DNA of 64,000 nt. Origin: a virus. The stretch is from positions 32,001 through 96,000 of the IMG/VR virus record IMGVR_UViG_3300017991_000003. The stretch is one strand, 5' to 3'. Positions 1 to 64,000 of the stretch are shown here, piece after piece. Numbering within the stretch: position 1 is the first letter of the stretch; every line of letters starts with the position of its first letter. The notes below the pieces were generated by a model. The model was not told where the DNA came from and ran no database searches. It worked only from the letters and a program-made list of their open reading frames with translations. The position numbers were made by a program, and so were the translations under genes.

Positions 1-1
1 C

Positions 2-1063
2 CTGTCGTACATCGACGACATCGAGCCGGACTCCCTGGCCATGCAGGTCAACTGGCGCGGCGAGCCCAGCAAGACCTACATCGAGGGCAAGCGCTACTCG
101 ATCGACATCAGCACCGTGTCCTCGGACCGGTTCCAGAAGTCGATCCAGGAGCTTCGCTCCTACCGGATGCCCATCATCCGCGTCATCGAGCAGAACACGG
201 TCAAGGACATCCACGAGATCCAGGACCGTTCCTTCATGCGTCACGTGCGCGTTGCCCTCATGCTGGGCACCCGCCGCCGCATGAACGAGCTCGTCGACCG
301 CAGCATCGTCACCCACACCGGTGACGACGGCGCGTCGACCGACGGCAAGAACTTCTACACGAAGTACGCCTTCGCGTCCTACCTGTTCACCCGCAACATC
401 GCCGACACCGTCGGCGGCGGTGGTCTGTCGGACGTCAGCCCGGCCGTCGAGTCTCCGAGCAACCACGCTTGGGGTCTGACCTCGACCTCGGACGCTACCT
501 ACAACCCGGCCAACGGTCAGTTCTCGAACATCGTGCTCTCCGAGGAGACCGAGTTCGGCCGAGCTGTCCTGCGTGATGCCATCCGCATCCAGTCGGCGCG
601 TGAGATGAAGGCTCGCTGCTTCCTGCTGCACGAGTTCGACTGGAACGCGACCGTGGGCTGGCTCGACAGCGAGGCCGGTCTGGAGGTCACCTCGGAGATC
701 GTCCGTGACGGGTACAAGTACTCGACCGTGGGCGGCTACACCTTCGTGACCACCGTCCGCGACAACCCGGACATCCTCCAGCCGGGTCAGATCTTCACCT
801 TCCCGAGCCCCGAGTTCATGGGCCGCTTCCTCCTTCTTGACGGGACCCAGTTCTACGTCAACAAGGAAGGCCGCTTCCTGAACATGGAGGCCTGGGAAGA
901 CGCCGGCATGGGCTTCGGTAACATCAAGGGCATCGGCCTCGTGCTGCTGTCTGGTGCCGAGATCACCCTGCCGACGATCTGGCAAACCGAGGGCGGCACC
1001 GACGTCGACGTGGCCAGCACCTTCCGTCTCGTCAACGACGTCTCGGACCCGGTCCCCGCCTAG
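2..1063 (+). CDS. Virion structural protein, 5-prime truncated by window edge (candidate major capsid protein)
   Basis: Frame is open from position 2 with no upstream stop, ending TAG 1061-1063; heads a same-strand block of structural-looking genes; product inferred from position only. Confidence 0.5.
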   Translation: MSYIDDIEPDSLAMQVNWRGEPSKTYIEGKRYSIDISTVSSDRFQKSIQELRSYRMPIIRVIEQNTVKDIHEIQDRSFMRHVRVALMLGTRRRMNELVDRSIVTHTGDDGASTDGKNFYTKYAFASYLFTRNIADTVGGGGLSDVSPAVESPSNHAWGLTSTSDATYNPANGQFSNIVLSEETEFGRAVLRDAIRIQSAREMKARCFLLHEFDWNATVGWLDSEAGLEVTSEIVRDGYKYSTVGGYTFVTTVRDNPDILQPGQIFTFPSPEFMGRFLLLDGTQFYVNKEGRFLNMEAWEDAGMGFGNIKGIGLVLLSGAEITLPTIWQTEGGTDVDVASTFRLVNDVSDPVPA

Positions 1064-1158
1064 GACTGATCGCCTAGCCGGTAACCCCGGCTGATCCAAC
1101 GGGGGCTCCGGTAGAGGAAACTCTCCCGGGGCCCCTTTCACCTCCCATCCGATTCATC

Positions 1159-1830
1159 ATGGTCGTCAAGAAAGTCACCTGGTTCGGCCGCGGCACGATG
1201 CGCGCGCTGGCCCTCCCCATGGGCCGTACGAAGGCCGTTCAACAATCCCTCCTGACTGGGGCGGTCCTCCGTCGCCACGGCCATCAGATGGTCATTCAGG
1301 ATGCCCGCACCGGTCTCGTCGAGCACCAAGGCTCCGAGATCCGTGACGCGCAAGTCCAGAGAATCCCCGGCTTCCGCGGATGGGCGGCCGGCGTCGAGCA
1401 CGGCGTCGCCCCTACTCCGAAGCCGGTACCTAAGCCGCGGCCTAAGCCCGCGCGTGTCCCTGATCCCGCCCCTGCTCCTGTGGCGGAGCCTGAGCCCGCC
1501 CCCGTGGTCGAGCCCGACCTGGTCGACGAGCGCGCTGAGGCGTTGCGTGAGATGGGCTACAACGATCTCCGAGCCAAAGCCAAGCGTCACGACGTCTCGG
1601 CCGGCGGAGGCCGCGATGCCATCATCGAGCGCCTTCTGGCTCTCGAGGGTGTCGACATCTTCTCCGAGACGGAGCCTGAGCCCGTCGAGCCCGAGCCGAC
1701 TCCCGAGGCTGAGGAGGAGGAAGAGCTCGAAGGCCTCGAGGAACCCGAAGAAGAGGCTGCTGACGAGGATGAAGACGACGAGGAAGAGGAAGACCTAGAA
1801 GGCATCCTCGACCCCCTCAACGATCTGTAG
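1159..1830 (+). CDS. Hypothetical protein with Pro-rich linker and polyacidic C-terminal tail
   Basis: 223-aa ORF; PKPVPKPRPKP linker followed by long Glu/Asp run; coding-like composition. Confidence 0.6.
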   Translation: MVVKKVTWFGRGTMRALALPMGRTKAVQQSLLTGAVLRRHGHQMVIQDARTGLVEHQGSEIRDAQVQRIPGFRGWAAGVEHGVAPTPKPVPKPRPKPARVPDPAPAPVAEPEPAPVVEPDLVDERAEALREMGYNDLRAKAKRHDVSAGGGRDAIIERLLALEGVDIFSETEPEPVEPEPTPEAEEEEELEGLEEPEEEAADEDEDDEEEEDLEGILDPLNDL

Positions 1831-1840
1831 GAGGCCCTAG

Positions 1841-2413
1841 GTGCCGGAAGATCCCACAAAGCTCCCAGGGGCGCCGAAGCAGGATGTCGGAGTCAACTCG
1901 GGCCGCCGAGTACTCGTGCCGAACTCCCTGATTCGGCAGCTCCGGTCGATGCTTGCGGACTACCCGGAGACTAACGAGGTCTTTGTAGGCGAGGAGAACT
2001 CCGATGAGAAGCTGGCGCGCTACATCGTGCTGGCCTTCGACGACTGGAACTCCATGCCCCCGCTCCTGCGCTACCAGCTGTCGCCCATCGACGTGGTAGC
2101 GGTCGAGAAGTTCTGGCCCTTCCGGCCCCTGCTCCTGACAGCCTCTCTTCTACACGTCCTTCAGAGCGTGATCATCAAGCTGGCGCGTAACGATGTCCCC
2201 TATCAGGCGGGCAACGTTACGCTCCAACGCAACGCCGTCTGGCGTGGGCTCACTGAGCTCCGCAATCAGATGGAGGCCAAGTATCAGCAGCAGGCACAGG
2301 CCGCTAAGGTCGGCCTCAATGTCAGTGGCTTCTACGGGGACGGCGGCTACCGCGCTTCCCTGACTGAGATGTACGAAGGCCTGGACGTAGACGCTATCAC
2401 GGTGGTTCTCTGA
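1841..2413 (+). CDS. Hypothetical protein
   Basis: GTG start at 1841 preceded by TAGGAGG Shine-Dalgarno at 1827-1833; stop overlaps next start. Confidence 0.6.
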   Translation: MPEDPTKLPGAPKQDVGVNSGRRVLVPNSLIRQLRSMLADYPETNEVFVGEENSDEKLARYIVLAFDDWNSMPPLLRYQLSPIDVVAVEKFWPFRPLLLTASLLHVLQSVIIKLARNDVPYQAGNVTLQRNAVWRGLTELRNQMEAKYQQQAQAAKVGLNVSGFYGDGGYRASLTEMYEGLDVDAITVVL

Positions 2414-2883
2414 TGAAGCACTTCGACGCCTTCCTCGAGGGGTTCCTCAAGCAAGCAGGCATCCAGGAGATCCTTCAGGATCAGCTGGCTGCCTCCAAGG
2501 CCGTCTCGGCCGGCTCAGGCCCCAAGAGACTCTTGGCTAGTCGGGAGCACGTCGACGACCGGTTGAGTCACGGGCTGTCCGGCGCGGCTAGTGTCGGTAT
2601 CCCGGCAACGGCTGCCGGCGCCTTGATCGGCGCAGGCCTCGCCATGCTCATGGACGGTGATCCCATGGCCGGCGCTGGTCTTGGTGCTGTCCTTCTCGGC
2701 TCGAGCGGCGCAGCGGTAGGCCAGGCGGCCGGCCAGCTGAAGGCTGACGAGCAGGCTCTCGAGCGCGCGGGGCTCGAGTCCAAGGTTCCGAACCCCGCAC
2801 GCTTCGCACTCCCTTATCCTGTAGCCAGCGTCTTGGCCGATCCGGGCCATGTCGCGGTGACCAAACGACCCCTCCCGGAATAG
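2413..2883 (+). CDS. Small glycine-zipper protein (paralog family member)
   Basis: ATG at 2413 overlaps upstream stop; GC3-rich codons checked by hand; Gly/Ala-rich GxxxG-like segment. Confidence 0.6.
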   Translation: MKHFDAFLEGFLKQAGIQEILQDQLAASKAVSAGSGPKRLLASREHVDDRLSHGLSGAASVGIPATAAGALIGAGLAMLMDGDPMAGAGLGAVLLGSSGAAVGQAAGQLKADEQALERAGLESKVPNPARFALPYPVASVLADPGHVAVTKRPLPE

Positions 2884-2887
2884 CCCA

Positions 2888-3319
2888 ATGAACGACAACA
2901 TCTACGACGCCCTGTACGGGGCCATCTGTGAGAGCCTGGCCAAGCACGCCGAGGCCATGGAAGCCGCTCCCGCTCCGAAGAAGCAGAAGGACGAGCAGCG
3001 CGCCGCGGTCAAGACCCTAGCGGCTGGCGGTGCGGGTGTCGGTACGTACATGGCCAGCCGCTCTGGTAATCTCAAGCAGACCCAGACCCTGGGCTCTCGA
3101 CTCAGCCGCGGCAGCGCCAAGATTCGCCGCGGGGCTGAGACCCTGAAGGCGGGTTACGAAGGCCGTGCTCCCCAGCTCAAGACAGTGCCGCGTAAGCGGA
3201 TGAAGGCCGTTGGTCGCATGCGGGCGGGTGCTCGCGGCGTCGGCGCCGGTCTCGCCGCTGGCTACCTGGTCGGCAAAGGCTACGACGCCGTCAAGGGCGG
3301 TAAGAAGCAAGAGAGCTAG
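2888..3319 (+). CDS. Small basic glycine-zipper protein (paralog family member)
   Basis: 143-aa ORF, Lys/Arg-rich with C-terminal GAxGVGAGLAAG segment; 5-nt spacing from upstream gene. Confidence 0.55.
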   Translation: MNDNIYDALYGAICESLAKHAEAMEAAPAPKKQKDEQRAAVKTLAAGGAGVGTYMASRSGNLKQTQTLGSRLSRGSAKIRRGAETLKAGYEGRAPQLKTVPRKRMKAVGRMRAGARGVGAGLAAGYLVGKGYDAVKGGKKQES

Positions 3320-3322
3320 CGA

Positions 3323-3781
3323 ATGCGCGAGGCCCTCATCCAGGGCCTGGTCGAGAAGCTGGCCAAGCTGACACGCGAGCAAGACCGGGCACTCCGACGA
3401 GCAGAGCAGGGTGAACAGACCCTCGCTCTGCGCGCCGGTCAGGCCGTGGGCGCTGCCGGCGGTGTAAGAGCTGCTAAGCCCATGGCCCAGAAGGCTGAGG
3501 TCTTGCTGAGGGCCAAGGGGCCGAAGACGGGTCGGACAAAGCTCAAAGGGGCTTACCACGCCGCCAAGGCCCTGGGTCTTGTGGCGGGTACCACCACGGG
3601 CTCGGGCATCGCCGCTAAGCGCGCAACAAAGAAGATTCAGGAATACAAGCGGCGCAAGCTGCAAGGGGTCAAAGGCCCGACGGTCGGTGAGCGGGCGCAC
3701 GCGGTCGCGGAGCAGGCCAAGAAGGAGACGGGTGAGGTCGCCCGGATCCCCGTCGAGTACAAGAACGTTCGGGGGAGCTGA
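3323..3781 (+). CDS. Small basic glycine-zipper protein (paralog family member)
   Basis: 152-aa ORF; basic, Gly/Ala-rich central segment; tightly packed with neighbours. Confidence 0.55.
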   Translation: MREALIQGLVEKLAKLTREQDRALRRAEQGEQTLALRAGQAVGAAGGVRAAKPMAQKAEVLLRAKGPKTGRTKLKGAYHAAKALGLVAGTTTGSGIAAKRATKKIQEYKRRKLQGVKGPTVGERAHAVAEQAKKETGEVARIPVEYKNVRGS

Positions 3782-4674
3782 TGGCTGAGACGCCGGCGAG
3801 ACTCGTCGAAGTCCACGTCTTCCAGCAGACCTCCGATGCACAGGTGGTCGGCTGGACTTACGTGCCGGTAGGGGGCGCGCCTACCAGCGGAGCCACGGTC
3901 AAGGTCGAGCGCTCCTATGTGGAGCACGAGGGCTTCGAGGTCTTGGACGCGGCTGTGACGGCTTCCCAAGGGTTCTACAAGGACACCTCGGTCAACCTCC
4001 ACGACCAGTGGCGGCGGGTCTACTACAGGCTGACACTGGACGACGGTGTCAATGATCCGAAGGTCATTGGCACCTACTGGATGGAGAACGAACTACCGGG
4101 CCCGGCTCGGGGGTTCATTCGCAACACCGAAACCCTCCTCCGGCTCGGCGGTGTGCCCATCCTGATCATGCAGCGGGTCTTCGATACGAGCTCCCGCTGT
4201 ACGAGCTGCTGGGATCCGGTCATGGGGATGACGACGAGCTCGAGCTGCACCGAATGCTTCAACACCGGCTACACGGGCGGCTACCACTCGGCGATCCTGA
4301 CCCTAGGCCAGCTCCAGCCGGCTGCCAAGCAATCCGACCCCTCGGACACACTGCGCCAATCCCGGAACACGGCCATCCTGATCGCCAACTACCCGATCCT
4401 GCGGCCCCGGGACCTGATCATCGAGCTCAACAAGGGCCGGCGGTACCGTGTAGGGGGTATCTCCACGGCCGAGTATGGCCGGGCCCTGATCAACCAGACC
4501 GCGGCTCTGGTGGCCCTGAACCCCTCCGACGTAGAGCATCAGGTCGACCATCCCGACCCTTCGACGCTTGAGCCGCTCTTCCACCGGGTGGGTCCCGTGG
4601 AGCATAGGTTGATCCTGACCGACAACATCCAGAGCCCTGCGGTGGATCCGACCATCACTTCCAACGTTGTCTGA
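3781..4674 (+). CDS. Hypothetical structural protein with four-Cys cluster
   Basis: 297-aa ORF; CTSC...CTEC motif; ATG overlaps upstream stop. Confidence 0.6.
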   Translation: MAETPARLVEVHVFQQTSDAQVVGWTYVPVGGAPTSGATVKVERSYVEHEGFEVLDAAVTASQGFYKDTSVNLHDQWRRVYYRLTLDDGVNDPKVIGTYWMENELPGPARGFIRNTETLLRLGGVPILIMQRVFDTSSRCTSCWDPVMGMTTSSSCTECFNTGYTGGYHSAILTLGQLQPAAKQSDPSDTLRQSRNTAILIANYPILRPRDLIIELNKGRRYRVGGISTAEYGRALINQTAALVALNPSDVEHQVDHPDPSTLEPLFHRVGPVEHRLILTDNIQSPAVDPTITSNVV

Positions 4675-4715
4675 TGCTGGTAGCCGACGCTCCTAACCGT
4701 AAGCTATAGCTGAAC

Positions 4716-5612
4716 ATGGGTCCATCCGAACACCGGCTGCTTGAGGGCATGCGCCAGGCACTCTGCCAGGAGGGGCGGGGTCTGGTCGAGCCTATGGAGA
4801 AGGACGCGGGGACGGAGCTCTCCTTCGGCCGACGCCAGGGGTTCCTGGATGAGGAGCAACCAACACTTCGGGCGGCTACTCGAGGTGCCGCGATTGGCGG
4901 GTCCATCGGGGCCTTGGCCTCGACCGCGGCGACGCTGAGCAAGAAAAACCCGTACAAGCCTAAAACACAACAGGCTCGGGCTACGGGCGCCATGTTGGGC
5001 GCGCCTGTGGGTGCCTTGATCGGCGGGAGTATGGGCTCGGCGGCCCAGCGTCGCAAGAAGATGACGGCTAGAGATAAGCGGATCTTCGATCAAGCCACGA
5101 TAGCTGGAGCGGTGCTAGGTGCCGGGGGCATGATCAAGCGCACAGGCTCCCCGACCAAGGCCCTGCTAGGCGCGGGCCTAGGCGCCGCTGCCGGCGCGTC
5201 TCTATCAGCCACAGGCATGCACGCGGCCCGTATGGGCGGCCGAGCGGCAACGAAGCGACCTAAGGAGTCGGGCCCGTCGCTGGGCCCTGTGGGTAAGACT
5301 CTCGGCCTGGCCGCCACGGGCGCCGGCGCGGGTACTTACCTGGCTGGCCGGCTGGCAGCCCGTAAGGTCCCCGGCGCGGGTGCCACCCAGCAGGGGGCGA
5401 TCAACCAGCTGTTCTCGCGTAAGCAGATGCAGCTGGCCAAGCAGCAGATCCGAGGCGCGCGCCTCAAGGTAAAAGCACAAGCTCCCAAGCACTTTCGCTC
5501 TATGGAGCGCAAGGGCGGGGGTATCGGAGCAGCGGTTGGCGCGGGCTTGGCGTTGGGCCTGCTAGCCGCGGAATCACGGCGACGCAAGAACCGGAAACAG
5601 ACTTCCCAATGA
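4716..5612 (+). CDS. Gly/Ala-rich basic protein (glycine-zipper paralog)
   Basis: 298-aa ORF with repeated GAxxGAxxG segments and basic residues. Confidence 0.55.
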   Translation: MGPSEHRLLEGMRQALCQEGRGLVEPMEKDAGTELSFGRRQGFLDEEQPTLRAATRGAAIGGSIGALASTAATLSKKNPYKPKTQQARATGAMLGAPVGALIGGSMGSAAQRRKKMTARDKRIFDQATIAGAVLGAGGMIKRTGSPTKALLGAGLGAAAGASLSATGMHAARMGGRAATKRPKESGPSLGPVGKTLGLAATGAGAGTYLAGRLAARKVPGAGATQQGAINQLFSRKQMQLAKQQIRGARLKVKAQAPKHFRSMERKGGGIGAAVGAGLALGLLAAESRRRKNRKQTSQ

Positions 5613-6112
5613 ACACGAACGAGACGACCCAGAGCCTGGAGCTCGACCTCATGCAGAAGATCGCCACGATCATGCACGAGGACGACGCTGTGACGGTGGC
5701 TGATCATGACCCCTTCCTGTCCCTGAGCGATGGTCTCGGCGCCCACGTCGAGCCTGAGGAGGAGACCAAGGAAGCCGAGGCCCAAGAGGAGCTCGAGGAC
5801 GTGGAGGAGCCTAAGACGGCTCTGGCCAGTATGTCCATGGCTCAGGTCTTCCACGCGCCTGAGTTCCGCGAGGGCGTCCAAGAGGCCCTGGCGGCTCGCG
5901 CTGAGGAGATCAGCGAGGCTGTGACCAAGGTGGCGAAGACGAGCTGGTACTCGAAGCACGTCACCGGTCTCGGCAAGAAGTCGAAGACCATGCGGGAGCG
6001 TGCGAGCGACTGGGTCGGCAAGAACAAGGGCAAAGCCCTGGCTGGCGCTGCCGTCGGTGGCGGCATCGTCGGTGCCGGCGTCGCCAAGGGCTCGAAGGAT
6101 CCCTACGCCTGA
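5609..6112 (+). CDS. Hypothetical protein with acidic N-terminal half and C-terminal glycine zipper
   Basis: 167-aa ORF; ATGA overlap with upstream gene; C-terminal AGAAVGGGIVGAGVAKG. Confidence 0.55.
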   Translation: MNTNETTQSLELDLMQKIATIMHEDDAVTVADHDPFLSLSDGLGAHVEPEEETKEAEAQEELEDVEEPKTALASMSMAQVFHAPEFREGVQEALAARAEEISEAVTKVAKTSWYSKHVTGLGKKSKTMRERASDWVGKNKGKALAGAAVGGGIVGAGVAKGSKDPYA

Positions 6113-6125
6113 GACTAGGTGACCG

Positions 6126-6947
6126 GTGACTTCGCTAGGCGCTCCCGACTTCGGGGACCTGGATACCCAGGTCTTCAACCCGATGATCTACCCCAGGCGG
6201 GTGATCATCGAGGTACTTCGGAACGTCTTCGCGCAAGCCATCTTCACCGAGTTTCCCGGTCAGACGACCAACCCGTTCCTCTTCGTCACCGACGGAGATG
6301 GGGCGATCGACACGTCCAGCAAGCTGGTTATCGCCGACACGTTCAGCGACGAGCTCAGCCGCACGGACATGAGGCCCACGATCCTCGTGGGTCGAGGAGC
6401 CTTCCGGTTCAACGATCTAGCTGTCGACGGGCAGGGGTTTGGCGGGGCAGCGCCCAGCCTACTCCACGCCCCCGACGGCGAGACCGCGGTCAAGCACCTC
6501 GGTCTTGGTGGTTCGACCAAGAAGGTATTTCAGGACATGACCACCATGTCCATCGCCATCAACTGCTACGCACGTCGCAGCCAGGAGGCGGAGTCGTTGG
6601 CCTGGCACACAGCCGGGTTCATCCGCTTCTACGAGTACGAGCTCAAGCAAGGTTCGATGATCAGCAAGATCGAGAGCCCGCTTGTCGGCGACGTAGCCCC
6701 CGCCAACACCGACTCCCAGCACGATCTGTACCTGGTGCCCATTACACTGGAAGTGCACCAGTCCATCACCTGGGTCAAATCCAACGCAGCCACGGTTGCC
6801 CAGATCCTTGCCGGACTGAACCGCCCCTCGGGCAGTCAGTTCCCGCAGTACTACGGATCGCCAGCGACAGTGACCGCCAAGCCCGCGCCGATCTTCGACA
6901 GCCCCAGTCTGTTGGATCGCTGGTTCAACCTATCCCCGTCGCCCTGA
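6126..6947 (+). CDS. Hypothetical structural protein
   Basis: GTG start at 6126 preceded by AGGTGA at 6116-6121; 273 aa with ordinary composition; preferred over the Arg-rich overlapping frame 6119-6952. Confidence 0.6.
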   Translation: MTSLGAPDFGDLDTQVFNPMIYPRRVIIEVLRNVFAQAIFTEFPGQTTNPFLFVTDGDGAIDTSSKLVIADTFSDELSRTDMRPTILVGRGAFRFNDLAVDGQGFGGAAPSLLHAPDGETAVKHLGLGGSTKKVFQDMTTMSIAINCYARRSQEAESLAWHTAGFIRFYEYELKQGSMISKIESPLVGDVAPANTDSQHDLYLVPITLEVHQSITWVKSNAATVAQILAGLNRPSGSQFPQYYGSPATVTAKPAPIFDSPSLLDRWFNLSPSP

Positions 6948-6956
6948 TCTAAGACC

Positions 6957-9900
6957 ATGGCCCTCGAAAATCTCCGTCCCGATCTCAAGATCGAGCAGAA
7001 GTTCGTGACGGCGGCGCCGCTGGTGCCCGCGTCCTCGCTGCCCGTGGTGCTAGTCGGGCTCAACCGCGACCTTCGCTATCGGCAGCTGACCGACATTAGC
7101 GCCTGGAACGGCGGCGCCTCGGTCTCTGATGTTGACTTCCCCGGTTGGCTTGGCGGTGCCGTTGAGGACACGGACCAGACCGATACGTACCTGCGGCCTG
7201 TCGTCGAGGTCTACCACGACACCTACGGGTGGGCGGCCATCACGGACGACGTGACCTTCAAGAACATGGCGACCGCCCCGGCGATGGACATCGCCTCGGG
7301 TGTCGACGCGGTGTTCGAGGTCGCATCTGGCACGACCGGAGCCTTCGCTGTGGACACCAGCGCCCCGGCGGCTAGTGCCTTTACCGACGCCAACGCGGAC
7401 TTCATCGATGACCAGGTGGCAGCTGGGGACGTCATCAAGGTCGATGGGATCGCCACCTACGAGGTCAACTCTCTAGGCCTTGTGAGCGACACCGAGCTCG
7501 AGGTGCGCCGCATGGACAAGGGTCCCGGCACGGCGGGGGCGGCCGAAGCGGCCAAGATCTTCGTCAGCGCGGAGGACACCAACGACGTTCGCACCCTCTA
7601 CAACACCTCGACGGGGTTCACCGCTGCGGGCGGCTTCACCTCCTCGGGTGTGGCTGTGGGCGATCTGGTCCGCCTAGATCACTGGAACATCGTCAGCCAG
7701 GGCTCAGGCATCACCTTCGAGGCGGTGGGCGCGGATACCACGACTGCGAACAACGCCGGCGACACCGCGAGCGCGACCGAGCGCGTCGTGACGCTGCCGA
7801 CCGCTGACGCGCTTACGGCCTGGGACAACACCACTTACACCGGTGGTGTCTTCTTCACGGCCAACGCAGACGGCGACCTGATGCCGGCTTTCTACCTGAG
7901 CCACGCTGTGGCGGGCCCTGAGACTGTGGCCATCGCCACCGACTACGGCTCCAACCACCTGGTGGATACTGAAGACGCGGACTTCGGTGTGAAGTTCCAG
8001 TTGTTCGACTACGTCTATCGCACGGCCAGCGCCAGCACCACGGGTGCTTTCACCGCTGAGAACGCTGACGGCTATCGGACCTTCACCGACTCCTCGGTCA
8101 CGACCTTCAACGGCAGCCCGACTACTGTTCAGCTCGGCGATCACATCGCTATCAAGGACGAGGATGGGATCTACCGCCCGGTCTTCCAGGTCATCGGCTT
8201 TGGTGACGCGGGTAGCCCGGCCAGCGAGAGCCCGGATACGGACGCCACTCTGGCGGTCCAGCAGTTCGGTGACATCCTCGGCTCGGCGGTCTTTGCCTCC
8301 AACGTCGACTATGTGATCCTCGGAGCCGAGGTCGAGCAGGAGTACCTGGGCGCGACCATCTCGGCCGAGAACGCCGACGCCTACGGTGCTACGACCCGCC
8401 TGCTTGAGGCGACCGGTGAGGACTTCAACGCCGATGGCGTGACCGCTGGCGATCTGGTCTTCAGCGACTCTGGCACCCTGATGTTCATCGTGGTGCAGGT
8501 GGGTGACACCGTGAGCCCGCTGACCTACGACACCCTCGTGGTCGTGGATCACCCCAACGCCGGTACTACTCTCGGGACGACCGATACGATCGCTGAGTTC
8601 GGCTACAGCGTCCGCACCTCGGCTCGCTCTGACTTCCAAGTCAAGCGAGTGGTCGACGCGGACACGCTCGAGATCACCGCGCTCTCGACGACCCCGAACG
8701 TGATTCCGGGGACTCGCTCGATCCGCGGCGCTATCTACTTCCAGACGGCTCCCAGCATTGCGGCCAGCCCCGACGAGCTAGGTACCAACCCCGTGCTGGT
8801 GACTGCTGGCGACTCCGACAGCGCCATCAACTACACCATCGAGAAGACCCTGAGCGGGGCCTCTCTCGAGGGCGATGTCTATGTCACCTACGCGGAGATC
8901 CTGAACACGAACAGCGCTTCGCTGCTCAGCTTCAACTCCTCGACCGTCACGGACGTTCTGGGCGACGCGGTCCCGGGTAACCCGCTGGGTCTGGCTGGCG
9001 CCATCGCTGCCCAGAACACCGATGCGACCATGTACGCGATCCAGGTGACCGCGGACACCTCGGCTGCGTGGCAGACGGCTCTCGAGGTCGCCAAGACCGA
9101 CACGGTCTACAGCCTCGTGCCGCTGACCCAGAACGACACGTACCTGACGCTCTTCCAGAGCCACGTGACCACGCAGAGCCTGCCCGACAACAAGCGTGAG
9201 CGGATCCTCTGGCAGTCCAAGTGGTTCAAGACCCAAGTCGACCGCACGTCCTATGACTCCTCGGTGGACACGTCCAACGCCACGGTCAGCCGATCGGCGC
9301 TCGGTGTTCAGACCCTGACGGTCTACAAGGACGTCGTGGCCCTTGGGGTCATCATCGGTGACGAGGTCACCATGACGACCTTCAACGGCACTTCCGAGGT
9401 CTCGGTCTCCGGCCGGATCACGGACATCGACAACACGACGCCGGCCCAACCGGTCCTGACGATGGTGGCGGACGGCAACGTCCCGCTCTCGACCACGGAT
9501 CTGACGGTTCTGACCTACGACATCAAGTCGAAGAGTCTGTCTCAGACGGAGCTGGCCACGTCGGTCACGACCTACCTCACGGCCCTCAGCGAGCGCCGCG
9601 TCCGCAACATCTTCCCCAGCCGCTATCAGGTGACCTTCACCGACACGACGGGGATCTACGACTCGGGCCTCGGCGATGTCGAGGATTACGAGGTCGGTGG
9701 TGAGTACGTCGGAGCCATCATGGCAGCGCTGCGTCAGGCTCGCGGGCCGGCCCAGCCGCTGACCAAGGTTGCCGGCTCGGGTATCCAGCTCGTGATCGAC
9801 CCCTTCAGCGACTCGGTGACTCTGCAAGACCAGATCATCGATGGCGGCGGCTTCTACATCGAGCAGCCGGCTGGTGAAGGCGGTTCGGTCCAGGCGATCC

Positions 9901-10214
9901 GCGCCCTGACCACGGACGTTACGACCCTGACCTTCGCCGAAGAGTCGGTGACGAGCCAGGCTGACAACTTCGCCCGGAAGCTCCGCGGCGCTTTGAAGCC
10001 TATCCTCGGTCCCTACATCCTGGATGAGGGCTTCTACACGCTGGTCAGCACCATCGCCTCCGGCGTGGTCAACAGCGTGGTTCCCGACGAACTGAAGGAC
10101 GCCCTGCTCCTCTCGATCACCGAAGACGAGACCGCGGCCGACAGCTTCATCATGGAGTACAAGATCGACGTCTGGTTCTCCGGTGCCCGCGGCACGATCA
10201 CCATCTACATCTAG
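6957..10214 (+). CDS. Large beta-rich virion structural protein (candidate tail sheath)
   Basis: 1085-aa ORF, Thr/Ser/Asp/Gly-rich with repeated small GD-x-V beta-like segments; followed by a tube-sized gene; product by context only. Confidence 0.6.
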   Translation: MALENLRPDLKIEQKFVTAAPLVPASSLPVVLVGLNRDLRYRQLTDISAWNGGASVSDVDFPGWLGGAVEDTDQTDTYLRPVVEVYHDTYGWAAITDDVTFKNMATAPAMDIASGVDAVFEVASGTTGAFAVDTSAPAASAFTDANADFIDDQVAAGDVIKVDGIATYEVNSLGLVSDTELEVRRMDKGPGTAGAAEAAKIFVSAEDTNDVRTLYNTSTGFTAAGGFTSSGVAVGDLVRLDHWNIVSQGSGITFEAVGADTTTANNAGDTASATERVVTLPTADALTAWDNTTYTGGVFFTANADGDLMPAFYLSHAVAGPETVAIATDYGSNHLVDTEDADFGVKFQLFDYVYRTASASTTGAFTAENADGYRTFTDSSVTTFNGSPTTVQLGDHIAIKDEDGIYRPVFQVIGFGDAGSPASESPDTDATLAVQQFGDILGSAVFASNVDYVILGAEVEQEYLGATISAENADAYGATTRLLEATGEDFNADGVTAGDLVFSDSGTLMFIVVQVGDTVSPLTYDTLVVVDHPNAGTTLGTTDTIAEFGYSVRTSARSDFQVKRVVDADTLEITALSTTPNVIPGTRSIRGAIYFQTAPSIAASPDELGTNPVLVTAGDSDSAINYTIEKTLSGASLEGDVYVTYAEILNTNSASLLSFNSSTVTDVLGDAVPGNPLGLAGAIAAQNTDATMYAIQVTADTSAAWQTALEVAKTDTVYSLVPLTQNDTYLTLFQSHVTTQSLPDNKRERILWQSKWFKTQVDRTSYDSSVDTSNATVSRSALGVQTLTVYKDVVALGVIIGDEVTMTTFNGTSEVSVSGRITDIDNTTPAQPVLTMVADGNVPLSTTDLTVLTYDIKSKSLSQTELATSVTTYLTALSERRVRNIFPSRYQVTFTDTTGIYDSGLGDVEDYEVGGEYVGAIMAALRQARGPAQPLTKVAGSGIQLVIDPFSDSVTLQDQIIDGGGFYIEQPAGEGGSVQAIRALTTDVTTLTFAEESVTSQADNFARKLRGALKPILGPYILDEGFYTLVSTIASGVVNSVVPDELKDALLLSITEDETAADSFIMEYKIDVWFSGARGTITIYI

Positions 10215-10232
10215 TCCCGACGGACCTGAAAC

Positions 10233-10985
10233 ATGAGTAGCTACGTCAACTGGAGCTGGGCCTCCGAGCACGTTCAAACCGAGATCACTAACGGCGAGTA
10301 CGTCAGCTCGGAGAGCACCCTCGTGCTCGCCGGCCCGTCCCGGCTGTCGATGCTCTCGGGTGATGCTTCCGGCAACCTCTCCACCACGAACTCGGTCATC
10401 CCCTTGGGTCTGATCCAGAACATCGGCATCACGCAGCAGCGCCAGCTGAGCCGCCTGTTCGAGATCGGCTCCAAGCGCGCGTACTTCGTGCCCGGCCGCC
10501 TGTTCTCGAACTTCACCATCGGCCGGATCCTGTTCTACGGTCCCAGCCTCCTGCGCTTGCTCTACGCGCTGGCGCCGCTGAACGACTCGCAGCTGGGTAC
10601 GGTGGGTACGGACCTGAACGTCGACCCGGACAGTCAGGGCGATCCGATCTCGATCCCCACGGACTACGCGGATCTCTTCCAGAGCGGGCAGCTTCAACTG
10701 AAGCCGGGCTACGGTGGTACGATCGGCGAGGCCCAGAACCGGGACTTCTTCATCAACCTAGCCAGTGAGCTCTTCAACGTGCCCTTCGGCATGATCCTGG
10801 TGTTCAAGGACACCCGGAACCGCCCGTATGGCGCGGCCTTCCTCGAGGACTGCTACATCGAGACCCACCAGATGGGTGTCGACGCCAACGCCGTGGTGAT
10901 CGGTGAGTCGGCGACGGGTCAGTTCGACAGTGTGGCCCCGATCCAGCTGGCTACCCAGAGCTCGATCTACGGGCCGACCCCGTGA
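10233..10985 (+). CDS. Hypothetical structural protein (candidate tail tube)
   Basis: 250-aa ORF immediately downstream of the large structural gene; product by context only. Confidence 0.5.
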   Translation: MSSYVNWSWASEHVQTEITNGEYVSSESTLVLAGPSRLSMLSGDASGNLSTTNSVIPLGLIQNIGITQQRQLSRLFEIGSKRAYFVPGRLFSNFTIGRILFYGPSLLRLLYALAPLNDSQLGTVGTDLNVDPDSQGDPISIPTDYADLFQSGQLQLKPGYGGTIGEAQNRDFFINLASELFNVPFGMILVFKDTRNRPYGAAFLEDCYIETHQMGVDANAVVIGESATGQFDSVAPIQLATQSSIYGPTP

Positions 10986-10991
10986 GCTGAG

Positions 10992-11108
10992 ATGAACCTA
11001 ACAGCGGCGCTGATGCTCGGTGCCCTAGTGCTGGGGGTGGCTATCGTTCTCTTGGACGATCGCCGCTCCCAGCGGCGTAAACGGGCCAAAAGGAATAGGC
11101 GGAGCTAA
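10992..11108 (+). CDS. Small single-TM protein with basic C-terminal tail (38 aa, below ORF-track cutoff)
   Basis: ATG 10992 to TAA 11106-11108 translates MNLTAALMLGALVLGVAIVLLDDRRSQRRKRAKRNRRS; weak ribosome-binding site. Confidence 0.25.
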   Translation: MNLTAALMLGALVLGVAIVLLDDRRSQRRKRAKRNRRS

Positions 11109-11142
11109 AAAGAAGGAGAAGGGGGCTGCCGCTCCCTTCTCC
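11106..11142 (-). terminator. Putative intrinsic terminator for the minus-strand block
   Basis: 9-bp GC-rich stem 11115-11123/11134-11142 (GGAGAAGGG/CCCTTCTCC); on the minus strand it is followed by UUCUUUUU. Confidence 0.4.
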
Positions 11143-11174
11143 GTGCTCACCGAGGGCTTCTCGATAAGGGGCCG

Positions 11175-11516
11175 CTAGTCCCGGAGCAGTGCGACGCTCG
11201 CGAGGGCGTCGCGATGCCTGACCAGCTCACCGGTCGTAGGGAACCGCGTGATGCCGAGGAGTTTCAGGGCTTCCGTTGCGCTGTCCGCAATGGCCCAGAA
11301 CTGCTTACCATACGGGTCCGTGTACTGGTACAGGTTCACCACGGTCTCAGCGCGCTCGAACTCGTCCCAGGCATCTACACTCCCGATCCACTTGAGCGTG
11401 GACCAGTCGAGCTCGAAGGCAACATCCCGGTTCAGGAATTGATAGGGCCCTTGGGCCGCATCGGCCAGATTGAGGGCCACAACCAGATGCTGGTCTAGTT
11501 GATAGATCTGCATCAT
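11175..11516 (-). CDS. Hypothetical protein
   Basis: 113-aa ORF, last gene of minus-strand block. Confidence 0.55.
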   Translation of the reverse strand: MMQIYQLDQHLVVALNLADAAQGPYQFLNRDVAFELDWSTLKWIGSVDAWDEFERAETVVNLYQYTDPYGKQFWAIADSATEALKLLGITRFPTTGELVRHRDALASVALLRD

Positions 11517-11908
11517 AGGTGGATCCTCCGCTTCGGCTCCTCAGCCTGCTTACCCCGCGCCTCTCGGCAGGAGGTGCACAGGGCGACCTCGCCGGCCCAG
11601 GAGCCGGCGTCGTCGATCCACTGATCGATGATCTGACAGCCGCAGATCAGCGTCAGTGGCTCCGGCTTAGACTCGAAGAGCGGCTCCTCCTCGTCCTCCT
11701 TCGGAGGTGCGAAGAAGTTGCGGGGCCTGAAGGTGCCGCACACCTGCCCAGAGAGCAGGATGTGGTGCAGCAGCTCGTAGGAGCCGAGCCCTCGCCGGGA
11801 TCCACACGCGTCGCAGAAGTGAGCACGGGCCGGGTAGTGGTCCGGATCCATCTTCAACATCTGCTTGAGATACGCGAGATCGTCGGCCCTGCTGTCAGTC
11901 CGCGTCAT
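11513..11908 (-). CDS. Hypothetical Cys-rich protein
   Basis: 131-aa ORF with CDACGS...CGCQ...CTSC clusters. Confidence 0.55.
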   Translation of the reverse strand: MTRTDSRADDLAYLKQMLKMDPDHYPARAHFCDACGSRRGLGSYELLHHILLSGQVCGTFRPRNFFAPPKEDEEEPLFESKPEPLTLICGCQIIDQWIDDAGSWAGEVALCTSCREARGKQAEEPKRRIHL

Positions 11909-12132
11909 TGCGCCCTCCTGGGCCAGTGCTGGCGGCAGAGCCGCTCAGCGTAGGCCTCAAGGGCCGCGGCCCGGTTGGCCTCGGCCGTGGCGATGCCCTC
12001 GGCCAGCTCCTCGCTGAGACCCTTGGCGGTCTCGACGTCGAGCTGGTCCTGCCGGGCCAGGAACGCCGTCACCGAGGTGACGTGTTCCTGAACGGAGGGG
12101 TGCTGGACCACACCGAGGCGTGGCACCCTCAC
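11905..12132 (-). CDS. Hypothetical small protein (start uncertain)
   Basis: Only the C-terminal ~75 codons look protein-like; candidate GTG at 12130-12132 preceded by GAGGTGA; the track ORF extends further into the upstream gene. Confidence 0.35.
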   Translation of the reverse strand: MRVPRLGVVQHPSVQEHVTSVTAFLARQDQLDVETAKGLSEELAEGIATAEANRAAALEAYAERLCRQHWPRRAQ

Positions 12133-12554
12133 CGGGTCACCTCGTCGATGTAGTCCTTGATGGGCTTGTCCATCTCGATGGCGGCCTTCATGGCCGCCCA
12201 GATTTTGTCCGCATCCGCAAGCCGAAGGACCACACAGGTCCCGTAGATCGCGATGACGCTGAGCATCAGCGCGGCGGAGCCGACCACGGCGCTCGTAGTC
12301 CACCACATCCACGTGGGAAGCGGCAGGATCGTCAGGTCGTACACGCCGGCGACGACCACGATCGTGTAGACCGCGACCAGGGTCGCCACGATGGCGTACG
12401 CGGAGCGGTTGAGGTCCTTGAGGACCCCGGCGTGCATCAGCACGATGCTGATCACGCAGGTCGCCGACACGACCAGACCCGTGTTGGGGCCCAGTCCGAA
12501 GAAGGCGACGACGGCCCAGAACAGGCCGTACAGGGTGTTGAAGGTGCGCGACAT
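12129..12554 (-). CDS. Integral membrane protein (about 4 TM helices)
   Basis: Hydrophobic helices throughout; start taken at internal Met (MSRTFNTLYGLFW) rather than the track start at 12620. Confidence 0.55.
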   Translation of the reverse strand: MSRTFNTLYGLFWAVVAFFGLGPNTGLVVSATCVISIVLMHAGVLKDLNRSAYAIVATLVAVYTIVVVAGVYDLTILPLPTWMWWTTSAVVGSAALMLSVIAIYGTCVVLRLADADKIWAAMKAAIEMDKPIKDYIDEVTR

Positions 12555-12716
12555 GGTCGGCCTCCAGTGTTGGGGTGATGATGGTGCCGGGGTAGACATT
12601 CCCCGGATCACTAAACTCATGCCCGAACCCTCGCTTGTTCTGGCGCTTTTGGGTACCTACACTTCTTGTCGATGATGAGTCGGCGCCTCTGCGGGGCGGC
12701 TTCTTTCATGGGCAGG

Positions 12717-12750
12717 GCCTCGACGCAGCGGCAGCGTCGGGGCCCTATTT
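12717..12750 (+). terminator. Terminator-like stem-loop oriented on the plus strand
   Basis: Stem 12717-12725/12733-12741 followed by CCCTATTTTGT; T-run weak and displaced. Confidence 0.25.
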
Positions 12751-12770
12751 TGTGGCACTGGCTCCCAGTG

Positions 12771-13619
12771 TCAGAGATTGGGATCGATGTCCTCGAGCAG
12801 CACCCACAGCTCTCGAAGCCCCTCGTTCTCGATCTGCCTCACACGCTCCCGAGTCCGCCGGTAGAAGCGTGCGAGCTCCCCATAGGGGGTCGGGTTCTCG
12901 TGCCCGAACCCGTAGTGCCGGCGGATGATGTCCTCAGCCTCCGGCTTCAGCTGCGCCAGGGCCCAGTTCAAGAGGTCCCGGTTCTCCTGATTGATGACCC
13001 GATCGAGCATCGCCGGGGCCGGTCCTAGCTGAACCCCCTGCGCTGTGTCCTGGGTGAGCCGGCCGCACGCCTCGGTGATCTCGGTGTCCAGGGTCACCAA
13101 CCGACTATCCCGAGCGTGCCTGTACTTCCGGATCTTGTCCGGGTCCCAGCCGAGCTCCTCGAAGATCTCCTCCTCGTCCGGGTAGTAGCCGTTGGTCTTC
13201 AACATCCGGTACGCCTTGGTCTGGTAGTCGGTGACCAGGGACCGGTGGCGAATAGGCTTGGCTGAGAGGTTGCGGTACTCCCGACGGACCTCGGCGTCGA
13301 TCCACCAGACGGCGTAGGTACTGAACTTGACGTGGCTCTTCGTGCCCTTGACGACCCGGTCAAGGTCGAAATCCCTGAGCGCCTTCATAAGCCCCACGAA
13401 CCCCGCGGAGATCATGTCGTGATAGCGCGCGTCCTTGGCCTCGACGAAGCGCTGCACTCGTCGGATTACCAGGCGGACATTGTGTTCGACCAGCCGCTGA
13501 GCTGCGGCATCATCCCCCTCGCGTAGCGCTTTGACGAGCAGCTCGCGTTCTTCCTCCTTCGACAGGACTGGGTGATCAGCTGCCTTGTGTAGGGCGATCT
13601 CGTCGAAGGACCAGTCCAC
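12771..13619 (-). CDS. RNA polymerase sigma factor, sigma-70 family
   Basis: Region 2-like segment (YHDMISAGFVGLMKALRDFD), region 3 and region 4 HTH (RTRERVRQIENEGLRELW). Confidence 0.8.
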   Translation of the reverse strand: MDWSFDEIALHKAADHPVLSKEEERELLVKALREGDDAAAQRLVEHNVRLVIRRVQRFVEAKDARYHDMISAGFVGLMKALRDFDLDRVVKGTKSHVKFSTYAVWWIDAEVRREYRNLSAKPIRHRSLVTDYQTKAYRMLKTNGYYPDEEEIFEELGWDPDKIRKYRHARDSRLVTLDTEITEACGRLTQDTAQGVQLGPAPAMLDRVINQENRDLLNWALAQLKPEAEDIIRRHYGFGHENPTPYGELARFYRRTRERVRQIENEGLRELWVLLEDIDPNL

Positions 13620-13620
13620 G

Positions 13621-14067
13621 TCAACAGCCGAACGTGTCGAGGAGAGCCTTTGCGATGCGGCGCAAAGTCTCCTTCTCGCGTAGGCGTGGTACCCCGAGAA
13701 GGACGAAGTCGTACTGGTTACGGAAGAGGGGACTCACGCCAGCCTCGGCTTGGGTCCCCTGGATATTCAGCTTGCGAGCCACGAGATCATAGAGGTATGC
13801 ACTGAGCTCCTCTAGATCCGCAGACACGATCTGCTTGAAGTGGATGAACACCTTGGATTGATCGCCCAAGGCCTGTGTTCCAATGTGAGCCTGGTAGCGC
13901 CGGCCGCCGCTGCTCTGAAGCTCCAGAACATCGGGGACGACTGCCACGCCTTTAGCCCCCTCGTAGAGGCTGGCGTCTTCAAGAGCCTTGGCGTCTTCAA
14001 GAGCGTTTTTCCACTCCTTAGATCCGGGCTTGATGACGGAGAAGGACGGGTCAGGTGTCGAGGACAT
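13621..14067 (-). CDS. Hypothetical protein
   Basis: 148-aa ORF. Confidence 0.55.
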   Translation of the reverse strand: MSSTPDPSFSVIKPGSKEWKNALEDAKALEDASLYEGAKGVAVVPDVLELQSSGGRRYQAHIGTQALGDQSKVFIHFKQIVSADLEELSAYLYDLVARKLNIQGTQAEAGVSPLFRNQYDFVLLGVPRLREKETLRRIAKALLDTFGC

Positions 14068-14359
14068 CGTTGTGCCTCAGGATGCGGGCGATGATGTCTT
14101 CGCCCTGGTAGAAGAGCTCAACCCAGTAATCGTCGGGTTTTCGAGCCAACTGGCGCTCAATCCCTAGACCGAGGAGATGAGATGCACTATTGCAGTAGAC
14201 CTCAAGCTCCCAGGCTTTGTCAACAAACTGTTGCAACCACCTAGGGGGAGCGTAGAAGGTAACCACCGGGCCTTTCTTTCGGCTAGCCCCAGGGACGCGT
14301 GCTTGTGGGAGGAGGCTGTCGAGCGTACCGTCTAGGTAAGCCTCCTCAGCGAGCCACAT
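14051..14359 (-). CDS. Hypothetical protein (start uncertain)
   Basis: Track ORF reaches 14599 but its 5-prime part overlaps the zinc-ribbon gene; internal ATG at 14357-14359 chosen. Confidence 0.4.
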   Translation of the reverse strand: MWLAEEAYLDGTLDSLLPQARVPGASRKKGPVVTFYAPPRWLQQFVDKAWELEVYCNSASHLLGLGIERQLARKPDDYWVELFYQGEDIIARILRHNDVLDT

Positions 14360-14465
14360 GATAGGCCCGCTCGCGGCCCGGTCCGCCTTCTTCAGGATGC
14401 GTAGAAGGCGTTTCTTGGTCGGGGCGGTCAAAAACGCCCGACAGTCTTGACCAGTGCTTCGGTAG

Positions 14466-14678
14466 CTAGTGCCGAATGGCCTGGAAACCGTGCCCGCAGG
14501 AGGCGCAGCAGTAGGACTCTCGGACATGGGTCCCGAGCCTAGCTGCCTCAGCCATCTTCTGTAGGTCTCGATCTCCCTGTTCCTCGAGCTGTCCGACATC
14601 CGTAGCCTCGCGGCTGGGGGCAGGCGTGCAGTCTGCGCTGTTGCATTCAGGGCAGGAAACGACTCCGTACTTCTCCAT
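14466..14678 (-). CDS. Small zinc-ribbon protein
   Basis: 70 aa with CPEC...CASC; GC3 about 70 percent by hand count; 2-nt gap to the resolvase gene. Confidence 0.5.
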   Translation of the reverse strand: MEKYGVVSCPECNSADCTPAPSREATDVGQLEEQGDRDLQKMAEAARLGTHVRESYCCASCGHGFQAIRH

Positions 14679-14680
14679 GT

Positions 14681-15208
14681 TCAGTCTTCGCTAGCAGCTT
14701 GTTGTCGACGGACCTCCGCAGATGCAGCGTAGCAGAGCACCATCGCATCCGAGATGTCCTCGTGGGCTTTGGGCACACCATCAGGATAGCCCAAATCGGC
14801 CAAGTCATCGGAAAACCGTTCATTCATTCGAGCCCGCGCCCCGTCCTTATCCTTGGCCTTGACGCGACTGCGGGCCGTCTTAGCTGTGATCAGGACCGGC
14901 TCGTAACCCGCTCGGGCGACCTCCGACATCACGGCCCCGATAGCCATGGCGACCTTGCCCATGGATGATAGGTTCCTGGCGTGCTTGTTGAACTTCAAGT
15001 CCTCGATGATCACGTGATCCGGGTTCCACTTGGCGAGCACCTCCCGCACCCGCTTCCCTAGCTGCCCGATCCGAGCAGCGAAGGTGTCCTTGGCGCGCAA
15101 CCGAAGGAGCTCGACATGCAGCATCTCCCACTCATCGCTCTCATCCATCCGCATCAAGGCCACCCCTGTTTTGAGGCTGCCGCAGTCGAATCCCATTACA
15201 ACGGTCAT
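14681..15208 (-). CDS. RuvC-like Holliday junction resolvase
   Basis: GFDCGSLKTG, HVIIEDL and DAMVL segments align with the RuvC catalytic motifs. Confidence 0.8.
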   Translation of the reverse strand: MTVVMGFDCGSLKTGVALMRMDESDEWEMLHVELLRLRAKDTFAARIGQLGKRVREVLAKWNPDHVIIEDLKFNKHARNLSSMGKVAMAIGAVMSEVARAGYEPVLITAKTARSRVKAKDKDGARARMNERFSDDLADLGYPDGVPKAHEDISDAMVLCYAASAEVRRQQAASED

Positions 15209-15609
15209 TCACGCCCCCCGGCTCCTCGGCCGCGGTTACGGATGGCCCGCTGAATGGCCTCTCGCCGGCTCGGCGGGATCTTGTGCAGGGGGAGCTCGAC
15301 CGGAGCTTCGGGGACCTTCTGGAAGGGCAGGTCACCGAAGATCTTGATCAGGGATCCAAGAACGTCTTGAGCATTCATCGTGTCGAGACGCCCATCGACC
15401 ATGGAGATCGGCAGCTCGAAGGTCATCGGCTGATCGAACGGGGTCAAGTAGTGCATTCGGAGCCCCATGTGCTCCTCATCACCTTCGGGGGCGATGTTCG
15501 TCACGTGACACCAGATGAACCAGCCGGTCACGTGGATACCGGAGGCGCCGAATCGAATGTCCTTGGAGCTGAAGGTCCAGAAAGGCTTAGGAGCGTTGGG
15601 GTTATCCAT
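15205..15609 (-). CDS. Hypothetical protein
   Basis: 134-aa ORF. Confidence 0.55.
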   Translation of the reverse strand: MDNPNAPKPFWTFSSKDIRFGASGIHVTGWFIWCHVTNIAPEGDEEHMGLRMHYLTPFDQPMTFELPISMVDGRLDTMNAQDVLGSLIKIFGDLPFQKVPEAPVELPLHKIPPSRREAIQRAIRNRGRGAGGRE

Positions 15610-15668
15610 AGCTAAAAGAGAGGAAGGGGCGAGGCCGGCACCCCGAAGGGCGCCGACCTCTGGGGGAC

Positions 15669-17387
15669 TCAGATGATCGCGTTCCAGTCGACGATGACAC
15701 CGGCCTCGTCGAGCAAGTCGTAGAACCAGGTCACGACGTGGACGTAAGCACCTAGCGGGTCCTTGGGGTGGCGCTTCTGGGCCTCCTCGCGCTTGGCACC
15801 GAACTCGTCGGTCTTGGCCAGCTTGTGCTTCTTGCAGGTCTGGCCGAGCAGGCTGAGCAGGGCACGCTGCTGAGTGGAGTTGAGCTTCGAGTAGTCAGGG
15901 CGCACGTTCTCGTCGAACGGCTCCTCTTCTTCCTCTTCTTCCTCTTCCTCCTCCTCGCCAGGCTCCTCCTCGTCCTCCTCCTCAAGATCGTCGAGCTCCT
16001 CATCGCTGGGCTCTTCTTCGTCGAGGTCCTCCTCGTCGAGCTCCTCGTCTTCTTCCTCGTCAGGCTCCTCCTCGTCGAGGTCCTCGTCTTCTTCCTCCTC
16101 CTCGTCGAGGTCCTCCTCGTCGTCTAGCTCCTCCTCGAGCTCTTCTTCTTCGAGCTCCTCGAGCTCCTCGAGCTCCTCCTCTTCTTCCTCCACATCAGGG
16201 GCGGAGGCAGCAACCGGAGCCTCCCGCTTGCCGATCATGTCGTCAGGCGGGATAGGGGTGTGAAGAGGGCCGGAGACAGCGATAGGGAACGCGCGGATCG
16301 TGTCCTCGGGAACGCCGAGCGTATCCGCGGCCTCCGCGAGGCTGGTGGCCAGCACGTAGCGCAGCGTGTCGGAGCCGTCCTCGTCTTGGCTGTAGGCCTG
16401 GTACACGGCATGGACCGACGGGAGCCCGATATGCTCTTGCATGTAGTTGGGGTCACCATCGGGCGCGACGAAGACAGCGCTGACGCCCGGGCAGCAACGC
16501 TCAGCCGCTTCTTTGAGGCGCATCAGGCCCACGGCCCGCCACGCATCGTCAGCGCCTTCGGTCAGGTGCGAGGACGCGGCCACGAGGGCCTCGATCATCA
16601 CATCACCGTCGGTCGGCCAGCGGTCAGAGTCGTCAGTACCGGACGCGGCCCGCTTGAGCAGCTCCTGGTAGGAGTAGTAGAGGTCCAGCTGCGGCTGGGT
16701 GAGTCGGAGCTTGAGCTCGCGGTACTTGGCCTCGCCGGGCTCGAGCCCCTCGTCCTCCTCGTCGTTCATGTCCTGGATCGCCTGCTGCACCCGGCGCTTG
16801 AGGTCTGCGGAGCGCAGCGCGTGCGGGTGACCCAGGGGCTCGCAGAAGGGCAGCCACTCGGAGATGTTGTCCTCGTGGATAGCGCCGGCGCGGACGCCCG
16901 GGCTCAGCTCGACAAGCCGGTCCCAGACCACGTGGCGCAGGACGGCGGGGTTCAGGCTCAGCGACAGCAGCATGGCCCACTGGCCTGCTAGCTGGTTGGC
17001 CTTGGCCGGGTTCATGTTGAGCCGCATGTCCGCGACCTGCTCGAAGCTCTCGGCGGCCGGCAGATCACCGACAGGAGCCGCGACCTCGATCCACGCACCT
17101 TCTCGCAGGTTGAACAGGTGGCAGGCCAGCTCAGCAGTCTGAGCGCCTCGGGCCTGCTGGAGCTCGACACACCGGTCCAGACGCTTGATCGCCGGGAGCT
17201 TGCCGGTGCCGGCGAAGGGGGCTCGCTGCCCCTGTAGGAGGTTCTGGGTTGCGTACTCGGCGCGCTCTTGAGCCTCTTCGAGGGCCACCAGTGCGGCGTT
17301 CTCGGAGCCCGGCTGCGGTTGGGTAGTCGGCGCAGCAGCCGCTTTCTTCTTCGTGGCCTTCTTGGCGGCCTTCTTTTTCTTAGCCAT
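15669..17387 (-). CDS. Hypothetical protein with Lys-rich N-terminal tail and long polyacidic tract
   Basis: Start taken at MAKKKKAAKKATKKK (ATG 17385-17387); about 110 residues of nearly pure Glu/Asp/Leu. Confidence 0.65.
   Translation of the reverse strand: MAKKKKAAKKATKKKAAAAPTTQPQPGSENAALVALEEAQERAEYATQNLLQGQRAPFAGTGKLPAIKRLDRCVELQQARGAQTAELACHLFNLREGAWIEVAAPVGDLPAAESFEQVADMRLNMNPAKANQLAGQWAMLLSLSLNPAVLRHVVWDRLVELSPGVRAGAIHEDNISEWLPFCEPLGHPHALRSADLKRRVQQAIQDMNDEEDEGLEPGEAKYRELKLRLTQPQLDLYYSYQELLKRAASGTDDSDRWPTDGDVMIEALVAASSHLTEGADDAWRAVGLMRLKEAAERCCPGVSAVFVAPDGDPNYMQEHIGLPSVHAVYQAYSQDEDGSDTLRYVLATSLAEAADTLGVPEDTIRAFPIAVSGPLHTPIPPDDMIGKREAPVAASAPDVEEEEEELEELEELEEEELEEELDDEEDLDEEEEEDEDLDEEEPDEEEDEELDEEDLDEEEPSDEELDDLEEEDEEEPGEEEEEEEEEEEEPFDENVRPDYSKLNSTQQRALLSLLGQTCKKHKLAKTDEFGAKREEAQKRHPKDPLGAYVHVVTWFYDLLDEAGVIVDWNAII
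15921..16192. repeat. Low-complexity GAG/GAA/GAC codon tract encoding the polyacidic region
   Basis: Plus strand is CTC/TTC/GTC-rich with internal direct repeats. Confidence 0.8.
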
Positions 17388-18429
17388 GGGCGGGGGTCTT
17401 CTTCTTCTTGGTTCTTTTGTAGGGGAAGCAGTCAAGGCGGTTGCGGCATCGCTTGGCCTTGGCGGTGTTGCGGCTAGAGCAGGCCTTCGGGCCAGCTAGG
17501 GGCTGTCCAAGCTCTACGAGGCGATGGACAGAGTCGATGTAGGGGTCGACGACCATGGGCAGGAAGTCGGGGTCATAGGCGATCTCGTAGGCCCGGTCGG
17601 CAAGTCGGTCCCTGTCAAGATATAGCAACGAAGTGCCCTCACAGAGGTCAGGATCTAGCGGAAAGATTCCTTGACGCCCCTGCTCGACCAAGATGGCCGG
17701 GTAGAGCTTGCCTTGGTAGGTGTCCTTCTCCAGAGGGAGCGGGCCCTGCCGGGGCTTGAGCACGAAGGTTCCGGGCTCTTTGCCCCGGACGCGCGACATA
17801 CTGTCGAACTGGTCCCGCTCCTTGCTCTTCATCTCCAGCACTCGCCAGTGCCCGGTGGGCTTGATCCAGATACCGTCAGCACGGCCGCGGATCATCCACG
17901 CGTCACCGCGATTCTTGGGGTCGGGCCGACGAATGCGGATCTCCTCGTAGCGCCATCTGACACGCTCCCGGGCTAGGACCCGATCGCAGTTGTTCTCGTG
18001 GACTACCCCATCCGCATCACGGTAGGCGACGGTGTTGGTGCACACCTCCTCGGGCCTGAACCCTTCGACGACCTGGTGACAGCTCATACACCTCCACAGG
18101 CCCCAGAGGCGCCCGACGTCGCCTGTGATCTCAGGTAGGATCACGGACTGGAAGTGGTCATGAACAGCGTGCCCAGCTGCGAACAAGCGTAGCGCCTGGG
18201 GACTAAAGCCCTGAGCGTCGCCCCACATATCGTGGAGGCGCTTGAAAGCGTCTTGGACCATACACCCGTTGCAGAGGCTGCTTGGGTTGAAGGCTCTGGA
18301 GACATACCCCTCACGCTCTTCTCGACGGAGAAGCGCCTGGTCGATGGCCGGCGTCCAAGACTGATCGGCCTCGACCCTCGTCGTCATCTTGCAGATGAAG
18401 TCGACGATGTCTTGTGTGAAGGTGTTCAC
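17380..18429 (-). CDS. Putative PD-(D/E)xK-type nuclease-like protein with Cys clusters
   Basis: 349 aa; CNGC and CMSC pairs plus D...E-x-K-like RADGIWIK...VLEMKSK; weak assignment. Confidence 0.5.
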   Translation of the reverse strand: MNTFTQDIVDFICKMTTRVEADQSWTPAIDQALLRREEREGYVSRAFNPSSLCNGCMVQDAFKRLHDMWGDAQGFSPQALRLFAAGHAVHDHFQSVILPEITGDVGRLWGLWRCMSCHQVVEGFRPEEVCTNTVAYRDADGVVHENNCDRVLARERVRWRYEEIRIRRPDPKNRGDAWMIRGRADGIWIKPTGHWRVLEMKSKERDQFDSMSRVRGKEPGTFVLKPRQGPLPLEKDTYQGKLYPAILVEQGRQGIFPLDPDLCEGTSLLYLDRDRLADRAYEIAYDPDFLPMVVDPYIDSVHRLVELGQPLAGPKACSSRNTAKAKRCRNRLDCFPYKRTKKKKTPAHG

Positions 18430-18430
18430 G

Positions 18431-18667
18431 CTACTCCTCGTTGAGTCCCTCAGGTGCCCAACTGAACGCGCCTCGGATCTCCCGAGGGGTTGCAGCTTCT
18501 TTCAAGTTGCCGATCTCGGCTACACCCACACGGTCCTCCTCAGGCTGCTCCTTGCCCGGGTCGGCGAGGAGGACTACGTTACCTGAGGGCGATACGAAGA
18601 TGTGGTACGGCTGCTCCGGTTGATCGGCGTAGGCGGCCGCGACCTTGGCGATTAGCTCTTGTTCCAT
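18431..18667 (-). CDS. Hypothetical acidic small protein
   Basis: 78-aa ORF between nuclease-like gene and kinase gene. Confidence 0.45.
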   Translation of the reverse strand: MEQELIAKVAAAYADQPEQPYHIFVSPSGNVVLLADPGKEQPEEDRVGVAEIGNLKEAATPREIRGAFSWAPEGLNEE

Positions 18668-19395
18668 GCGTAGTGTCTCTGTAGGTGGATGAAGGCGAGG
18701 GCTGCGGCTTCGGCAGCGTCGTACTCTTTGTCGATGTACAACCAGTTCTTGAAGCGGTTGTTGAAGGCTTGTCGATCCGGGTTTGACATGGCCCGCGCCA
18801 TCTCGGCCTCAAGCCTCGGGTCCCGAGCGGTCGGATCTAGGTTGTCGCGGCCAGGGCCTAGTAGCCCCTCCAAAGCTATGTAGAGGTGCCTCACGTGCCG
18901 GTGCTGCCCTAGGTCTGTGAAGTGGTCCTCAGGGCCTTGGTGCCCGTGAGATCCGGTCATCACGATCACCTGATCGAAGGACTCGTCTACCAAGGATCTG
19001 TAGGCCGTCCAGATGGCGCGAACCATGGTAGGGCCTCCTTTCATGAACCCTTGATAGATCAACGTGGTCAAGATTGATCGGTCGCGCAGAGCAACAGGGA
19101 TCTCACCTCCAGCTGATACAAACCCGGCCCACTCCTGCACCTGCACCGCTGTCTGTGCCATCCCTGCGATGAACAGAGCGGCGCTGGCCTGAGTACAAGG
19201 GATCTGCGACTCACCCGTACCCCCCGTCGCCTGGCCGTGGAGCACTAGCTCCCGGAGGCCTTGGATGCTATCCCCCGGTTCCCGGAAGACTCGAGCCTTC
19301 CACCCCCCGACGTTGTTGTTGATGTCGTCGCAGAGGGATTGAGCTAGGGTGCTCTTCCCGCTGCCGTCAGGGCCTTCGAGGATGATCTGGTGCAT
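18652..19395 (-). CDS. Thymidylate (dTMP) kinase-like protein
   Basis: P-loop IILEGPDGSGKST and downstream DRS...IYQG characteristic of thymidylate kinases. Confidence 0.65.
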   Translation of the reverse strand: MHQIILEGPDGSGKSTLAQSLCDDINNNVGGWKARVFREPGDSIQGLRELVLHGQATGGTGESQIPCTQASAALFIAGMAQTAVQVQEWAGFVSAGGEIPVALRDRSILTTLIYQGFMKGGPTMVRAIWTAYRSLVDESFDQVIVMTGSHGHQGPEDHFTDLGQHRHVRHLYIALEGLLGPGRDNLDPTARDPRLEAEMARAMSNPDRQAFNNRFKNWLYIDKEYDAAEAAALAFIHLQRHYAWNKS

Positions 19396-19895
19396 CAGGT
19401 GGTCTGGGCGATTACGCGTTGGAGAAGGGAGCCATGAGTCACGACCAGCTCGTGCTTGGCGGTCAGGGGATCCAGCTTGGCCTTGAAGGTCAAGCCAAGG
19501 GACCCGAGCATCCCAGTGCGCTGTCGCTCCAAGTCCTCTTGGATGACCTCTACGGGGATGCGGGTCTCCTTGGTGGTGATGTCGAAGTACCGAAACGGCC
19601 CGTCAACGAACTGCTCGAGCTCCTCAGTCATGGGCATGATCAGGAGATCAGCGGGGAAACCCTCAAACACGCGATACGTGTTGTGGTCCGTGAAGTGGTA
19701 GGCGAGGGCGATGTTCGGGCGCGCTAGCTTGCGCGCGTCTTGCACCGCCTTCTCCCACCACCGAGGCTGGAACCGGAAGTCGGTCCCTGTTCTCGACTTG
19801 GCCTCGACAAACCACCCGTAAGGGGTGCCGAGGTCTCCTCGGAAGAACGAGCCGCAGCCAGATCCGGGGACCCGCTGCAAGCCGGTCTCTCGCAT
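19395..19895 (-). CDS. Hypothetical protein, possible PD-(D/E)xK nuclease fold (start uncertain)
   Basis: GDLGTPYGWFVEAKS resembles a D...E-x-K core; start set at internal Met to avoid overlap with the recombinase gene. Confidence 0.45.
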   Translation of the reverse strand: MRETGLQRVPGSGCGSFFRGDLGTPYGWFVEAKSRTGTDFRFQPRWWEKAVQDARKLARPNIALAYHFTDHNTYRVFEGFPADLLIMPMTEELEQFVDGPFRYFDITTKETRIPVEVIQEDLERQRTGMLGSLGLTFKAKLDPLTAKHELVVTHGSLLQRVIAQTT

Positions 19896-19914
19896 CAGGC
19901 GAAGCTCGTGCGCG

Positions 19915-21525
19915 TCACCCGTCCTCTTGTTCGAGGCCGGCCTCGAGCGCATCGAGGGGGTCACCTCCCTCTGCTTCTTCTGAATCTTCGGCAGCCCCAG
20001 CGGCTGGCTGATGTCCTTTGAGTCGGTCATGGGCTTCGTGAATGAGATCCTGGAGAGGGTCGTCGAAAGGCCCATAGAGATGGGCCTCTGCGTCGAGGTG
20101 GCCTCGGAAGGTCCGCGGCATGATTGCGGCAGCCAGCGGATAGCGCAGGCGATAACCGATGTCGGGCCGGCTCAGGAAGGCCTTGATGTCCGCGATCTTG
20201 GTGAAGGTGCGGCCGAGGATCTCATACCCCCGCGAGGTCTTCTTGAACCACCTGTCATCAGGCGGCAGCTCCCAAGCGCCCTCAGATAGGGCTTTCAGGA
20301 GCTCAAACACGCGCGCACCCTCGTCGGTCTCGCCGGCTTCGTAGTGGACACGGTCAAACAGACGATCCTTGAGGAACAGCCGAGCCTGGGCGCTAGCGTT
20401 GGTGCCGCCCCCGGACGCCTTGTCCTTCTTCATCGTCATCGTCATCTCCGCCATGGCGGCGGGCTCACGGTAGCCGCCGTCCCACGGGTTGTAGCGGGTG
20501 CGGATCTCCATGTTCTGCATGAGCGCGTACTTGAGGGCGTTACCGCCCGACGCGATCTTGGAGGGACCGCCGTAGCCCCCGGGGCCCGACTGGATGTTGG
20601 CGCGCCACTGGTTGGTCTGGATGAACGTGGGCATCACGCCCGACTGGTTCCAGGCCTCGTTTTGCGCGCTGATCAGCTTCGGGTACAGGCGGGACAGCTC
20701 ACGAGCCCGGGACGCGGTCTGCTTACGACCCGCCAGGTCCTCGTCAATCGCAGCCATGGCCACACTGTCGAGGATGATCAGATCGGCAGCGCCGTTCTTG
20801 ATCAGGTGGGAAGAGAGGATCTCGACCTGGTTCAAGGACGTGATGCGGGCCACAGCTACTGTCGAATCCGGGCTGATGAGTAGGCCCTCTTCGACCTCCT
20901 CGTACTCAGCCATCGGATCGCTCATGTCCACACGATCCGCGATCTTGAACCCCCAGGACTGTGCCCATAGCGGGTCGAAGTCACCCTCGACATCGATGAA
21001 GAGGACGGTCGACACATCGTTGGCACCGCAGCCGCAGCGGATCACGTTATCCCGCTCACCCAGGTCATCATGGAAGGTGAGGATCGGAGTCATGCAGCGC
21101 CGGCAAGTGCGCTGGAAGGAGCCGGCCAGTAGGTAGCACATGAGCGACTTGCCCACATGCTCCGGGCCAATGATCTGCGTCCGGGTGCCGATGGCCATGC
21201 GGATGTTCATGTCCATCTCGACCAGTCCCGTGAACAGGAGCCGGCGGCGGAACTCAGCTGCGGCCTGCGTCGCTCGCCAAGAACCCGTGGGCTGCTTGTT
21301 GAGCTCGACTGTCGCAGACTTCATCCCGTCGCTGAACCGAGCGCTGGTGCGTGTGTCGCGCGGGCTCTTCACTCCGGCCGTCAGCGCCCGCTTCGGAGCG
21401 TCGTCCTTGGCTGCGGCCTTCTTGGTCCGCTTCTTGGCCTTCTTCTTGGTCGCCTTCTTCTTGGTGGCCTTCTTGGTCACCTTCTTTGTGGCTTTTTTGG
21501 CGACCTTCTTCTTCTTGGCCGCCAT
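19915..21525 (-). CDS. RecA-like recombinase with Lys-rich N-terminal tail
   Basis: Walker A IIGPEHVGKS, Walker B LIILDSVAMA, GGNALKYA matching RecA GGNALKFYA; N-terminal AKKKKVAKKATKK tail. Confidence 0.6.
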   Translation of the reverse strand: MAAKKKKVAKKATKKVTKKATKKKATKKKAKKRTKKAAAKDDAPKRALTAGVKSPRDTRTSARFSDGMKSATVELNKQPTGSWRATQAAAEFRRRLLFTGLVEMDMNIRMAIGTRTQIIGPEHVGKSLMCYLLAGSFQRTCRRCMTPILTFHDDLGERDNVIRCGCGANDVSTVLFIDVEGDFDPLWAQSWGFKIADRVDMSDPMAEYEEVEEGLLISPDSTVAVARITSLNQVEILSSHLIKNGAADLIILDSVAMAAIDEDLAGRKQTASRARELSRLYPKLISAQNEAWNQSGVMPTFIQTNQWRANIQSGPGGYGGPSKIASGGNALKYALMQNMEIRTRYNPWDGGYREPAAMAEMTMTMKKDKASGGGTNASAQARLFLKDRLFDRVHYEAGETDEGARVFELLKALSEGAWELPPDDRWFKKTSRGYEILGRTFTKIADIKAFLSRPDIGYRLRYPLAAAIMPRTFRGHLDAEAHLYGPFDDPLQDLIHEAHDRLKGHQPAAGAAEDSEEAEGGDPLDALEAGLEQEDG

Positions 21526-21953
21526 CAGGCTCCTTCGTCAGCCCCCTCAGTGAGCTGCTCGGTGTGGAACAGCGGGTCCTTGCCGACCGACTGTAGGACG
21601 CGGTTGAAGATGTCGCGGTTGGCCACGACGCAGCGGTGCTGGAACTCCTCGACGATGCCCTCCATGTTCTCGGCAATCTCTTCCCGGGAAGCAGGCACGT
21701 TCACGGTGACGTGAACCTCATGGCTCGAGTAGGCGCCGTAGACCTCGGAGATGCGGGCGTGGTGGCCGACCGAGATCGATCCGACATTAGCGGGGTTGGT
21801 CATGATGTGGCGGGTGTCGATGATGTGGGTGTTGCTATAGCGGAGGACGTACTTGGTGCGTCCTCGCGGGATGGCTCGAATCGTCACCTCGAGGGTGACC
21901 GGGCGGGCTGTGATCTCACAGCCCTGGATAGTCGATGACATGGCAGCGGGCAT
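21525..21953 (-). CDS. Hypothetical protein (start uncertain)
   Basis: GC3-rich codons checked by hand; the first 38 nt overlap the helicase gene. Confidence 0.5.
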   Translation of the reverse strand: MPAAMSSTIQGCEITARPVTLEVTIRAIPRGRTKYVLRYSNTHIIDTRHIMTNPANVGSISVGHHARISEVYGAYSSHEVHVTVNVPASREEIAENMEGIVEEFQHRCVVANRDIFNRVLQSVGKDPLFHTEQLTEGADEGA

Positions 21954-23379
21954 CCTTGTAGGAGGCTAGCCGGCGGCGCCCGAGCGCGGCCAGAACGGGG
22001 GAGTTGGTGTGGACCGGGTCCACCACGATCGGGACCGGCTTCCCGTCGACCTCTCGCTCGATACGCCCTCGGGTCTGGCGAACATCACGACGGGGAGAGG
22101 CGAGTACAGCGGCATCCTTCCATGGTACATCAAGGGCCTTGTCAGCAATGCCGTAAGTGCAGAAGGTGACCGGCTTGTCGAGGGAGGCGTCCCGGCCGAC
22201 GCGCCCAACCTTGGCATGCTTACCGAAGAACAACCCGCTCGAGCCCGGATGCCGGGCTTCCCATAGCTCGTGCAGGTGGATGAGCTGCTTCTGGAACTGG
22301 CCGAATACCATGACCTGACGCCCCTTTTGGAACAGGTGGCCGACGATGTTAACCAACCAGGCTGAGTACGCAGGGTCAGCGATGACCGTCTGAATGTAGG
22401 CCGTGTAGTTGTGCTTGTCCTTCCAGGCGACGTCCGGGGGAGTCACCATCGGGTTGAGCGGGGGCCGGCCCGGGCAGCTAGTGGGAAAGCCGGCGAAGTC
22501 CGGGCACTCACGGCATCCTGCGAGTGTTGTCATCCCGACCTTCGCCTTGCACCACGCCATCCGGTAGTCGTCGTACTCGACGAGGGTCGTAACTGGGTAG
22601 CGGTAGATCGTGGCAGGGACCAGCTTGGCCGCGGCTTCGACCACGTGGTTACCCAGCGCCGCCTTGAACACCCACTCGAGCCCATCCCGGCGATCCGGGG
22701 TGGCGGTCAGGGCGATGCTCCAGGTGAAGGCTAGGTTCGTGAGGCTGCCGAAAAAGCAAGGTGCTGAGAACACATGCGCCTCGTCGACGAGGAGCATGTC
22801 GAGTTCCATCGGGTCTTCGGCCCACTCTTGTCGCCAGAGGCTCTGACCGACCATGATCGTGAACCGAGCTCGCGTGTCTCGACGCATCTGCCCGTGGCCT
22901 CCGCCGAGGATCTCGACGGTGGCCTCGGGCAGGAAGCGCTCGATCGCACCTTTCCACTGCTCGGCGATGTCGACCTGATCGACCAGCACGCCGACCCGCG
23001 CCGCTTGCAACGCGTCAGCGCAGTAGAGGCCCATGACTGTCTTGCCAGTGCCGCAATCAGCCCGCAGAAGCAGCCCCTCCTTGCGAGGCAGCTCATGTAG
23101 GATCTCACTGACCGGCGTCTTCTGGTTGTCTCTCAGCTCGCCCTTGAACTGCCGCTGTGGGTGCTCTTGGATCGGAGCCCGAGCCGGCAGCGCTCGGGTG
23201 AAGTTCTCTAGCCAGAAGCGAGGTACAAGCAGGGAGCCGTCACTGAACTCATGCCACAACGGGAAGGGCTCTCGATCTCCTTCAGGGCGCGCGATAAGGT
23301 CTTGGTCCCGATCAAAGGGCCACAAGGCAGGATCGCCGAGGATCTCGGCAGGGACGTGGACGAGGCCGCGTAGTTTCAT
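21916..23379 (-). CDS. Superfamily 2 DNA helicase (DEAH-type)
   Basis: Motif I CGTGKT, motif II LLVDEAH, motif III ALTATP. Confidence 0.7.
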   Translation of the reverse strand: MKLRGLVHVPAEILGDPALWPFDRDQDLIARPEGDREPFPLWHEFSDGSLLVPRFWLENFTRALPARAPIQEHPQRQFKGELRDNQKTPVSEILHELPRKEGLLLRADCGTGKTVMGLYCADALQAARVGVLVDQVDIAEQWKGAIERFLPEATVEILGGGHGQMRRDTRARFTIMVGQSLWRQEWAEDPMELDMLLVDEAHVFSAPCFFGSLTNLAFTWSIALTATPDRRDGLEWVFKAALGNHVVEAAAKLVPATIYRYPVTTLVEYDDYRMAWCKAKVGMTTLAGCRECPDFAGFPTSCPGRPPLNPMVTPPDVAWKDKHNYTAYIQTVIADPAYSAWLVNIVGHLFQKGRQVMVFGQFQKQLIHLHELWEARHPGSSGLFFGKHAKVGRVGRDASLDKPVTFCTYGIADKALDVPWKDAAVLASPRRDVRQTRGRIEREVDGKPVPIVVDPVHTNSPVLAALGRRRLASYKDARCHVIDYPGL

Positions 23380-23396
23380 GGCATTGGTAGGGGGTG

Positions 23397-23804
23397 TCAG
23401 TAAACAGTGGTCAGGATCGGGGTAGCCATCGACAAGTCAAAGACCCAGGTCATCTCCAGGTACCGGTGCTTGGCCATAGGTCTTCCGTGATGGTTGTGCT
23501 GCGCAGGCTTGGTCTGTTCAACAGCCTCCAGAGCCGTTCGGCAAAGCCAGGTATGGAGCCCCTCATTCGTCTCTTCGTCGCGGTGCTTGAGGAACACGTC
23601 AAGGCAGCGGATCGATGCTCGATCCACCGCGTGGGCGGTGACTTCAAGGCTTGTGGCCTGCATCAACATGCCGCGCCGCTTCAGTTCTTCAGCAGCGTCT
23701 TTCGCTTGATCGTGCTCTACACGCACCATCCAGCGCAGGTACCCAGGCGGTACACGTGTGATCGGCTCACCTGTATGTTTTCCGCGTTGCATCACAACCG
23801 CCAT
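23397..23804 (-). CDS. Hypothetical protein
   Basis: 135-aa ORF. Confidence 0.5.
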   Translation of the reverse strand: MAVVMQRGKHTGEPITRVPPGYLRWMVRVEHDQAKDAAEELKRRGMLMQATSLEVTAHAVDRASIRCLDVFLKHRDEETNEGLHTWLCRTALEAVEQTKPAQHNHHGRPMAKHRYLEMTWVFDLSMATPILTTVY

Positions 23805-24046
23805 GGCTCACAGCCCTCCTCGTCGGCCAGGAGACGCGCTAGCGCCTCGTCCTTGGTGTAATCCTTTGGCCACTCTCTGACTTCCACTGTAGGGTTGCGG
23901 AGACCGGCGCTAAGGCTTTGAAGATCCTTCCCCAGCCGGCGGAGGACCCCATCGAAGAGGTCCTCCTCTGGCTCGAGGAAGATGCGGGGAAGTTCGATGT
24001 AGGAGTCGAACCCCTCTGCACAGACTCGGACGTCAATACCCCTCAC
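23792..24046 (-). CDS. Hypothetical small protein
   Basis: 84-aa ORF. Confidence 0.4.
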   Translation of the reverse strand: MRGIDVRVCAEGFDSYIELPRIFLEPEEDLFDGVLRRLGKDLQSLSAGLRNPTVEVREWPKDYTKDEALARLLADEEGCEPWRL

Positions 24047-24929
24047 AGCCCTACTGGGAGGACAGTAAGCGGGTGATCGACGCGGAATCTAGCCGGTATC
24101 CCCCTAGTGGTGTCCTCCGTAGGGGTAGTCCGGGTCGGGGTGCGCCAGCGTCTGGTAGCGTATCTACTCACCATATGATGGTGTTCCAGTAGGCAGATCC
24201 CCGAGCTACCTCGGGTATTGGCAAGTTGGGCCATCCGCGTACTGATGCTCCGGGCCCACTGTCTGGCGTAGTACGCATTGGTAGTGTGGCCTAGAGGAGC
24301 ATACGCACTCGGCCACTCCCACCCGATCCAGGAAGCTGCATGGTTGGGCAGCTTGATGCTCACTCGAGGAATATTGCGGGCCTCCTCAGACCAGCGGCGT
24401 CGGTGATAGGAGAGGTCCGTAACACCAATACTCCCATCAGGTACCAACGCGTTCATGAGCTCTCTTGGAGAGTACCACGCAGCGTTGGTTGCATACGCCC
24501 AGGCCGCGTACGGGTGGGCGGCGTAACGAAAGTACCTCCGCAACGCCATCCGCACCCCCTGCTTCGACGCCAGATCACCTGCCCGCACATTTGGTACTCG
24601 AATAGCTGGGATCAACCCGCGAACTTGATCGAGCGGAAATAGCGTGTCAGGCCGGAACAGTACCGGGATTGCCACGCACCACACGCTCAAAGACTTGCAT
24701 GACACTGAGCTGCGCTTGGAGTAGAAGGCATAGATGACGCGCCACTGGAAGTTGGGAAATGTCATCTCCCACGACAGCTTCCCATAGCGCCCGGGAGGGG
24801 ATGTGGGGTCGATGTGAGGCCGCTGCGTGCGGCCTCGGCAGCGGTAGCGTGCGTACATGAGCGACCGATCGTTTGGGCCTGACCACAGCATCTGCATCGC
24901 CGCAGCACGCCGCGCCTCCCACGTCATGC
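24043..24929 (-). CDS. Hypothetical Trp/Arg/Tyr-rich protein (start uncertain)
   Basis: Only long ORF in this interval; wobble GC only about 65 percent; start set at internal Met downstream of the UvrD-like gene stop. Confidence 0.35.
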
Positions 24930-25024
24930 CGGCTGGGTTGTTGTTCAAGAAGCGCGACGCGGCTTCGGTCAGTCGATGATCTGCGACGTCGAAAGGAAAG
25001 CGGTCGGTGAGTGGGTCGAAGTCC

Positions 25025-26971
25025 CTAGCCGTGGCCGACTTCGTCGCCTGGAACCCGTAGACCGCCGCCCTTAGTCGCCAGGTCTCCGGGGGTCCGATCC
25101 TTGTCTTGAGTGATTTCGGCATCCTCGTTCTCCATATTGATGGCTTGAGGTTCAACACCCATCTCCTTGAGGAAAGGGCTGTCGATGTCGTATGTGGTGG
25201 TGTAGAGGTGGTTGATGGCGCGGGTAATCGCCACATAGGCGAGTCTCCGCTCCTCATCCTCACGGCCGTTCTTGTGTGGAATGAGCCCATCACAGAACCC
25301 GGCGATGAAGACAGTGGGGAACTCGAGTCCCTTGGCCCGGTGAATCGTGAGCAGCTGCACACGGGACCGGCCATCTTGGCGAGACTTGCTCTCCTGCTCG
25401 ACGAGATTGACGTGGGTCAGGAACTCCTTGATCGTGCGGAAGCGCGGCAAGGTCTGCATTAGTACCCGAGACACGGCATCCATCATCTCGTCAGGATCCT
25501 TGCGCTGGTTGCGGGCAGCCAGTTCACGAATGAACCCAGCAAAGCCGAGGCTCTGCCAGATGTGGTGGCCGATGTTGGCCGGCGTGTGACCCTCCTTGAC
25601 CAACATGTCCAGGTCCTGGAGGAGCGTACACAGAGATCCCGCGGCCTGCTGTTGCCGGAACCCTCCCCGCGTAGCTGCCATGACTTGCATGACAGATGCG
25701 GCAGAGCCGTCCGACTTGCCCATGCACTCAGCCACCCAGTCCCGACGCAGAAACCGGTTGGGCTTGTTGAGCACCCACCGCAGCGACGTGATGTCGTTCG
25801 GGCGGGCTGCTAGCCGAAGGTAGCTGACCAGGGTGCGGATCTCGGTACGACCGTAGAACCCGCCTTGATCATCGATGACCTCATAGGGGATCTTCCGCAT
25901 GCTGAGCTCATCCTCGAATGCGCCTGACTGGGCGTTCGTTCGATAGAGCACCGCGATGTCAGAGGCCATACCTCCGGCATCAAGGATCTCCTCGATCCGA
26001 TCGGCCGTGTACTGCGCCTCCTCGACAGGATGCTTCACACGGACCGAGGTGATAGCGCCCTCGCCTGTGAGCGTCGGTCGGAGGACCTTGTCCACTCGCA
26101 GGTCGTTGCACTTGATCAGCTGGTTAGCCGCGTCAAGGATCGGCGCCTGAGACCGGAAGTTCTCTTCCATCGAGATGGCAACCCCTCCGTAGATCTCAGG
26201 GAACTCGATGATGAAACGCGGGGAGCATCCCCGGAACCCATACACCGACTGATCATCGTCACCGACGACCACGAGGTTGCCTTTCTCGAGCTTCTTCAGG
26301 ATCTCGGCCTGCGCCGGGTCAGTGTCCTGGAACTCATCGACCAGGATGTGATCCAGTCGATTCTTGAGCACGTCGACCAGTTCCGGGTCATCTCGGAAGA
26401 GCTGCAAGCAGTCGATGATCATGTCATCGAACAGGTACTTCCCGTTCTTCACGATCGACTGATGGAGCGCATGCAGGAGCTCGACATACCCCGGGCCTAG
26501 GTTCATATGCGCGTGAATGCGGTCAGTCATCGCAAGCCACGCGTCGGGGTGAAACCCGTTGAGCTTGAGCAGGCTGATGTCCCGCAGCATGTCGGCAGGG
26601 ACGCCAACGGCGTTCGGGGTTTCTCTGAGCAGCTCCTCGGCCCACTTGATGAGCAACCACTCCTCCCGACCCTCCACGACTTCGCGGTTTTGGTACTGGT
26701 TCGGGCAGCGGCGATTGAGAACCTTGAAGCAGAAGCTGTGGAAGGTGCCAATGAAGCTGCTGGGGGTGAGGGGCACCCCCACACGCTTGTTGAGACTCTC
26801 TGCCGCCTTCTTACTGAAGGTCAGCACCAACTGGCTCTCGCCAGCCTCGGCATGCTTACGAATGCGCTCGACCAGGACGGTCGTCTTGCCGCTGCCGGCC
26901 ACGGCGAAGATAACGAGGTTCGAGCCCTCGTGATCAATCGCCTTCTTCTGCGCCGCTGTGAAGGAGGTCAA
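25025..26971 (-). CDS. UvrD/Rep-family (SF1) DNA helicase
   Basis: N-terminal AAQKKAI...FAVAGSGKTT Walker A in UvrD-like context; 648 aa. Confidence 0.85.
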   Translation of the reverse strand: MTSFTAAQKKAIDHEGSNLVIFAVAGSGKTTVLVERIRKHAEAGESQLVLTFSKKAAESLNKRVGVPLTPSSFIGTFHSFCFKVLNRRCPNQYQNREVVEGREEWLLIKWAEELLRETPNAVGVPADMLRDISLLKLNGFHPDAWLAMTDRIHAHMNLGPGYVELLHALHQSIVKNGKYLFDDMIIDCLQLFRDDPELVDVLKNRLDHILVDEFQDTDPAQAEILKKLEKGNLVVVGDDDQSVYGFRGCSPRFIIEFPEIYGGVAISMEENFRSQAPILDAANQLIKCNDLRVDKVLRPTLTGEGAITSVRVKHPVEEAQYTADRIEEILDAGGMASDIAVLYRTNAQSGAFEDELSMRKIPYEVIDDQGGFYGRTEIRTLVSYLRLAARPNDITSLRWVLNKPNRFLRRDWVAECMGKSDGSAASVMQVMAATRGGFRQQQAAGSLCTLLQDLDMLVKEGHTPANIGHHIWQSLGFAGFIRELAARNQRKDPDEMMDAVSRVLMQTLPRFRTIKEFLTHVNLVEQESKSRQDGRSRVQLLTIHRAKGLEFPTVFIAGFCDGLIPHKNGREDEERRLAYVAITRAINHLYTTTYDIDSPFLKEMGVEPQAINMENEDAEITQDKDRTPGDLATKGGGLRVPGDEVGHG

Positions 26972-27485
26972 AGTCGGACTCCGCGCTCGGGGGGTGAATG
27001 AAGGACTCGAAGTCCACGTTCTCCGGCTCGATGAGCGCTCGGAAGGCGTGGATCTGGCGGATGCGACGCCACGAGACTCCGCCCATCTCGGGGTCGATCG
27101 AGAGGATGAACTCGTCGGGGTCGAACGTCGTCTCGGCCACGAGGCCGTCGACGAAGAGATTGACTGCGTCCTCGATCCGGTTGGGATCGATCTCGATCAC
27201 GTCGGCAGGCTCGGTCGGGCGGGCGATCTGGATGCAGTCGTTGAAGTGGTACATCTCGATCTTGCCTCGATAGACCACACGACCTCCGCTCTGCATGCAG
27301 TTGCGGATGCAGAGCTTGAGCAGGGCCATCGAGACCTCGTGCGCCTGCGTGATACAGGCTCTGGGCTTCTGGGCGAAGTAGGGATTGCGCTTCATGGAAG
27401 GAAACCGAAAGGGGTAGAAGCCGAGGAAATCATCAATGTCCCTAGACACCTCTGCCCAGGCTCGAGTGATTGGATCAACGTCCAT
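26934..27485 (-). CDS. Hypothetical protein
   Basis: Start taken at internal Met (MDVDPITRAW), 5 nt after the upstream gene stop. Confidence 0.5.
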   Translation of the reverse strand: MDVDPITRAWAEVSRDIDDFLGFYPFRFPSMKRNPYFAQKPRACITQAHEVSMALLKLCIRNCMQSGGRVVYRGKIEMYHFNDCIQIARPTEPADVIEIDPNRIEDAVNLFVDGLVAETTFDPDEFILSIDPEMGGVSWRRIRQIHAFRALIEPENVDFESFIHPPSAESDFDLLHSGAEEGD

Positions 27486-28197
27486 AGTCAGGACGTACAC
27501 GCACGATGGTGTTGGCCCCGGTATCGCTGTAGTACAGCATTCCATCCAGACCGTCGCGGTCTGTGAACGGCGGGCCTAGGGACTCGCGCAGCTTGTTGAA
27601 ACAGTCGAGTACCTGCTGATCGACGGGTACGTCGGGCTGCTCATTGACACAGCAGATGACGCGGATGCAGAAGTCCAGCTCGCGACGACGTGGCATGGGC
27701 CCGGCTGCATCTAGGAGCTCTTGGAAGACTGACTGGACCTGCTCGGTAGATACTTGAACGTGTTCTTCACCAGACTTATGACGCATTGAGCTCTCAGGAC
27801 GGGGGTCGGTCCAAGAGTGCGCGCCCTCGATCTGGGCCTTGGTAGGGAAGTCCTGTGGCCCTTCGAAGCGCCAGGCCCGGTCATCGATGTAGAGACGGGC
27901 GATGGGCTTGTGCTTGGGGAAGGTGATGCACTTGAGGCCGCGCGTATGTTCGAGCCCGTACCACATCGGGGGGTTGGCGTGCTTCTTGAGCCAGCGGCGC
28001 ATGGCTCGACGAGCCCGCCAACTCCGGCTGCGCGCCGAGACGATGGCGATGTCGTAGTCTTGGATCATCTTCCAGAGCCACGCGAGAGCGTGATTGATCG
28101 GCTCCCCCTGGACGTCGTGAGCCTTACCCGCAGTGGGGATGTAGCGGTGGATGACGCCGTCGAAGTCGACGCAGAGGTGTTGACGGAACTTCTTCAT
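27475..28197 (-). CDS. HAD-superfamily phosphatase / nucleotidase-like protein
   Basis: Motif I CVDFDGVI (DxDGV) near the N-terminus; later IAIVSARS and LYIDD segments. Confidence 0.5.
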   Translation of the reverse strand: MKKFRQHLCVDFDGVIHRYIPTAGKAHDVQGEPINHALAWLWKMIQDYDIAIVSARSRSWRARRAMRRWLKKHANPPMWYGLEHTRGLKCITFPKHKPIARLYIDDRAWRFEGPQDFPTKAQIEGAHSWTDPRPESSMRHKSGEEHVQVSTEQVQSVFQELLDAAGPMPRRRELDFCIRVICCVNEQPDVPVDQQVLDCFNKLRESLGPPFTDRDGLDGMLYYSDTGANTIVRVRPDYGR

Positions 28198-28427
28198 CGG
28201 CGATGTCTGGTATCCCGCTTGATCTCGCGGAAGTTGGTAGTGACGGCCTTGCCCTGACGGCGGTCAAAGATGTAGGCCAGCGTGCGGTTATCGGTGAAGA
28301 CAGCGAGCGCCCGAGCGGCGCTCACCTGTCTTTTGAAGCTCTCGTGGTACTGGTACCGGTCGTGGGTGCCGTAGAACCAGACCTCGAAGCGGGGGACGCC
28401 CTTTTCAGGGTTCGGGATCCTCGTCAT
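28194..28427 (-). CDS. Hypothetical small protein (start uncertain)
   Basis: Track ORF trimmed to internal Met to limit overlap with the upstream gene. Confidence 0.35.
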   Translation of the reverse strand: MTRIPNPEKGVPRFEVWFYGTHDRYQYHESFKRQVSAARALAVFTDNRTLAYIFDRRQGKAVTTNFREIKRDTRHRR

Positions 28428-28953
28428 GATCAGGGGGATGGCAACAGCCGTCACAGCCGTGGATGCCGAAGATGTCAGAGACGTGACCCTGCGCAGCGAA
28501 GAACGCGAGAGCATCGGGATCGGGGTGACCGACGCCGTGCTCGCAGTGCCTCTCGGTCATGCCCGAGGCACGAATGCTCTTGGGCCAGTCCTTCATGTGG
28601 TGATCCGACGGGTTGTGGAAGGGGCAGTGGTGCCCCGCACAAGCGTCCGGCGGGTGTGCCGGGATCGGCTCGGGGTTGTTGGCTAGCCCCAAGGCGGCCA
28701 GATCATCAGCCACGGCGGCGCTGATTACAGCCTCGTGGGCAATCGCGGACCAGTGGCCGATCACGGCTCCGGTGCGGATGTTCGCCCACATTTTCGAGGT
28801 GTATGGCGGGTCAAGATCCTCGATACGTATCCACGTACCCGCTAGACGGCCGGTTGGGATCGTGACCTTATAGCCGGGCTCTGCGTGTTCGATCCGCTTG
28901 ACGATCGGGAGGCCTTCGATCTTCTTCCAGCTGTGCTCTTCTTGATCAGCCAT
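28405..28953 (-). CDS. Hypothetical His/Cys-rich protein
   Basis: 182 aa; C-terminal HHCPFH...HCEHGVGH...GCDGCCH metal-binding-like cluster. Confidence 0.5.
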   Translation of the reverse strand: MADQEEHSWKKIEGLPIVKRIEHAEPGYKVTIPTGRLAGTWIRIEDLDPPYTSKMWANIRTGAVIGHWSAIAHEAVISAAVADDLAALGLANNPEPIPAHPPDACAGHHCPFHNPSDHHMKDWPKSIRASGMTERHCEHGVGHPDPDALAFFAAQGHVSDIFGIHGCDGCCHPPDHDEDPEP

Positions 28954-29179
28954 CGGCTACATCTCCTTCGACCGTGGGGGTTGTCCAGGCAGCCGCTAGG
29001 TGGTCGCCGGGGATCTCGAGTGTGATGAGCTTCATGTGGCTGCTAGATAGCTCCGCCTCCTCAAGGGCTTGCGCCCAGCCTGTGGGGTTCTCGTCAATCG
29101 TGTACTCATCCCACGCGTCTTTGAGCCAGGCTTCGGACCAGTTGCCGCTGTCCGACAGCCAGATGGTGTGGATCTTCAC
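28946..29179 (-). CDS. Hypothetical small protein
   Basis: 77-aa ORF. Confidence 0.45.
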   Translation of the reverse strand: MKIHTIWLSDSGNWSEAWLKDAWDEYTIDENPTGWAQALEEAELSSSHMKLITLEIPGDHLAAAWTTPTVEGDVADG

Positions 29180-29445
29180 TTGTCGATCTTCTCCAGTAGC
29201 CAGGTAAGCAGCCGACCCAGATCAGGCCTGACTAGGTCGTTGCCGGGGTTCGCCGCGCGCCAGCGCTTGACCGCCTCGGTCATGCGCGTTTCCTGGAGCT
29301 CGAACAACCCCTCGTACTCGCGGACCTCGTTTTTGAGCTTCTTGTTCTCCTCCTCGAGCGCAGCGATCCGCTTGCGAAGCTCGAGAGTATCTCTCCAGGG
29401 TGCTTTCATAATCGGTGTGGGGCAAAAAGCGGCGCGGGTCACCAA
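29176..29445 (-). CDS. Hypothetical coiled-coil protein
   Basis: 89 aa; heptad-like RIAALEEENKKLKNEVREYEGL. Confidence 0.5.
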   Translation of the reverse strand: MVTRAAFCPTPIMKAPWRDTLELRKRIAALEEENKKLKNEVREYEGLFELQETRMTEAVKRWRAANPGNDLVRPDLGRLLTWLLEKIDK

Positions 29446-29487
29446 GTCTACAAACTGATGACACCGCGCCGCTAGGCTTCTCAGGGA

Positions 29488-29682
29488 CTACCTCGGGCCT
29501 CTACGCAAAGCTCTTGTCTTTGAAGGACTTAGACTCGTGGTCGAGTGCGCTTGGATAGCATCAGCGAGTAGATCTGCTAGATGATCCGCACGCTCCTCAG
29601 GGGTAGGTGCTTTACGGGCGCGTAGCTCGCGCTTACGTATCCATCTTTGGCGGCGCCTGTGTCGGCGCTTGCTACTGGTCAT
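29488..29682 (-). CDS. Hypothetical small basic protein
   Basis: 64 aa, Arg-rich; may be spurious. Confidence 0.3.
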   Translation of the reverse strand: MTSSKRRHRRRQRWIRKRELRARKAPTPEERADHLADLLADAIQAHSTTSLSPSKTRALRRGPR

Positions 29683-30083
29683 AGGTATGCGATCTGGAAG
29701 AGGCCTTGAGTACCGCCGTCGATCGGGTTCACGGCTTGCACGCCGATCTCGTCGTCATCCGCTAGATCACGCGTACCCATGAACACACCCGTTGGGGGAT
29801 CAATACTATTCACGGAGAGGCCGACGACCTCGCCCGCCGCTAGGTCCCGATGAGCCTCCAGCTGGTACAGAACGCCCCATCGTTTCGCTCGCCAGATCGG
29901 CCCGGTACGTCGAACGACGGGTTCTGGCTCCTCTTCTTGAAGGTGCTCCTGAAAGTGCTCCCGGATGCGATTCTCGATCTTGCGTACCTGCTTCGAGGTC
30001 CCGAGCTCGCTAGCAGCTGAAAGAGCCTCGAGAAGATCATCCAGACGCTGCATCGGCGTGGGCTCGTCGAGGGGTCTACGCAT
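29679..30083 (-). CDS. Hypothetical protein
   Basis: 134-aa ORF. Confidence 0.5.
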   Translation of the reverse strand: MRRPLDEPTPMQRLDDLLEALSAASELGTSKQVRKIENRIREHFQEHLQEEEPEPVVRRTGPIWRAKRWGVLYQLEAHRDLAAGEVVGLSVNSIDPPTGVFMGTRDLADDDEIGVQAVNPIDGGTQGLFQIAYL

Positions 30084-30441
30084 GACTGGCTAGGAGCTCT
30101 CGCAAGACCTCGTAGTCCTCCCTCCTCATCTGGAGCGATACGTAGCCGCGAGGCCACGGACCACCGCTGGGGCGGGCCAGGGAGTCCAGGAGTTCCCGGA
30201 TTTGCTGGCACTCCTTCGCAGTGTCACGGTGACGAAGCGTGACCGGGACGATCTTGTAGCCCCGCCGAGACGCAGACTGGCGAGACTCTCCCCACTTCTT
30301 CCAGAAGCGGTCCGCCCACTCGCTGCCTAGGTGGTAGGCCACATGCTCGAAGGACTCGCCCCAGGCAGCGTCTTGGCTGTCGGAGACAGTGTCTGGCTCG
30401 ATGGTGCCGTCGGGTAGTTGTAGTGCGTACAGCATGATCAA
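30076..30441 (-). CDS. Hypothetical protein
   Basis: 121-aa ORF. Confidence 0.5.
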   Translation of the reverse strand: MIMLYALQLPDGTIEPDTVSDSQDAAWGESFEHVAYHLGSEWADRFWKKWGESRQSASRRGYKIVPVTLRHRDTAKECQQIRELLDSLARPSGGPWPRGYVSLQMRREDYEVLRELLASHA

Positions 30442-30537
30442 TCCTCGCAGTTGCCCGCGGGTCTGGGGTAGTTGCAGTAGGGGCAGGGGTCGTCATGGCA
30501 GGTCTCCGCCGGCCGATCCAACTCGGCCCCGCACATG

Positions 30538-31044
30538 TCACAGGTCGGTTTCAAGTGACTGATCCAGCTCCGCGAGCTGATCAAGGACCTCGGCGCGGTC
30601 TCGCCACTCATCAGGATGAGGCAGGATGCTCTGGTACGTTTCTAGTAGGCGCTCACCGCGACAGAGCCAGCACCAGTCCTTCTCGCTTTGATGACGCTCA
30701 GGACAGGGGCATGGGAGCTCATCCGGGTCGGCGTAGGCGTTCACACGCTCTTTGATGAACTCGATAAGAGGGGCCACCTCCTCAACACGCACAAGATTGT
30801 GCATCTGCTGATTATCGATCACCGTATGCCAGACCCCGCTCATTCGGGCTCGCTCAGCTTTGAGTCGAACAGCGGCATGAAACTCTTCCCAGGCCGCCGG
30901 ATCCCACCACCACGCAGCATAGACCGGACAGCTGGAGCTGTCGCATCGGACCTTGTGCGGGGTTGATGGGGTTAGCGGCACCTCAGTCGGCGGCTGCTCA
31001 CACAGGGAACAGGAGCACAGCTCTTTAGTCATCATCATCACCAT
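30538..31044 (-). CDS. Hypothetical Cys-rich protein
   Basis: 168 aa; CSCSLCEQ and CPCPERH...CWLC clusters. Confidence 0.5.
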   Translation of the reverse strand: MVMMMTKELCSCSLCEQPPTEVPLTPSTPHKVRCDSSSCPVYAAWWWDPAAWEEFHAAVRLKAERARMSGVWHTVIDNQQMHNLVRVEEVAPLIEFIKERVNAYADPDELPCPCPERHQSEKDWCWLCRGERLLETYQSILPHPDEWRDRAEVLDQLAELDQSLETDL

Positions 31045-31375
31045 CTAGATCGAGGCCGCACTTCCAGCAGATACGAGCGAGCGGATCTTCGGGCGTACCG
31101 ATCGGATCATGGCGTCCAGCAGCGCAGCCGCGGGCTCCGCACTCGGTGCAGATCCACTCACCAAAATCGTCGTCGAACCTCATCGACTCATGAGGGCAGT
31201 TCTCATCCCCACCGCGGGCCTCGTCGATGGCATCAACGATAGCCTCTTGGAGGTCCTCAATAGCAGACACAGTGTGCGCAACCAGGAGTAGATCCGACTT
31301 TACGACGTTGATCAGGTGCTCGATCTTCTTGGTAATCAAGTCCGGGCACTTACGCGCTTTAGAGGTATCACTCAT
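31025..31375 (-). CDS. Hypothetical zinc-ribbon protein
   Basis: 116 aa; CTECGARGC...CWKCG. Confidence 0.5.
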   Translation of the reverse strand: MSDTSKARKCPDLITKKIEHLINVVKSDLLLVAHTVSAIEDLQEAIVDAIDEARGGDENCPHESMRFDDDFGEWICTECGARGCAAGRHDPIGTPEDPLARICWKCGLDLDGDDDD

Positions 31376-31841
31376 CGCAGTGGTAGGGATTGAGGCGGGC
31401 TAGGGACTCAGCATCGTGCCCGCGTGGGCAGAACTCGAGAGCCCCCGCCAACCAGACATCCGAGAGGTACCCCCGGACCGCGTGCTGGGCCTGCACCAGA
31501 TCGAACTCGATTGTGGTCTCGGGGCACAGCAGGCATGCCGGATCGCCGCATACGCCGGGGTCGGTGAGTAGGCCCGTGCAGATGACACAGCGCTTATCAA
31601 CCGCCGAATCGGCCTCGATGAGCGGAGGGATCTGACCAAGCAGCTCTTCAAGCTCGACGAACCGATCGCCGTCGGAGACATAGGCCTCCCAGTTTTCGGC
31701 ATCATCGCAGAGCCCGGCCTCGGCCTTGGCCTCTTCAACCATGTAGTCGTAGGTGAGCTGCAACTGCTCACGCACGGTTGCAAGATCTAGCTCGTGATGA
31801 TTCTTAGTACTCATGCGAACGCCTCCTGGCAGTTGACGCAT
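31368..31841 (-). CDS. Hypothetical Cys-rich protein
   Basis: 157-aa ORF with multiple Cys pairs. Confidence 0.5.
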   Translation of the reverse strand: MRQLPGGVRMSTKNHHELDLATVREQLQLTYDYMVEEAKAEAGLCDDAENWEAYVSDGDRFVELEELLGQIPPLIEADSAVDKRCVICTGLLTDPGVCGDPACLLCPETTIEFDLVQAQHAVRGYLSDVWLAGALEFCPRGHDAESLARLNPYHCDE

Positions 31842-32302
31842 CTGTTGGTGTTCGGGGGGTTGATGTTGTCACACTGCTCACAGGTCCAGGTGGCGCCGGC
31901 AGGTACTTCCCCCTCAGCCTTGCGGATCTCTTCGATCTCCTTGCGGAAGGCCTCCTCGTCAGCGGCCCACCACTGGCCGGGCGCCTGCCCGTCGAGCTGG
32001 AGGTATCCCATGATCTGGACGCCCTCGCTCAGGTAGCGCTTGATCACCGCCCGCCGGGCCTTGGATTGCATCTCACCCGGGACCAGGATTCCGAAGGTCA
32101 GAAGCGCCCGGTAAGCCTCGTTGAGATGATCGTAGAGCGCTGCCCTGATATTGCTGTGCTCGGTTCGAGCGGCATCACCTAGCCGCTGATTGCGGCTGAC
32201 ATGGGCGAGGGCGTAGTCCAGCGCTACGATGCGAGACTCGCAGTCCTTGATGCGCTCGAGGCAGGTGCTGAAAGCCTGCTCGATGATTGGTGTGTCGGTC
32301 AT
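31811..32302 (-). CDS. Hypothetical zinc-ribbon protein
   Basis: Start set at internal Met giving ATGA overlap with the upstream gene stop; C-terminal CEQCDNINPPNTNRCVNCQ. Confidence 0.5.
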   Translation of the reverse strand: MTDTPIIEQAFSTCLERIKDCESRIVALDYALAHVSRNQRLGDAARTEHSNIRAALYDHLNEAYRALLTFGILVPGEMQSKARRAVIKRYLSEGVQIMGYLQLDGQAPGQWWAADEEAFRKEIEEIRKAEGEVPAGATWTCEQCDNINPPNTNRCVNCQEAFA

Positions 32303-32628
32303 GGCTTGTCGGGGGTTATCGCCAGGAGACGGCCTCGGGGGCAGTCGGTTTCGTGACCACCGTCGGGGAGGTGGGCGTGACAGGTCGGGCACGCATGGCC
32401 CTGGCTTTTGCGGTAATCGTCCTCCTGACGAATGATGTCGATGGCTTCGTAGAGCGCCTCGATGATCTCGGGGATGTCACGCACCATGGCGACTGCCTCA
32501 ACACCCGAAAGCGGGACTCGGCCAACGTTCAGGTAGTGGCCGATACGGGCCAGGTTCTCCGGGACATCCCAGGTCTGGGCGATCTCGGAATACATGTCGA
32601 GCGGTAGATAGTGCCAGCGGTCGGTCAT
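32299..32628 (-). CDS. Hypothetical zinc-binding protein
   Basis: 109 aa; CPTCHAHLPDGGHETDCPRG. Confidence 0.5.
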   Translation of the reverse strand: MTDRWHYLPLDMYSEIAQTWDVPENLARIGHYLNVGRVPLSGVEAVAMVRDIPEIIEALYEAIDIIRQEDDYRKSQGHACPTCHAHLPDGGHETDCPRGRLLAITPDKP

Positions 32629-33149
32629 GCTTTGTCTCGTAGGAATGGAGCTAGCGCTTTGATCAAGGAGTCACGCTGCTCAGGTGTGAGGTCTTCTAGT
32701 ACGGCCTTGGCGTTATCCACCAGGTCCTCGACAGCCGTCGGTTGAATCACATGGCCGTGGAGGACCATCGAGCCTTGCAGGCGGAACGCGCTCGTCTTGC
32801 TCGGCATCATGGCAGCCATCCTGAACACACCACGACATCCGCTTCCAGCGTCGCAAAGATGTCCGAGCTTGTAGCTAGAGCCGAAGCCGCAGCCGGTGCA
32901 GTAGCAGAGCCACGGGACATCGCCGTCAGGGTCGCTTCCCTCACGCCATTGATTCGCGCGCCGAAGCTCCTTGATCCGCTTTACCGTATGCAGCGGCGTC
33001 TCCGGATCACGGTAGCCGTTCAGCATCCGATTGACCCAGTCGCGCACGGACTCGCCGTGATCACGCTGCCATCCGGCGGCGCCGTGGGTGATCGAAGAGC
33101 CCTCAAGGGAGATGCGGAGCTCGGTCCACCAGTCGTGGTCGTCAGTCAT
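32625..33149 (-). CDS. Hypothetical protein
   Basis: 174-aa ORF with CYCTGCGFGSSYKLGHLCDAGSGC cluster. Confidence 0.5.
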   Translation of the reverse strand: MTDDHDWWTELRISLEGSSITHGAAGWQRDHGESVRDWVNRMLNGYRDPETPLHTVKRIKELRRANQWREGSDPDGDVPWLCYCTGCGFGSSYKLGHLCDAGSGCRGVFRMAAMMPSKTSAFRLQGSMVLHGHVIQPTAVEDLVDNAKAVLEDLTPEQRDSLIKALAPFLRDKA

Positions 33150-33657
33150 TTTGATAGAAGGTGTCAGAGCCTAGACCAGCGCGGTGAAGCTCGAAGACGA
33201 GCTCCTCGTGTAGAGGCTCGAGAGCCCGCCACGCTACAGCGTGAACGAGGTCGTTCAGGGCTTGGTGTTGATGCTGGGGGGTGGATCCAGCTGGGACAGA
33301 ACTCATCACCCTGAGAGGGTCAAGACGTGCCTCGAGCGTGCGCGTTTCAGTGTTGACCTGGATCAGCACCTCGACATACGCCGGCTCTAGGCGATCCCTG
33401 CACCCCGGGACTCGAGTGACCTGTAGGACGCGGATCAGGTTGCTCTGGATCTGGGAGAAGGCGTACTCTCGAGCAACCCGCTGAGCGATGTTTTCACGGG
33501 CCTCGACCTGCTTGATCAGGTCAAGCCGATGCTTGGAGACGAGGCGCTTCAGCTCTCGGCGATCTGGCTCAGTCATCATAGCGCTCCTCTTGCCACTTCT
33601 TGTGGAGCCACTCAGCCAGCTCCTCCATGTCGCGCTCAGCCGCAGCTCTGCGGACAT
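33142..33657 (-). CDS. Hypothetical protein
   Basis: 171-aa ORF; start uncertain. Confidence 0.5.
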   Translation of the reverse strand: MSAELRLSATWRSWLSGSTRSGKRSAMMTEPDRRELKRLVSKHRLDLIKQVEARENIAQRVAREYAFSQIQSNLIRVLQVTRVPGCRDRLEPAYVEVLIQVNTETRTLEARLDPLRVMSSVPAGSTPQHQHQALNDLVHAVAWRALEPLHEELVFELHRAGLGSDTFYQND

Positions 33658-33734
33658 CGGAGTCGATGTAGGGATCTACGTGGTCGTCGTCGCACAGCTG
33701 GAGCAGGCGCTCCAAGAAGGCCGTCATGCGGGGG

Positions 33735-34040
33735 TTAGTCATCGGTCTTGTTCTCCATCATCCAGTGCCAGACGGAGTAGGCCCACTTGGAGCCGTAATC
33801 CACGTGGCCGGCAGCGGACTGCTCGGCCTCTTTGATGAGCTCGAGGGGCGGCCGGGGGAGGCCGTGAGCCTCCGCCTGGTCTCGAGCTTCTCGCCAGACG
33901 GCCATGACCTCAGCGTTGTGCCACTCCCGGAACCCGCGTTCTTCTCGATGAGCCGCCTCCTTCTGGAAGGCGTCGTAGAGAGCGCGCGGGATCTCGTGGG
34001 TCGGGCGGAACCAGTCCCTGCCGCCGCTCATGTCTGGCAC
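33735..34040 (-). CDS. Hypothetical protein
   Basis: 101-aa ORF. Confidence 0.5.
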   Translation of the reverse strand: MPDMSGGRDWFRPTHEIPRALYDAFQKEAAHREERGFREWHNAEVMAVWREARDQAEAHGLPRPPLELIKEAEQSAAGHVDYGSKWAYSVWHWMMENKTDD

Positions 34041-34525
34041 TCCTCGGGAGTGTCAGCGAGTTGGTCGGGCTTGATGACCGTGGTCTTCACATCAGCCGTG
34101 CCAGTCAGCGCAGCCATTTCGAGCGCATGTCGAATAGCACTGTTGACCTGGTTCCAGCGCGCGCGGAGTACACCGGCCGTAGAGCCGAAGACGCAGTGGG
34201 GGTTGTGGTGCTTGACTAGCTCTTCACCGAACAGGGTCGTGATGGTAATGGAGCCATCACAAAGGGCGCAGGACTCGGTCGGGGCGCTTATGTCTTCCCC
34301 CTCGAGGCTCTCTGCGCAGTTGTTGCAGAGGCACATCCAGAGCCCGTCCGCGTACTTGAGCTGCGAGCACTTCTTGCAGGAGAACTCCCCGCAGGAGTCG
34401 CAGGTATCCGTGATCTGGCCTTCGGGATCACCAGGGGCCCAGCCCCCGCTACCACCCCACCCAGGTGGGGCAAGGCAGTCGTAGTCGGCTACGCGGCAGT
34501 AGCCCTTAGTGGCATCGTTTGTCAT
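34028..34525 (-). CDS. Hypothetical Cys-rich protein
   Basis: 165 aa with many CxxC pairs. Confidence 0.5.
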   Translation of the reverse strand: MTNDATKGYCRVADYDCLAPPGWGGSGGWAPGDPEGQITDTCDSCGEFSCKKCSQLKYADGLWMCLCNNCAESLEGEDISAPTESCALCDGSITITTLFGEELVKHHNPHCVFGSTAGVLRARWNQVNSAIRHALEMAALTGTADVKTTVIKPDQLADTPEECQT

Positions 34526-34763
34526 GGGCGCATGTTTGGCAGTAGCGATCGTCGGGAGTCTCTATCGGTTTGAAGCTGTCGCAGACGTCGGGGACGTCGG
34601 TGATGTTGCCCCAATCGCGAGGATCACACTTACACGTCAGAGGGATGAGTACCGGTTTGAAGTGGTGATGATCGTCCTCGGGTTGGAGGCAGTACTGGCA
34701 CATGTCGATGCGGCGTCTAGCCTTCGTCATTGATCGTCTCCATATAGATGCGGGTGGTGTCAC
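34506..34763 (-). CDS. Hypothetical small Cys-rich protein
   Basis: 85-aa ORF. Confidence 0.45.
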   Translation of the reverse strand: MTPPASIWRRSMTKARRRIDMCQYCLQPEDDHHHFKPVLIPLTCKCDPRDWGNITDVPDVCDSFKPIETPDDRYCQTCAHDKRCH

Positions 34764-34889
34764 CCTGCCGGTCGATTACAAGAGCTCGCCGCCCATCCAC
34801 CCAGTACAGGACGAATATGGCGGCGATGATGATGAGGATGGATGCGAGGTCTCCGCCGCAACCGCGGGGGGCCTGGACCTTGATCTCAC

Positions 34890-35306
34890 TCACCCGCGTC
34901 TCCGGTTACCGCGGGACTCACCCCGCTCCCAGAGGGTCTCGCACGCGTCGCATCGGCACTTGGTCCAAGGCCCGTCACGTAGCTTGCCGACGGCTCCGCA
35001 GAACTCACACTCCTGGCTACTACGCTCCTCTGCACGCTCAATGATGGGCGTGAAGACGTCCATGACTCCACTGGTATAGATGCGGAGCGTGCCGAACTTC
35101 TCCTTGATCTGGACAACTCGGCAGTCGTCTTGGATCACAGCCCGCCGACGCGGACTCATGTGCAGGGATAGCCGGGCAGCTTCCTCCATATCCTCGAGGG
35201 CCTCGAACAGGATGTTGAACCAACCGTCGTGGCAGGAGATGACGTCGGGGTCTGGGAGGGTTAGCGGGGCATGCGCCCCGAGGCATGTCCTAAGTGCTTT
35301 TAGCAT
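34890..35306 (-). CDS. Hypothetical Cys-rich protein
   Basis: 138 aa; CEFCGAVGKLRDGPWTKCRCDAC. Confidence 0.5.
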   Translation of the reverse strand: MLKALRTCLGAHAPLTLPDPDVISCHDGWFNILFEALEDMEEAARLSLHMSPRRRAVIQDDCRVVQIKEKFGTLRIYTSGVMDVFTPIIERAEERSSQECEFCGAVGKLRDGPWTKCRCDACETLWERGESRGNRRRG

Positions 35307-35595
35307 GCTTCAAGGCGCGGCTGCGCTGGAGGTAGGTGAGCCGGATACTAGAGGCGCGGGCCCTCGAGGATGCCATCTCCGCTTTCCACAACTCGTGGTC
35401 ATGGATGGCTTTGAGGCAGTTCAAACAGGTTGTGCCCTCGATGTCCGGGTGCGCGTCCTGGCTGTAAGCCGGTTTGACAGTGTTGGGTACTTTTCGGCCG
35501 CACCATGTGCGCCAAGTCCCGTCATGTCGGTAGCTACCGCCGACGTAGTGACGCCAGGCGTGGTTAGCGCGTGCCACGAGCCTCGGCGACCTCAT
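35290..35595 (-). CDS. Hypothetical protein (start uncertain)
   Basis: Track ORF trimmed to internal Met; contains CLNC pair. Confidence 0.4.
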   Translation of the reverse strand: MRSPRLVARANHAWRHYVGGSYRHDGTWRTWCGRKVPNTVKPAYSQDAHPDIEGTTCLNCLKAIHDHELWKAEMASSRARASSIRLTYLQRSRALKHAKST

Positions 35596-35797
35596 TCCAC
35601 CAACCCGGGCCAACCTGCCGACCCGTGCAGCCGGCGGTGCTGCAATCTTCGTTGAGCCGTTCCTCGGTACCCAGTACCCCACACGCGGTGCAGTAGATAC
35701 GAGTGTAGGGCGGGTCCTTACGCTTGGAGCAGATCCGGCGGTTCTCGCGTCGGACGGAGATAATGAGACGGCACGCCTCAGGAGTGAGCTCTTCCAT
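35564..35797 (-). CDS. Hypothetical small zinc-finger-like protein
   Basis: 77 aa; CTACG...CSTAGC. Confidence 0.4.
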   Translation of the reverse strand: MEELTPEACRLIISVRRENRRICSKRKDPPYTRIYCTACGVLGTEERLNEDCSTAGCTGRQVGPGWWNEVAEARGTR

Positions 35798-35799
35798 GA

Positions 35800-36249
35800 T
35801 CAGGGGATGAGGAGGTTGTGGCAGGGGACGCAGAGACTGGCGGACTCGCCGGCGTTACCCGAGTCGAACTCGACGGGCATCTCGCCGATCGACACGAGCT
35901 CGTGCTCCATGTGGATCGTCTCGCCGCAGTGGTCGCAGAAGACGGGCTCCTTGAGCTCCTCGTCGATGAAGACGATCTCAGCACGGGTCACGCGGCCCTC
36001 GTCGTTGGTGGTGACGATCACACGGTAGGCGCCGTCGCCGTATCCGCTGGGGATGGCCAAGCCGATGCCGGATCCGAGAGGTTCCTGCACACCCGAGCCG
36101 TCAGCCTTTTCGCTTCGGTCCAGGTCTTTGCAGAAGTCGGCCCAGGTCAAGGGCCCGTGGGAGGAGTCCGCGCCGATGATGTAGCAGGGGTCGCCTAGCC
36201 AGATCATGCCGGCGTCGACGCCGATGGTGTGGTAAGTGCGTTTAGGCAT
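35800..36249 (-). CDS. Hypothetical protein
   Basis: Start taken at internal Met (MPKRTYHTIGVDAG); C-terminal CDHCG...CVPCH. Confidence 0.5.
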   Translation of the reverse strand: MPKRTYHTIGVDAGMIWLGDPCYIIGADSSHGPLTWADFCKDLDRSEKADGSGVQEPLGSGIGLAIPSGYGDGAYRVIVTTNDEGRVTRAEIVFIDEELKEPVFCDHCGETIHMEHELVSIGEMPVEFDSGNAGESASLCVPCHNLLIP

Positions 36250-36427
36250 CAGGGGTCTCCTCGATGTGGGCAGCGGGATCGGGGCACGTGTTCGCAGCAA
36301 GCCTCGCCCGGTAGTCGACCGAGGTGAAGTAGACGACAGCGACAAGGAAGGCGCCTAGAGCGAGGCTGAGGGAGATGACAACAGCAGCGCTCGGCCAGTC
36401 GAGGCTTGTGGGTTTTTGGCTATTCAT
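36242..36427 (-). CDS. Small single-TM membrane protein
   Basis: 61 aa with one hydrophobic helix. Confidence 0.4.
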   Translation of the reverse strand: MNSQKPTSLDWPSAAVVISLSLALGAFLVAVVYFTSVDYRARLAANTCPDPAAHIEETPDA

Positions 36428-36443
36428 GAATCAGATAGGAGCA

Positions 36444-36481
36444 GGGCCTGGTGTACATGAGACTCATGCCACACCAGGCCC
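36444..36481 (-). other. Perfect 11-bp stem-loop downstream of the DNA polymerase gene
   Basis: GGGCCTGGTGT at 36444-36454 pairs with ACACCAGGCCC at 36471-36481; loop holds a nested CATGAG/CTCATG palindrome; no U-run. Confidence 0.35.
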
Positions 36482-36486
36482 TCGCG

Positions 36487-39027
36487 TCAGTTGCGCATAG
36501 CTAGCTCTTCTTCCCGCGTCATGACTCGGGAGGTGCTGGGCTGGGTGATCAGCGGACCACGATCGGGGATCAAGGTCTTGCACCACTCCTGCTCCTCCGG
36601 GAGCAGACGCGCACAGCTGGAGGCCAGCTCAACATCGCCGTTCTCGTCGGCTTCGACGAAGTCGGCCCAGTTCTCTGCGGTGAACAACCGATCCTCGCCC
36701 TTGATCCGAGCGAAGAAGGTGCCGACGGGCGGGACGTTGTCATCGCCCTCTTCAGCCCAGTTGTTGTAGCAGATAGAGGTGTCGGCCAGGATCGGGACAG
36801 ACAGCCCGAACCAGTCGTACTCCATGACGTACTTGATGAGCATGGCCGCCTCTTTGGCGAAGCGGATCGGGCACGCATAGATCAGCTCGTCGTGGACCTG
36901 CCCGATCACCCGTAGGCCTGGGTATCGAGGCAGCACGTACTTGCGGATGATGAACATGTTGGCCTTGATCATGTCCGCCGAGGAGCCTTGCACCTTGGCG
37001 TTCAGGATCTTGCCGGGCATGACGTCGTTGTCGTTGAAGTGACGGTGACGTCCGCTGATCATCAGGAAGCTGCGTTGACCTTTCTGCCACTTACCCTGTA
37101 GCGCCTGCATGTAAGCAGGGATGCCGCTGTAGGTCTGGAAGAAGCCATCACGCCAGAGCGCTGCCTTTTCGATGTCGTACTCGCCCTTAGGCGTGAGTAG
37201 CGGCACCATACGGGCGAACTTCTCCGGCCCCATCCCGTAGTTGAAGCCGAAGTTGACGTTCTTGGCCGGCTTCCGCGGGATCCCGAGGCTCTGCGAGGTC
37301 TTGGCGTGAACATCGCCCGTGTGAAACACGAGCCCGTGGCTCGTGATCGTCTCGTGGTAGACGTTGCGTAGGTTGAAGTCGCCAGTGAAGTGAGAGATCA
37401 CTCGAAGCTCGACCTGGCTCTGGTCGCTGACGATCAGGCAGTAGCCCTCAGGTGCCCACTCATCAGGGGGCGGGCACACGAAGACTTCACGTAGCGCCGG
37501 GCCCAGGCCCTGGATCCTCTCGTCGAAGTGCGCGGGCTTTTTGCGGGAAGGGATGTTCTGGAGGTTGGGTCCAGAACTGCTGAACCGGCCAGTATCCGTA
37601 CCGAAGGAGTTGAAGCGACCGTGCACTTGACCATCCCCGGAGTCTTCAACCTTCTCGCCCATGCTTTCGACATAGGTGCTGAGGAGCTTCGAGACAGTTC
37701 GGAAGTTCAGGATGGCCTGCCCGATCGGATGATCGAGCATGCTCAGCGTGGTGGTGTCCGTGCTGATGTACTGCTCCCGGATCTCGTCCGGGATACGGTC
37801 CGGGTTGCGTAGGTCGACTACGCAGTCTTCCCAGAAGATCCGACCGTTGGCAGGGTTGCGCTTCATGTACCCCTGCTCGAGGCACCACTTGACGCCGTCC
37901 TTGGTCAGCTTCGGTAGCGGGATACGCTCCCCGTTGATCCAAGCCCACCGGAACGTGGGAGGCGTCAGGTACAGCGTCTGGAACAGGAGGGTGCAGAGCT
38001 GCTTCGGGCTGTTGGGGTTGAACTCCTGCTTGGCCAGCTCGTAGCAGTGGGAGCGGAACTCCTCGACTAGCGGACGCATGATATTGCCGCGCTTCTTGAG
38101 CTCCTCGAGATCGATCGTCATACCGGCGATCTCCATGCCGATGGTCTGCCACCGGACATCCATCTCGATCTCCATCCACGTACCTGCGCCATCCTTGCGG
38201 ACCTCGGCGAGGAGCTTACGCAGGAGGGGGAACAGGTAGCGGGCGTCGTCGCGGGCGTAGTCTTTGAGGAGCTTCAGAGCCTGCGCGCGCAGGTTGGCGA
38301 TCTTGGTCTCCGCTCGGGCTGTGTGGGCTCGGACGTAGTCCTCGTACTTCCACCGCTCGAGCTCATCAAAGAGTTCATCCCGCCAGGCCAAGAGAGCGCC
38401 ATTCTCCTCTTTCGACAGGTCCTTGCCGGTGATGCCGCGCTCGTCCAACACTTTCTTGCGGATGGCGTTCCAGGACATGGCAGGGTCGTCGAAGGACGGG
38501 TACGGCCGCCACCAGGTCCCAGGCTGGGACCACTTCTCCAGGTTGTCCTTGTGCATGGCCAGTCGCGCGTTAGTCAGATCGATCTCACGCAGGAGCGGAT
38601 TGTCGAGCGCCGCCTCCTCGTAGGTTGTCATCTGCTTACGCAGCCATTTCTGGACCAGCAGCTTGAGGCCCTTGGGACGCTCCTCGTCAACTGCCCAGGC
38701 GTAGCCGAGCGTGTCGAGGCAGCGGGCCTGCCACTCCTCGTACAGCACCATGCCGGCTCGATGGCCGACGATCACGTCGTAGGGGGCGTTGTGCGCCATC
38801 CCGAACAGCTTCGGGTTCGTAGCTAGGCGCTTGAATGTCTCGCACAGCTCAGGCGTGATCTCGAAAGCCCCGGCGCGGTTAGGTGTCGCCAAAGCTAGGA
38901 CGGTGGGTCGCGCCGTCCACGCGTTCTTCGCGTCCTCAGAGCGTCCGGTCTCCGACTCCGTCTCGAAGTCGAACGCAAAGTAGCCCGTCTCGAGGGCGTC
39001 GGCTTCAATCAGATGTAGAGGATCCAT
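36487..39027 (-). CDS. Family A DNA polymerase with 3-prime to 5-prime exonuclease domain
   Basis: Exo I FAFDFETE; motif A SDQSQVELRV; motif B RKPAKNVNFGFNYG; motif C QVHDELI. Confidence 0.92.
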   Translation of the reverse strand: MDPLHLIEADALETGYFAFDFETESETGRSEDAKNAWTARPTVLALATPNRAGAFEITPELCETFKRLATNPKLFGMAHNAPYDVIVGHRAGMVLYEEWQARCLDTLGYAWAVDEERPKGLKLLVQKWLRKQMTTYEEAALDNPLLREIDLTNARLAMHKDNLEKWSQPGTWWRPYPSFDDPAMSWNAIRKKVLDERGITGKDLSKEENGALLAWRDELFDELERWKYEDYVRAHTARAETKIANLRAQALKLLKDYARDDARYLFPLLRKLLAEVRKDGAGTWMEIEMDVRWQTIGMEIAGMTIDLEELKKRGNIMRPLVEEFRSHCYELAKQEFNPNSPKQLCTLLFQTLYLTPPTFRWAWINGERIPLPKLTKDGVKWCLEQGYMKRNPANGRIFWEDCVVDLRNPDRIPDEIREQYISTDTTTLSMLDHPIGQAILNFRTVSKLLSTYVESMGEKVEDSGDGQVHGRFNSFGTDTGRFSSSGPNLQNIPSRKKPAHFDERIQGLGPALREVFVCPPPDEWAPEGYCLIVSDQSQVELRVISHFTGDFNLRNVYHETITSHGLVFHTGDVHAKTSQSLGIPRKPAKNVNFGFNYGMGPEKFARMVPLLTPKGEYDIEKAALWRDGFFQTYSGIPAYMQALQGKWQKGQRSFLMISGRHRHFNDNDVMPGKILNAKVQGSSADMIKANMFIIRKYVLPRYPGLRVIGQVHDELIYACPIRFAKEAAMLIKYVMEYDWFGLSVPILADTSICYNNWAEEGDDNVPPVGTFFARIKGEDRLFTAENWADFVEADENGDVELASSCARLLPEEQEWCKTLIPDRGPLITQPSTSRVMTREEELAMRN

Positions 39028-39177
39028 TCAACTCCGGTGGTTAGTTGTAAGCGGGGCTCGGCCACCCGCACCCTCCAGCCCGTGCTAGAGCCAGGACCGA
39101 CACGTCCAAAGCACGTGGAGATTCGCCGAGGCGCAAAGAAGCCCGGACCCCGCGCGGGGATCCGAGCTCCTCAGTCA

Positions 39178-40539
39178 TCAGCCCGAGAAGGGGTCGCCGG
39201 CCAAGGGGTCCTGCCCCTCAGCCGGCTCCTTACCGTCACCGGCCTGCTGAGCCCCCGCATCCGGGAGATCCTGGAGCGCGCCCAGGGCCGATCCCGACGT
39301 CTGAACCGGCTGAGTCGCCGGAGCTTGCGTCACTTCGGGCTGGGCCGGCGGGGCAAGGGGCCCTCCAAGAGGAGGAGCGGCGGGGGCAGCGGGCGCGGGG
39401 GCTGCGGCAGGTGCGGAGCCGGGAAAGGGCAGGCCGCCACCCTGCGGGGCCGGCTGCGGCGCCGGGGCCTGCTGCGGGAAGAGGCCGCTACCCTGCGCCG
39501 GCTGCTGGAACAGCGGGGTCGGAGCAGGCTGAGGCTGAGCACCGGATTGCTGCATCGGCTGCTGCATCGGCTGCTGCATCGGCTGCTGCATCGGCTGAGG
39601 CGCCGCCCCGGCCGGCGGCATTTGACCATAACCCGCGCCGCCGGGGACCGTGCCGGTTGCTTGGGAGCCAGGACAGATCTGATCCATGACCCCCGCGTTG
39701 TAGGAGAGGCCTCGAACACCCGGGTGCTCGTCGCAGATCTGCCGGTGCAGACGCAGGATTTCACGAGCCTCCGCCTCGGAGTAGGCCGGGTAGATCTTGT
39801 TGAAGTCCACCGAGCCGGCCAGAGCCGCGAAGTCGCCCTCAGGGTTGGGGGCCATGTAGGCCGCTAGGGCTGTGACTAGCTCCTCGGTCGTGCCGAACGT
39901 CTGTCCCTGGTTCTCGCCCAAGTAGTACATCGGCATCCAGTTACCCAGCTTCGGGGCCTGCTTCTCGTGGGTGCGGTTCACGTTCCACACCGAGCCAAGG
40001 ATCGAGCGGTTCTTCATCTGACTGAAGGCCAGGAACTGATCGAGCATGGACTGGTTAGAGAACATGACCCAGCGGATGCTCCACGGGATCGTCTGCTGCT
40101 GCTTGTTGACCCAAGGGGTCATGTTGAGGACGGCCGCGGCCATTCCCAGCATCGGTTTCGGCTTACCGAGAGCGGGTCCGAACAGGTCCGGCTGACCGTT
40201 CTCGACCGGGTTACCCGCGTTATCGACGCCGGTGATGTGGGCAGCACGAACGATCTCCCACGTGGGGAAGCTAGCGTTCGGCGTGTTTTTCCACCCAGTA
40301 GCCACCCGGTAGTGCGGGATGAGGGTGACGTCGGAAAGGAAGGCGACCTGGATCTGCTGGCCGCGGGGCGCGAAGAACTCGCGATGAGGCTTGCGCTCGT
40401 CCCAGGTCTTGGACCACGGTCCGCTGCCGGCACCGATGGAGACGTTCTCGTTCTGGGCGATGGCCTGGTACTGCTGAAGGCCGCCCTGGGCTTGACCGCC
40501 TTGAGCGAAGGGGGTCGCGGGGTTCGTGGGGTCTGTCAT
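39178..40539 (-). CDS. Hypothetical protein with Pro/Gln/Ala-rich low-complexity C-terminal half and acidic tip (candidate SSB)
   Basis: 453 aa between primase and polymerase genes; disordered linker and acidic ...DPLAGDPFSG terminus reminiscent of SSB tails; assignment weak. Confidence 0.55.
   Translation of the reverse strand: MTDPTNPATPFAQGGQAQGGLQQYQAIAQNENVSIGAGSGPWSKTWDERKPHREFFAPRGQQIQVAFLSDVTLIPHYRVATGWKNTPNASFPTWEIVRAAHITGVDNAGNPVENGQPDLFGPALGKPKPMLGMAAAVLNMTPWVNKQQQTIPWSIRWVMFSNQSMLDQFLAFSQMKNRSILGSVWNVNRTHEKQAPKLGNWMPMYYLGENQGQTFGTTEELVTALAAYMAPNPEGDFAALAGSVDFNKIYPAYSEAEAREILRLHRQICDEHPGVRGLSYNAGVMDQICPGSQATGTVPGGAGYGQMPPAGAAPQPMQQPMQQPMQQPMQQSGAQPQPAPTPLFQQPAQGSGLFPQQAPAPQPAPQGGGLPFPGSAPAAAPAPAAPAAPPLGGPLAPPAQPEVTQAPATQPVQTSGSALGALQDLPDAGAQQAGDGKEPAEGQDPLAGDPFSG
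39547..39594. repeat. Four tandem copies of a 12-bp unit
   Basis: Plus strand TGCTGCATCGGC x4 read directly; encodes the QQPM repeats on the minus strand. Confidence 0.9.
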
Positions 40540-40554
40540 GATTCGTTGCGTCTG

Positions 40555-41574
40555 CTAGAGGAGGGAGGAGTATCGATCTGAGAGGTCTTGTTGCGTCAGG
40601 TACTTCGGGTCCTGATCGAGGTGGTACAGCATGCTAGGCACGCCGTGCTTCGTCAATACTTTGTTGACATTTTTGGCGGCATTCTGACCCTCGACATCGG
40701 GGTCCAGGAGGATGCCCACCAGGGACGGTTCGGAGGCTCGAATCAGCTTGGCCTTCTCCGCTGAGAAGGCGAGCCCGTTGATACCCGCGGCACGAGCCCC
40801 AAGCTGGACCAGGTGCATCGCATCAAAGGGGCCTTCAACCAAGGACAGGGGCTTACCGGCCCCATAGGGCAGTAGATGCTCGCCGAACAGGTGACGGCCG
40901 CTCACGAAAGGCCAGATCGTCCAGTACTTGAGGCCGTTTCCTGCTAGGGGCCGAACCTGTGCTCCGACGCAGCGAACGATGCCGACGTCTGGAGACACCA
41001 GGATGGGGAATACGAGGCAGGGCGCCTTGGTCGTTTTCGGGTTGTCGTATCGGTCGGTCCCCATGCCGTCGTCGGTGTAACCGGCGGGGACGGTGGTGCA
41101 GTAGAACTGCTCGATGGCAAAATCGGGATCGACCCCCTTAGCGGCCAGCACATCCCGTCCGAGGGGGAGCATCGGCACACGTAGCAGGTCAGCTAGGAAC
41201 ACGGTGTAGTCCGTGTCCGGGGTCGTACGGGTCTGTCGAGTGACGCCGGCAGCGGAGAAGTCCAGGCTTTCTAGCGCCAACTCCCGCTCTCGGGCCTTCA
41301 TCTGGAGGGCCAATCCCGCATACTGACCACCACTGAGGCGGTTCAGCTCGAGGAGCGTATCCCCCAGTGATGACAGGTGTTTACACGCGTGGCACTTCAG
41401 GAGGGTCACTCCAGGACCCACCGTCGCGGTCATCGACGGCCTTCGATCAGATCCTTTCCCATGAGTCCACGGAGCCAGCAGGCAGGAAAACTTCACATGG
41501 CGGTCCCCCGCGGGTCGAAGCTCCCCCGCTTGGGGCAGCTGGGCGAGGACGGTTCGGAGCTCTACCTCTTGCAT
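40555..41574 (-). CDS. DnaG-like DNA primase (zinc-binding plus TOPRIM-like)
   Basis: CHC2-like CLLAPWTH...CHACKH; LVEGPFDAMHL and LLDPDVEG TOPRIM-like acidic motifs; start set at internal Met to avoid overlapping the divergent fibre gene. Confidence 0.65.
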   Translation of the reverse strand: MQEVELRTVLAQLPQAGELRPAGDRHVKFSCLLAPWTHGKGSDRRPSMTATVGPGVTLLKCHACKHLSSLGDTLLELNRLSGGQYAGLALQMKARERELALESLDFSAAGVTRQTRTTPDTDYTVFLADLLRVPMLPLGRDVLAAKGVDPDFAIEQFYCTTVPAGYTDDGMGTDRYDNPKTTKAPCLVFPILVSPDVGIVRCVGAQVRPLAGNGLKYWTIWPFVSGRHLFGEHLLPYGAGKPLSLVEGPFDAMHLVQLGARAAGINGLAFSAEKAKLIRASEPSLVGILLDPDVEGQNAAKNVNKVLTKHGVPSMLYHLDQDPKYLTQQDLSDRYSSLL

Positions 41575-41632
41575 CTTTTCGGGTTCTCGGGGTTGGACTT
41601 CATAAGCTAAGACAGGGGAGGACCCCACACAC

Positions 41633-44600
41633 ATGGCCGATAACGTCCAGCTCTACGACGCGCATCTAAACCTCTGGACCCTCAGGACATCCGAGGACAC
41701 AGAAATCCACACGCCGCACCACGTGTCGCGGCTGGCGGACGGGGAGGGGCGCTTCTACAGGCCCGGACGGCCGGTACCTGTGTCGATCTACGGGACGGAC
41801 GGGGTCGAGATCAACATCGAGGCCGGCTCGATCGCTGTCAGCACAGACCACAACGAGGACTCAGTAGCGGTCTTCGGGTCGTCGACCCCTGAGGGGCTGG
41901 AAAACTTCAGGTCGCTGGTGGTGGACCCCCAGGGGCACCTCCAGACCACAGTGGTCTCAGCGCCTGGGGTGGAGCCCGTCGGGGACTCGCCCGACGCGGG
42001 GCAGCTAGGTACGGTCATCCTAGGGGTCCAGGTAGGGGCAACGCCAGCTAGTCAGGTCACGGGGGACGGTCGGACAGCCCCTCTGATCATGGACGATCGG
42101 GGCCGGCTCTTCGTCTCTTTCGGCAACTCCGTCGCGGTTCTGCCCTTCACGCAAAAGGGTGACCTACTTACTTATGACGGATCTGACGAAGTTGTCCTGG
42201 GCCCGACGGTCGACGACGCGCTTCTGACACTGGACTCCAGTACCAGTACCGGCCTCAGGTGGGTGAGCCCGGTGACGAGCTCCCCCAGCCCCGTGCTCTT
42301 CCTACGCGAGGATCTAACATGGGCTCTGCCCTCAGCAGGGGCACCGGGCGGGGCTGCGGGCGGAGACTTGGGCGGGACCTATCCGAACCCGTCTGTGGTC
42401 GCTATCCAAGGGATTTCCACTTCTGCGGCTGCGCCAACGCCTGGGCAGACCTGGGTGTACACCGGCAGCGCTTGGAGTCCGGGAAGCCCGGCTACCGGAG
42501 CTGCTACGGACCACGGGACGCTCACAGGGCTCCTCGACGATGATCACACCCAGTACATCCTGGCTGATGGCTCTCGAGACTTCTCAGGCTCAATCGGCAT
42601 GGGTGGGAATGAGATCACGGATGTGGCCTCTCCTATCCTCGTATCCTGGGCAGCTAACAAGGGTTACGTTGATGATCAGATCACCGCGTCCGTCATCACG
42701 GACCACGGCGGGCTAGGCGGGCTCGGGGATGACGACCATACCCAGTACGTGTTGGTGGCTGGCACTCGTGCGTTCACGGGCGATCAGAGCCTAGGCGGTA
42801 ACAAGATCACGAGTCTGGGGTCCCCGACCACCGCAAGCGATGGAGCCAACAAAGGTTACGTCGACGCTAACGTGGTCACGGACCACGGCGCTTTGATCGG
42901 GCTGGGGGATGATGACCACACCCAGTACATCCTGACTGCGGGGACTCGAGCCTTCAGTGGTAACCAGAGCCTAGGCGGCAACCTGATCACAAGCCTAGGC
43001 TCGCCTACTACCGCAAGTGGTGGTGCTAACAAGGGTTACGTTGACGCGGCTATCACGTCGGCAGTGATCACGGATCACGGAGGGCTTGGCGGCCTGACGG
43101 ACGACGACCATACGCAGTACGTCCTGGTCGCAGGTACTCGAGCGTTCACAGGCAGCCAGAGCCTGGGCGGTAACCTGATCACGTCGCTAGGGTCTCCTAC
43201 TGTTGTAAGTGACGCAGCTAACAAAGGTTACGTTGATGCGCAGATCCCGACGAGCCTACCCCCTAGCGGGGCTGCTAGTGGTGATCTAGGCGGCACGTAC
43301 CCCGGGCCTACTGTGGTGGCCATTCAAGGCACCGGAGTCAGTGCAAACGCTCCAAGTACTGGTGATGGCCTGGTTTACACCGGAGCGGCTTGGAGTCCGA
43401 CCGCGGTCTATCGACCTGGCGGGACGGATGTGGCTGTGGCAGACGGGGGCACCGGGGCGTCGGACGCGTCCACGGCGCGTAGCAATCTAGGCCTGACCAT
43501 CGGGCTCGACGTCCAAGCCCACTCCGCAGTTCTTGACGCTACAACGGCCAGTTACACAACCGCGGCCGAGGGTAAGCTCTCGGGCATCGAGACCAACGCT
43601 GATGTCACGGACACAGCCAACGTGACGGCCGCTGGCGCTGTCATGATCGGCACAACGGCCGCGGCCGGGGACCTGAGCGGTACCTACCCGAGCCCGACGG
43701 TCGTGGCCATTCAGGGGACTGGCGTCTCGAGCACTGCGCCGAGCTCTGGGCAGGCCCTGATCTACTCCGGCACTGTCTGGAGCCCCAGCACGCTCCCCAG
43801 CGGGGTGACGGACCACGGGGCCCTGACCGGACTCGGAGACGACGACCATACCCAGTACATCCTGGTTGGTGGCACTCGCGCCTTCACGGGCAACCAGTCG
43901 ATGGGCGGCAACCTGCTCACGTCGTTGGGGAGCCCGGTGGCGGTAACAGACGCAGCTAACAAGGGTTACGTCAATGCCTCGATCACCGCGGCCGTCGTCA
44001 CGGACCACGGGGCCCTTGACGGGCTGGCCGATGACGACCACACCCAGTACCACAACGACGCTCGGGCGCTGACGTGGTTGGGGACGCGCGACACAGATGA
44101 CCTGGACCCGAGCGCCACCCGTCTCTACATGAGCCCGGGTGAGCGCACCAAGCTCGCCGGGATCGAAGCGCTTGCCGATGTGACCGATGCGGCCAACGTG
44201 GCCGCGGCCGGCGCTGTCATGGTCGGTGACGCTGCGGGCGGTGATCTTAGCGGTACCTACGCAAACCCGTCCGTGGTCGCGATCCAGGGTACGGGTTGCT
44301 CTTCAGCAACGCCGACCGCCGGCCAGACCTGGGTCTACTCCGGGTCCCAGTGGAGTCCTGGCTCACCCGCTGTTGGTGGCGCGTCAGATCACGGAACCCT
44401 GACCGGGCTGGGCGACGACGACCACACTCAGTACATTCTTGTTGACGGTACACGGGCCTTCACAGGCGCAGTTAGTCTCGGTGGGAGCCAGATCAACAGC
44501 CTGGCTTCGCCCACGCTCCCAGCAGATGCAGCCAACAAGGGCTACGTCGACGACCAGATCCCGACGAGTCTACCCCCTAGCGGGGCAGCGTCTGGCGACC

Positions 44601-45409
44601 TTGGTGGGACCTACCCGGGCCCAGACGTGGTGGCTATCCAGGGGACCGCGGTCAACTCGGCGACGCCGACGACGGGTGAGGCCCTGCTCTACTCGGGAAC
44701 GCAGTGGAGCCCTGGGCCGATCAACTTCCTCGAGCTCAACGACGTCGATCCCACAGGCCTGACCAACCTCGACCTGTTCTACTACAGCTCGGCGTCGGGG
44801 ACTATCGTCCGGTCTAGCGGCCTCACGACCTACGCGTTCTACACGCACAGCGGATCGCACATCCACGGACAGTACGACGCAATCGACGGGGATCAGCTAT
44901 CGATCACCCAGCCGGGCGTCAACTACTCCCCGACGACCGACGCGACATACGGCACCAACACGGCGCACCTCGCTGCCCATCTGCGGGGTATCGGTCTGGT
45001 CCTGGAGGATGTCAGTCCCGCGGTCACCAAGCTCGCCGGGATCGAGGCGGGCGCTGAAGCCAACGACGTTCAGACCAAGAGCATCACGATCGAGGCGCCG
45101 ACCACGACGGAAGACATCTCGTTCTTCTACGCTCCGGTAGCGATGACGATCTCAGAGATGGTCACGGTCCTGGTGGGCTCTCCTACGCCGTCCCTAGCGT
45201 GGACGCTCCGGCACAGCACCGACAGGAGCGCTGTGGGCAACGAGGTCATCACCGGGGGATCCACGGCGAATAGTACGACGACCGGTAACGTGCTGACCTC
45301 CTTCAACGACGCAACGGTCCCAGCCAACTCCTTCCTGTGGGTTGAAACGGCGAGCCCCAGCACGAACGTGACGAGCTTCCAGCTCAGCGTTGAGTACACC
45401 GACGACTGA
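41633..45409 (+). CDS. Tail fibre / receptor-binding protein with internal repeats
   Basis: 1258 aa; seven copies of a unit containing TDHGxLxGLxDDDHTQY...GANKGYVD and five copies of a second unit DLxGTYPxPxVVAIQGT; AGGGGAGGA ribosome-binding site before ATG. Confidence 0.7.
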   Translation: MADNVQLYDAHLNLWTLRTSEDTEIHTPHHVSRLADGEGRFYRPGRPVPVSIYGTDGVEINIEAGSIAVSTDHNEDSVAVFGSSTPEGLENFRSLVVDPQGHLQTTVVSAPGVEPVGDSPDAGQLGTVILGVQVGATPASQVTGDGRTAPLIMDDRGRLFVSFGNSVAVLPFTQKGDLLTYDGSDEVVLGPTVDDALLTLDSSTSTGLRWVSPVTSSPSPVLFLREDLTWALPSAGAPGGAAGGDLGGTYPNPSVVAIQGISTSAAAPTPGQTWVYTGSAWSPGSPATGAATDHGTLTGLLDDDHTQYILADGSRDFSGSIGMGGNEITDVASPILVSWAANKGYVDDQITASVITDHGGLGGLGDDDHTQYVLVAGTRAFTGDQSLGGNKITSLGSPTTASDGANKGYVDANVVTDHGALIGLGDDDHTQYILTAGTRAFSGNQSLGGNLITSLGSPTTASGGANKGYVDAAITSAVITDHGGLGGLTDDDHTQYVLVAGTRAFTGSQSLGGNLITSLGSPTVVSDAANKGYVDAQIPTSLPPSGAASGDLGGTYPGPTVVAIQGTGVSANAPSTGDGLVYTGAAWSPTAVYRPGGTDVAVADGGTGASDASTARSNLGLTIGLDVQAHSAVLDATTASYTTAAEGKLSGIETNADVTDTANVTAAGAVMIGTTAAAGDLSGTYPSPTVVAIQGTGVSSTAPSSGQALIYSGTVWSPSTLPSGVTDHGALTGLGDDDHTQYILVGGTRAFTGNQSMGGNLLTSLGSPVAVTDAANKGYVNASITAAVVTDHGALDGLADDDHTQYHNDARALTWLGTRDTDDLDPSATRLYMSPGERTKLAGIEALADVTDAANVAAAGAVMVGDAAGGDLSGTYANPSVVAIQGTGCSSATPTAGQTWVYSGSQWSPGSPAVGGASDHGTLTGLGDDDHTQYILVDGTRAFTGAVSLGGSQINSLASPTLPADAANKGYVDDQIPTSLPPSGAASGDLGGTYPGPDVVAIQGTAVNSATPTTGEALLYSGTQWSPGPINFLELNDVDPTGLTNLDLFYYSSASGTIVRSSGLTTYAFYTHSGSHIHGQYDAIDGDQLSITQPGVNYSPTTDATYGTNTAHLAAHLRGIGLVLEDVSPAVTKLAGIEAGAEANDVQTKSITIEAPTTTEDISFFYAPVAMTISEMVTVLVGSPTPSLAWTLRHSTDRSAVGNEVITGGSTANSTTTGNVLTSFNDATVPANSFLWVETASPSTNVTSFQLSVEYTDD
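42507..43250 (+). repeat. Four tandem in-frame copies of a ~186-bp (62-aa) repeat in the fibre gene
   Basis: DDDHTQY codon strings recur at about 42537, 42731, 42911 and 43101. Confidence 0.85.
43801..44560 (+). repeat. Three further copies of the same 62-aa repeat interleaved with AIQGT-motif units
   Basis: DDDHTQY codon strings at about 43845, 44033 and 44413. Confidence 0.8.
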
Positions 45410-46545
45410 TGAGTGACTTCCTAGTCCAGCGCGATCAGACCGACGTGCCCACCGCCGGCACGACTGCGTCGATCACCGCCGTCTCGAGCCTGAACTCTGC
45501 ATTCGAGATGATGAGCAGCAACCGCCGGATGTCTGGCGGCCCCTCTGCGGTTACGACCAACCAGGAGGCTGATGACCTCTCCGCGGCCGGCGTGCTCACA
45601 GACACGAGCACGATCACCTACTCGCGAGTCTCCGGGTCGAGCTCGAACACGATGCGCTGCGCCATGGAGGTGGTGGAGTACACGGGCCCAGCGGGCGGCC
45701 CCAACGAGTTCATCGTGCGGGGGCGGTACACAGGTCTACTGACCGGCGGCACCAACTCAGTAAGTGTCACCGTGTCCGGTGTCTCTGACAAGGACAGGTG
45801 TATCCCGATCATCACCGGCATCTTGTGCGAGGACACAACGGACGGGGGTGCCCGGGCTACCGGTCTGGTCCTGCTCACAAACGCGACTACCGCAGTGGTC
45901 TATGCAGGCGGGTCCGCCTCTCGTGTGACTGTGCACTTCACGCTAGTTGAGTTCACTGGATCGGCGTGGACTGTCGGGCACGCTGCGGCTGGTCCTGTCT
46001 CGGCTGACTCGGGGTCCGCTACGATCGTCACGGGATCAAACGGCTCGAGCGGAACGACCGTGGATGTCGGGGACTGGGGTACCGCTTGCATCTTCGCGCA
46101 TCATGCGGGCGATCTGGGCTCGGACGCCAATCAGGCCATCGCAGATAACTGGCCCAACATCACACCCACCTCCGGGAGCACGACCTCAGTCGACTACACC
46201 TTCAACTCCCAGCACGACGGGGTCAACAACCTACACCTGGCTCACGTTCTCCAGCACGACGATATGGTCGTGCAGCGGATCACAGACACTGGCAGCCATA
46301 CCGGGGCACGGAACGTGTCGATCCCGTCCACGCTCTCGTCTATTAGCGAGGCTTTCGTGCGAGTGTGCCGAACCTCGAGCGGTGCGGGTACGGCCTACGG
46401 CCGTGGTTGGGTCAACGCCCGGCTGACTACGACCAGCAACGTAGAGCTCTGGGTCCACCGAAACGGCAACTCGATCGATACCCGCATCGAGGTTGTTGAC
46501 CTCTCTAGCATCTCCTCGGCTACCAGGAGGATCTTCGTCGTCTGA
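45409..46545 (+). CDS. Beta-rich tail fibre-associated protein
   Basis: ATG overlaps fibre stop (TGATG); Ser/Thr/Gly-rich 378-aa ORF. Confidence 0.6.
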   Translation: MSDFLVQRDQTDVPTAGTTASITAVSSLNSAFEMMSSNRRMSGGPSAVTTNQEADDLSAAGVLTDTSTITYSRVSGSSSNTMRCAMEVVEYTGPAGGPNEFIVRGRYTGLLTGGTNSVSVTVSGVSDKDRCIPIITGILCEDTTDGGARATGLVLLTNATTAVVYAGGSASRVTVHFTLVEFTGSAWTVGHAAAGPVSADSGSATIVTGSNGSSGTTVDVGDWGTACIFAHHAGDLGSDANQAIADNWPNITPTSGSTTSVDYTFNSQHDGVNNLHLAHVLQHDDMVVQRITDTGSHTGARNVSIPSTLSSISEAFVRVCRTSSGAGTAYGRGWVNARLTTTSNVELWVHRNGNSIDTRIEVVDLSSISSATRRIFVV

Positions 46546-47354
46546 TGACTGACAACATCCGAATCCAGACGGTCGACGGAGAGCGGTGGATCCGCACCTC
46601 CGAGATCGGCGGGGTCCACCACCCACACCACATCGCGCGCCTGTCCGACGGCTTGGGCGTGGTGTACAGTCCGGGCTATCCCGTCCCGGTCTCGATCTTT
46701 TCCGCAGATGGGTCGGCAACCATTACGCTTAGCGGCGGCGACCTAGCTGTTGGTCTGGACCATACCGAGGACTCGATCACGATCTGGGCGCACACCAACG
46801 CGGCGGGCTCCGGCAGCCCTGTCGCTGTCGTGGTCGACACCGATGGCCACCTCCAGGTCGACGTGCTCTCGAGCGATTGGCCGCAGCAACCTTTCGACGA
46901 ACCGGTACCAGCTGAGTACTCCGGCATGGTTATGCTCGGGGTCCAGACGGGTAGCCCTGAAGCACAAGCCACGGATGGCGCCTTCGCGCCCTTCCAGTTT
47001 GACAAGCAGGGTCGCCTGATCGTATCGATCGACCAGTCCTACCAAGGCGGGGCCTTGAAGCTGGTATCGGCCACCAAGACGAGCCCGTTCGTCGTGTGGG
47101 AGGATGATGTGCCCGCCTCTCTCCACTATGTCGACGTCTATCGTTGTTCTGGAACGTACACAATTGGCCTCCCTTCTCCCGCTGATCCCGCGGCAGCGGA
47201 TGGCCGAGTAGTCTGGATCAAGAACATAGGCACAGGCATGCTTACACTGAGTCCTGAAGGCGGGACCCTTGAGCTCAAAGCGGGGCTACTGCTAGCTAGC
47301 CGATCCTCTATCACCTTGCGCTCCAACACTGTAGACGACTGGGAGATTCTCTAA
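46545..47354 (+). CDS. Second fibre-like protein sharing the N-terminal domain of the 41633 fibre
   Basis: Residues 1-130 align by eye with the fibre N-terminus (shared HHxxRLxDG, YxPGxPVPVSI, DPxGHLQ blocks); ATG overlaps upstream stop. Confidence 0.6.
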   Translation: MTDNIRIQTVDGERWIRTSEIGGVHHPHHIARLSDGLGVVYSPGYPVPVSIFSADGSATITLSGGDLAVGLDHTEDSITIWAHTNAAGSGSPVAVVVDTDGHLQVDVLSSDWPQQPFDEPVPAEYSGMVMLGVQTGSPEAQATDGAFAPFQFDKQGRLIVSIDQSYQGGALKLVSATKTSPFVVWEDDVPASLHYVDVYRCSGTYTIGLPSPADPAAADGRVVWIKNIGTGMLTLSPEGGTLELKAGLLLASRSSITLRSNTVDDWEIL

Positions 47355-48127
47355 TGACGTTCCTACCGCTCGACACAGACTATTACGCCGCCGTCGAGGC
47401 AGGCGAGGTTCCAGGTGCGACCCTGCTCAACAAGTTTGGCAGGGCGGAGATCGGGACATCGTTGACGCCTATCAGTCGGGAGCTGGTCTACCAGACCCCT
47501 ACAACGGCCACAGTGCTGGAGTTTGTATCGGATGATGCCAACGATACGAGCGCAGGGACTGGGGCTCGGGAGATCTCGATCATTGGCCTGAACTCCTCGT
47601 GGGAGGAGGTGATGCAGACCGTCACAACAAACGGGACAACAGCGGTAGCCCTCTCGACCCCGCTAATCAGGATGTATCGGTGGTACGTGACGAAGTCCGG
47701 AACCTACGCCACGTCATCAACGGGATCACATGCCGGGACGCTGACTATCCAAGAATCTGGTGGCGGCACGGTGTGGTCGTCAATCGGCGTAACACCCTTC
47801 CCCACCGGGCAGTCCCAAATCGGGATCACGACCATCCCCATCGGTAAAAGAGGCGTCCTGCTGTCTACTCACGTGTTCGTTGACACGTCTAAGAGTGTTG
47901 ATCTGTACCTGTTTCAGCGGCCTAACGCGGACGTCGTTACAGCGCCCTACACAGGAGCGATGCGCGTTGTTCGAGAGTTCCAGGGTGTCACAGGCCCGAT
48001 TACCTACGTTCCCCGCGGAGGGGCCGGCGCATTCGTCGGGCCTTGTGATATCGGGTTTATGGGCCAGGTAACAGTTGGCACGGCCGCTGTGTCCTGCGAC
48101 TTCGAGCTGCTTCTGCTAGATCTTTAG
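47354..48127 (+). CDS. Beta-rich tail fibre-associated protein
   Basis: 257-aa ORF; ATG overlaps upstream stop (TAATG). Confidence 0.6.
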   Translation: MTFLPLDTDYYAAVEAGEVPGATLLNKFGRAEIGTSLTPISRELVYQTPTTATVLEFVSDDANDTSAGTGAREISIIGLNSSWEEVMQTVTTNGTTAVALSTPLIRMYRWYVTKSGTYATSSTGSHAGTLTIQESGGGTVWSSIGVTPFPTGQSQIGITTIPIGKRGVLLSTHVFVDTSKSVDLYLFQRPNADVVTAPYTGAMRVVREFQGVTGPITYVPRGGAGAFVGPCDIGFMGQVTVGTAAVSCDFELLLLDL

Positions 48128-48129
48128 GT

Positions 48130-48164
48130 AAAAAAGAGGAGAGTAGCGAGCCGCTGCCCTCCTC
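48130..48164 (-). terminator. Putative intrinsic terminator for the minus-strand block
   Basis: Stem GAGGAG 48136-48141 / CTCCTC 48159-48164 with nested stem; on the minus strand it is followed by CUUUUUU. Confidence 0.4.
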
Positions 48165-48208
48165 CACACCGTGGGTCATCACCCCCTAGGATCCTCCCCG
48201 CAGTGTCG

Positions 48209-49174
48209 CTAGATCTGGTACGCGTCCAGCGGCGTGCCGCGGGTCATCCCCAGCCTGAAGCCAGCCGCCTTCGCGTGACCGCCACCGGAGATGGCGATGC
48301 CGCGGTCGAACAAGTCGCGCGCGACGGCCGAGACGTCGATGTCGTTGTCTGCGTGAGTGCGGAGACTGACGATAAGCTGATTGGTATCTCGATCAATGCG
48401 CCAGTTGCCCACAATCGCATCGCCCATCTTGTTGTAGAGAAGCTCAGCAGCCTCAGAGATGTAACGATCCTCAGGAGCCAACCACATCTGGTACCCGCCG
48501 ATCTCGTACAGCGAGACGTTGTAGTTGCTCTCGGCTGCTTGCTTGTAGATGTGCCGGCGGATGCCTCGACCCTCGGCCACAAGCCGGTCCCGGCCATCCG
48601 GGCAATCAAGACTTTGGTTGAGCATGTCCCAGTTCTCCCAGTGCCGGGGATAGCTCTGGATAGCAGCGGCAATCTCCTCAGTGTCCGGAAGCTCCTTCAG
48701 CCATAGATCACGATCACGGATGTACTCGATGAGCGGGGTCGAGTGCTCGAAGAGCAGACGATTTGTCAAAGACGCTCCGCACTCCTCCATGTCGAACACG
48801 GCGAAGTCCCGGCATCCGCTGAGCGCATCCTTGGCGGTCTTGTGGTGATCGATGACCACCAGGTTCTTCATGCGCTCGAGCCAAGCGAGCAGGACATCAC
48901 GGCCCCAAGAGAAGTCCACGATGATGATCTGCCAACCATCCGGGACCTCTGGCACGGTGCCGTCGTAGTTGACTCCGCTGAAAGTCAGCTGGGTCTTACC
49001 GTCCCACAACGTATCGAACCCCTTGCAGAGATCCGTGAAGCCGTGGGCCATGAACCACTTGCGAACAAGCCACGCAGCCGTGAAGCCATCGGAGCAGGGG
49101 TCGTGATAGAACACGACTGTCGGGACGTCCAGGAGGATGCGGACGCCAGGCTCACTTCGGGGCTTGATAGACAT
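48209..49174 (-). CDS. DHH-family phosphoesterase (NrnA/RecJ-like)
   Basis: Motif I YHDPCSDG, DHH motif VVIDHHK, DHHA1 GGGHAKAAGF. Confidence 0.65.
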   Translation of the reverse strand: MSIKPRSEPGVRILLDVPTVVFYHDPCSDGFTAAWLVRKWFMAHGFTDLCKGFDTLWDGKTQLTFSGVNYDGTVPEVPDGWQIIIVDFSWGRDVLLAWLERMKNLVVIDHHKTAKDALSGCRDFAVFDMEECGASLTNRLLFEHSTPLIEYIRDRDLWLKELPDTEEIAAAIQSYPRHWENWDMLNQSLDCPDGRDRLVAEGRGIRRHIYKQAAESNYNVSLYEIGGYQMWLAPEDRYISEAAELLYNKMGDAIVGNWRIDRDTNQLIVSLRTHADNDIDVSAVARDLFDRGIAISGGGHAKAAGFRLGMTRGTPLDAYQI

Positions 49175-49562
49175 GAGGAAGTTTCTCGAGGATGAGGTAG
49201 ATGTCGCCAGCGTCCCAGGCAGCGGGATCGGTGAGGGCCTTGAGTACCTGAGTAGACGCCTTCAAATCATCCGGCGCGTAGGGGTCGCCGGTCTTGGCGT
49301 TCGACCACATTTTGGGCGTCAGTCGAAGCGGGCCGGCCCCAACCGGGGAGGACGCAATGTCGCCGCGGTACAGGAGCACGCTGATGACGTAAGCGATCTC
49401 TTGATCATCGAGGTGCTGATCCTCGACAACCTCGGAGGGCATCGACTTCGTCAGCTTGGGACTCACGTAGGTACTGAACAGGTCCCAGGACACGAAGCCG
49501 AGGAACCCGACAAGCAGGAGCGCTACTACGGTAGCGGTAACCCTAGCGATGAAGGTTTTCAT
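49152..49562 (-). CDS. Secreted or membrane-anchored protein (N-terminal signal/TM)
   Basis: Start at MKTFIARVTATVVALLLVGFLGFV; adjacent to the lysozyme-like gene. Confidence 0.5.
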   Translation of the reverse strand: MKTFIARVTATVVALLLVGFLGFVSWDLFSTYVSPKLTKSMPSEVVEDQHLDDQEIAYVISVLLYRGDIASSPVGAGPLRLTPKMWSNAKTGDPYAPDDLKASTQVLKALTDPAAWDAGDIYLILEKLPHVYQAPK

Positions 49563-50106
49563 GGTAAGCGCGGACACGGGTCCAGAAGGGGATGGTGGAG
49601 ACCCGGGTCATGCCCATGGGTCCTCCGTTATGAATTCGAGCGATGGTCTCCAAGTCTCGAGCTGCCCAAGCCTCGGGGACCCAGCGAAGCATGTAGGCTT
49701 TGACGACCTGAGCTCCCATGGGGTAGATGCGGCAGAGCTCGTAGTCATCCGGGATACTTGGATCCTGCTCGCGAGCATCCTGCCAGTAGGCGCGGCTGAT
49801 CTGAAAGGGGCCGATTGATGTTCCGCCGCCCCCATCCGGCGGGTCGTACTGGCCGTCGGTCTCGGCAAGCCAGATCAGCTCGAGGACCTGCTCTTCGGTG
49901 AGTACAGGCTCTGCCGGAGCCGGGACACGGTCGGCCGCTTCAACGCCTGCGGCAGCACCATCCTTGAAGCCTTGGTCGTAGGCCAGGCCGCTGTCCTTGC
50001 GGTAGTTGTACGCGGTGATTGACGCACTCAGCACCACCAGGATGGCGGTGACGAGAAACCACGCGACCCAATCGCGGGTGTGGTTGGTGAATGGTTGAGT
50101 AGTCAT
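49543..50106 (-). CDS. Lysozyme-like protein (destabilase-like signature) with N-terminal TM anchor
   Basis: Start set at internal Met; TM helix WVAWFLVTAILVVLSASITAY; SIGPFQISRAYWQDA resembles the GxFQI...YW.D lysozyme core. Confidence 0.45.
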   Translation of the reverse strand: MTTQPFTNHTRDWVAWFLVTAILVVLSASITAYNYRKDSGLAYDQGFKDGAAAGVEAADRVPAPAEPVLTEEQVLELIWLAETDGQYDPPDGGGGTSIGPFQISRAYWQDAREQDPSIPDDYELCRIYPMGAQVVKAYMLRWVPEAWAARDLETIARIHNGGPMGMTRVSTIPFWTRVRAYHENLHR

Positions 50107-50198
50107 GCTGGTTCTCTGGGTGGTTGTTACAAGACGTTTGTAGCCAAGGGACTTATGACCGATAGGAGACCCGAGCTGAGCACCCGGATCCCCTGTGG

Positions 50199-51593
50199 CT
50201 AGTAGGCAGCCTGACCACCGCTGCTCGCCATGTCCTGGACAGGGCCGAGCTGCGCGAACCGCATGTCGTAGAGATCCCATTGAACACGATAGGGTTGGTC
50301 GACCGCACCGTCTCGGACCTTGCCGAGCTTCATGTCGATGACGCGGGCGTTGTTACCGGCATCCTTCGGCGGTACCAGGAAGACGAGGTTGTTGGAGTCG
50401 TGCGAGATGCTCTGGCTGAAAGCCACAGCATCAGCGTTCGACCGGGCCAGCGTGCCTTCATTTCGGCGCAGCTGCGTGGCCAGCATGTAGTGACGGTTGG
50501 ACATCAGCGTATGCAGACGCATCTGCCGCATGTTGCCCTCCACCTTCTGCCAGCGCTCCTTACCAGGGCCCTCCATGTAGTAGAAGCCGTCGATCAAGAC
50601 CAGGTCCGCGCCAAACTCCTCAGCCTGTGCGGCAACCTGATCAGGAGTCGTAGCCTGGTTAGGGCCCACGATGCGCAGGTTCTCACCAACGCGAGCGTGC
50701 GGCCCGTCTGCTTTCAGGCTACGCAATGCCTCGAAGTAGGCCGCCTTCTCCACGTCACTTAGCTTCTGCTTCATGAGGCGGTTGAAGCTAGTGCTCGAGA
50801 GCACCGCGGCTTGGCGTCGAGCCACATCGATGGGTGCCATCTCCAGACTGACGATCAAGACCCGAGCGCGGGCGGCGTCCTTCTGCTCCTGCGTCCACGC
50901 CGGGATGTCGGGTGGGCGGTGGAAGATGTAGGGATCTCCCAGGAGGCCGGCGGCACTGTTGAGCACGATGAACCAAGTCTTGCCGAGGCCGGTAGGAGCC
51001 ACACAGCTGGTGATCTGCGCAGGGTGCCAGCCCCCAAGCTGTTCCTGAATGAACAGGAACGGACAAGGGATGCCGAGCTTCACGCCGGCCAGCCGATCGT
51101 TGTAGTCCTGCTCGAGATCCTCAGCGTACTCTCGGAAGTCCTTGATCTCCGTCTTGTGTGCCGAGTACCTAGCTTGCAACGTATGAGCGTACAAGGACAT
51201 CGCGTCCTTGATGTCGAACGGGTCGGTGCGCTCGGTCAGCTGCTTGTGAAGATCCTGAAGGCTCTCTAGCACATCTACACGCACCGCCTCCTTAGCGACT
51301 TCGTCGTAGAGAACCGAGATGCTCGCTTCCGGGATCTCAGTACCAGCCAAGATCGTGGGAAGCTCAGGCCAGGCGCGCTGCGCCGTGTCAGGCGTAGGAA
51401 GCTCGTTGTACTGTGCTCGGTACCCGACGACCCACTCGATGATCTCCGTCATCGGCTCTTGAAAGAACCCGGGGTTGAGTCCGTTCTTGGCGACGTGGTG
51501 GTCGAAGGCGGCTAGGTTCCGGTCACTCAGGATCTTGGTCAGGAAGAGAGCCTCGACCCTGTCTCGAGAGTTGACGTTGGTGAACCCGGTCAC
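50199..51593 (-). CDS. DnaB-like replicative DNA helicase
   Basis: Walker A APTGLGKT, SLEM motif VLIVSLEM, LVLIDGFYYM and LATQLRRNEG segments. Confidence 0.75.
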   Translation of the reverse strand: MTGFTNVNSRDRVEALFLTKILSDRNLAAFDHHVAKNGLNPGFFQEPMTEIIEWVVGYRAQYNELPTPDTAQRAWPELPTILAGTEIPEASISVLYDEVAKEAVRVDVLESLQDLHKQLTERTDPFDIKDAMSLYAHTLQARYSAHKTEIKDFREYAEDLEQDYNDRLAGVKLGIPCPFLFIQEQLGGWHPAQITSCVAPTGLGKTWFIVLNSAAGLLGDPYIFHRPPDIPAWTQEQKDAARARVLIVSLEMAPIDVARRQAAVLSSTSFNRLMKQKLSDVEKAAYFEALRSLKADGPHARVGENLRIVGPNQATTPDQVAAQAEEFGADLVLIDGFYYMEGPGKERWQKVEGNMRQMRLHTLMSNRHYMLATQLRRNEGTLARSNADAVAFSQSISHDSNNLVFLVPPKDAGNNARVIDMKLGKVRDGAVDQPYRVQWDLYDMRFAQLGPVQDMASSGGQAAY

Positions 51594-52159
51594 TGGTATA
51601 GCCCCAGCTCAATAGCTGTTCGGTACTCGCGATGCACCGGATAGGTCTCGATCACCTCTCTCGGGCAGATCACTAGCGTGACCTTGTTTGCAACTGATAG
51701 GCGCGGTGTGAGGATGCCTGACACACTTCGACAGAACCTATCAGAGACGTCGTACGGCGGGAGACCTGTCAGGACGGCGAAAGGACAAGCACGGAGCTCT
51801 TCCCACATGGTCAGCTCAGCGTTTTCGATGCGCGGCTGGTCACGGATAATGGCTCGCTCGGCTGCCGCAATGTCACACCAGAGCAGCCAGTCAGCCCGCC
51901 ACCGGTAGAGCGCGTACAGGGTCTTGAGATCGGCTAGAAACTCGGCATCAAGCTCGACGGCGTGGACGTATCCAGGCTGTTTTGCTAGCCGCGGTTCCCA
52001 ACGTTCTTGCTCAGCCGGGGTAGGTTCGGGCAGATCTTGGAGGGCCTGGATGACGGGAGCAGGGAACCCGTAGTCCGCCAACCAATCAGAGCCAGTCCCT
52101 CTGATCCTCTTCAAGTTGTCGCAGACCCCGTGGTCCGCGGGCCAGATTCGATAGCTCAT
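51590..52159 (-). CDS. Hypothetical protein
   Basis: 189-aa ORF; GTGA overlap with the helicase start. Confidence 0.5.
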   Translation of the reverse strand: MSYRIWPADHGVCDNLKRIRGTGSDWLADYGFPAPVIQALQDLPEPTPAEQERWEPRLAKQPGYVHAVELDAEFLADLKTLYALYRWRADWLLWCDIAAAERAIIRDQPRIENAELTMWEELRACPFAVLTGLPPYDVSDRFCRSVSGILTPRLSVANKVTLVICPREVIETYPVHREYRTAIELGLYQ

Positions 52160-52394
52160 ACTGATCGTCGGTGTAGGAGTCGTATAGCTGCTTGATCACC
52201 GGCTCGGTAGCGATGATCCGGTCGAGCCGCTCACATTGAAAATCGGACAGCGCTTTCAAGGCGACGAGGAGCTCGAGCACCTCGAGGCGACTCTGGAGCA
52301 GCACGAACTTGTGCGTGGGGTCCTGAGTACGCAGCGCCTCGTGTTCGAGATGCTCGAGCTCCGTCAAGAGCTCAAAGGGATCGAGCTGGGTCAT
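52086..52394 (-). CDS. Hypothetical small acidic protein
   Basis: 102-aa ORF; overlaps downstream gene by 74 nt, so one start is wrong. Confidence 0.4.
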   Translation of the reverse strand: MTQLDPFELLTELEHLEHEALRTQDPTHKFVLLQSRLEVLELLVALKALSDFQCERLDRIIATEPVIKQLYDSYTDDQYELSNLARGPRGLRQLEEDQRDWL

Positions 52395-52711
52395 GTCGTG
52401 ACTTGTCGGGTCTTCACGGGAGGGCCGGCTCGCATGCCTTTGTAGCGGCGCTTCGGAGTCACCTTATTGCGCCGTCTACGTTCCCGCTCTCGAGCCTCCC
52501 GAGTACGGGCAGCGCGCTGAGCCTGAATCCGACGCAACGCATCATCGGCAAGACAGGCTGCACACCAGCCCTCTTTACCGTGATCGCTCAGGTCCGAACA
52601 GATGCTTCCGCCTTGGGACCACATCTCAGAGCAACCAAGGCTCCGGATGCGGACTAGCGCATCGCGCCAGACCCGCTCATCCGCATCCGGGCTTGAGAGC
52701 TGTCTAGGCAT
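52391..52711 (-). CDS. Hypothetical small protein with basic C-terminus
   Basis: Start set at internal Met 2 nt after the upstream gene stop; contains CSEM...CSD...CAAC. Confidence 0.45.
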   Translation of the reverse strand: MPRQLSSPDADERVWRDALVRIRSLGCSEMWSQGGSICSDLSDHGKEGWCAACLADDALRRIQAQRAARTREARERERRRRNKVTPKRRYKGMRAGPPVKTRQVTT

Positions 52712-53924
52712 CGGACTCAGCCGGTGCCACCTCTTCAGGGGCCTCGGCCTCCGTGGGCTCCTCGGTCGGCTCTTCCTGGCACTGGGGGCCAGTGTCAGAG
52801 ATGGCCTCGCGATCGAGCTCGAGCCGGCCTTCGAAGAGCTTGTAGAGCGCCACATCGCTCTCCGCGCCAGCCAGGCCGGGCGCGTCCTCGAACACACCGT
52901 AGGTGTTCAGCGACACCGGCCCCTTCGGGTCCGGCTGCTGGATCGTCCAGCTCTTGCCGCCCATGATCAGGCCCTGGCCGGTGCGGATGGCCACACTGAC
53001 CGTGATACCCTGAGGCTGCTGGGCAGCTTCCTGCATGTCGATCACGCTTCCCGAGCGCTCCAGCGGACCCAACTGGGTCAGGAACAGGGCGTAAGCGTCG
53101 ATGCGGTCGATCTCACGGCGCAGAACATCGAGGCGATAGGCGTCGCTGTTGACGTTGCACTCGGTCAGGTTCATCAGGACCGTGACCTCCGGGCCGGCGA
53201 TCACGGCGATCATCGGCAGGGGAGCGGTGCGGTTCTGGATCATGGCCAGGCGGTTGGGCTGCTCCAGGATCCGGCCGATACCGAGGGTCACGGGCCTGTC
53301 GAGGTCCTTGTGCTCGTGGTCAGCCCACTGGAAGCGCGTCAGACCCTTAGCGTAGTTCGGGTCCAAACCCAGGCGGACGGTCGGCAGCTCCAGGAAGGGG
53401 CAGCCGTAGTCCACCCAGCGCGCCGGCTGGCAGTTGGCGATGGCGACGATCTCGGGGCGGGCCGAAGTGCCTAGGAAGGCGGGGAGCATGGCCTCGATGT
53501 CCCCCATGGCGCGGCTGTACAGGGAGCCTTGGGTGATGACGTCGCGGCTCATCACCACGGACTCGCCGGGGGTCGGCCGGCGCACGGTCACGGTGAAGGG
53601 CTCCTGCGCCGTGTTGAGCTGCAAGGGCAGCACACCCCCCAGCCGGCGGCAGACGCTGCGCAGGAGGGACGTGGATTGGGTGCTGTGACGGAAGCGCAGG
53701 TCTTCGAACTCGAAGTAGGACTCGGCTAGATCGGTGTCGACATCACCGGTCATCCGGGAGCAGCCGTTGAAGACCTCGATACGGAGCTCGTTGATGTCGT
53801 CAGCCATCTTGGCGATCTCCGAGAGCGACTGCTTCTCGGGATCGGTGAGGTCGATGACTTGGTCGACCTCGAAGGTGCGGCCGTTGATCAGAAACGTGTT
53901 GGGGGTTAGCTGTGCGGTGAGCAT
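52704..53924 (-). CDS. Hypothetical protein with acidic C-terminal tail
   Basis: 406-aa ORF; C-terminal EEPTEEPTEAEAPEE. Confidence 0.55.
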   Translation of the reverse strand: MLTAQLTPNTFLINGRTFEVDQVIDLTDPEKQSLSEIAKMADDINELRIEVFNGCSRMTGDVDTDLAESYFEFEDLRFRHSTQSTSLLRSVCRRLGGVLPLQLNTAQEPFTVTVRRPTPGESVVMSRDVITQGSLYSRAMGDIEAMLPAFLGTSARPEIVAIANCQPARWVDYGCPFLELPTVRLGLDPNYAKGLTRFQWADHEHKDLDRPVTLGIGRILEQPNRLAMIQNRTAPLPMIAVIAGPEVTVLMNLTECNVNSDAYRLDVLRREIDRIDAYALFLTQLGPLERSGSVIDMQEAAQQPQGITVSVAIRTGQGLIMGGKSWTIQQPDPKGPVSLNTYGVFEDAPGLAGAESDVALYKLFEGRLELDREAISDTGPQCQEEPTEEPTEAEAPEEVAPAESDA

Positions 53925-53980
53925 GGGCGTTCAGGGGGTTGCGGGTGTGTCGCTGATTGTTGACAGACGGCAGGCTGCTG

Positions 53981-55402
53981 TCAAGGGTTGGGGATGCCTC
54001 GGCGAGCGGCTGTGTACAGCGTGTCGAAGGCCTCGCCCCGGAGCTTGTAGGACGCCATGATGACGTCGCCTTTCCCGGTCGGAGGTGTCTTGTAGGACCT
54101 GAGAGCCTTGACGGCCAGCTCGAGGACCTCGGGCTCGTCGACCCACTCAGGGTAGATGTCCAGGACGCCGTTACGGATCATCGCGTCATGATCCTCGGTC
54201 GAGACAGGAGCGGCGTTGATGTACTCCATGTCGGACATCACGTGGTTGCGCAGCCAGGGGAAGATGTTGTTCCAGGCGGCGGTCCAGTAGGCAGGGATGA
54301 AACCGACGTCTTGGCACCTCTGAGGGCGCATGAAGTCCTTCCAGTCCCGGATCCAGACCTTCAGGAAGACGGCCTGCTGCTGGTTGGTCCTGATCCCCGA
54401 GCTGGCTAGGAGCTCGCGGAACTGGTTCATGATCTGGGTCGTACGGGCGATGGAGTGGGCTAGGCGACCGTTGGGGAGGGTCTCGTTGAACAGGCACTTG
54501 ATCCCTGAGGCCTTACAGGCTGCTCGGATCATGCGGACGAAGTCCATGGACTTCCAGCGATCGACGTGGGAGAGGTCGAGGGGATCGACTCGCTCAGCCG
54601 GCTTGGGGTGGGCTGGGTCCTCCTGAGGGGCCCTGTACTTGGACAGGGTCTGCTTGGACTTCTTCTTGACCCGGTCATCCTGACGGGCCTTCTCCTCGCT
54701 GTAGGCGGACCCACTGGTCACGTCTTGGATGCGCTTCTTCGGGGCCCTATCCCTTCGGGTCATATCCCCCTCCTGAGGGCTTGGCGGGTCCTCCCGCCTC
54801 GACGAGGAATGCGAAGCATTCCGAGGAGAGTCAGAGTCCTTGTAGGACTCTTCCTCGTAAGGGCGGAAGCCGGCTTCACCCTGCTGGCGGCCCCTAGAAG
54901 CGGGGTCACCCCCCGCCGCGGCCACGGTACCGGCCTTGGCCGCCTCCGGGCAGTGCTCCTGTACCCAGGGGTCGTCTCGGTACCTGGCCCACAGTGCTCG
55001 CCAGCACCTGTGGGTGATCGTTCGGGGCCGGAGCTTGACCACTAGGTCCAGCGTGATCGGGACCGGCACGAGCAGGCTCGAGGCCCGGACGCGGTGGGTC
55101 CGATGAAGCAGGCCCACCTCCACAAGCCGGTTCAGGATCGTACGGATCTGCCGGCTCGACAGGTCGCAGACGTCTCCGAGCACACGCGCGGACGCCGAGC
55201 AGATCCCGTTACTGGACGCCTCCGCGAAGGAGACCACCTCCTGATAGACAAAAACCTCGGTCTTGGTGAGGACCGAGGAGCGTCTGACAGCCTTGGACAT
55301 CCGGTCGTAGCCGGAGACCTCCGGGGAGGGGGGCAAAATAATCGCATTTCCCTTAGCAGAAGGGACTTGCGTTCTACCAGTCTCGTGTCCTAGACTACTC
55401 AT
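53981..55402 (-). CDS. Helix-turn-helix domain protein (candidate replication initiator or regulator)
   Basis: N-terminal winged-helix-like segment (SSRQIRTILNRLVEVGLLHR); 473 aa. Confidence 0.55.
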   Translation of the reverse strand: MSSLGHETGRTQVPSAKGNAIILPPSPEVSGYDRMSKAVRRSSVLTKTEVFVYQEVVSFAEASSNGICSASARVLGDVCDLSSRQIRTILNRLVEVGLLHRTHRVRASSLLVPVPITLDLVVKLRPRTITHRCWRALWARYRDDPWVQEHCPEAAKAGTVAAAGGDPASRGRQQGEAGFRPYEEESYKDSDSPRNASHSSSRREDPPSPQEGDMTRRDRAPKKRIQDVTSGSAYSEEKARQDDRVKKKSKQTLSKYRAPQEDPAHPKPAERVDPLDLSHVDRWKSMDFVRMIRAACKASGIKCLFNETLPNGRLAHSIARTTQIMNQFRELLASSGIRTNQQQAVFLKVWIRDWKDFMRPQRCQDVGFIPAYWTAAWNNIFPWLRNHVMSDMEYINAAPVSTEDHDAMIRNGVLDIYPEWVDEPEVLELAVKALRSYKTPPTGKGDVIMASYKLRGEAFDTLYTAARRGIPNP

Positions 55403-55461
55403 GTCGAATGACTACTCGGCGTTGTGACCCAGGGCGCATACACCTTCAGGGTCATGAATAT

Positions 55462-55499
55462 GCGGGTGCCCGCCTTGTGCGGGCCCCGCTTCTTTTTTT
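55462..55499 (+). terminator. Intrinsic-terminator-like hairpin plus T-run oriented on the plus strand
   Basis: GCGGG-T-GCCCGC-CTTGT-GCGGGC-CCCGC followed by TTCTTTTTTT at 55490-55499. Confidence 0.35.
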
Positions 55500-55563
55500 G
55501 GGTACCCCGCACCCTACGCGGTCCTGGGGACCGTTTCAAGGTGCGGGGCTCCACAAATCGCAT

Positions 55564-56193
55564 CTAGCCGTCCGTCGTTACCCAGGTGGTCGTCCAGTTA
55601 CCAGCTCCGGCGTCCGGCCCTGTGTAGGTCACCTGCATCACCTGGTCCGTCGTGAGGTCGACCCTCTGCACGTTTGGTTGCGGCTGGGGCCGGGGCTCCT
55701 CGTAGGTGAAGCGGCTCCAGAACTGATCCTCGTCGATAGCCTTCAGCTCGTTTGAGCGCCGGCGGATATCGACCGTACCTGGAGCTAGCTTGAATAGTGA
55801 GACGTGGAAAGTGCCTAGGAGCTCTGTCGCATTGGCCTCTTGGAGTTGCTCGTGACCGTCCAGGTGCCGGAACGGGTACCACCTGTCCGTGACGCCCTGC
55901 ATCCTGCCTCCGATGTCCGAGAAGTGCGGGTAGTCTCGCATGCACGCATTGAAGATACGCTTCCACCATCGGGAGGAGTAGAGCGGATTGGTGCGAGCTC
56001 CGATATCTCGGCCCCTGAGGTGCTCTTCAATGTGTTGGAGGACCCTGAAGACGACAGCGCGGTGATCGCGATCCGTCGGGCCTCGAGAGCGCAGGGTGCG
56101 GAGCGGGAACGTGGCTACGTGAATGCTCTGCTCCTGGAGGTGGCGGGTGTTCGTGATGTGGAGGACCTGGATAGGGCGGGGCCGGCGACTCAT
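55564..56193 (-). CDS. Hypothetical protein
   Basis: Start at internal Met giving ATGA overlap (56190-56193) with upstream gene. Confidence 0.5.
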   Translation of the reverse strand: MSRRPRPIQVLHITNTRHLQEQSIHVATFPLRTLRSRGPTDRDHRAVVFRVLQHIEEHLRGRDIGARTNPLYSSRWWKRIFNACMRDYPHFSDIGGRMQGVTDRWYPFRHLDGHEQLQEANATELLGTFHVSLFKLAPGTVDIRRRSNELKAIDEDQFWSRFTYEEPRPQPQPNVQRVDLTTDQVMQVTYTGPDAGAGNWTTTWVTTDG

Positions 56194-56900
56194 GGCTTGG
56201 TCAGGGTCAGGATGGTGATCATGTAAGGCGTGCGCAGGAGTAGGTACTTGTCCTGGACTGCCCATAGCACGGGGCTCTTGCCTAGGAGGATCAGGCACTG
56301 GCGGAGCTTGGTGACGTTGACGGCCGGGTAACGGCGCTCACCCGAGATGGGGTACTCAGTCGGCTCGGCTCGAAGACCCTGCTGTGGGCAGATCTCCATG
56401 AACTGGTAGTTCAGGGCTGACTGATGTGCTCGCGATTGCGGGATGACACCCAGCGGGTCTCCGGTCACGCGCTTGAAGGCTGCGGAACGAGCAGCCAGTT
56501 GCTGCATCAGATCTGCGTGCGGGTAGTCAGGGCCGGCCTTCACTGGCGCAGCCCTCGGGGTGTCGAGCTGCGTGCTGCTGTAGATCGTGGTGACGGTCAT
56601 GTTGCAGACCATTCGATCTAGCGGCCAGTCCTCGACCCAGGTCAGCTCTTTGGTGATCGAGGGGTGCAGTTGGTAGAGCAGGCGGCCTCGACCGCGTGCT
56701 AGGTAAGGGCGCTTCCACGCAGCCAACCGGTGCGAGCCTTCGACCCGTTGAGGTGTTTGGTACTCCGCAAAGGGGCCGGCCGGTTCTGTCGGTTCTGCGG
56801 CTTTTCGAGGCTGCTCCAGGTGGGTCAGCAGGGTAAGGACTCGCGCCTGATCACCCGCGCTCAGGGCCTCGATACGCTCAGCGATGGTCTTGTCGGTCAC
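56190..56900 (-). CDS. Hypothetical protein
   Basis: GTG start at 56898-56900 preceded by AAGGAG 7 nt upstream; track ORF extends further into non-coding sequence. Confidence 0.5.
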   Translation of the reverse strand: MTDKTIAERIEALSAGDQARVLTLLTHLEQPRKAAEPTEPAGPFAEYQTPQRVEGSHRLAAWKRPYLARGRGRLLYQLHPSITKELTWVEDWPLDRMVCNMTVTTIYSSTQLDTPRAAPVKAGPDYPHADLMQQLAARSAAFKRVTGDPLGVIPQSRAHQSALNYQFMEICPQQGLRAEPTEYPISGERRYPAVNVTKLRQCLILLGKSPVLWAVQDKYLLLRTPYMITILTLTKP

Positions 56901-57127
56901 TAAAAAGCTCCTTGGTGAATCAACCGGAGCAGAGCTCCGGAGGTGAAAGGTGCCCCACCCGCCGAGAGGCGAGTGGGGCGGTTGCCAGGATGCACACGAA
57001 CTACTGGAGTGGTGGACCTGAGCTGAGCCGGAGTATGGCACCGGATCGAGCCGGATTCAGTGACTGCGTATAGCTCGTTGGGTTTGTCTACCTCGTGGAT
57101 GAGCTCGGAGTCACGACTCGAGCGGAG

Positions 57128-57289
57128 TCGCCTGCCTCGAGCTCATTGTTGCCATCATCTCGTCTGGTTGATGAGATGGCGGCGGCTCCTCCTCTCCTGT
57201 TATCCTGCGCTTACAGTATTCTCGGTGCCCGAGCTCGACCCATCTCGTCAACCTGACGCGATGATGGCAACAATGAGCTCGAGGCAGGC
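57128..57289. repeat. 31-bp perfect inverted repeat pair separated by 100 nt
   Basis: 57128-57158 is the exact reverse complement of 57259-57289, verified base by base. Confidence 0.9.
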
Positions 57290-57438
57290 GCCGCAGCGAG
57301 AGGCGCCGTGGCTCAGCCTCGTGGTGGGCAAACCCACGAGTTATTCGCAGACACTGAAGCCGGCCCGGTTGACATGCTCTGGCTCAGCTCAGGGTCTACC
57401 CGTAGGTGCAAGTGTGGCCGAGGTTGCTGTTGCGCTAT

Positions 57439-57457
57439 CTGCGGCGATGCGCCGCAG
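57439..57457 (+). repeat. Hairpin motif copy 1 (CTGCGGCG-ATG-CGCCGCAG)
   Basis: 8-bp stem, 3-nt loop; shares core GGCGATGCGCCGC with two other copies. Confidence 0.8.
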
Positions 57458-57785
57458 GACCCTCAAGTCAAGAGGGAATAGCTCTTCGTGTGCGGGGATT
57501 CCAAGGCAAGAGCCTGGATGGGCGCGCAGAGCATGATCCCGGTCGTGGAGGCGTGCCCGAGCTTTGTACGCGACCCGGTTCGGGTCGAGGATAAAGCGAA
57601 GGACCAGCACGCTGTAACGATCCGTGGATTATGCTCCGCGCTGTCCCAGCCAGCGCTTCGTTGGTAGTGGGAGGCGCCTCCGCTAGGAGGCGACGTCCTC
57701 GAGTTGCGCTACTGAAGCGACCACACATGCTGGCATGTGTAGCTTCAGGTGCGCAGTGCTCGAGGCCCACGACCAGTCGTACAGT

Positions 57786-57802
57786 GGCGGCGATGCGCCG
57801 CC
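57786..57802 (+). repeat. Hairpin motif copy 2 (GGCGGCG-ATG-CGCCGCC)
   Basis: 7-bp stem, 3-nt loop; same core. Confidence 0.8.
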
Positions 57803-58040
57803 TGAAGACGTTGTGGATTAGGCCTCCGGTAGGCCCGTTCCAGTCTTTCTACTCCCTTGGAAAGGTAGTCACCTCTTGCGAGGCTGGCTGGCTACCTTGG
57901 TATCGGCGCTCGTAGAGACTACCCGGTCACACGCCCGCCGGAGGCGGGCTTGTGGACGCGTGGTCTCAACGTAATGTGTCACAGGAGACAGCTCGAGGCG
58001 CAGCTCGAGCGGGCCTCCGGCCACAGTTTCTATCACTTGA

Positions 58041-58053
58041 CGGCGATGCGCCG
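58041..58053 (+). repeat. Hairpin motif copy 3 (CGGCG-ATG-CGCCG)
   Basis: 5-bp stem, 3-nt loop; same core. Confidence 0.75.
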
Positions 58054-58265
58054 CCGCGGAAGTCAGATGGGCTAGCTAGACCACTTCTTTCCTTGCTCCG
58101 CCGAAGATGTACCTGTTGGCAGCCCTGGTACTGGGCTTTTGGCTATGAAGAACGGATCATCGGGGCCAACTACCCTCCTGCTCTTCGTGCCTGTTGGTAC
58201 CGGCCTTTGGCCGGCAGCCGAGCCTGCTCCGGATTATGTGGAGCAGACTCGGTTCACTTGGTGCG

Positions 58266-58733
58266 CTAGCCGCGCTCCTTGACGGGGACCTTCATGATGA
58301 GGACGTCGCCCTCCTTGAGGGTCATCCCGTCGGTCACCTCCTGGCCGCCGATGTGCGGCTTCGACCCCTCGGGGGTGCCGAAGCGGCGAGCGTACTCGGT
58401 CCGCGCGTCGGCGACCGAGGTGCCGGCGGCGACGTTGAGGCGGCCGGGCTCGCCCAGACCGTCGGTGGCCGCGGCGGTGACCGTGGCGACCGGACCCGCC
58501 TGCGGGGTCTCCTGGGTCGTCGGCGCCGTCGTGGCGGTGGGAGCGGTGCGCGTCACGGCGACGGCCACCTCGGTGTCCGTGGGCAGACCCGTGGTCTGGT
58601 CCCACTTGGTCGGATCCGAGTGGTCGACCTCGTAGAGCACGGGGTTGCCGGCCGCGTCGTTCGCGGGGGAGTCGGCGTAGCGGATGCGACGGTTGAGGGT
58701 GTCGAACGCGGGGCGCTTGATGTTTCCGGTCAT
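58266..58733 (-). CDS. Beta-grasp (ThiS/MoaD/ubiquitin-like) domain protein with N-terminal extension
   Basis: C-terminal ~60 aa (GRLNVAAGTSVADARTEYARRFG...TLKEGDVLIMKVPVKERG) matches the ThiS/MoaD pattern by eye; ends in a single Gly; no clear ribosome-binding site. Confidence 0.5.
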   Translation of the reverse strand: MTGNIKRPAFDTLNRRIRYADSPANDAAGNPVLYEVDHSDPTKWDQTTGLPTDTEVAVAVTRTAPTATTAPTTQETPQAGPVATVTAAATDGLGEPGRLNVAAGTSVADARTEYARRFGTPEGSKPHIGGQEVTDGMTLKEGDVLIMKVPVKERG

Positions 58734-58756
58734 GGTGCAGAGGGTGTGTAGAGGGT

Positions 58757-59491
58757 TCAGGTGAGTTGGAGGGAGTGCTGCGTCTGCGGCGCGGCTTTCC
58801 CACCGAGCACGTCGACCACGATGGTGTTGAAGCTGGGCTTCATCGGGTCGTCGATCGTCAGGACCTGGGCGAACCAGGTCTGCAACATGGCCTGGGCGAC
58901 CGCTTGGTTCGCCAGAGCCAGTTGCGGCTGCGTCTCGTACTCCTGGGTGCAGTCCAGCTGATCGGGAAACTCGTTCCCAGGAGTCTCATGACGCATCTCG
59001 GGGTTCCGTTCGGTGAGCGACGCGCAGACGTCCTCGCTGTTGATGCGGCGCCAGAGCATGGCCTGGCCGCTGTCGAGGTCGTTGCCGCCGTCCACCCACG
59101 TGAACTCGTCGAGCTTGTCGAGCTGCTCCTCGAGGAAGCAGCGGGTCTTGTTGTTGTCCACGCAGCCGAACAGCGTGACGCCCTCGACCAACCACTCACG
59201 GTGGTGGTTCAGGAGCCGATCGCTCAGGTACATGGAGATCACCCGGACGTCCAGGCCCGGGAAGGTGTCTCGCAGGGTTCGGGCCATGATCTCGGCTTTG
59301 TTCTGGCCGATGGCCGCGGCGCCGTGCTGGCGCGCGAGGTTGTGGTCCTCGACCTCGTCGCCGTCGATGATGAAGAGGGTCGGATTCTGGATCCGATCCC
59401 CCACCATCTCAGGCGGGTGGGCGAGAAGACGAGCGAGCGGCTCGGCTAGGTGGTAGCCGATGCCGCCCGCTCCGAGGATGGCGTAGATCAT
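58757..59491 (-). CDS. E1-like adenylyltransferase (ThiF/MoeB family)
   Basis: Start at MIYAILGAGGIG (Rossmann GxGxxG); IIDGDEVEDHNLARQ matches the E1 Arg-finger; GCVDNNKTR matches the conserved DN..R segment. Confidence 0.7.
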   Translation of the reverse strand: MIYAILGAGGIGYHLAEPLARLLAHPPEMVGDRIQNPTLFIIDGDEVEDHNLARQHGAAAIGQNKAEIMARTLRDTFPGLDVRVISMYLSDRLLNHHREWLVEGVTLFGCVDNNKTRCFLEEQLDKLDEFTWVDGGNDLDSGQAMLWRRINSEDVCASLTERNPEMRHETPGNEFPDQLDCTQEYETQPQLALANQAVAQAMLQTWFAQVLTIDDPMKPSFNTIVVDVLGGKAAPQTQHSLQLT

Positions 59492-59495
59492 GAGG

Positions 59496-61394
59496 TCAGG
59501 GGTAGATGGGGAGGGTGGCTTCTGTTTCGGACTTGTTGCAGAAGGCGATCTCCTCGAGGAGGACATCGTCTTCCATGTCGTCGGGGTCCTCGAGGACTCC
59601 GTCCATCTCGAGCACCAGTCGATCCATCTGATCGAGGATCTCTTGGTAGTCCTTGCGGTAGGGAATGCCGGCGTTCTGGGCCGCCTTGCGGACGACAAAG
59701 TAGGTCAGCCGGAACCACTCGAGCAGGACGCCGTCGGAGTCCTCTCGCGAGAATGCCTCGACGTAGCTCAGGTTGGTCTCGATCACGGTCTCGATCACGG
59801 TGTCGATCGACGTCTCGGGGAACACAGTTTTCACCGTCGGGTCGGCGTAGACGTATTTCGAGAGCTTGTCGATCCGGGCATCCAGTGCGATCGACTTGAA
59901 TAGCCGGTCGAGAAGGTCGTCGATGCGATTCATCACCTCGTCGATGACGTCTCGAACCAGCATGCTGTAGAGGGTCTGACGACTCTCGGATGCGCTGTTC
60001 TGCGCTTCTTCGACGATCTCTTCGATCGTGGGGGCGTTATCGAACCACTCACTGGTCGAGGCGTGGTTCATGAGCAGATGCAGGGCTAGGGCCGTAGCGT
60101 TGCTCGACGTCAGACTGTCCTTGAACGAGGTGCAGTACGCCCACACGGCTCGTGGGAAGGTCGTTTGCTGACCCTCCGCCTTCTTGATCAGCTGAAGGGG
60201 GTAGTGCGCTTGCGGTGAGATCACCATGCCGTAGAAGCCGGTGTGCATCCGCTGGATGCGGAACTTCTTATCAGCGACCAGCGAAGGGCCAGAGGCTGTC
60301 TTGCTGACAGGTACCAGTGAGGTAGTCGTCTTCTTCGTCGTCTGGCCAAGGCCACCCTGCGCCCCCGTACCCCCAGTCTTGCCGCCAGGAGTCGAAGGCG
60401 TACCCGCTTTGCCGCCGGTCCACTTTTTCGAGCCATAGCCGCCATACCTGCTGGTCTTGGCTTTCTTCTCCGCCTCCTTGATGGCCTCGCTGGCCAACTT
60501 GAACGTGGTAAGACAACGGGCGGCCTCGCCCATCCTGTCCTTCCAACGCCCCAGGCTTTCCATCGACCCACAGAAGGTCATCACAGTGCTCGTGTCGACG
60601 TCCTCGAGCTTGTCGACGCTGAGACCGACGGCGAGCTCGTCGGGATCGACCCCGGCCTTCAGCATGGCTTCGCACAGTCCGGGGTGGGCGACCCGGTTCA
60701 GCCACAGCTGAATCAGATCCAGGCCGCCCTCCACGAAAGGGATGTCGAACAACTCCTCGAGACCGGTCGCGTGGCGGATGCCCTGCGCCTTCTCGTTGCG
60801 GTAGCCGGGGAGGGCGGTGACGAACGACGGGCACACCGAGAAGGGCGGCTTGTCCACGTTCCCGAAGGTGATGTGGAAGCCCGTCTGGTTGAGCTCGTTG
60901 GCGTCGTCGGTCGAGCTGTGGTAGGCTCCACCAGCGCCGTGACTGTGCGCGGTGCCGACGCAGATGAACTCGACAAGCTCTCCATCCTCGCAGATGGGGC
61001 AAGCGTTGCCGGCTTCGAGCTCGATCGAGCCGATGCGACAGGTCGTGCAGAAGCTCTTGACGTTGGGATCGTACTTCACGTGCCCCGCGGAGGCGGTGTA
61101 CCACGGCGGACTGACGAGGGTGTAGGCGTCGTCGACCGGCCCTCGGTGGAAGAGCACGAAGGCCTCGGTCTTCCACAGGCGGTAGACCTCGGCGAAGTAG
61201 CGGTAGACGAACATCGTCTCCGCCATGGAGATCTTGGGCCAGTTGGTGAGGTCCAGGTCACGCTGGATCTGGTCGGTTTCACCGAGGTCCTCGGCCCGGG
61301 CGGGAACGAAGGCCTGAGCCCAGGCGGCCCCGCCTGGGCCGATGGTCTTCAGCACGTGGGCTTGGTTGCCCTTGTAGTAGATGTCGGTGGTCAT
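59496..61394 (-). CDS. JAB/JAMM metallopeptidase-domain protein with zinc ribbon and large C-terminal domain
   Basis: Exact JAMM signature HSHGAGGAYHSSTDD preceded by CTTC...CPIC; GC3-rich codons checked across the gene; start at internal Met giving ATGA overlap with upstream gene. Confidence 0.7.
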   Translation of the reverse strand: MTTDIYYKGNQAHVLKTIGPGGAAWAQAFVPARAEDLGETDQIQRDLDLTNWPKISMAETMFVYRYFAEVYRLWKTEAFVLFHRGPVDDAYTLVSPPWYTASAGHVKYDPNVKSFCTTCRIGSIELEAGNACPICEDGELVEFICVGTAHSHGAGGAYHSSTDDANELNQTGFHITFGNVDKPPFSVCPSFVTALPGYRNEKAQGIRHATGLEELFDIPFVEGGLDLIQLWLNRVAHPGLCEAMLKAGVDPDELAVGLSVDKLEDVDTSTVMTFCGSMESLGRWKDRMGEAARCLTTFKLASEAIKEAEKKAKTSRYGGYGSKKWTGGKAGTPSTPGGKTGGTGAQGGLGQTTKKTTTSLVPVSKTASGPSLVADKKFRIQRMHTGFYGMVISPQAHYPLQLIKKAEGQQTTFPRAVWAYCTSFKDSLTSSNATALALHLLMNHASTSEWFDNAPTIEEIVEEAQNSASESRQTLYSMLVRDVIDEVMNRIDDLLDRLFKSIALDARIDKLSKYVYADPTVKTVFPETSIDTVIETVIETNLSYVEAFSREDSDGVLLEWFRLTYFVVRKAAQNAGIPYRKDYQEILDQMDRLVLEMDGVLEDPDDMEDDVLLEEIAFCNKSETEATLPIYP

Positions 61395-61816
61395 GTGGTG
61401 ATCAGGGGTGGGTGGAATCGACGTAGGACGGTCAAGACCGCCTGGGTGTCTTCGTTGATGTCTTGCTCGGCTAGTAGGTGATCGAGCCGGCGCATCCAAT
61501 CACGTAGGGTCGTGAGCTGCTCGGGGCCCATGCTCGCCGGAGGGTCGACGACAGGACGTCGGTCGCTCTCGTCTCGGATCAAGTTGAAGCGGATGTTGTT
61601 GATCCTTCCACCGTCTAGCGCAACTGGATAGGTGCGTTGGAAGATCTGACCAAGAGCCTCGATCATCTCTCGAGTAAGACCCGTCCCCTCAAGATCGAGA
61701 AGGTGCGGTCGGTTCTCGAGGATCCGAGATAGAAGCTCCTCGCGTCTCCGGATAATGGCCTGGTGATCATTGTGTCGATCACGCGCGCCTTGCACGGTGT
61801 CCAGAATGGTGGTCAT
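61391..61816 (-). CDS. Hypothetical protein (operon member)
   Basis: 141 aa; ATGA overlaps at both ends (61813-61816 and 61391-61394). Confidence 0.55.
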   Translation of the reverse strand: MTTILDTVQGARDRHNDHQAIIRRREELLSRILENRPHLLDLEGTGLTREMIEALGQIFQRTYPVALDGGRINNIRFNLIRDESDRRPVVDPPASMGPEQLTTLRDWMRRLDHLLAEQDINEDTQAVLTVLRRFHPPLITT

Positions 61817-62655
61817 CGGACCACCTCTCGCCACTTCTCGGCCGCCGTACCGAGCTCCCGGCCCAGTACGATCTCATCGACGTCCGTCTGCCAGGTCATG
61901 ATGCGATCCTCGGTCCAGCGCTGCCATCGACAGAACTGCCAGAGCATGACAGTGTTCATGTTCAGGCCCAGATCACGCCGCCTGTCGTAGTCGGTGTAGT
62001 CACCTTCGGGGAGTTGCTCGAAGTACGGGACCTCTCGAAGCGCTTCGGGAACCTCAAACCCCTCAGGGAGCGGCCCGCTGAAAGGTGGCATGGTCAGGGA
62101 GTGCTCGTAGTGCGCGTTGTAGCCGGACTCGTTGATGAGCTTGAGGACCATCTCCGGGATCGACTGGAGCCCGTTGTACCGGTACTGGCGGAACACAGCA
62201 CCCGTGCACATGCCTCCCGTATCTTGCTGGTTCGGTAGGAATGATTTGTACAGAACCGGGGTGTACCCCGCCTCCAGATGCGGCTGCTGCTTGGTGAAGA
62301 AGCAGCGGGCATCGGAGAGGCGCCCGTCGTAGATCGAGATGATGAAGACGCGCGCAGGCATGGCGACCAGGAATCGAAGACCCTCCGGCCAGCCGCGGTT
62401 CTCGCGGACGTCGATGGAGATCCTCTCAGCCCGCGGAGGCACGACTGCCATGAAGTGCTCGTTGTGGGCATCCTTGGTGTGTGCCAGGATGTTTACGTAG
62501 GGGTGGTACGGAAAGAGGGCGCCAGCGCGCCGGCCTCGTTCCTCGAGGGCGGTCACGACGTCTTCTTCCCGCGTGATGCGGTTGACGTGAACCGTTTGAT
62601 GGATCACGTGACCATCGACGATGACGAGTCGATCGTGGGTTTCGAAGTTGGTCAT
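61813..62655 (-). CDS. Hypothetical protein (operon member, candidate effector)
   Basis: 280 aa; ATGA overlap with the RT stop at 62652-62655. Confidence 0.6.
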   Translation of the reverse strand: MTNFETHDRLVIVDGHVIHQTVHVNRITREEDVVTALEERGRRAGALFPYHPYVNILAHTKDAHNEHFMAVVPPRAERISIDVRENRGWPEGLRFLVAMPARVFIISIYDGRLSDARCFFTKQQPHLEAGYTPVLYKSFLPNQQDTGGMCTGAVFRQYRYNGLQSIPEMVLKLINESGYNAHYEHSLTMPPFSGPLPEGFEVPEALREVPYFEQLPEGDYTDYDRRRDLGLNMNTVMLWQFCRWQRWTEDRIMTWQTDVDEIVLGRELGTAAEKWREVVR

Positions 62656-63755
62656 GGGAGGTACGCGCGTGTCTCGGCGCTGTAGTTGGTGGGGGTGTTG
62701 TGGTGCACGTCTTGCGCGACACGCAGTTGTAGTTGGAGCGAGGCTCCTTGATCAGGGTTGATGAAGTTGACGTGGTTGACGAGGCCGGCGAGGTGGTCAA
62801 AGTTCACCGGCACAGGGCCTCGGTGCGTCAGCTCTCCCCCACGGGGACAGCGGCCGAAGTGCGCGTCGCAGATGATCTTGTGCAGCCGGGCGCGAAGCGC
62901 GCGCCGTCGAGGCCTGGGAGCGCTTAGCTTCTCGTTGACGACGACGCCGCAGACCGTCATGCGACTGCCGATGGAGCGGAATCGGATCTTTTCGGGGGCG
63001 ACCTTGTAGCCCAGCTTTTTCAGGAACCCGATGACGGGGTACTGGAACTGGTACAGCTTTCTGTAATCCGCCGTGAAGGTCATGTCGTCGCTATAGCGGG
63101 TGTACGCGATCGGCAGGAGTCTGATCTGAGTCTGCGTCTTTCGCCGGCGCTCTCCGTGGTTGTCGACCCACCGCATCGTGGGGTTGGTCCGCCAGGACTC
63201 GATCAGCTTCAGGATGCCGAAGTCCACCTGAGCCCCTGCCAGGTTGGAGAGGAAGGGGGACGTGGGGGCTCCTTGTGGTAGGCCACCATCCAAGAAGCAG
63301 GCGCGTTTGACTCTGTCAAGGAAGAGCCTGTCGGCACGTGACATCGGTTGCATGTACCCCCTGGTCAGGAAGTACTCCAGCTGCTCGAGGACGACGTGGG
63401 GAGACACGGACGGGAAGAAGTCCCGCAGATCGATGTCCAGCTTGTACCGGTGACCTACATGCGGGGCGGCGTTGGTGTGGATACCACGCTTGCGGACGTA
63501 GGCATGAGCTGCTGGGGAGGCCCCGATCCCGAGCGCTTTGAGCTCGCTGAGGATGAGCTTTTGAGCAGCCATTAGCTCCGGGCAAGGGATCTGGAGCTTT
63601 CGCATCTTCTGACGTGTCCGACCGTTCGAAAGCGTCTCGAGTACCGGGACTTCTCGACCATCCCGGGTACGCCTGGTCTTGGGGATTCGTGCGAATCGGT
63701 AGTGCTCAGCTTGAGCGGTGTCCGTCAGGACATTGAATGATGGGTAGCCAGCCAT
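62652..63755 (-). CDS. Reverse transcriptase, retron-type
   Basis: TNAAPH (NAxxH), YKLDIDLRDFFPSV, GLPQGAPTSPFLSNL (QGxxxSP), YTRYSDDMTF (YxDD), RMTVCGVVVN (VTG-like); GAGGG ribosome-binding site 6 nt before ATG. Confidence 0.8.
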   Translation of the reverse strand: MAGYPSFNVLTDTAQAEHYRFARIPKTRRTRDGREVPVLETLSNGRTRQKMRKLQIPCPELMAAQKLILSELKALGIGASPAAHAYVRKRGIHTNAAPHVGHRYKLDIDLRDFFPSVSPHVVLEQLEYFLTRGYMQPMSRADRLFLDRVKRACFLDGGLPQGAPTSPFLSNLAGAQVDFGILKLIESWRTNPTMRWVDNHGERRRKTQTQIRLLPIAYTRYSDDMTFTADYRKLYQFQYPVIGFLKKLGYKVAPEKIRFRSIGSRMTVCGVVVNEKLSAPRPRRRALRARLHKIICDAHFGRCPRGGELTHRGPVPVNFDHLAGLVNHVNFINPDQGASLQLQLRVAQDVHHNTPTNYSAETRAYLP

Positions 63756-63814
63756 GATCTACCCTCAGATGACGGCGCAGATTGCGCTCAAGGCAAGAAG
63801 TAGCATGTGCTTCA

Positions 63815-64000
63815 CTCCGTGGTTTGAGGAAGTAGCGGGAGGTCCGCCTGGTGAAAGGCCTGGAAGATCGCCGAGGCGACGGTCTTCAGACGGCTTTCGA
63901 AGATCAGGTGGTCCGGGTGAGACATCTCCCCAGCGGGCGGGAGCTCTTTGAACAGCCGGTCGATGATGGCTACGAGCAGGTCGTTAGCGTCGGCCTGGCT
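63815..64000 (-). CDS. Hypothetical protein, 5-prime part outside window
   Basis: Reverse-complement frame open from the window edge to TGA at 63815-63817 (...LPQTTE*); GC3-rich codons. Confidence 0.5.

Follow-up and report, generated by a model that had tools for sequence, protein, structure and literature searches.

A recurrent stem-loop in a phage intergenic region marks tandem helix-closed folding units, candidate template RNAs of a retron-type reverse transcriptase

Three copies of a small GC-rich hairpin lie within 615 nt of each other in a gene-free stretch of an uncultured phage genome, and the question is what they are for. The original prediction, made on a 64-kb window (64 of the 91.6 kb of the contig), held that their pattern suits repeated protein-binding sites or modular RNA elements. 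The sequence GGCGATGCGCCGC was found exactly at positions 57443-57455, 57789-57801 and 58042-58054, every time on the + strand and with 0 mismatches. No fourth exact copy exists in the 64-kb window, where the remaining matches need 2 mismatches and are as numerous as in shuffled sequences; the looser core GGCGNNNCGCC occurs at the same three places only. The predicted number, common orientation and confinement of the copies thus stand, as do the spacings of 347 and 255 nt. Stems were found where they had been placed: 8 bp in copy 1 (57439-57457), 7 bp in copy 2 (57786-57802) and 5 bp in copy 3 (58041-58053), which a G.U pair, in the minus-strand sense, lengthens to 7 bp (58039-58055). Three identical 13-mers inside 615 nt are far above chance, the estimated expectation being <0.01 exact copies per window. 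The spacing was rightly judged too wide for CRISPR; a CRISPR array and the template/variable repeats of a diversity-generating retroelement (DGR) were both rejected, since neither regularly spaced direct repeats nor a repeat pair of about 100 nt near the RT turned up in the gap or the window.

An AAGTCA- or AAGACG-like element had been described after each copy. Such elements are present, but they do not form a single shared element. The AAGTCAA that follows copy 1 forms the loop of a neighbouring stem-loop (CCCTC-AAGTCAA-GAGGG), the GAAGAC that follows copy 2 pairs with GTCTT(T)C as the 5' arm of that helix, and GGAAGTCAG, which follows copy 3, belongs to a neighbouring stem-loop. Coordinates of these and all other features are collected in the table.

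Features of the intergenic region and the adjoining operon (positions in the 64-kb window; all on the minus, operon-sense strand)
Feature	Position	Strand	Remarks
Gene-free, highly structured gap between 155-aa ORF and 237-aa ORF	56904-58265	-	1.36 kb; 3' end of minus-strand phage operon
Terminator-like GC hairpin (56952-56979), then CACCUUUCACC (56951-56941) in operon sense	56941-56979	-	ends array
Conserved box GGTTGCCAG	56980-56988	-	8/9 complementary to CTGGCTACC at 57888-57896; possible outer helix
Unit 1 a2 arm, GCACACGAA	56992-57000	-	pairs with 57485-57493; in MFE fold
Giant rod-like hairpin, ~390 nt	57007-57403	-	msd-like part of unit 1; wobbles fit + strand sequence
Unit 1 motif stem-loop	57439-57457	-	+ strand CTGCGGCG-ATG-CGCCGCAG; operon-sense loop CAU; formed in unconstrained unit 1 fold
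Small stem-loop beside motif 1	57460-57476	-	CCCTC-AAGTCAA-GAGGG
Unit 1 a1 arm, TTCGTGTGC	57485-57493	-	GAGC directly after, operon sense
Unit 2 a2 arm, TTCCAAGG + GCAAGAG	57499-57515	-	pairs with 57855-57862 and 57873-57879; covaries in orthologues
Imperfect hairpin, ~130 nt, adjoining unit 2 a2	57515-57648	-	
Branched domain of unit 2	57658-57773	-	with 55-nt hairpin 57703-57757
Unit 2 motif stem-loop	57786-57802	-	GGCGGCG-ATG-CGCCGCC; orthologues in L003, L007, L008
Helix GAAGAC/GTCTT(T)C around variable stem-loop	57804-57851	-	between motif 2 and conserved block; compensatory changes in four lineages
Conserved block ACTCCCTTGG..AGGTAG..GGCTGGCTACCTTGG	57851-57898	-	unit 2 a1 arm (57855-57862); invariant GGAGU directly 3', operon sense
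Unit 3 a2 arm, TCGGCG	57903-57908	-	pairs with 58099-58104
Hairpin, ~60 nt, adjoining unit 3 a2	57911-57973	-	tip GCCCGCC-GGA-GGCGGGC, identical in L008
Unit 3 motif stem-loop	58039-58055	-	+ strand GACGGCG-ATG-CGCCGCC; one G.U completes the 7 bp, in minus-strand sense only
Stem-loop beside motif 3	58059-58093	-	
Unit 3 a1 arm, CGCCGA	58099-58104	-	GAGC directly after, operon sense
Leader, 155-aa ORF stop to unit 3	58108-58265	-	three hairpins; relatives carry tRNA genes here
155-aa ORF ending KERG	58266-58733	-	within cassette span 58266-61499
ThiF/E1 gene (core)	58757-59500	-	within cassette span 58266-61499
JAB-motif protein gene	59496-61499	-	within cassette span 58266-61499
Retron-type RT gene	62652-63755	-	same operon; NAAPH, RYSDD and VCG motifs

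The gap that holds the copies shows no codon-position GC periodicity and hence no coding signal. It follows an operon whose genes are, in order along the minus strand, a retron-type reverse transcriptase (RT), a 280-aa ORF, a JAB protein, a ThiF/E1 protein and a candidate ubiquitin-like protein (Ubl). The same cassette, followed by a gap of 0.6-2.3 kb, is kept in 9 further distinct phage lineages with RT identities of 34-51%; no phage relative retrieved in that identity range lacks it, and wherever the cassette was complete a gap stood at the matching position. In relatives the corresponding gap contains tRNA genes on the operon strand; the 64-kb window contains no tRNA or tmRNA gene. Orthologues of the terminator-like hairpin in lineages L097 and L098 are followed by clear operon-sense U tracts. 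A scan of the window's gap for sigma-70-like promoters and intrinsic terminators returned nothing on either strand, the hairpin at 56952-56979 included. In the more distant RT relative L237 the E1 and Ubl genes are present and such a gap and the motif are absent, which counts against reading the units as retron-type templates. What gap L237 has resembles a broken reverse-strand gene and is uninformative; so is a motif-like hairpin of L021, which falls within RT coding sequence. Gut-metagenome relatives of the E1 that have no RT also lack a comparable gap, but at their distance linkage and phylogeny cannot be told apart.

DNA similarity searches against 50,697 phage records, in near and distant modes, found no match, and tblastn with the RT against the same records gave remote matches only. 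When IMG/VR was scanned with the flanking proteins and with an alignment of E1, nothing was recovered beyond the contig of the window itself and two remote loci. A conserved-block pattern (ACTCC..TGR..GGCTGGCTACC) had the hairpin nearby only in the source contig when run on IMG/VR; on GTDB genomes it was too loose and gave chance matches. None of the Rfam 15 models, among them GOLLD, ROOL, group II introns and whatever retron msr models the collection may contain, matched the window at gathering score, and at E values up to 1 the interval 55500-59500 yielded only a chance mir-2070 match on the 55-nt hairpin. The literature searched contained nothing on a phage RT + Ubl/E1/JAB cassette or its RNA.

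The core GGCG-N3-CGCC occurs 13 times in 12.0 kb of orthologous gaps and 4 times in 205 kb outside them, a ~57-fold enrichment (p=8e-14); complementary outer triplets flank the copies in the gaps and none of the others. A generic palindrome, frequent throughout the genome, had been named as the alternative outcome; the motif is instead absent from the rest of the window and concentrated in the orthologous gaps. In the gaps it is always a 7-bp stem with a 3-nt loop, in which the inner GGCG/CGCC is invariant, the loop sequence varies across lineages and the three outer pairs covary (covariation score 0.484 vs 0.135 in shuffles, 0/500, 14 copies). The second-outermost pair, for example, is AU, GU or GC in different lineages. 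The strict core is absent from the gaps of L098 and L100. The number of independent covariation events is small, since only four lineages are close enough for alignment and copies of the same genome may share history. Pairing is complete in the operon sense, with 98/98 cells paired vs 92/98 on the other strand in the 14 copies; the + sense has 6 A.C mismatches and the operon sense none. Of the two functions originally proposed, protein binding is plausible only at the level of an RNA hairpin; an HTH or sigma protein that binds the motif as duplex DNA is disfavoured because the outer three pairs differ between copies of one genome yet remain complementary, and wobbles fall on one strand only.

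Each copy turned out to belong to a larger structure. The window contains three tandem units, each closed by a long-range helix (arms a1 and a2) and each with one motif copy; the proposal of modular RNA elements was in this respect well founded, the copies being the hallmark stem-loops of conserved, covarying units. Read in the operon sense, a unit consists of a1, a G, a small stem-loop, the motif stem-loop, one or more long hairpins and a2, and the hairpin that adjoins a2 measures ~60, ~130 and ~390 nt in the three window units. The arms were finally defined as per-unit closing helices, taken as the longest inverted repeats; those of unit 1 form the longest perfect inverted repeat between the left flank and everything right of the giant hairpin. 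An earlier a1/a2 candidate, the box at 56980-56988 with the GGCTGGCTACC block, was significant in L007 only and was rejected; the outer helix involving this box is a perfect 8+8 bp in L007 (p=0.003) and weaker in the others.

Closing helices occupy homologous positions and have unrelated sequences in the window, L003, L008, L007 and L097, the kind of a1/a2 closure expected of a retron. For unit 1 the arms are GCACACGAA/TTCGTGTGC in the window, GCAGCAGTTGA/TCAACTGCTGC in L008 (11 bp) and ACTTCTAA/TTAGAAGT in L003 (8 bp). For unit 2 they are TTCCAAGG/CCTTGGAA in the window, CTCAGTG/CACTGAG in L008 and CTCAAGG/CCTTGAG in L003 and L007. The unit 3 helix of L008, ATCTAGCG/CGCTAGAT, was read from the sequence and forms in the fold of the unit. 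L007 and L097, with a single unit each, show the same kind of closure. Unconstrained folding of 10 units reproduced the topology (z = -3.6 and -8.9), with a long hairpin adjoining a2 in every unit folded. A G directly follows a1 in 8/10 units, and all three window units have GAG there; its absence from L003 unit 1 and the L097 unit counts against a retron. By analogy, the topology of the units is that of the retron msr-msd layout. We consider it very probable that the locus holds structured RNA modules of the operon sense.

Wobble pairs of the long hairpins gave a different strand signal. In giant hairpins, G.T pairs in the + sense vs the opposite sense numbered 10:2, 17:1, 15:5 and 9:2. Over all a2-proximal hairpins the ratio was 54:14 (p=1e-6), different from that of the a1-proximal part (Fisher p=0.015). 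Outside the giant hairpins an automated census showed a weak bias, 21:10 in other long hairpins and 4:6 in a1-proximal parts. Beyond what composition accounts for, the + strand gains ~14 kcal/mol in stability, whether RNA or DNA parameters are used; about half of the + strand energy advantage is due to base composition, judged from shuffle means. A mutational strand bias as the source of the G.T excess was considered and dropped, the skew at 4-fold sites lending it no support. The + sense bias of giant hairpins fits the cDNA of an operon-sense RNA, which has exactly the + strand sequence; their opposite-sense wobbles would suit a structure selected as reverse transcript.

The RT of the operon matched PADLOC retron RT models at 1e-41 to 1e-44 and the NCBIfam retron St85 family at 2e-38, the latter below the curated cut-off; its best PDB matches were all retron RTs. 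Retron RTs are defined by the NAXXH motif of region X and the VTG motif of region Y (PMC7736814). NAAPH and VCG stand at these sites here, with the conserved H and G kept, and by these matches and motifs the enzyme belongs to the retron clade. The interval between the RT gene and the ORF upstream, at 56 nt, is too short for a non-coding RNA. The structured region starts 4.4 kb downstream of the RT, after four genes, and so differs from retron ncRNAs, which have been described as contiguous with the RT (PMC7736814).

Our best explanation, to which we give about an even chance, is that the units are retron-type templates and the motif the stem-loop by which the RT recognizes them. The minus strand would be transcribed into three paralogous tandem RNA units as a 3' extension of the operon; the RT would bind the motif stem-loop of each unit, prime from the G that follows a1 and copy the a2-proximal long hairpin into single-stranded DNA. 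The resulting hairpin DNA, up to ~390 nt, may be the product sensed or used by the rest of the cassette, E1, JAB and Ubl among it.

The same units could be large structured operon-sense non-coding RNAs unrelated to reverse transcription, with motifs that bind some other phage or host protein or serve architecture or processing, like other large phage RNAs found beside tRNA genes; we hold this to be a real if minority possibility. It accounts just as well for the hairpins, the closed units, the covariation and the operon-sense signals, and it is favoured by the tRNA genes in the relatives' gaps and by L237, which has an RT but no such gap. It leaves the opposite-sense selection of the giant hairpins unexplained and the retron-type RT without a template RNA in the locus, and it turns the order a1, G, stem-loops, long hairpin, a2 into coincidence. 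An RNA transcribed from the + strand, antisense to the operon, would account for the giant hairpins, which pair best in that sense and would form long double-stranded RNA, the motifs being hairpins of that transcript. The whole gap folds more stably in the + sense in most lineages, and L003 has a promoter-like TTGCCA-18-TAATTT left of the giant hairpin and a + sense hairpin followed by a U-rich run near the right end. This reading is nevertheless unlikely: the motif has its A.C mismatches in just this sense, about half of the energy advantage is base composition, terminators and tRNAs point to the operon sense, and the scan of both strands of the window's gap found no promoter-like site. A transcript from the L003 site would, moreover, miss the covarying closing helix, because the site overlaps the a2 arm.

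If the elements acted as DNA, they might be replication-origin or partition elements, that is iterons or operators for an O-like initiator or another dimeric protein, with the giant palindrome as a cruciform or single-strand initiation signal. The gene of an O-like replication initiator is only 1.5 kb distant (53981-55402), in relatives replication genes come next, dyad repeats in one orientation are typical of origins such as lambda ori, and a strand-specific giant hairpin would suit a single-strand origin. Lambda-type O-bound iterons are close-spaced and conserved in sequence, whereas the copies here stand 250-350 nt apart (347 and 255 nt, unlike iterons) and their outer three pairs vary between copies of one genome while staying complementary, which indicates selection on pairing and not on sequence. 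Wobbles are one-sided, the long-range closing helices require a single-stranded molecule, and neither an AT-rich stretch nor a skew inflection was seen here, so that an origin too is improbable. Phage N4 has three early promoters that are small GC hairpins with a stem of 5-7 bp and a 3-nt loop; they act as extruded DNA for a virion polymerase of 3500 aa and lie upstream of early genes. The three non-coding copies in one orientation resemble them, and a review describes hairpin promoters with a 7-bp stem (PMC4496689). The window, by contrast, has RNA-type wobbles and closed RNA units, no gene downstream of any copy and a loop sequence that is not conserved across lineages; a giant virion polymerase is absent from it, the largest ORFs having 1085 and 1258 aa (in 64 of the contig's 91.6 kb), the latter with fibre-like repeats. 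A role as terminators, or as sites of processing between RNA genes, fares no better, as the motif hairpins are not intrinsic terminators, no U tract following them; we regard this whole group as very improbable. That a generic GC-rich palindrome merely recurred by chance, the genome being GC-rich, could be argued from the count of GGCGNNNCGCC, 3 in the window and no higher than in shuffles (4.3). This reading is refuted by the identity of all three 13-mers within 615 nt, by the enrichment of the core in orthologous gaps with flanks always complementary there, and by covariation, and hardly merits credence.

Taking the units as retron-type templates, we propose, more tentatively and at somewhat less than even chance, a new kind of retron in large environmental phages: one RT serving one to three tandem units that close its operon, hairpin DNAs that reach ~400-480 nt and so exceed any known msDNA several times over, coupling to E1, JAB and ubiquitin-like proteins in place of the known retron effectors, and a GGCG-N3-CGCC triloop as RT recognition element once per unit. 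We know of no natural retron with several units or with a 390-nt msd. If the units do template the RT, no natural retron before this one would have had several units or a hairpin DNA of several hundred nucleotides, and it would be phage-borne and joined to ubiquitin-like conjugation genes. It would widen the range of templates of retron RTs and bear on retron-based genome editing, which is at present limited in template length and in multiplexing, and it would raise the question of how a phage uses such DNA: in counter-defence, in exclusion of other phages or in control of its own replication. Even without reverse transcription, the locus is a conserved kilobase-scale modular RNA structure of uncultured phages with no Rfam match.

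A closed-unit RNA array behind an RT operon, its motifs the putative recognition stem-loops of template RNAs, is an arrangement that we found described nowhere in the literature searched. Like GOLLD and ROOL, it is a kilobase-scale, highly structured phage non-coding region, and those RNAs, too, are frequently neighbours of tRNA genes; it differs from them in having no Rfam match, in its repeated closed units with long rod-like hairpins and in its synteny with the RT operon. The neighbouring genes recall PRTRC (ParB-related, ThiF-related cassette) gene sets: E1 is nearest the PRTRC ThiF model (5e-15) and JAB matches PRTRC protein A weakly, both below curated cut-offs. No ParB gene was seen here, however, and the set is joined in a phage to a retron-type RT and an RNA array. 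To our knowledge, the E1, JAB and candidate Ubl neighbours match no effector type of the Mestre et al. 2020 classification.

Known msDNAs are ~50-160 nt long, against up to ~390 nt for the long hairpin here. Retrons have one ncRNA, contiguous with the RT in a bacterial defence island; here three tandem units, with no Rfam match, form the 3' end of an operon of a large phage, and 4.4 kb separate them from the RT. With retron msr-msd RNAs (e.g. Ec86/Eco1; PMC7736814) the locus shares a retron-type RT with NAXXH- and VTG-like motifs, a1/a2 closure, small stem-loops first and the long hairpin next to a2; the G directly after a1 in 8/10 units and the wobble bias of the giant hairpins, which fits the cDNA sense, may be further likenesses.

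An exact-copy search of the 64-kb window located the 13-mer GGCGATGCGCCGC at 57443, 57789 and 58042, each time on the + strand with no mismatches, and no further exact copy. The triple same-orientation repeat of the original prediction is thus real, its coordinates and spacings were right, and its absence elsewhere in the window is upheld. Two-mismatch matches to GGCGATGCGCCGC in the window were as frequent as in shuffles, and the looser core GGCGNNNCGCC was likewise restricted to the three motif sites. With flanks included, the stems are 8, 7 and 5 bp long for copies 1, 2 and 3, each with an ATG loop; the stem of copy 3 grows to 7 bp when one G.U pair (minus-strand sense) is permitted. The letters of the AAGTCA and AAGACG elements predicted to follow each copy are present; they are not one shared element but parts of three distinct neighbouring helices or loops. 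All three copies lie in a gene-free gap of 1,362 nt, which is flanked on both sides by minus-strand genes and has no codon-position GC periodicity (Table).

Coordinates of features in the window and in fetched DNA of RT relatives (operon sense is the minus strand of the window)
Feature	Position	Strand	Remarks
Gene-free gap	56904-58265
Motif copies 1, 2, 3	57439-57457; 57786-57802; 58039-58055		in units 1, 2, 3
Giant hairpin	57007-57403		unit 1
Conserved box GGTTGCCAG	56980-56988		beside terminator
Complementary box CTGGCTACC	57888-57896		in conserved block
GCCCGCC-GGA-GGCGGGC	57933-57949		L008: P 1144-1160 of gap
Operon	58266-63755, on to L014:1087-1689	minus	200-aa ORF, retron-type RT, 280-aa ORF, JAB, ThiF/E1, 155-aa ORF
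Upstream genes, from gap outward		minus	155-aa ORF ending KERG; ThiF/E1; 667-aa ORF with JAB motif; 280-aa ORF; RT
Stretch of ~310 nt without ORF	61500-61812		between JAB gene and 280-aa ORF
Replication initiator O-like ORF, 473 aa	53981-55402	minus	weak matches (phrog_391, 9e-6); 1.5 kb past gap
DnaB-like helicase	50199-51593		further beyond O-like gene
Primase	40555-41634		further beyond O-like gene
Family A DNA polymerase	36487-39027		further beyond O-like gene
1258-aa ORF	41633-45409	+	several internal 180-192-nt repeats (families D2-D9), like tail fibre/adhesin proteins
CTC/GTC/TTC triplet run	15900-16200		long, low complexity; acidic in minus-strand ORF 15669-17435
GAG/GAA-rich stretch	1711-1793		mirrors 15900-16200 run
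tRNA genes (Ala, Gly, Ile, Leu) in post-Ubl gap	L011:15796-15949; L012:15087-15160; L098:8163-8324; L100:7618-7690	operon
GCAAGCACGCAGTGCGGC, five tandem copies	L100: ~6980-7060 (P 1545-1630)		hairpin tip, 2.3-kb gap
Stretch of 1.46 kb	L237:9770-11230		resembles broken reverse-strand gene

The closest model to the ThiF/E1 protein is PRTRC ThiF, and the 155-aa ORF encodes a candidate ubiquitin-like protein (Ubl) with no family match. The metagenomic contigs that carry RT relatives (34-51% identity) reach 193 kb in length. Ten or more phage lineages from metagenomes keep the operon; no likeness to the locus was detected among 50,697 phage records, and the operon is absent from cultured-phage records. 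Wherever a relative's DNA reads past the Ubl gene, the gene order is identical (RT, ~270 aa, ~140 aa, ~600 aa JAB, ThiF, ~150 aa), and the last gene is followed by 0.6-2.3 kb free of genes. The ~140-aa gene of the relatives occupies the place equivalent to the ORF-free stretch between the JAB gene and the 280-aa ORF, and in the window it may be lost or miscalled. In L237, whose RT is related more distantly, the cassette is reduced to RT, 246 aa, 174-aa JAB, ThiF and 114 aa, and no post-Ubl gap is present.

In ten lineages, 12.0 kb of gap sequence contain 13 copies of the motif core GGCG-N3-CGCC, versus 4 in the remaining 205 kb (binomial p = 8e-14), and three extra complementary pairs outside the core accompany gap copies only. 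The strict core is missing in two distant lineages, L098 and L100. In operon sense, 98 of 98 cells in 14 aligned copies are standard pairs; on the opposite strand six become A.C mismatches (92/98 paired). The outer three pairs of these copies covary, with both sides changed in 11 cells and a covariation score of 0.484 versus 0.135 for shuffled copies (reached by 0 of 500 shuffles); sequence-level alignment covered four lineages only, and copies within a genome may be homogenised. The second-outermost pair, for example, is AU in L003 and L007, GU in L008, L097 and window copy 3, and GC in L011 and window copies 1 and 2. Since outer pairs vary among copies of one genome and yet remain complementary, selection acts on pairing and not on duplex DNA sequence. 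The loop is constant inside a genome and varies between genomes (ATG three times in the window and in L008, CTG twice in L003).

Each copy belongs to one of three tandem folding units closed by a helix with arms a1 and a2. To locate closure, the sequence flanking the giant hairpin (a ~390-nt rod in unit 1) on its left was searched against all sequence on the right of the hairpin for the longest perfect inverted repeat. In every lineage searched the closing repeat lay 25-45 nt past the first motif copy. For unit 1 the arms are GCACACGAA/TTCGTGTGC in the window, GCAGCAGTTGA/TCAACTGCTGC in L008 and ACTTCTAA/TTAGAAGT in L003, with chance expectations of ~0.1, 0.01 and 0.5, respectively, by our own arithmetic, which ignores the shared position. 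The closing helix of unit 2 covaries (TTCCAAGG/CCTTGGAA in the window, CTCAGTG/CACTGAG in L008, CTCAAGG/CCTTGAG in L003 and L007), and that of unit 3 is TCGGCG/CGCCGA in the window and ATCTAGCG/CGCTAGAT in L008. The same closure is present in L007 and L097, which have one or two motif copies. Unconstrained folding of ten units recovered a common layout, in operon sense a1, small stem-loop, motif stem-loop, at least one long hairpin and a2. The long hairpin adjacent to a2 measures ~60, 130 and 390 nt in the window, and a G immediately follows a1 in eight of the ten units (GAG in all three window units). Past the last unit, the array ends in a GC hairpin followed by CACCUUUCACC; equivalent hairpins in L097 and L098 are followed by clear U tracts. 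The gap RNA has no Rfam match.

The GCCCGCC-GGA-GGCGGGC hairpin, the tip of the unit 3 long hairpin, is identical in L008 despite diverged surroundings. The box GGTTGCCAG is complementary to CTGGCTACC at 8 of 9 positions, and the equivalent boxes of L007 are perfectly paired (8+8 bp); the two boxes might form a helix enclosing units 1 and 2, or be binding sites for a common protein.

Several features point to RNA of operon sense. Full motif pairing occurs in this sense only, and the terminator-like hairpins have operon orientation, as do tRNA genes found inside the gap in five lineages (that of L236 read by eye; none in the window). No promoter-like site was found within the window gap, and a + strand transcript from the sole such site seen, in L003, would miss the covarying closing arm. 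The giant hairpins, however, point to the opposite (+) sense. Their wobbles read as G.T in + sense at ratios of 10:2, 17:1, 15:5 and 9:2 in four lineages, and the gap of L100 has two giant hairpins with a like one-sided bias. The + strand stability excess over composition is ~14 kcal/mol with both RNA and DNA parameters, and 4-fold-site composition shows no matching mutational bias. In an automated census, the hairpins lying between a2 and the motif together gave 54:14 and the a1-proximal parts 4:6 (Fisher p = 0.015); once the giant hairpins are set aside, the bias is weak, at 21:10.

The top-scoring models for the RT are retron RTs (PADLOC, 1e-41 to 1e-44; NCBIfam retron St85 family, 2e-38), as are, without exception among the best matches, the most related solved structures. 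The RT has NAAPH and VCG at the positions of the retron motifs NAXXH and VTG (PMC7736814). The spacer between the RT gene and the ORF upstream is just 56 nt, too short for a template RNA in the canonical place. The window belongs to a 91.6-kb IMG/VR viral contig that encodes a DNA polymerase, a primase and helicases of its own.

In retrons, the msr part acts as RNA, and the msd part is copied to DNA having the opposite-strand sequence. The locus fits this expectation, since its RNA part is selected in operon sense and its long hairpin in the complementary sense. From this dual-sense selection, the retron-type RT, which is encoded in this operon and lacks any other visible template, and the a1-G-stem-loops-long hairpin-a2 layout, we propose that the units may be retron-type templates for the operon's RT. 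The motif would be the stem-loop through which the RT recognises each unit, priming would occur at the G after a1, and cDNA would be made from the long hairpin; the E1, JAB and candidate Ubl proteins might have some role. Region Y of retron RTs steers the enzyme to its cognate msr (PMC7736814). Judged from sequence, the motif copies are very probably stem-loops of a structured RNA array in operon sense, and the chances that this array works by a retron mechanism seem about even.

Chance recurrence of the motif is excluded by the exact-copy search of the window and the gap enrichment across lineages. A large RNA with no role in reverse transcription is compatible with all data save the opposite-sense bias of the giant hairpins, which it leaves over, and the RT, which it leaves an orphan; we consider it unlikely, if still a serious candidate. 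Transcription of the + strand instead would account for the giant hairpin, but the motif, closures and terminators misfit, and such an RNA is improbable. Equally doubtful are origin iterons or operators near the O-like initiator: spacing, compensatory changes inside genomes, one-sided wobbles and long-range helices all argue against them. N4-type hairpin promoters have a geometry in common with the motif (PMC4496689), but the giant virion polymerase and a downstream gene are lacking, which makes them very improbable here.

The incomplete literature searched yielded no account of such a cassette or of its RNA, which is absence of evidence only. The retron is the closest known system, sharing with the locus the RT type, the a1/a2 arms and a long hairpin adjoining a2. 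Since the locus RNA lies away from the RT and is not contiguous with it, and the priming G and DNA product are at candidate level, we call the locus retron-like and do not file it as a retron. Unusually for a retron, it stands at the 3′ end of its operon, consists of tandem units with hairpins of up to 390-480 nt, has a phage as its host genome and neighbours E1, JAB and candidate Ubl genes, which show a weak affinity to PRTRC.

Follow-up and report, generated by a model that had tools for sequence, protein, structure and literature searches.

A short gene on a viral metagenome contig raises the question of whether a phage can encode its own ubiquitin-like (Ubl) conjugation pathway. The first-pass annotation of the window (the whole 64,000-nt stretch of the IMG/VR record analyzed here) recognized a beta-grasp domain in the 155-aa product, and read the protein as an atypical carrier or a substrate-like fusion rather than a free Ubl modifier, citing its single terminal glycine, its N-terminal extension and the lack of a Shine-Dalgarno (SD) sequence. 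Our analysis points, with moderate confidence, to a different answer: a large phage-like element encodes a conjugation cascade, and this protein is its ubiquitin-like modifier.

The Ubl gene and its protein family

The open reading frame, which ends in ...PVKERG and a stop codon, its Thr/Ala/Pro linker and the SD-less spacer behind the E1 gene were found as previously described. The gene and its parts are as follows.

58266..58733, minus strand: Ubl gene, 155 aa (stop codon 58266-58268)
58575-58733, minus strand: conserved N-terminal domain (N-domain) of the Ubl, aa 1-53
58494-58574, minus strand: Thr/Ala/Pro linker of the Ubl, aa 54-80
58269-58493, minus strand: beta-grasp domain of the Ubl, aa 81-155, ending in K152-E-R154-G155
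58734..58756, minus strand: C-rich spacer of 23 nt without SD, separating the E1 stop codon from the Ubl start codon

This is a real gene. Third-position GC in the reading frame reaches 0.95, against 62.5% GC for the window, and the identical protein is present on five independent metagenome assemblies (up to 193 kb) as well as on an IMG/VR viral contig. The protein had no matches in Pfam, PADLOC, PHROGs, NCBIfam or PDB sequences, and its sole match in a word-indexed search of 5.8 billion proteins was the protein itself. An exhaustive phmmer search of 1.84 billion cluster representatives retrieved 15 proteins at E <= 0.001, including the query and a tandem-repeat protein (P0035, described below). 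Thirteen of the 15 were full-length relatives of 125-161 aa, mostly aligned end to end, and a profile search added six further relatives. With 15 representative clusters among 1.84 billion, the family is very rare.

An alignment of 20 members revealed three parts: a conserved N-domain (consensus RPxFNPxxGxRIRYADSPxxDxxGxxIxYGEDRSxPxxWDQxTGLP), a variable Ala/Pro/Thr-rich linker, and a C-terminal domain, some 70 residues long, with K-x-R-G at its end. K152, R154 and G155 were invariant in all 20 members; G155 was the last residue in 16 of them, and the other four carried the tails L, V, AIAA and NIAA. A Gly at or near the C-terminus was also present in the Ubls of the related loci L028, L029 and L013-15. 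Mean pairwise identity was 49% in the N-domain versus 35% in the beta-grasp, suggesting that a key function of the protein may sit outside conjugation. The N-domain is without counterpart among known families and, in the loci examined, occurred only as a fusion to this Ubl.

We predicted the fold of the protein using AlphaFold2 with the 20-sequence alignment (mean pLDDT 74.8). The C-terminal domain was modeled as a b-b-a-b-b beta-grasp, with strands at residues 82-87, 98-102, 125-128 and 144-148 and a helix at 107-118; pLDDT was 83-92 over residues 101-150. The linker (54-78) was predicted to be disordered, and residues 10-50 were predicted with high confidence (pLDDT 91-93) yet contained nearly no regular secondary structure. 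The beta-grasp proposed by the first-pass annotation is thus borne out by structure prediction and by the adjacent E1 gene in the cassettes, which supports a ThiS/MoaD/ubiquitin-type domain functionally tied to that E1.

The three features that had been held against a free Ubl do not argue against a modifier. In the Bub system, BubA has a single conserved reactive Gly (G229) that is exposed by a JAB protease, and Bub Ubls comprise one to three beta-grasps with diverse N-terminal domains. In the Bil system, BilA has a universally conserved Gly followed by 0-9 non-conserved residues, which are trimmed by JAB. A single conserved Gly, invariant in the present family, is therefore usual in bacterial Ubls. 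N-terminal extensions are likewise documented for bacterial Ubls in the Bil and Bub papers, and the extension is optional in the sister cassettes L028 and L029. The absence of an SD sequence is common to nearly all cassette genes in five loci (the window, L005, L007, L008 and L009), and we consequently rejected the idea that the Ubl gene is not translated because it has no SD. What stands of the carrier or fusion proposal is a beta-grasp tied to an E1. The upstream JAB and E2-like genes, which like the RT gene ahead of them are absent from that annotation, point to a conjugation cascade.

The sequence upstream of the cassette gene starts is A/C-rich (window 58734-63785, and L005, L007, L008 and L009). 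The scarcity of SD sequences hints that the hosts or the phage lineage initiate translation independently of SD sequences or rely on translational coupling.

The six-gene cassette and its phage setting

The Ubl gene is the last of a tight minus-strand operon of six genes, preceded by the following five in this order.

62652..63755, minus strand: retron-type reverse transcriptase (RT), 367 aa, first cassette gene; YSDD and NAxxH-like NAAPH motifs; Pfam RVT_1 4.4e-14
61813..62655, minus strand: E2-like candidate, 280 aa; invariant L140-x-N142-Q143...C150, resembling 'HPN...C' without the His
61391..61816, minus strand: small fast-evolving protein, 141 aa, from gene calls; poorly conserved
59496..61394, minus strand: JAB/JAMM metalloprotease, 632 aa; Pfam Prok-JAB 2.9e-5 and a weak PRTRC_A match
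58757..59491, minus strand: ThiF-type E1, 244 aa; GAGGIG, R54, D112 and an invariant crossover-loop Cys181; Pfam ThiF 9.2e-14

We collected related loci by E1 alignment. The synteny of the six genes is conserved, with the same order and spacing repeated in L005, L007, L008 (and a second contig with the same protein), L009/L010, L028, L029, L031 and L032, and kept in one further contig with no DNA record. These represent at least ten distinct cassettes, with E1 identities to the window of 37-63% and locus GC contents of 47-66%. The RT was present in all ten cassettes of the clade, always ahead of the E1 and Ubl genes, and the E1 gene adjoined the Ubl gene in all cassettes.

The Ubl gene itself varied in its N-terminal part. 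The RT-linked cassette of L028 ends in a bare Ubl of 76 aa, which matches only the C-terminal domain of the window's protein and terminates in GTKDRG-stop, and another contig has an 84-aa gene at the Ubl position. In L029, the same beta-grasp (...AKQRG-stop) follows an unrelated Lys/Glu-rich N-terminus. RT-less cassettes on three IMG/VR contigs (L013-15) consist of an E2-like protein, JAB, E1 and an 81-aa Ubl ending in GEKG-stop. Sister cassettes with a minimal Ubl or a different N-terminus indicate that the N-terminal extension is an optional accessory; across these sequences, the constant module is a beta-grasp ending in (K/R)-G, and the part in front of it is swappable.

Several features were particular to other loci. 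The RT-less cassettes (L013 6557-11005, L014 6671-11006 and L015 6721-11006; about 40% GC) also contain an ORF of about 210-245 aa. Their E2-like protein is 450-500 aa long, and the many CxxC pairs in its C-terminal region may form an E3-like module of the RING or treble-clef kind. Two tandem E2-like paralogs lie about 7 kb downstream in two of these loci (L013 17731-19493 and L014 17936-19718). P0035 (L033/L034 8001-8876) is a polyubiquitin-like protein of 291 aa composed of five tandem Ubl-like units, each ending in ...AGTKG. It is encoded 3 kb upstream of JAB, ThiF/E1 and RNase H-like (RVT_3) genes (L033/L034 11981-15057) on a phage-like contig with a holin gene nearby.

We further examined the catalytic residues of the cassette proteins. 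The adenylation residues of the E1 are intact, and the alignment of its family retained GAGGIG, the Arg finger and the CVDN Asp. In an hhalign comparison with MoeB (97% probability), C181 was placed on MoeB C187, the crossover-loop cysteine. The best NCBIfam match of the E1 was PRTRC_ThiF, at 55.3 bits, below the cutoff of 144.75. Its PDB profile matches spanned the E1 superfamily, and the best included MccB and TcdA, which are non-conjugating adenylases; this counts against conjugation. The JAMM catalytic residues of the JAB protein are also intact: E77, H150-x-H152, S160 and D163 were invariant in the N-terminal part of about 230 aa, into which a CxxC...CPxC zinc ribbon is inserted, and the JAMM motif was found in nine of nine cassettes. 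The C-terminal part of about 400 aa (window 59496-60700) is divergent and poorly conserved, with a Gly/Thr/Lys-rich low-complexity stretch, and this half of the protein had no family matches. No family matches were obtained for the 141-aa protein in Pfam, PADLOC, PHROGs or NCBIfam.

The assignment of the 280-aa protein as E2-like is plausible but tentative. Prok-E2_D in Pfam was matched by one of five members of its family (E = 0.013), and hhalign placed its LxNQ...C motif on the HPN...C active-site segment of UBC proteins with a probability of only 9.7%. At least 11 homologs of the protein were collected, of which RT-less relatives read 'HVNLPN...GWICLY' at this site. A PDB profile search with the protein was empty, and an AlphaFold2 single-sequence model was unusable (pLDDT 36). 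The hhalign, Prok-E2_D and PDB results make the E2 call a weak one, which likewise counts against conjugation. Searches with the Bil, Bub and CBASS models of PADLOC and NCBIfam gave no match to the Ubl, JAB or E2-like protein, and neither an E3 nor a conjugation target was identifiable.

The cassette is located at the head of the replication module of a large phage-like replicon. In the window, this replication and recombination module spans 12771-51608 on the minus strand and includes the following genes.

12771-13619, minus strand: sigma-70-type factor
19915-21525, minus strand: RecA/UvsX-like recombinase
21916-23436, minus strand: ResIII helicase
25025-27196, minus strand: UvrD helicase
36487-39027, minus strand: family A DNA polymerase
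40555-41652, minus strand: Toprim primase
48209-49261, minus strand: DHH/DHHA1 nuclease
50199-51608, minus strand: DnaB helicase

The surroundings also contain an O-like initiator, and related contigs add ribonucleotide reductase (RNR), holin and tRNA genes. Most other large ORFs had no family match, such as one of 1,085 aa at 6957-10214, which makes this a very poorly characterized phage lineage. Its close relatives in a DnaB-based comparison, made to see whether the cassette is core or accessory in the lineage, were truncated. The E1 had no close relative in 185,579 species-representative genomes, megablast gave no match in phage and plasmid collections, and on these grounds we rejected a prophage or defense-island origin of the locus.

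Proposed cascade and competing explanations

Based on these features, we propose the following pathway. The ThiF-type E1 would bind the beta-grasp and adenylate the invariant C-terminal Gly155, and the activated Gly would pass to a thioester on the crossover-loop Cys181 of the E1 and from there to Cys150 of the E2-like candidate. Gly155 would finally be joined by an isopeptide bond to lysines of target proteins. The JAB protease would trim the short tails that follow the Gly where present, and would reverse the conjugates. The N-domain, carried on a disordered Thr/Ala/Pro linker, would be an optional addition and probably determines what the conjugate does or binds. The retron-type RT at the start of the operon is probably functionally linked to the Ubl system.

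We weighed four other explanations and ranked all of them below the modifier reading. One of them overlaps with it and is compatible with it: the N-domain may be functional cargo and the beta-grasp a handle recognized by the E1 and E2, as for the CD-NTase of type II CBASS, so that the cargo would be attached to a target or scaffold. The higher conservation of the N-domain (49% versus 35%), its confident prediction (pLDDT 91-93), the flexible linker and its exclusive fusion to this Ubl are consistent with such a role. However, sister cassettes with a bare 76-84-aa Ubl or an unrelated N-terminus indicate that the cascade has no need of the cargo, and we regard this explanation as unlikely, though the strongest of the four.

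The resemblance to ThiS/MoaD and their ThiF/MoeB partners suggests another function. The two share a beta-grasp with a C-terminal Gly and a short ThiF/MoeB-type E1, and one of the 20 Ubl family members weakly matched Pfam ThiS (E = 0.0025), with no match for the window's protein itself. A sulfur carrier of the ThiS/MoaD/CysO/TtuB type would convert the E1-adenylated Gly into a thiocarboxylate and hand its sulfur on to an acceptor such as a nucleotide or cofactor, and the JAB protein would expose or release the C-terminus in the manner of Mec+/QbsD. In contrast to the Gly-Gly end of ThiS and MoaD, the Ubl ends in R-G, and the cassette also contains JAB, E2-like and RT genes, the E2-like protein always with an invariant Cys. 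Gene calls and Pfam matches in the ten loci included no ThiG, MoaE, rhodanese or TtuA, nor a cysteine desulfurase or other sulfur donor or acceptor, and the setting is a phage replication module. Both parts of this proposal, the carrier and the matching role of JAB, appear quite improbable to us.

The acceptor may also be something other than a protein, with the Gly155 acyl group transferred to a nucleic acid or nucleotide, such as the cDNA or RNA of the RT, or kept as a stable MccB-type Ubl-AMP. The strict linkage of the RT to E1 and Ubl in all ten cassettes of the clade, the MccB-type adenylases among the best PDB sequence matches of the E1, and the RNase H-like gene adjoining the other phage Ubl-JAB-E1 cluster (that of P0035) would fit this idea. 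Bacterial Ubl systems offer no precedent for it, however; an invariant Cys in both the E1 and the E2-like protein favors a thioester relay that ends on an amine, and cassette relatives without an RT exist (L013-15). We consider the idea less probable again than sulfur transfer. Least probable of all is a non-conjugated adaptor of the RnfH, TGS or Ras-binding type, in which the beta-grasp would regulate the E1, JAB or RT without being activated, because an invariant Gly at the exact C-terminus, with a stop directly or 1-4 residues after it across deep divergence, is a hallmark of activation, and the Ubl always accompanies an E1 with intact adenylation motifs.

Relation to known systems and the reverse transcriptase

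To place the modifier and its cassette among described systems, we compared gene content and sequence affinities. Closest in logic are the Bil and '6d'/PRTRC operons, and sequence-based membership in either was not found. The '6d'/PRTRC operons described by Iyer et al. combine a Ubl, a JAB, an E1, an E2 without the classical His and a rapidly diverging small alpha-helical protein. The cassette matches this five-part gene content, down to a candidate E2 that lacks the HPN histidine and a small protein that evolves fast, and the best NCBIfam/Pfam affinities of its E1, JAB and E2-like proteins are PRTRC_ThiF, PRTRC_A and Prok-E2_D. A PRTRC-like relative (L030) was also recovered through E1 homology. 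However, the scores are far under the cutoffs (55 versus 145 bits for PRTRC_ThiF and 19.6 versus 101.8 for PRTRC_A), NCBIfam gave no matches to PRTRC_B, PRTRC_C or ParB at the cassette, and Prok_Ub did not match the Ubl. PRTRC operons are found in plasmids or ICEs, whereas the cassette belongs to a phage replication module and has an added RT.

For Bil (BilABCD, types I and II), the ISG15-like conjugation systems of bacteria, no sequence relation to the Ubl, JAB or E2-like protein was detected with PADLOC, NCBIfam or PDB. Bil has a multidomain E1 (IAD, AAD and CYS) and a CEHH-type E2, whereas the cassette encodes a short ThiF-type E1 with one domain (244 aa). Bil is located in bacterial defense islands, whereas the cassette is located in a phage-like element and additionally encodes a small protein and a retron-type RT. 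The Bub (6E/DUF6527) operons rely on protein fusions (Ubl-E2, and JAB-E1 or E2-E1), oxyester chemistry on Ser/Tyr and a DUF6527 protease; the proteins of the cassette are not fused, and Cys is their candidate catalytic residue. In the tail assembly of phages lambda and T1, TAPI (a Ubl) is paired with TAPK (JAB-NlpC), which resembles the cassette as a phage-encoded Ubl with a JAB peptidase, and a Foldseek search with the Ubl matched the Ubl domain of phage tip attachment protein J. TAPI and TAPK lack an E1 and E2 and lie in the tail module, in contrast to the cassette with its E1 and E2-like genes at the head of the replication module.

The RT resembles those of retrons. Its best matches in PADLOC, NCBIfam and PHROGs were all retron RTs, with up to 150 bits in PADLOC and, for NCBIfam retron_St85_RT, 132.5 bits, below the cutoff of 235. 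In both cases, an RT with YxDD and NAxxH-like motifs heads an operon of accessory genes. In contrast, the msr/msd non-coding RNA with flanking inverted repeats by which retrons are recognized was not found at the cassette, and Rfam returned nothing relevant. We know of no retron type whose effectors are an E1, E2, JAB or Ubl, and none appeared in the literature searched. That literature likewise gave no account of an RT linked to such a set of genes, and the combination of RT, Ubl, E1, E2-like protein and JAB appears to be undescribed.

We also examined the non-coding sequences at both ends of the cassette. Only 57 nt separate the RT from the real gene upstream, and no consistent RNA structure was found upstream of the RT across eight loci. 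This stretch of about 57 nt showed 80% identity over 40 nt between the window's phage (L001 4928-4967, just beyond the window end) and its closest relative (L009 3029-3068), whose proteins are only about 40-60% identical to those of the window. The conserved stretch may act as a promoter or operator, or form a short RNA element.

At the other end, the Ubl gene is followed by 1.3 kb without genes, in which a giant hairpin lies.

57005..57405, no strand assigned: near-perfect hairpin of about 400 nt

Its minimum free energy was -242 kcal/mol, compared with -145 +/- 6 in shuffled sequences (z = -15). The two strands differed, the strand opposite to the cassette giving -270.7 with 9 G.U pairs versus -242.2 with 2 G.U pairs. 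An unrelated AT-rich hairpin of about 500 nt lies at the same position in L007 (6011-6535) and shows the same asymmetry (20 versus 0 G.U pairs), which suggests a single-stranded RNA or cDNA form. We rejected the hairpin as a universal part of the cassette, as it was found in two of five loci and is absent from L005, L008 and L009, and whether the hairpin of the window belongs to the Ubl system is uncertain.

Sequence conservation was not found in the gap downstream of the Ubl gene. In the window, this gap contains three copies of the palindromic motif GGCGGCGATGCGCCGCC (57440-57456, 57786-57802 and 58039-58055, spaced by 346 and 253 nt), with a GCGGCG stem and a CAT loop on the minus strand. 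Within the 64-kb window the motif is confined to this intergenic region, against a chance expectation of about 1; the copies could be iterons, processing sites or protein-binding hairpins. In L008 and L032, the gap after the Ubl gene contains a cluster of tRNA genes (Pro-TGG, Ala-TGC and Asn-GTT; L008 8918-8995 and L032 8629-8862), preceded by about 480 nt of non-coding sequence with several blocks common to both loci. No tRNA genes were found in the window.

The constant position of the RT raises a more speculative possibility, which we put forward tentatively and hold to be doubtful: the RT and Ubl conjugation may be coupled in one phage machine, in which the RT or its cDNA or RNA would serve as trigger, scaffold or acceptor, and the N-domain could provide the link.

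Bacterial Ubl conjugation, as in type II CBASS, Bil and Bub, has so far been studied as a host defense against phages. Ubl conjugation systems as such are already known; the novelty here is a phage-borne, RT-linked one. The full set of Ubl, E1, JAB and probable E2 is encoded in a large phage-like element and is led by an RT in at least ten divergent contigs. If the proposed cascade is active, phages also use Ubl tagging, and the cassette joins the RTs of retrons and defense systems with prokaryotic ubiquitination in one operon. The R-G end suggests a way to find its targets by proteomics, since trypsin, cutting after R154, should leave one Gly (+57 Da) on each modified lysine. If the coupling of RT and Ubl is true, the cassette would represent a new class of RT-associated system and the first complete E1-E2-DUB-Ubl pathway that a phage employs for its own ends, rather than one that hosts direct against phages. 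Such a pathway could serve to control replication, to take over the host, or to counter other phages or host defenses.

Follow-up and report, generated by a model that had tools for sequence, protein, structure and literature searches.

The window, by which we mean the whole 64,000-nucleotide stretch of viral DNA analysed (positions 32,001 to 96,000 of IMG/VR record IMGVR_UViG_3300017991_000003), carries on its minus strand a block of six genes coding, in this order, for a 367-residue retron-type reverse transcriptase (RT; positions 62652-63755), a 280-residue E2-like protein (61813-62655), a 141-residue small helical protein (61391-61816), a 632-residue JAMM/MPN+ metalloprotease starting with MTTDIYY (59496-61394), a 244-residue ThiF-type E1 (58757-59491) and a 155-residue ubiquitin-like protein (Ubl; 58266-58733). 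The arrangement is consistent with one operon; the genes overlap or abut, several through ATGA overlaps such as the one by which the start of the JAMM gene overlaps the stop of the upstream gene for the 141-residue protein. Gene order was identical in every related contig, and the RT was present in all nine of those reaching far enough upstream, so that the RT is tied to the Ubl enzymes by synteny; across these syntenic contigs, the identity of the JAMM protein falls to about 24%.

The boundaries of the JAMM gene are correct, the identical gene having been called on the public contig, and its product displays the MPN fold that defines JAMM/MPN+ metalloproteases, in keeping with the assignment made in the earlier note from the sequence alone. 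A catalytic glutamate, E77, is found within TEAF (61166-61164, minus strand), and the HxHx7Sx2D motif, HSHGAGGAYHSSTDD, spans residues 150-164 (60947-60906, minus strand), within the interval to which that note had assigned an exact JAMM signature. A four-cysteine zinc ribbon (C116-T-T-C119 and C132-P-I-C135; 61049-60990, minus strand), which had likewise been placed next to the active site, is inserted after the catalytic Glu and directly before the HxH strand. E77, the four ribbon cysteines, H150, H152, S160 and D163 are invariant in an alignment of all 17 family members; since the overall identity among these members goes down to 23%, the motif cannot be attributed to chance. The window protein scored 24.4 bits against Pfam PF14464 (Prok-JAB), for which the gathering score is 25 (E 2.8e-5), and precomputed matches to this family exist for 14 of the 17 relatives. 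The ribbon occupies the same position as the Ins-1 insert of AMSH and Rpn11, and we infer that it helps to keep the tail of the Ubl within the active site.

Past the JAMM domain, the earlier note had described a Gly/Lys-rich linker and an uncharacterised C-terminal domain of some 300 residues. The linker is real, its Gly/Lys stretch (GGYGSKK...GGKTGG, residues 318-342) lying inside a predicted disordered segment rich in Gly, Lys, Thr and Pro (residues about 316-415; 60150-60449, minus strand; pLDDT below 50 and no secondary structure), whose length but not sequence is kept across the JAMM family. A helical region matching nothing known does follow the linker, but what had been taken for one domain consists of three parts, namely a small alpha/beta region (residues about 225-315), the linker, and a helical bundle of roughly 200 residues (residues about 417-620; 59535-60146, minus strand). 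Comparison of the bundle with Pfam and the PDB returned nothing related beyond designed helical bundles and coiled coils. An alignment of 11 C-terminal domains contained neither an invariant column nor a conserved Cys, making it unlikely that the bundle is an E2 or that conjugating activity resides in this part of the protein, as had been suggested. Its identification as a fused form of the alpha-helical protein of '6d' cassettes was rejected at hhalign probabilities below 1% against the accessory proteins of related plasmid cassettes. With neither invariant residues nor any detectable relative, the bundle is probably a non-catalytic adaptor or targeting domain rather than an enzyme.

No canonical E2 had been evident in the operon on first reading, and the 280-residue protein had been offered as the other possible seat of a conjugating activity. 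The former statement has to be revised and the latter appears right: judged from profile comparisons, the missing E2 is this neighbouring protein, a divergent member of the Prok-E2_D family. It contains the motif F-L-P141-N142-x7-C150-x-G, in which the spacing equals that of the HPN...C of E2 enzymes (C150 codon at 62208-62206, minus strand), and P100, N142 and C150 are invariant in the 50 relatives collected by profile search. Twelve of these 50 match Pfam Prok-E2_D (PF14460) and no other family, and the family profile aligned in hhalign with a probability of 95.8% to the Prok-E2_D protein of a Chlorohelix plasmid and of 81.8% to the E2_D protein of a B. thuringiensis plasmid. It is the invariance of these residues, the Prok-E2_D matches and the 95.8% alignment that argue for the 280-residue protein as the conjugating enzyme. 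The window protein itself gave no direct match in Pfam, PADLOC, PHROG or NCBIfam scans, a homologue search with the single sequence returned only the query, and a profile search of the PDB with the family found no solved E2. An AlphaFold2 prediction built on an 11-sequence alignment reached a pLDDT of 36 and is unusable as a model; only the order of the secondary structure elements (beta-meander, PN...C loop, helices) would fit a UBC fold.

The E1 consists of a single ThiF domain (Pfam ThiF, 5e-14) with intact nucleotide-binding motifs; it carries GAGGxG, DGDxxExxNxxR, CVDN and an invariant FPDxxxC181. Its best NCBIfam match, PRTRC_ThiF (5.8e-15), stayed below the cut-off (55.3 vs 144.75 bits), and in PADLOC it matched only the E1 part of Cap2 models. 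The closest E1s outside the family are found in cassettes of plasmids and Bacillus jumbo phages made up of a hypothetical protein, a Prok-E2_D protein, a JAB protein and a ThiF protein. The Ubl comprises an N-terminal extension of roughly 85 residues and a domain of roughly 70 residues ending in K-E-R-G, which on sub-threshold matches is probably of beta-grasp fold: ThiS or ThiS-like Pfam families were weakly matched by three of eight orthologues, and the top PDB profile matches were SAMP2 and PF1061, with E values of about 0.1. The C-terminal K-x-R-G is invariant, and in 5/10 orthologues the Gly is followed by a tail of one or two residues, as in the endings ...KERGNA and ...KRRGL. Neither the Ubl nor the 141-residue protein was matched when scanned directly against Pfam, PADLOC, PHROG and NCBIfam. 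The latter has no Cys, is poorly conserved and belongs to no matched family, but keeps a constant position in every cassette at lengths of 82-162 residues in the relatives.

The most unusual feature, the RT that opens the operon and accompanies the cassette in all relatives, had gone without mention in the earlier note. It harbors the motifs NAAPH, YSDD and VCG, corresponding to the NAxxH, YxDD and VTG-like motifs of the retron clade. Its best match among PADLOC retron RT models was at 2.4e-44, and it matched the NCBIfam retron St85 family at 1.8e-38, below the cut-off, as it was below every curated type-specific cut-off. The PDB yielded 13 matches, every one an RT and 12 named as retron RTs, Ec86 among them at 2.7e-20. 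Just downstream of the operon lies a candidate retron-like non-coding RNA (ncRNA; 57639-57902, minus strand), in which a closing stem, AGCCAG / CUGGCU, reminiscent of the a1/a2 stem, encloses small 5' hairpins, a conserved hairpin, GGCGGCGCAUCGCCGCC, and, at about 57639-57780, a long 3' hairpin. Conserved blocks of this candidate are present in three loci (L001, L002 and L012), and in these three phages it adopts one retron-like fold topology, with z scores of -5.5 to -8.2; it was seen in one clade only, for a total of three independent sequences. A pattern scan of metagenomes retrieved one true relative, identical to L002, the remaining hits being chance matches in GC-rich DNA. The 5' end of the candidate, GGUAGCCAGCCA, is the exact complement of the start-codon region of the RT gene; in the downstream gap of other clades, complementarity to the RT start did not exceed 8 nt. 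No Rfam family was found around the cassette. Between the cassette and the replication genes, a giant imperfect hairpin of about 390 nt (57017-57393, no strand assigned; z -14) is the sole inverted repeat of the window with well-separated arms, and in locus L007 its place is taken by an unrelated sequence that folds alike (z -21.5). Because it is clear in only two of seven loci, this hairpin was not counted as a proven part of the system.

The family was found only in uncultivated large phages, on contigs of 120-190 kb. It was absent from the 185,579 bacterial and archaeal species genomes searched, and GenBank phages showed neither DNA similarity to the cassette nor, by tblastn, a match to the JAMM domain. 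The block always sits between the same divergently transcribed genes, which are large and adjoin it, and the replication genes, with which it is co-oriented; none of the neighbouring genes has a PHROG tail annotation. That this position is fixed while protein identity between the phages has dropped to about 25% makes the block look like a core function inherited vertically rather than like a mobile defence island.

Among the described systems closest to the phage block are the '6d' operons of Iyer, Burroughs and Aravind and the PRTRC cassettes, themselves probably of the same kind, which combine a Prok-E2_D protein, a JAB protein, a ThiF protein and a small Ubl. All four kinds are present here, the order E2, JAB, E1 is shared, and the phage cassette has the features by which '6d' is recognised, namely an adjacent JAB, a rhodanese-less ThiF E1 and a small Ubl with a C-terminal Gly. 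Such cassettes are carried by mobile elements and phages, and unannotated '6d'-like copies were found in Bacillus phage vB_BauM_KLEB27-3 (gp194-197) and on a 235-kb plasmid of B. thuringiensis; no experimental characterisation of them was found in the searched literature. The best sequence models in NCBIfam are PRTRC_A for the JAMM protein, at a score far below its cut-off (19.6 vs 101.8 bits), and PRTRC_ThiF for the E1. A ParB-related protein is typical of PRTRC cassettes, and a JAB-N domain with conserved Arg and Trp of '6d' ones; none of the six phage proteins gave a ParB match in Pfam or NCBIfam. The plasmid JABs lack the zinc ribbon, neither the long C-terminal extension of the phage JAMM protein nor the 141-residue protein has a counterpart in '6d'/PRTRC cassettes, and the gene preceding E2 encodes a large hypothetical protein there and a retron RT here.

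The bacterial anti-phage system Bil (BilABCD) includes a deubiquitinase, BilC. BilA carries a tail after its Gly that is trimmed by BilC (PMC10557695), which resembles the short tails of half of the phage Ubl orthologues, but BilC, at about 160 residues, is devoid of the zinc ribbon, linker and helical domain that the phage protein possesses. Bil further relies on a multidomain E1 (IAD, AAD and CYS) and a CEHH-type E2, as opposed to a single-domain E1 and a Prok-E2_D-like E2, and has no RT; within the cassette, PADLOC matched the E1 and the RT only, and no Bil model matched the E2. Type II CBASS comprises a CD-NTase, a fused E1-E2 (Cap2) and the JAB protein Cap3, whereas the phage block has no nucleotidyltransferase and encodes its E1 and E2 separately; there the polymerase itself is conjugated, while here the Ubl is free and the polymerase is a reverse transcriptase. 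Archaeal SAMPylation (SAMP, UbaA, JAMM1) proceeds without an E2, in contrast to the conserved E2-like protein of the phages. Retron RTs such as those of Ec86 and Ec78 are the closest to the phage RT in all libraries, and their structured RNA has an a1/a2 stem resembled by that of the nearby candidate, but retron ncRNAs lie upstream and the candidate lies downstream of the operon. A Ubl-conjugation set as the partner of a retron-type RT was found neither in the searched literature nor in reference genomes. The phage block is encoded as a syntenic core of large phages.

We consider it probable that the JAMM protein is a zinc-dependent isopeptidase, acting both as maturase and as deconjugase, of a phage-encoded Ubl conjugation system, a reading for which the features of the E2, E1 and Ubl, the gene order and the overlapping genes all count. 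The enzymatic steps and the target that we infer would be as follows. The newly made Ubl would end in an exposed C-terminal Gly or, as in half of the related phages, would bear one or two further residues as a cap, which the JAMM protease would remove where present. The E1 would then adenylate the Gly and probably form a thioester on Cys181, from which the Ubl would be passed to Cys150 of the E2-like protein and on to an amino group of a phage or host target, a modification that the JAMM protease could also undo. The helical bundle, on its flexible linker of roughly 100 residues, may be a fast-evolving adaptor through which the protease is directed to its substrate or to a partner. In type II CBASS a nucleotidyltransferase is under the control of E1-E2 and JAB enzymes; by analogy, the Ubl system may control the RT or what the RT produces, or the two may work side by side.

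The retron-type RT with its NAxxH, YSDD and VCG motifs, and the adjoining candidate ncRNA of retron-like topology, could alternatively mean that the phage carries the block as a new retron type directed against competing phages, by superinfection exclusion or abortive infection, with E1, E2, JAMM and Ubl as effector and JAMM as its off-switch. Known retrons do combine their RT and ncRNA with effectors of various kinds. Ubl enzymes also act in immunity in Bil and type II CBASS (PMC10557695). We nonetheless hold this to be unlikely, as the fixed position of the block at about 25% identity points to a vertically inherited core function, the bacterial and archaeal genomes searched do not contain it, no type-specific retron model reaches its cut-off, and the ncRNA is a candidate restricted to one clade. 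It is less likely still, and in our judgement improbable, that the JAMM protease serves counter-defence, stripping host Ubl from phage proteins tagged as in Bil-type tail modification or cutting CD-NTase conjugates as Cap3 does, with the other genes as accessories; a complete cognate set of E1, E2 and Ubl co-evolves with it in every genome, the tails of the cognate Ubl require a cognate maturase, and PADLOC gave no match to Cap3-type models.

The weak Ubl matches, the best of which are to ThiS and SAMP-type carriers, and the short, single-domain, ThiF/MoeB-like E1 would also suit sulfur transfer, in which the E1 would adenylate a ThiS/MoaD-like carrier to yield a thiocarboxylate for thio-modification of nucleosides or cofactors and the JAMM protein would, like Mec+ on CysO, free the carrier's C-terminus. 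This is very improbable given that neither a rhodanese nor a cysteine desulfurase or sulfurtransferase was detected in the cassette (Pfam, NCBIfam), that the phages have kept an E2-like protein whose Cys is invariant, and that the nearest E1 models are of the PRTRC and Cap2 types rather than biosynthetic ThiF or MoeB. JAB-Ubl pairs have a precedent within tail modules (Iyer et al. 2006; PMC1779556), and the large divergently transcribed genes adjoining the block might be structural, so that the protease could be imagined to process a Ubl-containing assembly factor in the manner of lambda gpK and gpI. However, gpK is a JAB fused to NlpC/P60 within a tail cluster, whereas the phage JAMM protein has no NlpC/P60 match, and the block includes E1, E2 and RT, adjoins genes without a tail annotation and is co-oriented with replication genes; of all the readings considered, we give this one the least credence.

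Descriptions of bacterial Ubl conjugation, such as those of Bil and type II CBASS, have until now concerned host defence, and the effectors described for retron RTs are of kinds such as nucleases, ATPases and proteases. With respect to the Ubl conjugation system proposed here, we tentatively suggest that the RT and the conjugation enzymes may form one machine in this lineage of large phages, either as a new retron type with an E1-E2-JAMM-Ubl partner or through tagging or control of the RT, or of its RNA-DNA product, by the Ubl enzymes. Since it is fixed, vertically inherited and next to replication genes, the block may serve the phage's own replication or host take-over rather than defence. 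The JAMM protein offers the easiest entry point, with its clear active site and a natural putative substrate in the Ubl precursors bearing tails of one or two residues, and its tethered C-terminal domain should reveal its partner. Should the coupling prove functional, it would link ubiquitin-like tagging to reverse transcription for the first time, would represent a viral, as opposed to cellular, use of Ubl chemistry, and would provide a handle on the uncharacterised '6d'/PRTRC-like cassettes of many plasmids, conjugative elements and Bacillus jumbo phages.

The reading frame at 61394..59496 of the window (minus strand), in which the earlier note had recognized a JAMM protein with a zinc ribbon, corresponded to an exact gene encoding 632 residues, identical in the public gene call, the ATG start codon of which overlaps the stop codon of the upstream gene. 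Its product harbors the sequence TEAF at residues 76-79 (including E77), the zinc-ribbon Cys pairs C116-x2-C119 and C132-x2-C135, and the segment HSHGAGGAYHSSTDD at residues 150-164. Only 17 relatives, all metagenomic and with identities down to 23 %, were retrieved from 5.8 billion proteins, and none was found among GenBank phages or across 185,579 bacterial and archaeal species, each represented by a single genome. In line with the original observation, E77, the four Cys residues, H150, H152, S160 and D163 were invariant in all 17. The Pfam Prok-JAB score of the protein (24.4 bits) fell just short of the cut-off of 25, and matches to Sst2/AMSH (11.0), BRCC36, PfJAMM1, AfJAMM, Rpn11, CSN5 and Cap3 supported an MPN fold; the possibility that the protein lacks this fold was therefore dismissed. 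The zinc ribbon follows the catalytic Glu and precedes the HxH strand. The Ins-1 insert of AMSH and Rpn11 contacts the ubiquitin tail, and it is the position of this insert that the ribbon would, by analogy, occupy. The ribbon is specific to the phage JAMM family, and the related JABs encoded by plasmids of Chlorohelix and B. thuringiensis do not have it.

The JAMM gene is the fourth of six minus-strand genes, all overlapping or abutting, which encode a retron-type reverse transcriptase (RT; 63755..62652), a 280-residue protein (62655..61813), a 141-residue helical protein (61816..61391), the JAMM protein, a ThiF-type E1 (59491..58757) and a 155-residue ubiquitin-like protein (Ubl) ending in KERG (58733..58266). 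Gene order was identical in every locus sampled from contigs spanning the whole family (numbered loci L002-L009, L012, L016, L017 and L024), and the RT was present in 9/9 distinct cassettes whose contig reached far enough upstream, among them the most divergent cassette, whose JAMM protein is 414 residues long. The flanks were likewise constant, with divergently transcribed genes on one side and replication genes (a replication-initiator-like protein and DnaB) on the other, which points to the vertical inheritance of a core module.

While the earlier reading of a JAMM/MPN protein stood, its companion claim that no E2 was evident in the operon did not. The 280-residue protein carries the motif F-L-P141-N142-Q-Q-D-T-G-G-M-C150-T-G, with the spacing of the HPN...C signature of E2 enzymes, and the P, N, C and G of this motif did not vary in an initial alignment of seven cassettes. 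A HMMER search of 1.84 billion representative proteins with the family profile (E up to 1e-3) yielded 50 proteins, all of which retained P100, N142 and C150; 12 of them matched Pfam Prok-E2_D (best 7e-9) and no other Pfam family was matched. When compared using hhalign to a bona fide Prok-E2_D protein of the Chlorohelix plasmid (Pfam 2.7e-25), the 50-sequence profile reached a probability of 95.8 % over 164 columns, with superposition of LPNxxxxGxxCxG and SxFNxD, and a seven-sequence profile reached 81.8 % against the E2_D of the B. thuringiensis plasmid. The AlphaFold model of the 280-residue protein had a pLDDT of 36, too low to confirm its fold. Based on these sequence comparisons, the E2 of the phage cassette is best explained as this neighboring protein. 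The suggestion that conjugating activity might instead reside in the C-terminal domain of the JAMM protein found no such backing. The ~200 C-terminal residues can be assigned with good confidence to a helical bundle, joined to the rest of the protein by a Gly/Lys/Thr/Pro-rich linker whose length, but not sequence, is kept across the family. The alignment of 11 such domains contained no invariant column; searches of Pfam and PDB returned no meaningful match, and comparison with the accessory proteins encoded by the closest bacterial cassettes showed no relationship. Because conserved polar or Cys residues are absent, an enzymatic role for the domain, as an E2 or otherwise, is very unlikely, and we read it as a rapidly evolving, non-catalytic adaptor on a flexible tether.

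The E1 matched Pfam ThiF (5e-14), and its alignment retains GAGGxG, DGDxxExxNxxR and CVDN, together with an invariant FPDxxxC whose Cys (C181) is a candidate for the thioester Cys. The best NCBIfam models for the E1 and JAMM proteins were PRTRC_ThiF (5.8e-15, under the cut-off) and PRTRC_A, respectively. The last ~75 residues of Ubl yielded weak ThiS or ThiS-like matches in 3/8 orthologues, and its top PDB profile matches were SAMP2 and PF1061 (E ~0.1), resemblances that are suggestive only. An N-terminal extension of ~85 residues (58509-58733, minus strand), with the conserved start NxxRPxxxxxxxRIxYxxSP...WxQxTGLP, precedes this region in about half of the clades; elsewhere it is absent and Ubl is 77-89 residues long. 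The C-terminus is invariantly K-x-R-G, at the Gly of which five of ten orthologues stop, the other five having N, NA, L or V beyond it. Such tails resemble that of BilA in the Bil system, where BilC trims the extra C-terminal residues ahead of adenylation (PMC10557695), so that tailed Ubl would, by analogy, provide the JAMM protein with a concrete first substrate.

The RT matched PADLOC retron RT models (up to 2.4e-44) and the NCBIfam retron St85 family (1.8e-38, under the cut-off). Its 13 PDB matches were exclusively RTs, of which 12 are named as retron RTs, and alignment with the best, Ec86 (2.7e-20), paired NAAPH with NATPH, YTRYSDD with YTRYADD and VCG with VTG. A 13-codon mini-ORF (MLLLALSAICAVI; 63765-63806, minus strand) lies between the upstream gene for a 200-residue membrane protein and the RT, stopping 9 nt ahead of the RT start. 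It is probably translated, since it is kept with synonymous codon changes in three relatives (L002, L012 and L024), and perhaps encodes a leader peptide whose translation is coupled to that of the RT.

Every relative displays a gap of 0.6-1.4 kb after the Ubl gene. Within this gap, the window phage shares a conserved block with L002 and L012, its two nearest relatives. The block starts with GGTAGCCAGCC(A), which is exactly the reverse complement of ATGGCTGGCTACC, the region of the RT start codon (RT start at 63743-63753). This RT start sequence is also retained in L024, a fourth member with a contig that stops before the gap. The window contains three copies of the hairpin GGCGGCGCATCGCCGYC, all within the gap (57440-57456, 57786-57802 and 58039-58055), against 0.17 copies expected. 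Approximately 260-340 nt of the block (57639-57902, minus strand, in the window) fold alike in 3/3 phages (z -5.5 to -8.2), with a closing stem AGCCAG/CUGGCU, small 5' hairpins and a long 3' hairpin, a layout which, on three independent sequences, is that of retron msr-msd RNA. The block could be an msr-msd RNA; it had no match in Rfam and no equivalent in other clades, and it may alternatively act as an antisense RNA that regulates translation of the RT. Nearer the replication genes, just upstream of their block, lies a giant imperfect hairpin of ~390 nt (57017-57393; RNAfold z -14), the only inverted repeat of the window with well-separated arms. A distant relative (L007, 11470-11880) has at the same position an equivalent hairpin of ~400 nt in unrelated AT-rich sequence (z -21.5). 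Possible identities of this hairpin are a replication origin, a MITE-like element and an RT template. tRNA genes (Ala-TGC, Gly-TCC) occupy the post-Ubl gap of two relatives (L004, 11534-11687; L007, 11006-11079), and none is found in that of the window phage.

The window (GC ~62 %) comes from a large tailed phage that had not been described before, and encodes a family-A DNA polymerase (PHROG 17, E 7e-99), a DnaB-like helicase (PHROG scan, 2e-40), a UvsX-like recombinase, a further helicase and a tail-fibre-like protein. A 1258-residue protein (41633-45409, plus strand) gave many tail-fibre and head-decoration PHROG matches (E down to 9e-23) confined to short repeated stretches, and is probably a repeat-containing fibre protein. 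Two metagenomic contigs (174,660 and 193,018 bp) share this sequence, as does a viral contig in IMG/VR. Reference collections cover the lineage very poorly: GenBank phages showed no DNA similarity to the cassette, most genes neighboring it had no PHROG family match, and 0/10 flanking proteins (1-6800 and 14495-15831 of the window phage's own locus L001, partly past the window end), including ones of 684 and >1100 residues, matched PHROG.

The nearest E1s outside the family reside in cassettes encoding a large hypothetical protein, Prok-E2_D, JAB and ThiF, which are found on the Chlorohelix plasmid and, as unannotated copies, on a 235-kb B. thuringiensis plasmid (L010, NZ_CP013278.1 123872-136378) and in Bacillus jumbo phages, among them vB_BauM_KLEB27-3 (L015, 161902-174426; gp194-197, one annotated 'PRTRC_A domain'). 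These fit operon class 6d of Iyer, Burroughs and Aravind, 2006 (PMC1779556), and we infer that the TIGRFAM 'PRTRC' cassettes are of the same kind. No experimental study of 6d/PRTRC-type cassettes was found in the literature, and several such operon families are described as uncharacterised in the Bil paper (PMC10557695). The phage cassette is a divergent member of this kind, to which it adds the zinc ribbon, the JAMM linker and helical domain, and the RT. The JAMM protein would most plausibly serve a phage-borne Ubl conjugation system of 6d/PRTRC-like type as its maturase and deconjugase, with the 280-residue protein as the E2. Full-text literature searches for retrons combined with ubiquitin-like, ThiF or JAB proteins did not find such a combination. 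An RNase-H-like RVT_3 protein, along with an OB-fold protein, directly follows the B. thuringiensis cassette and is a second link of Ubl cassettes of this type to RNA-DNA hybrid enzymes; what is new is that, in one lineage of large uncultivated phages, such a cassette is strictly linked to a retron-type RT.
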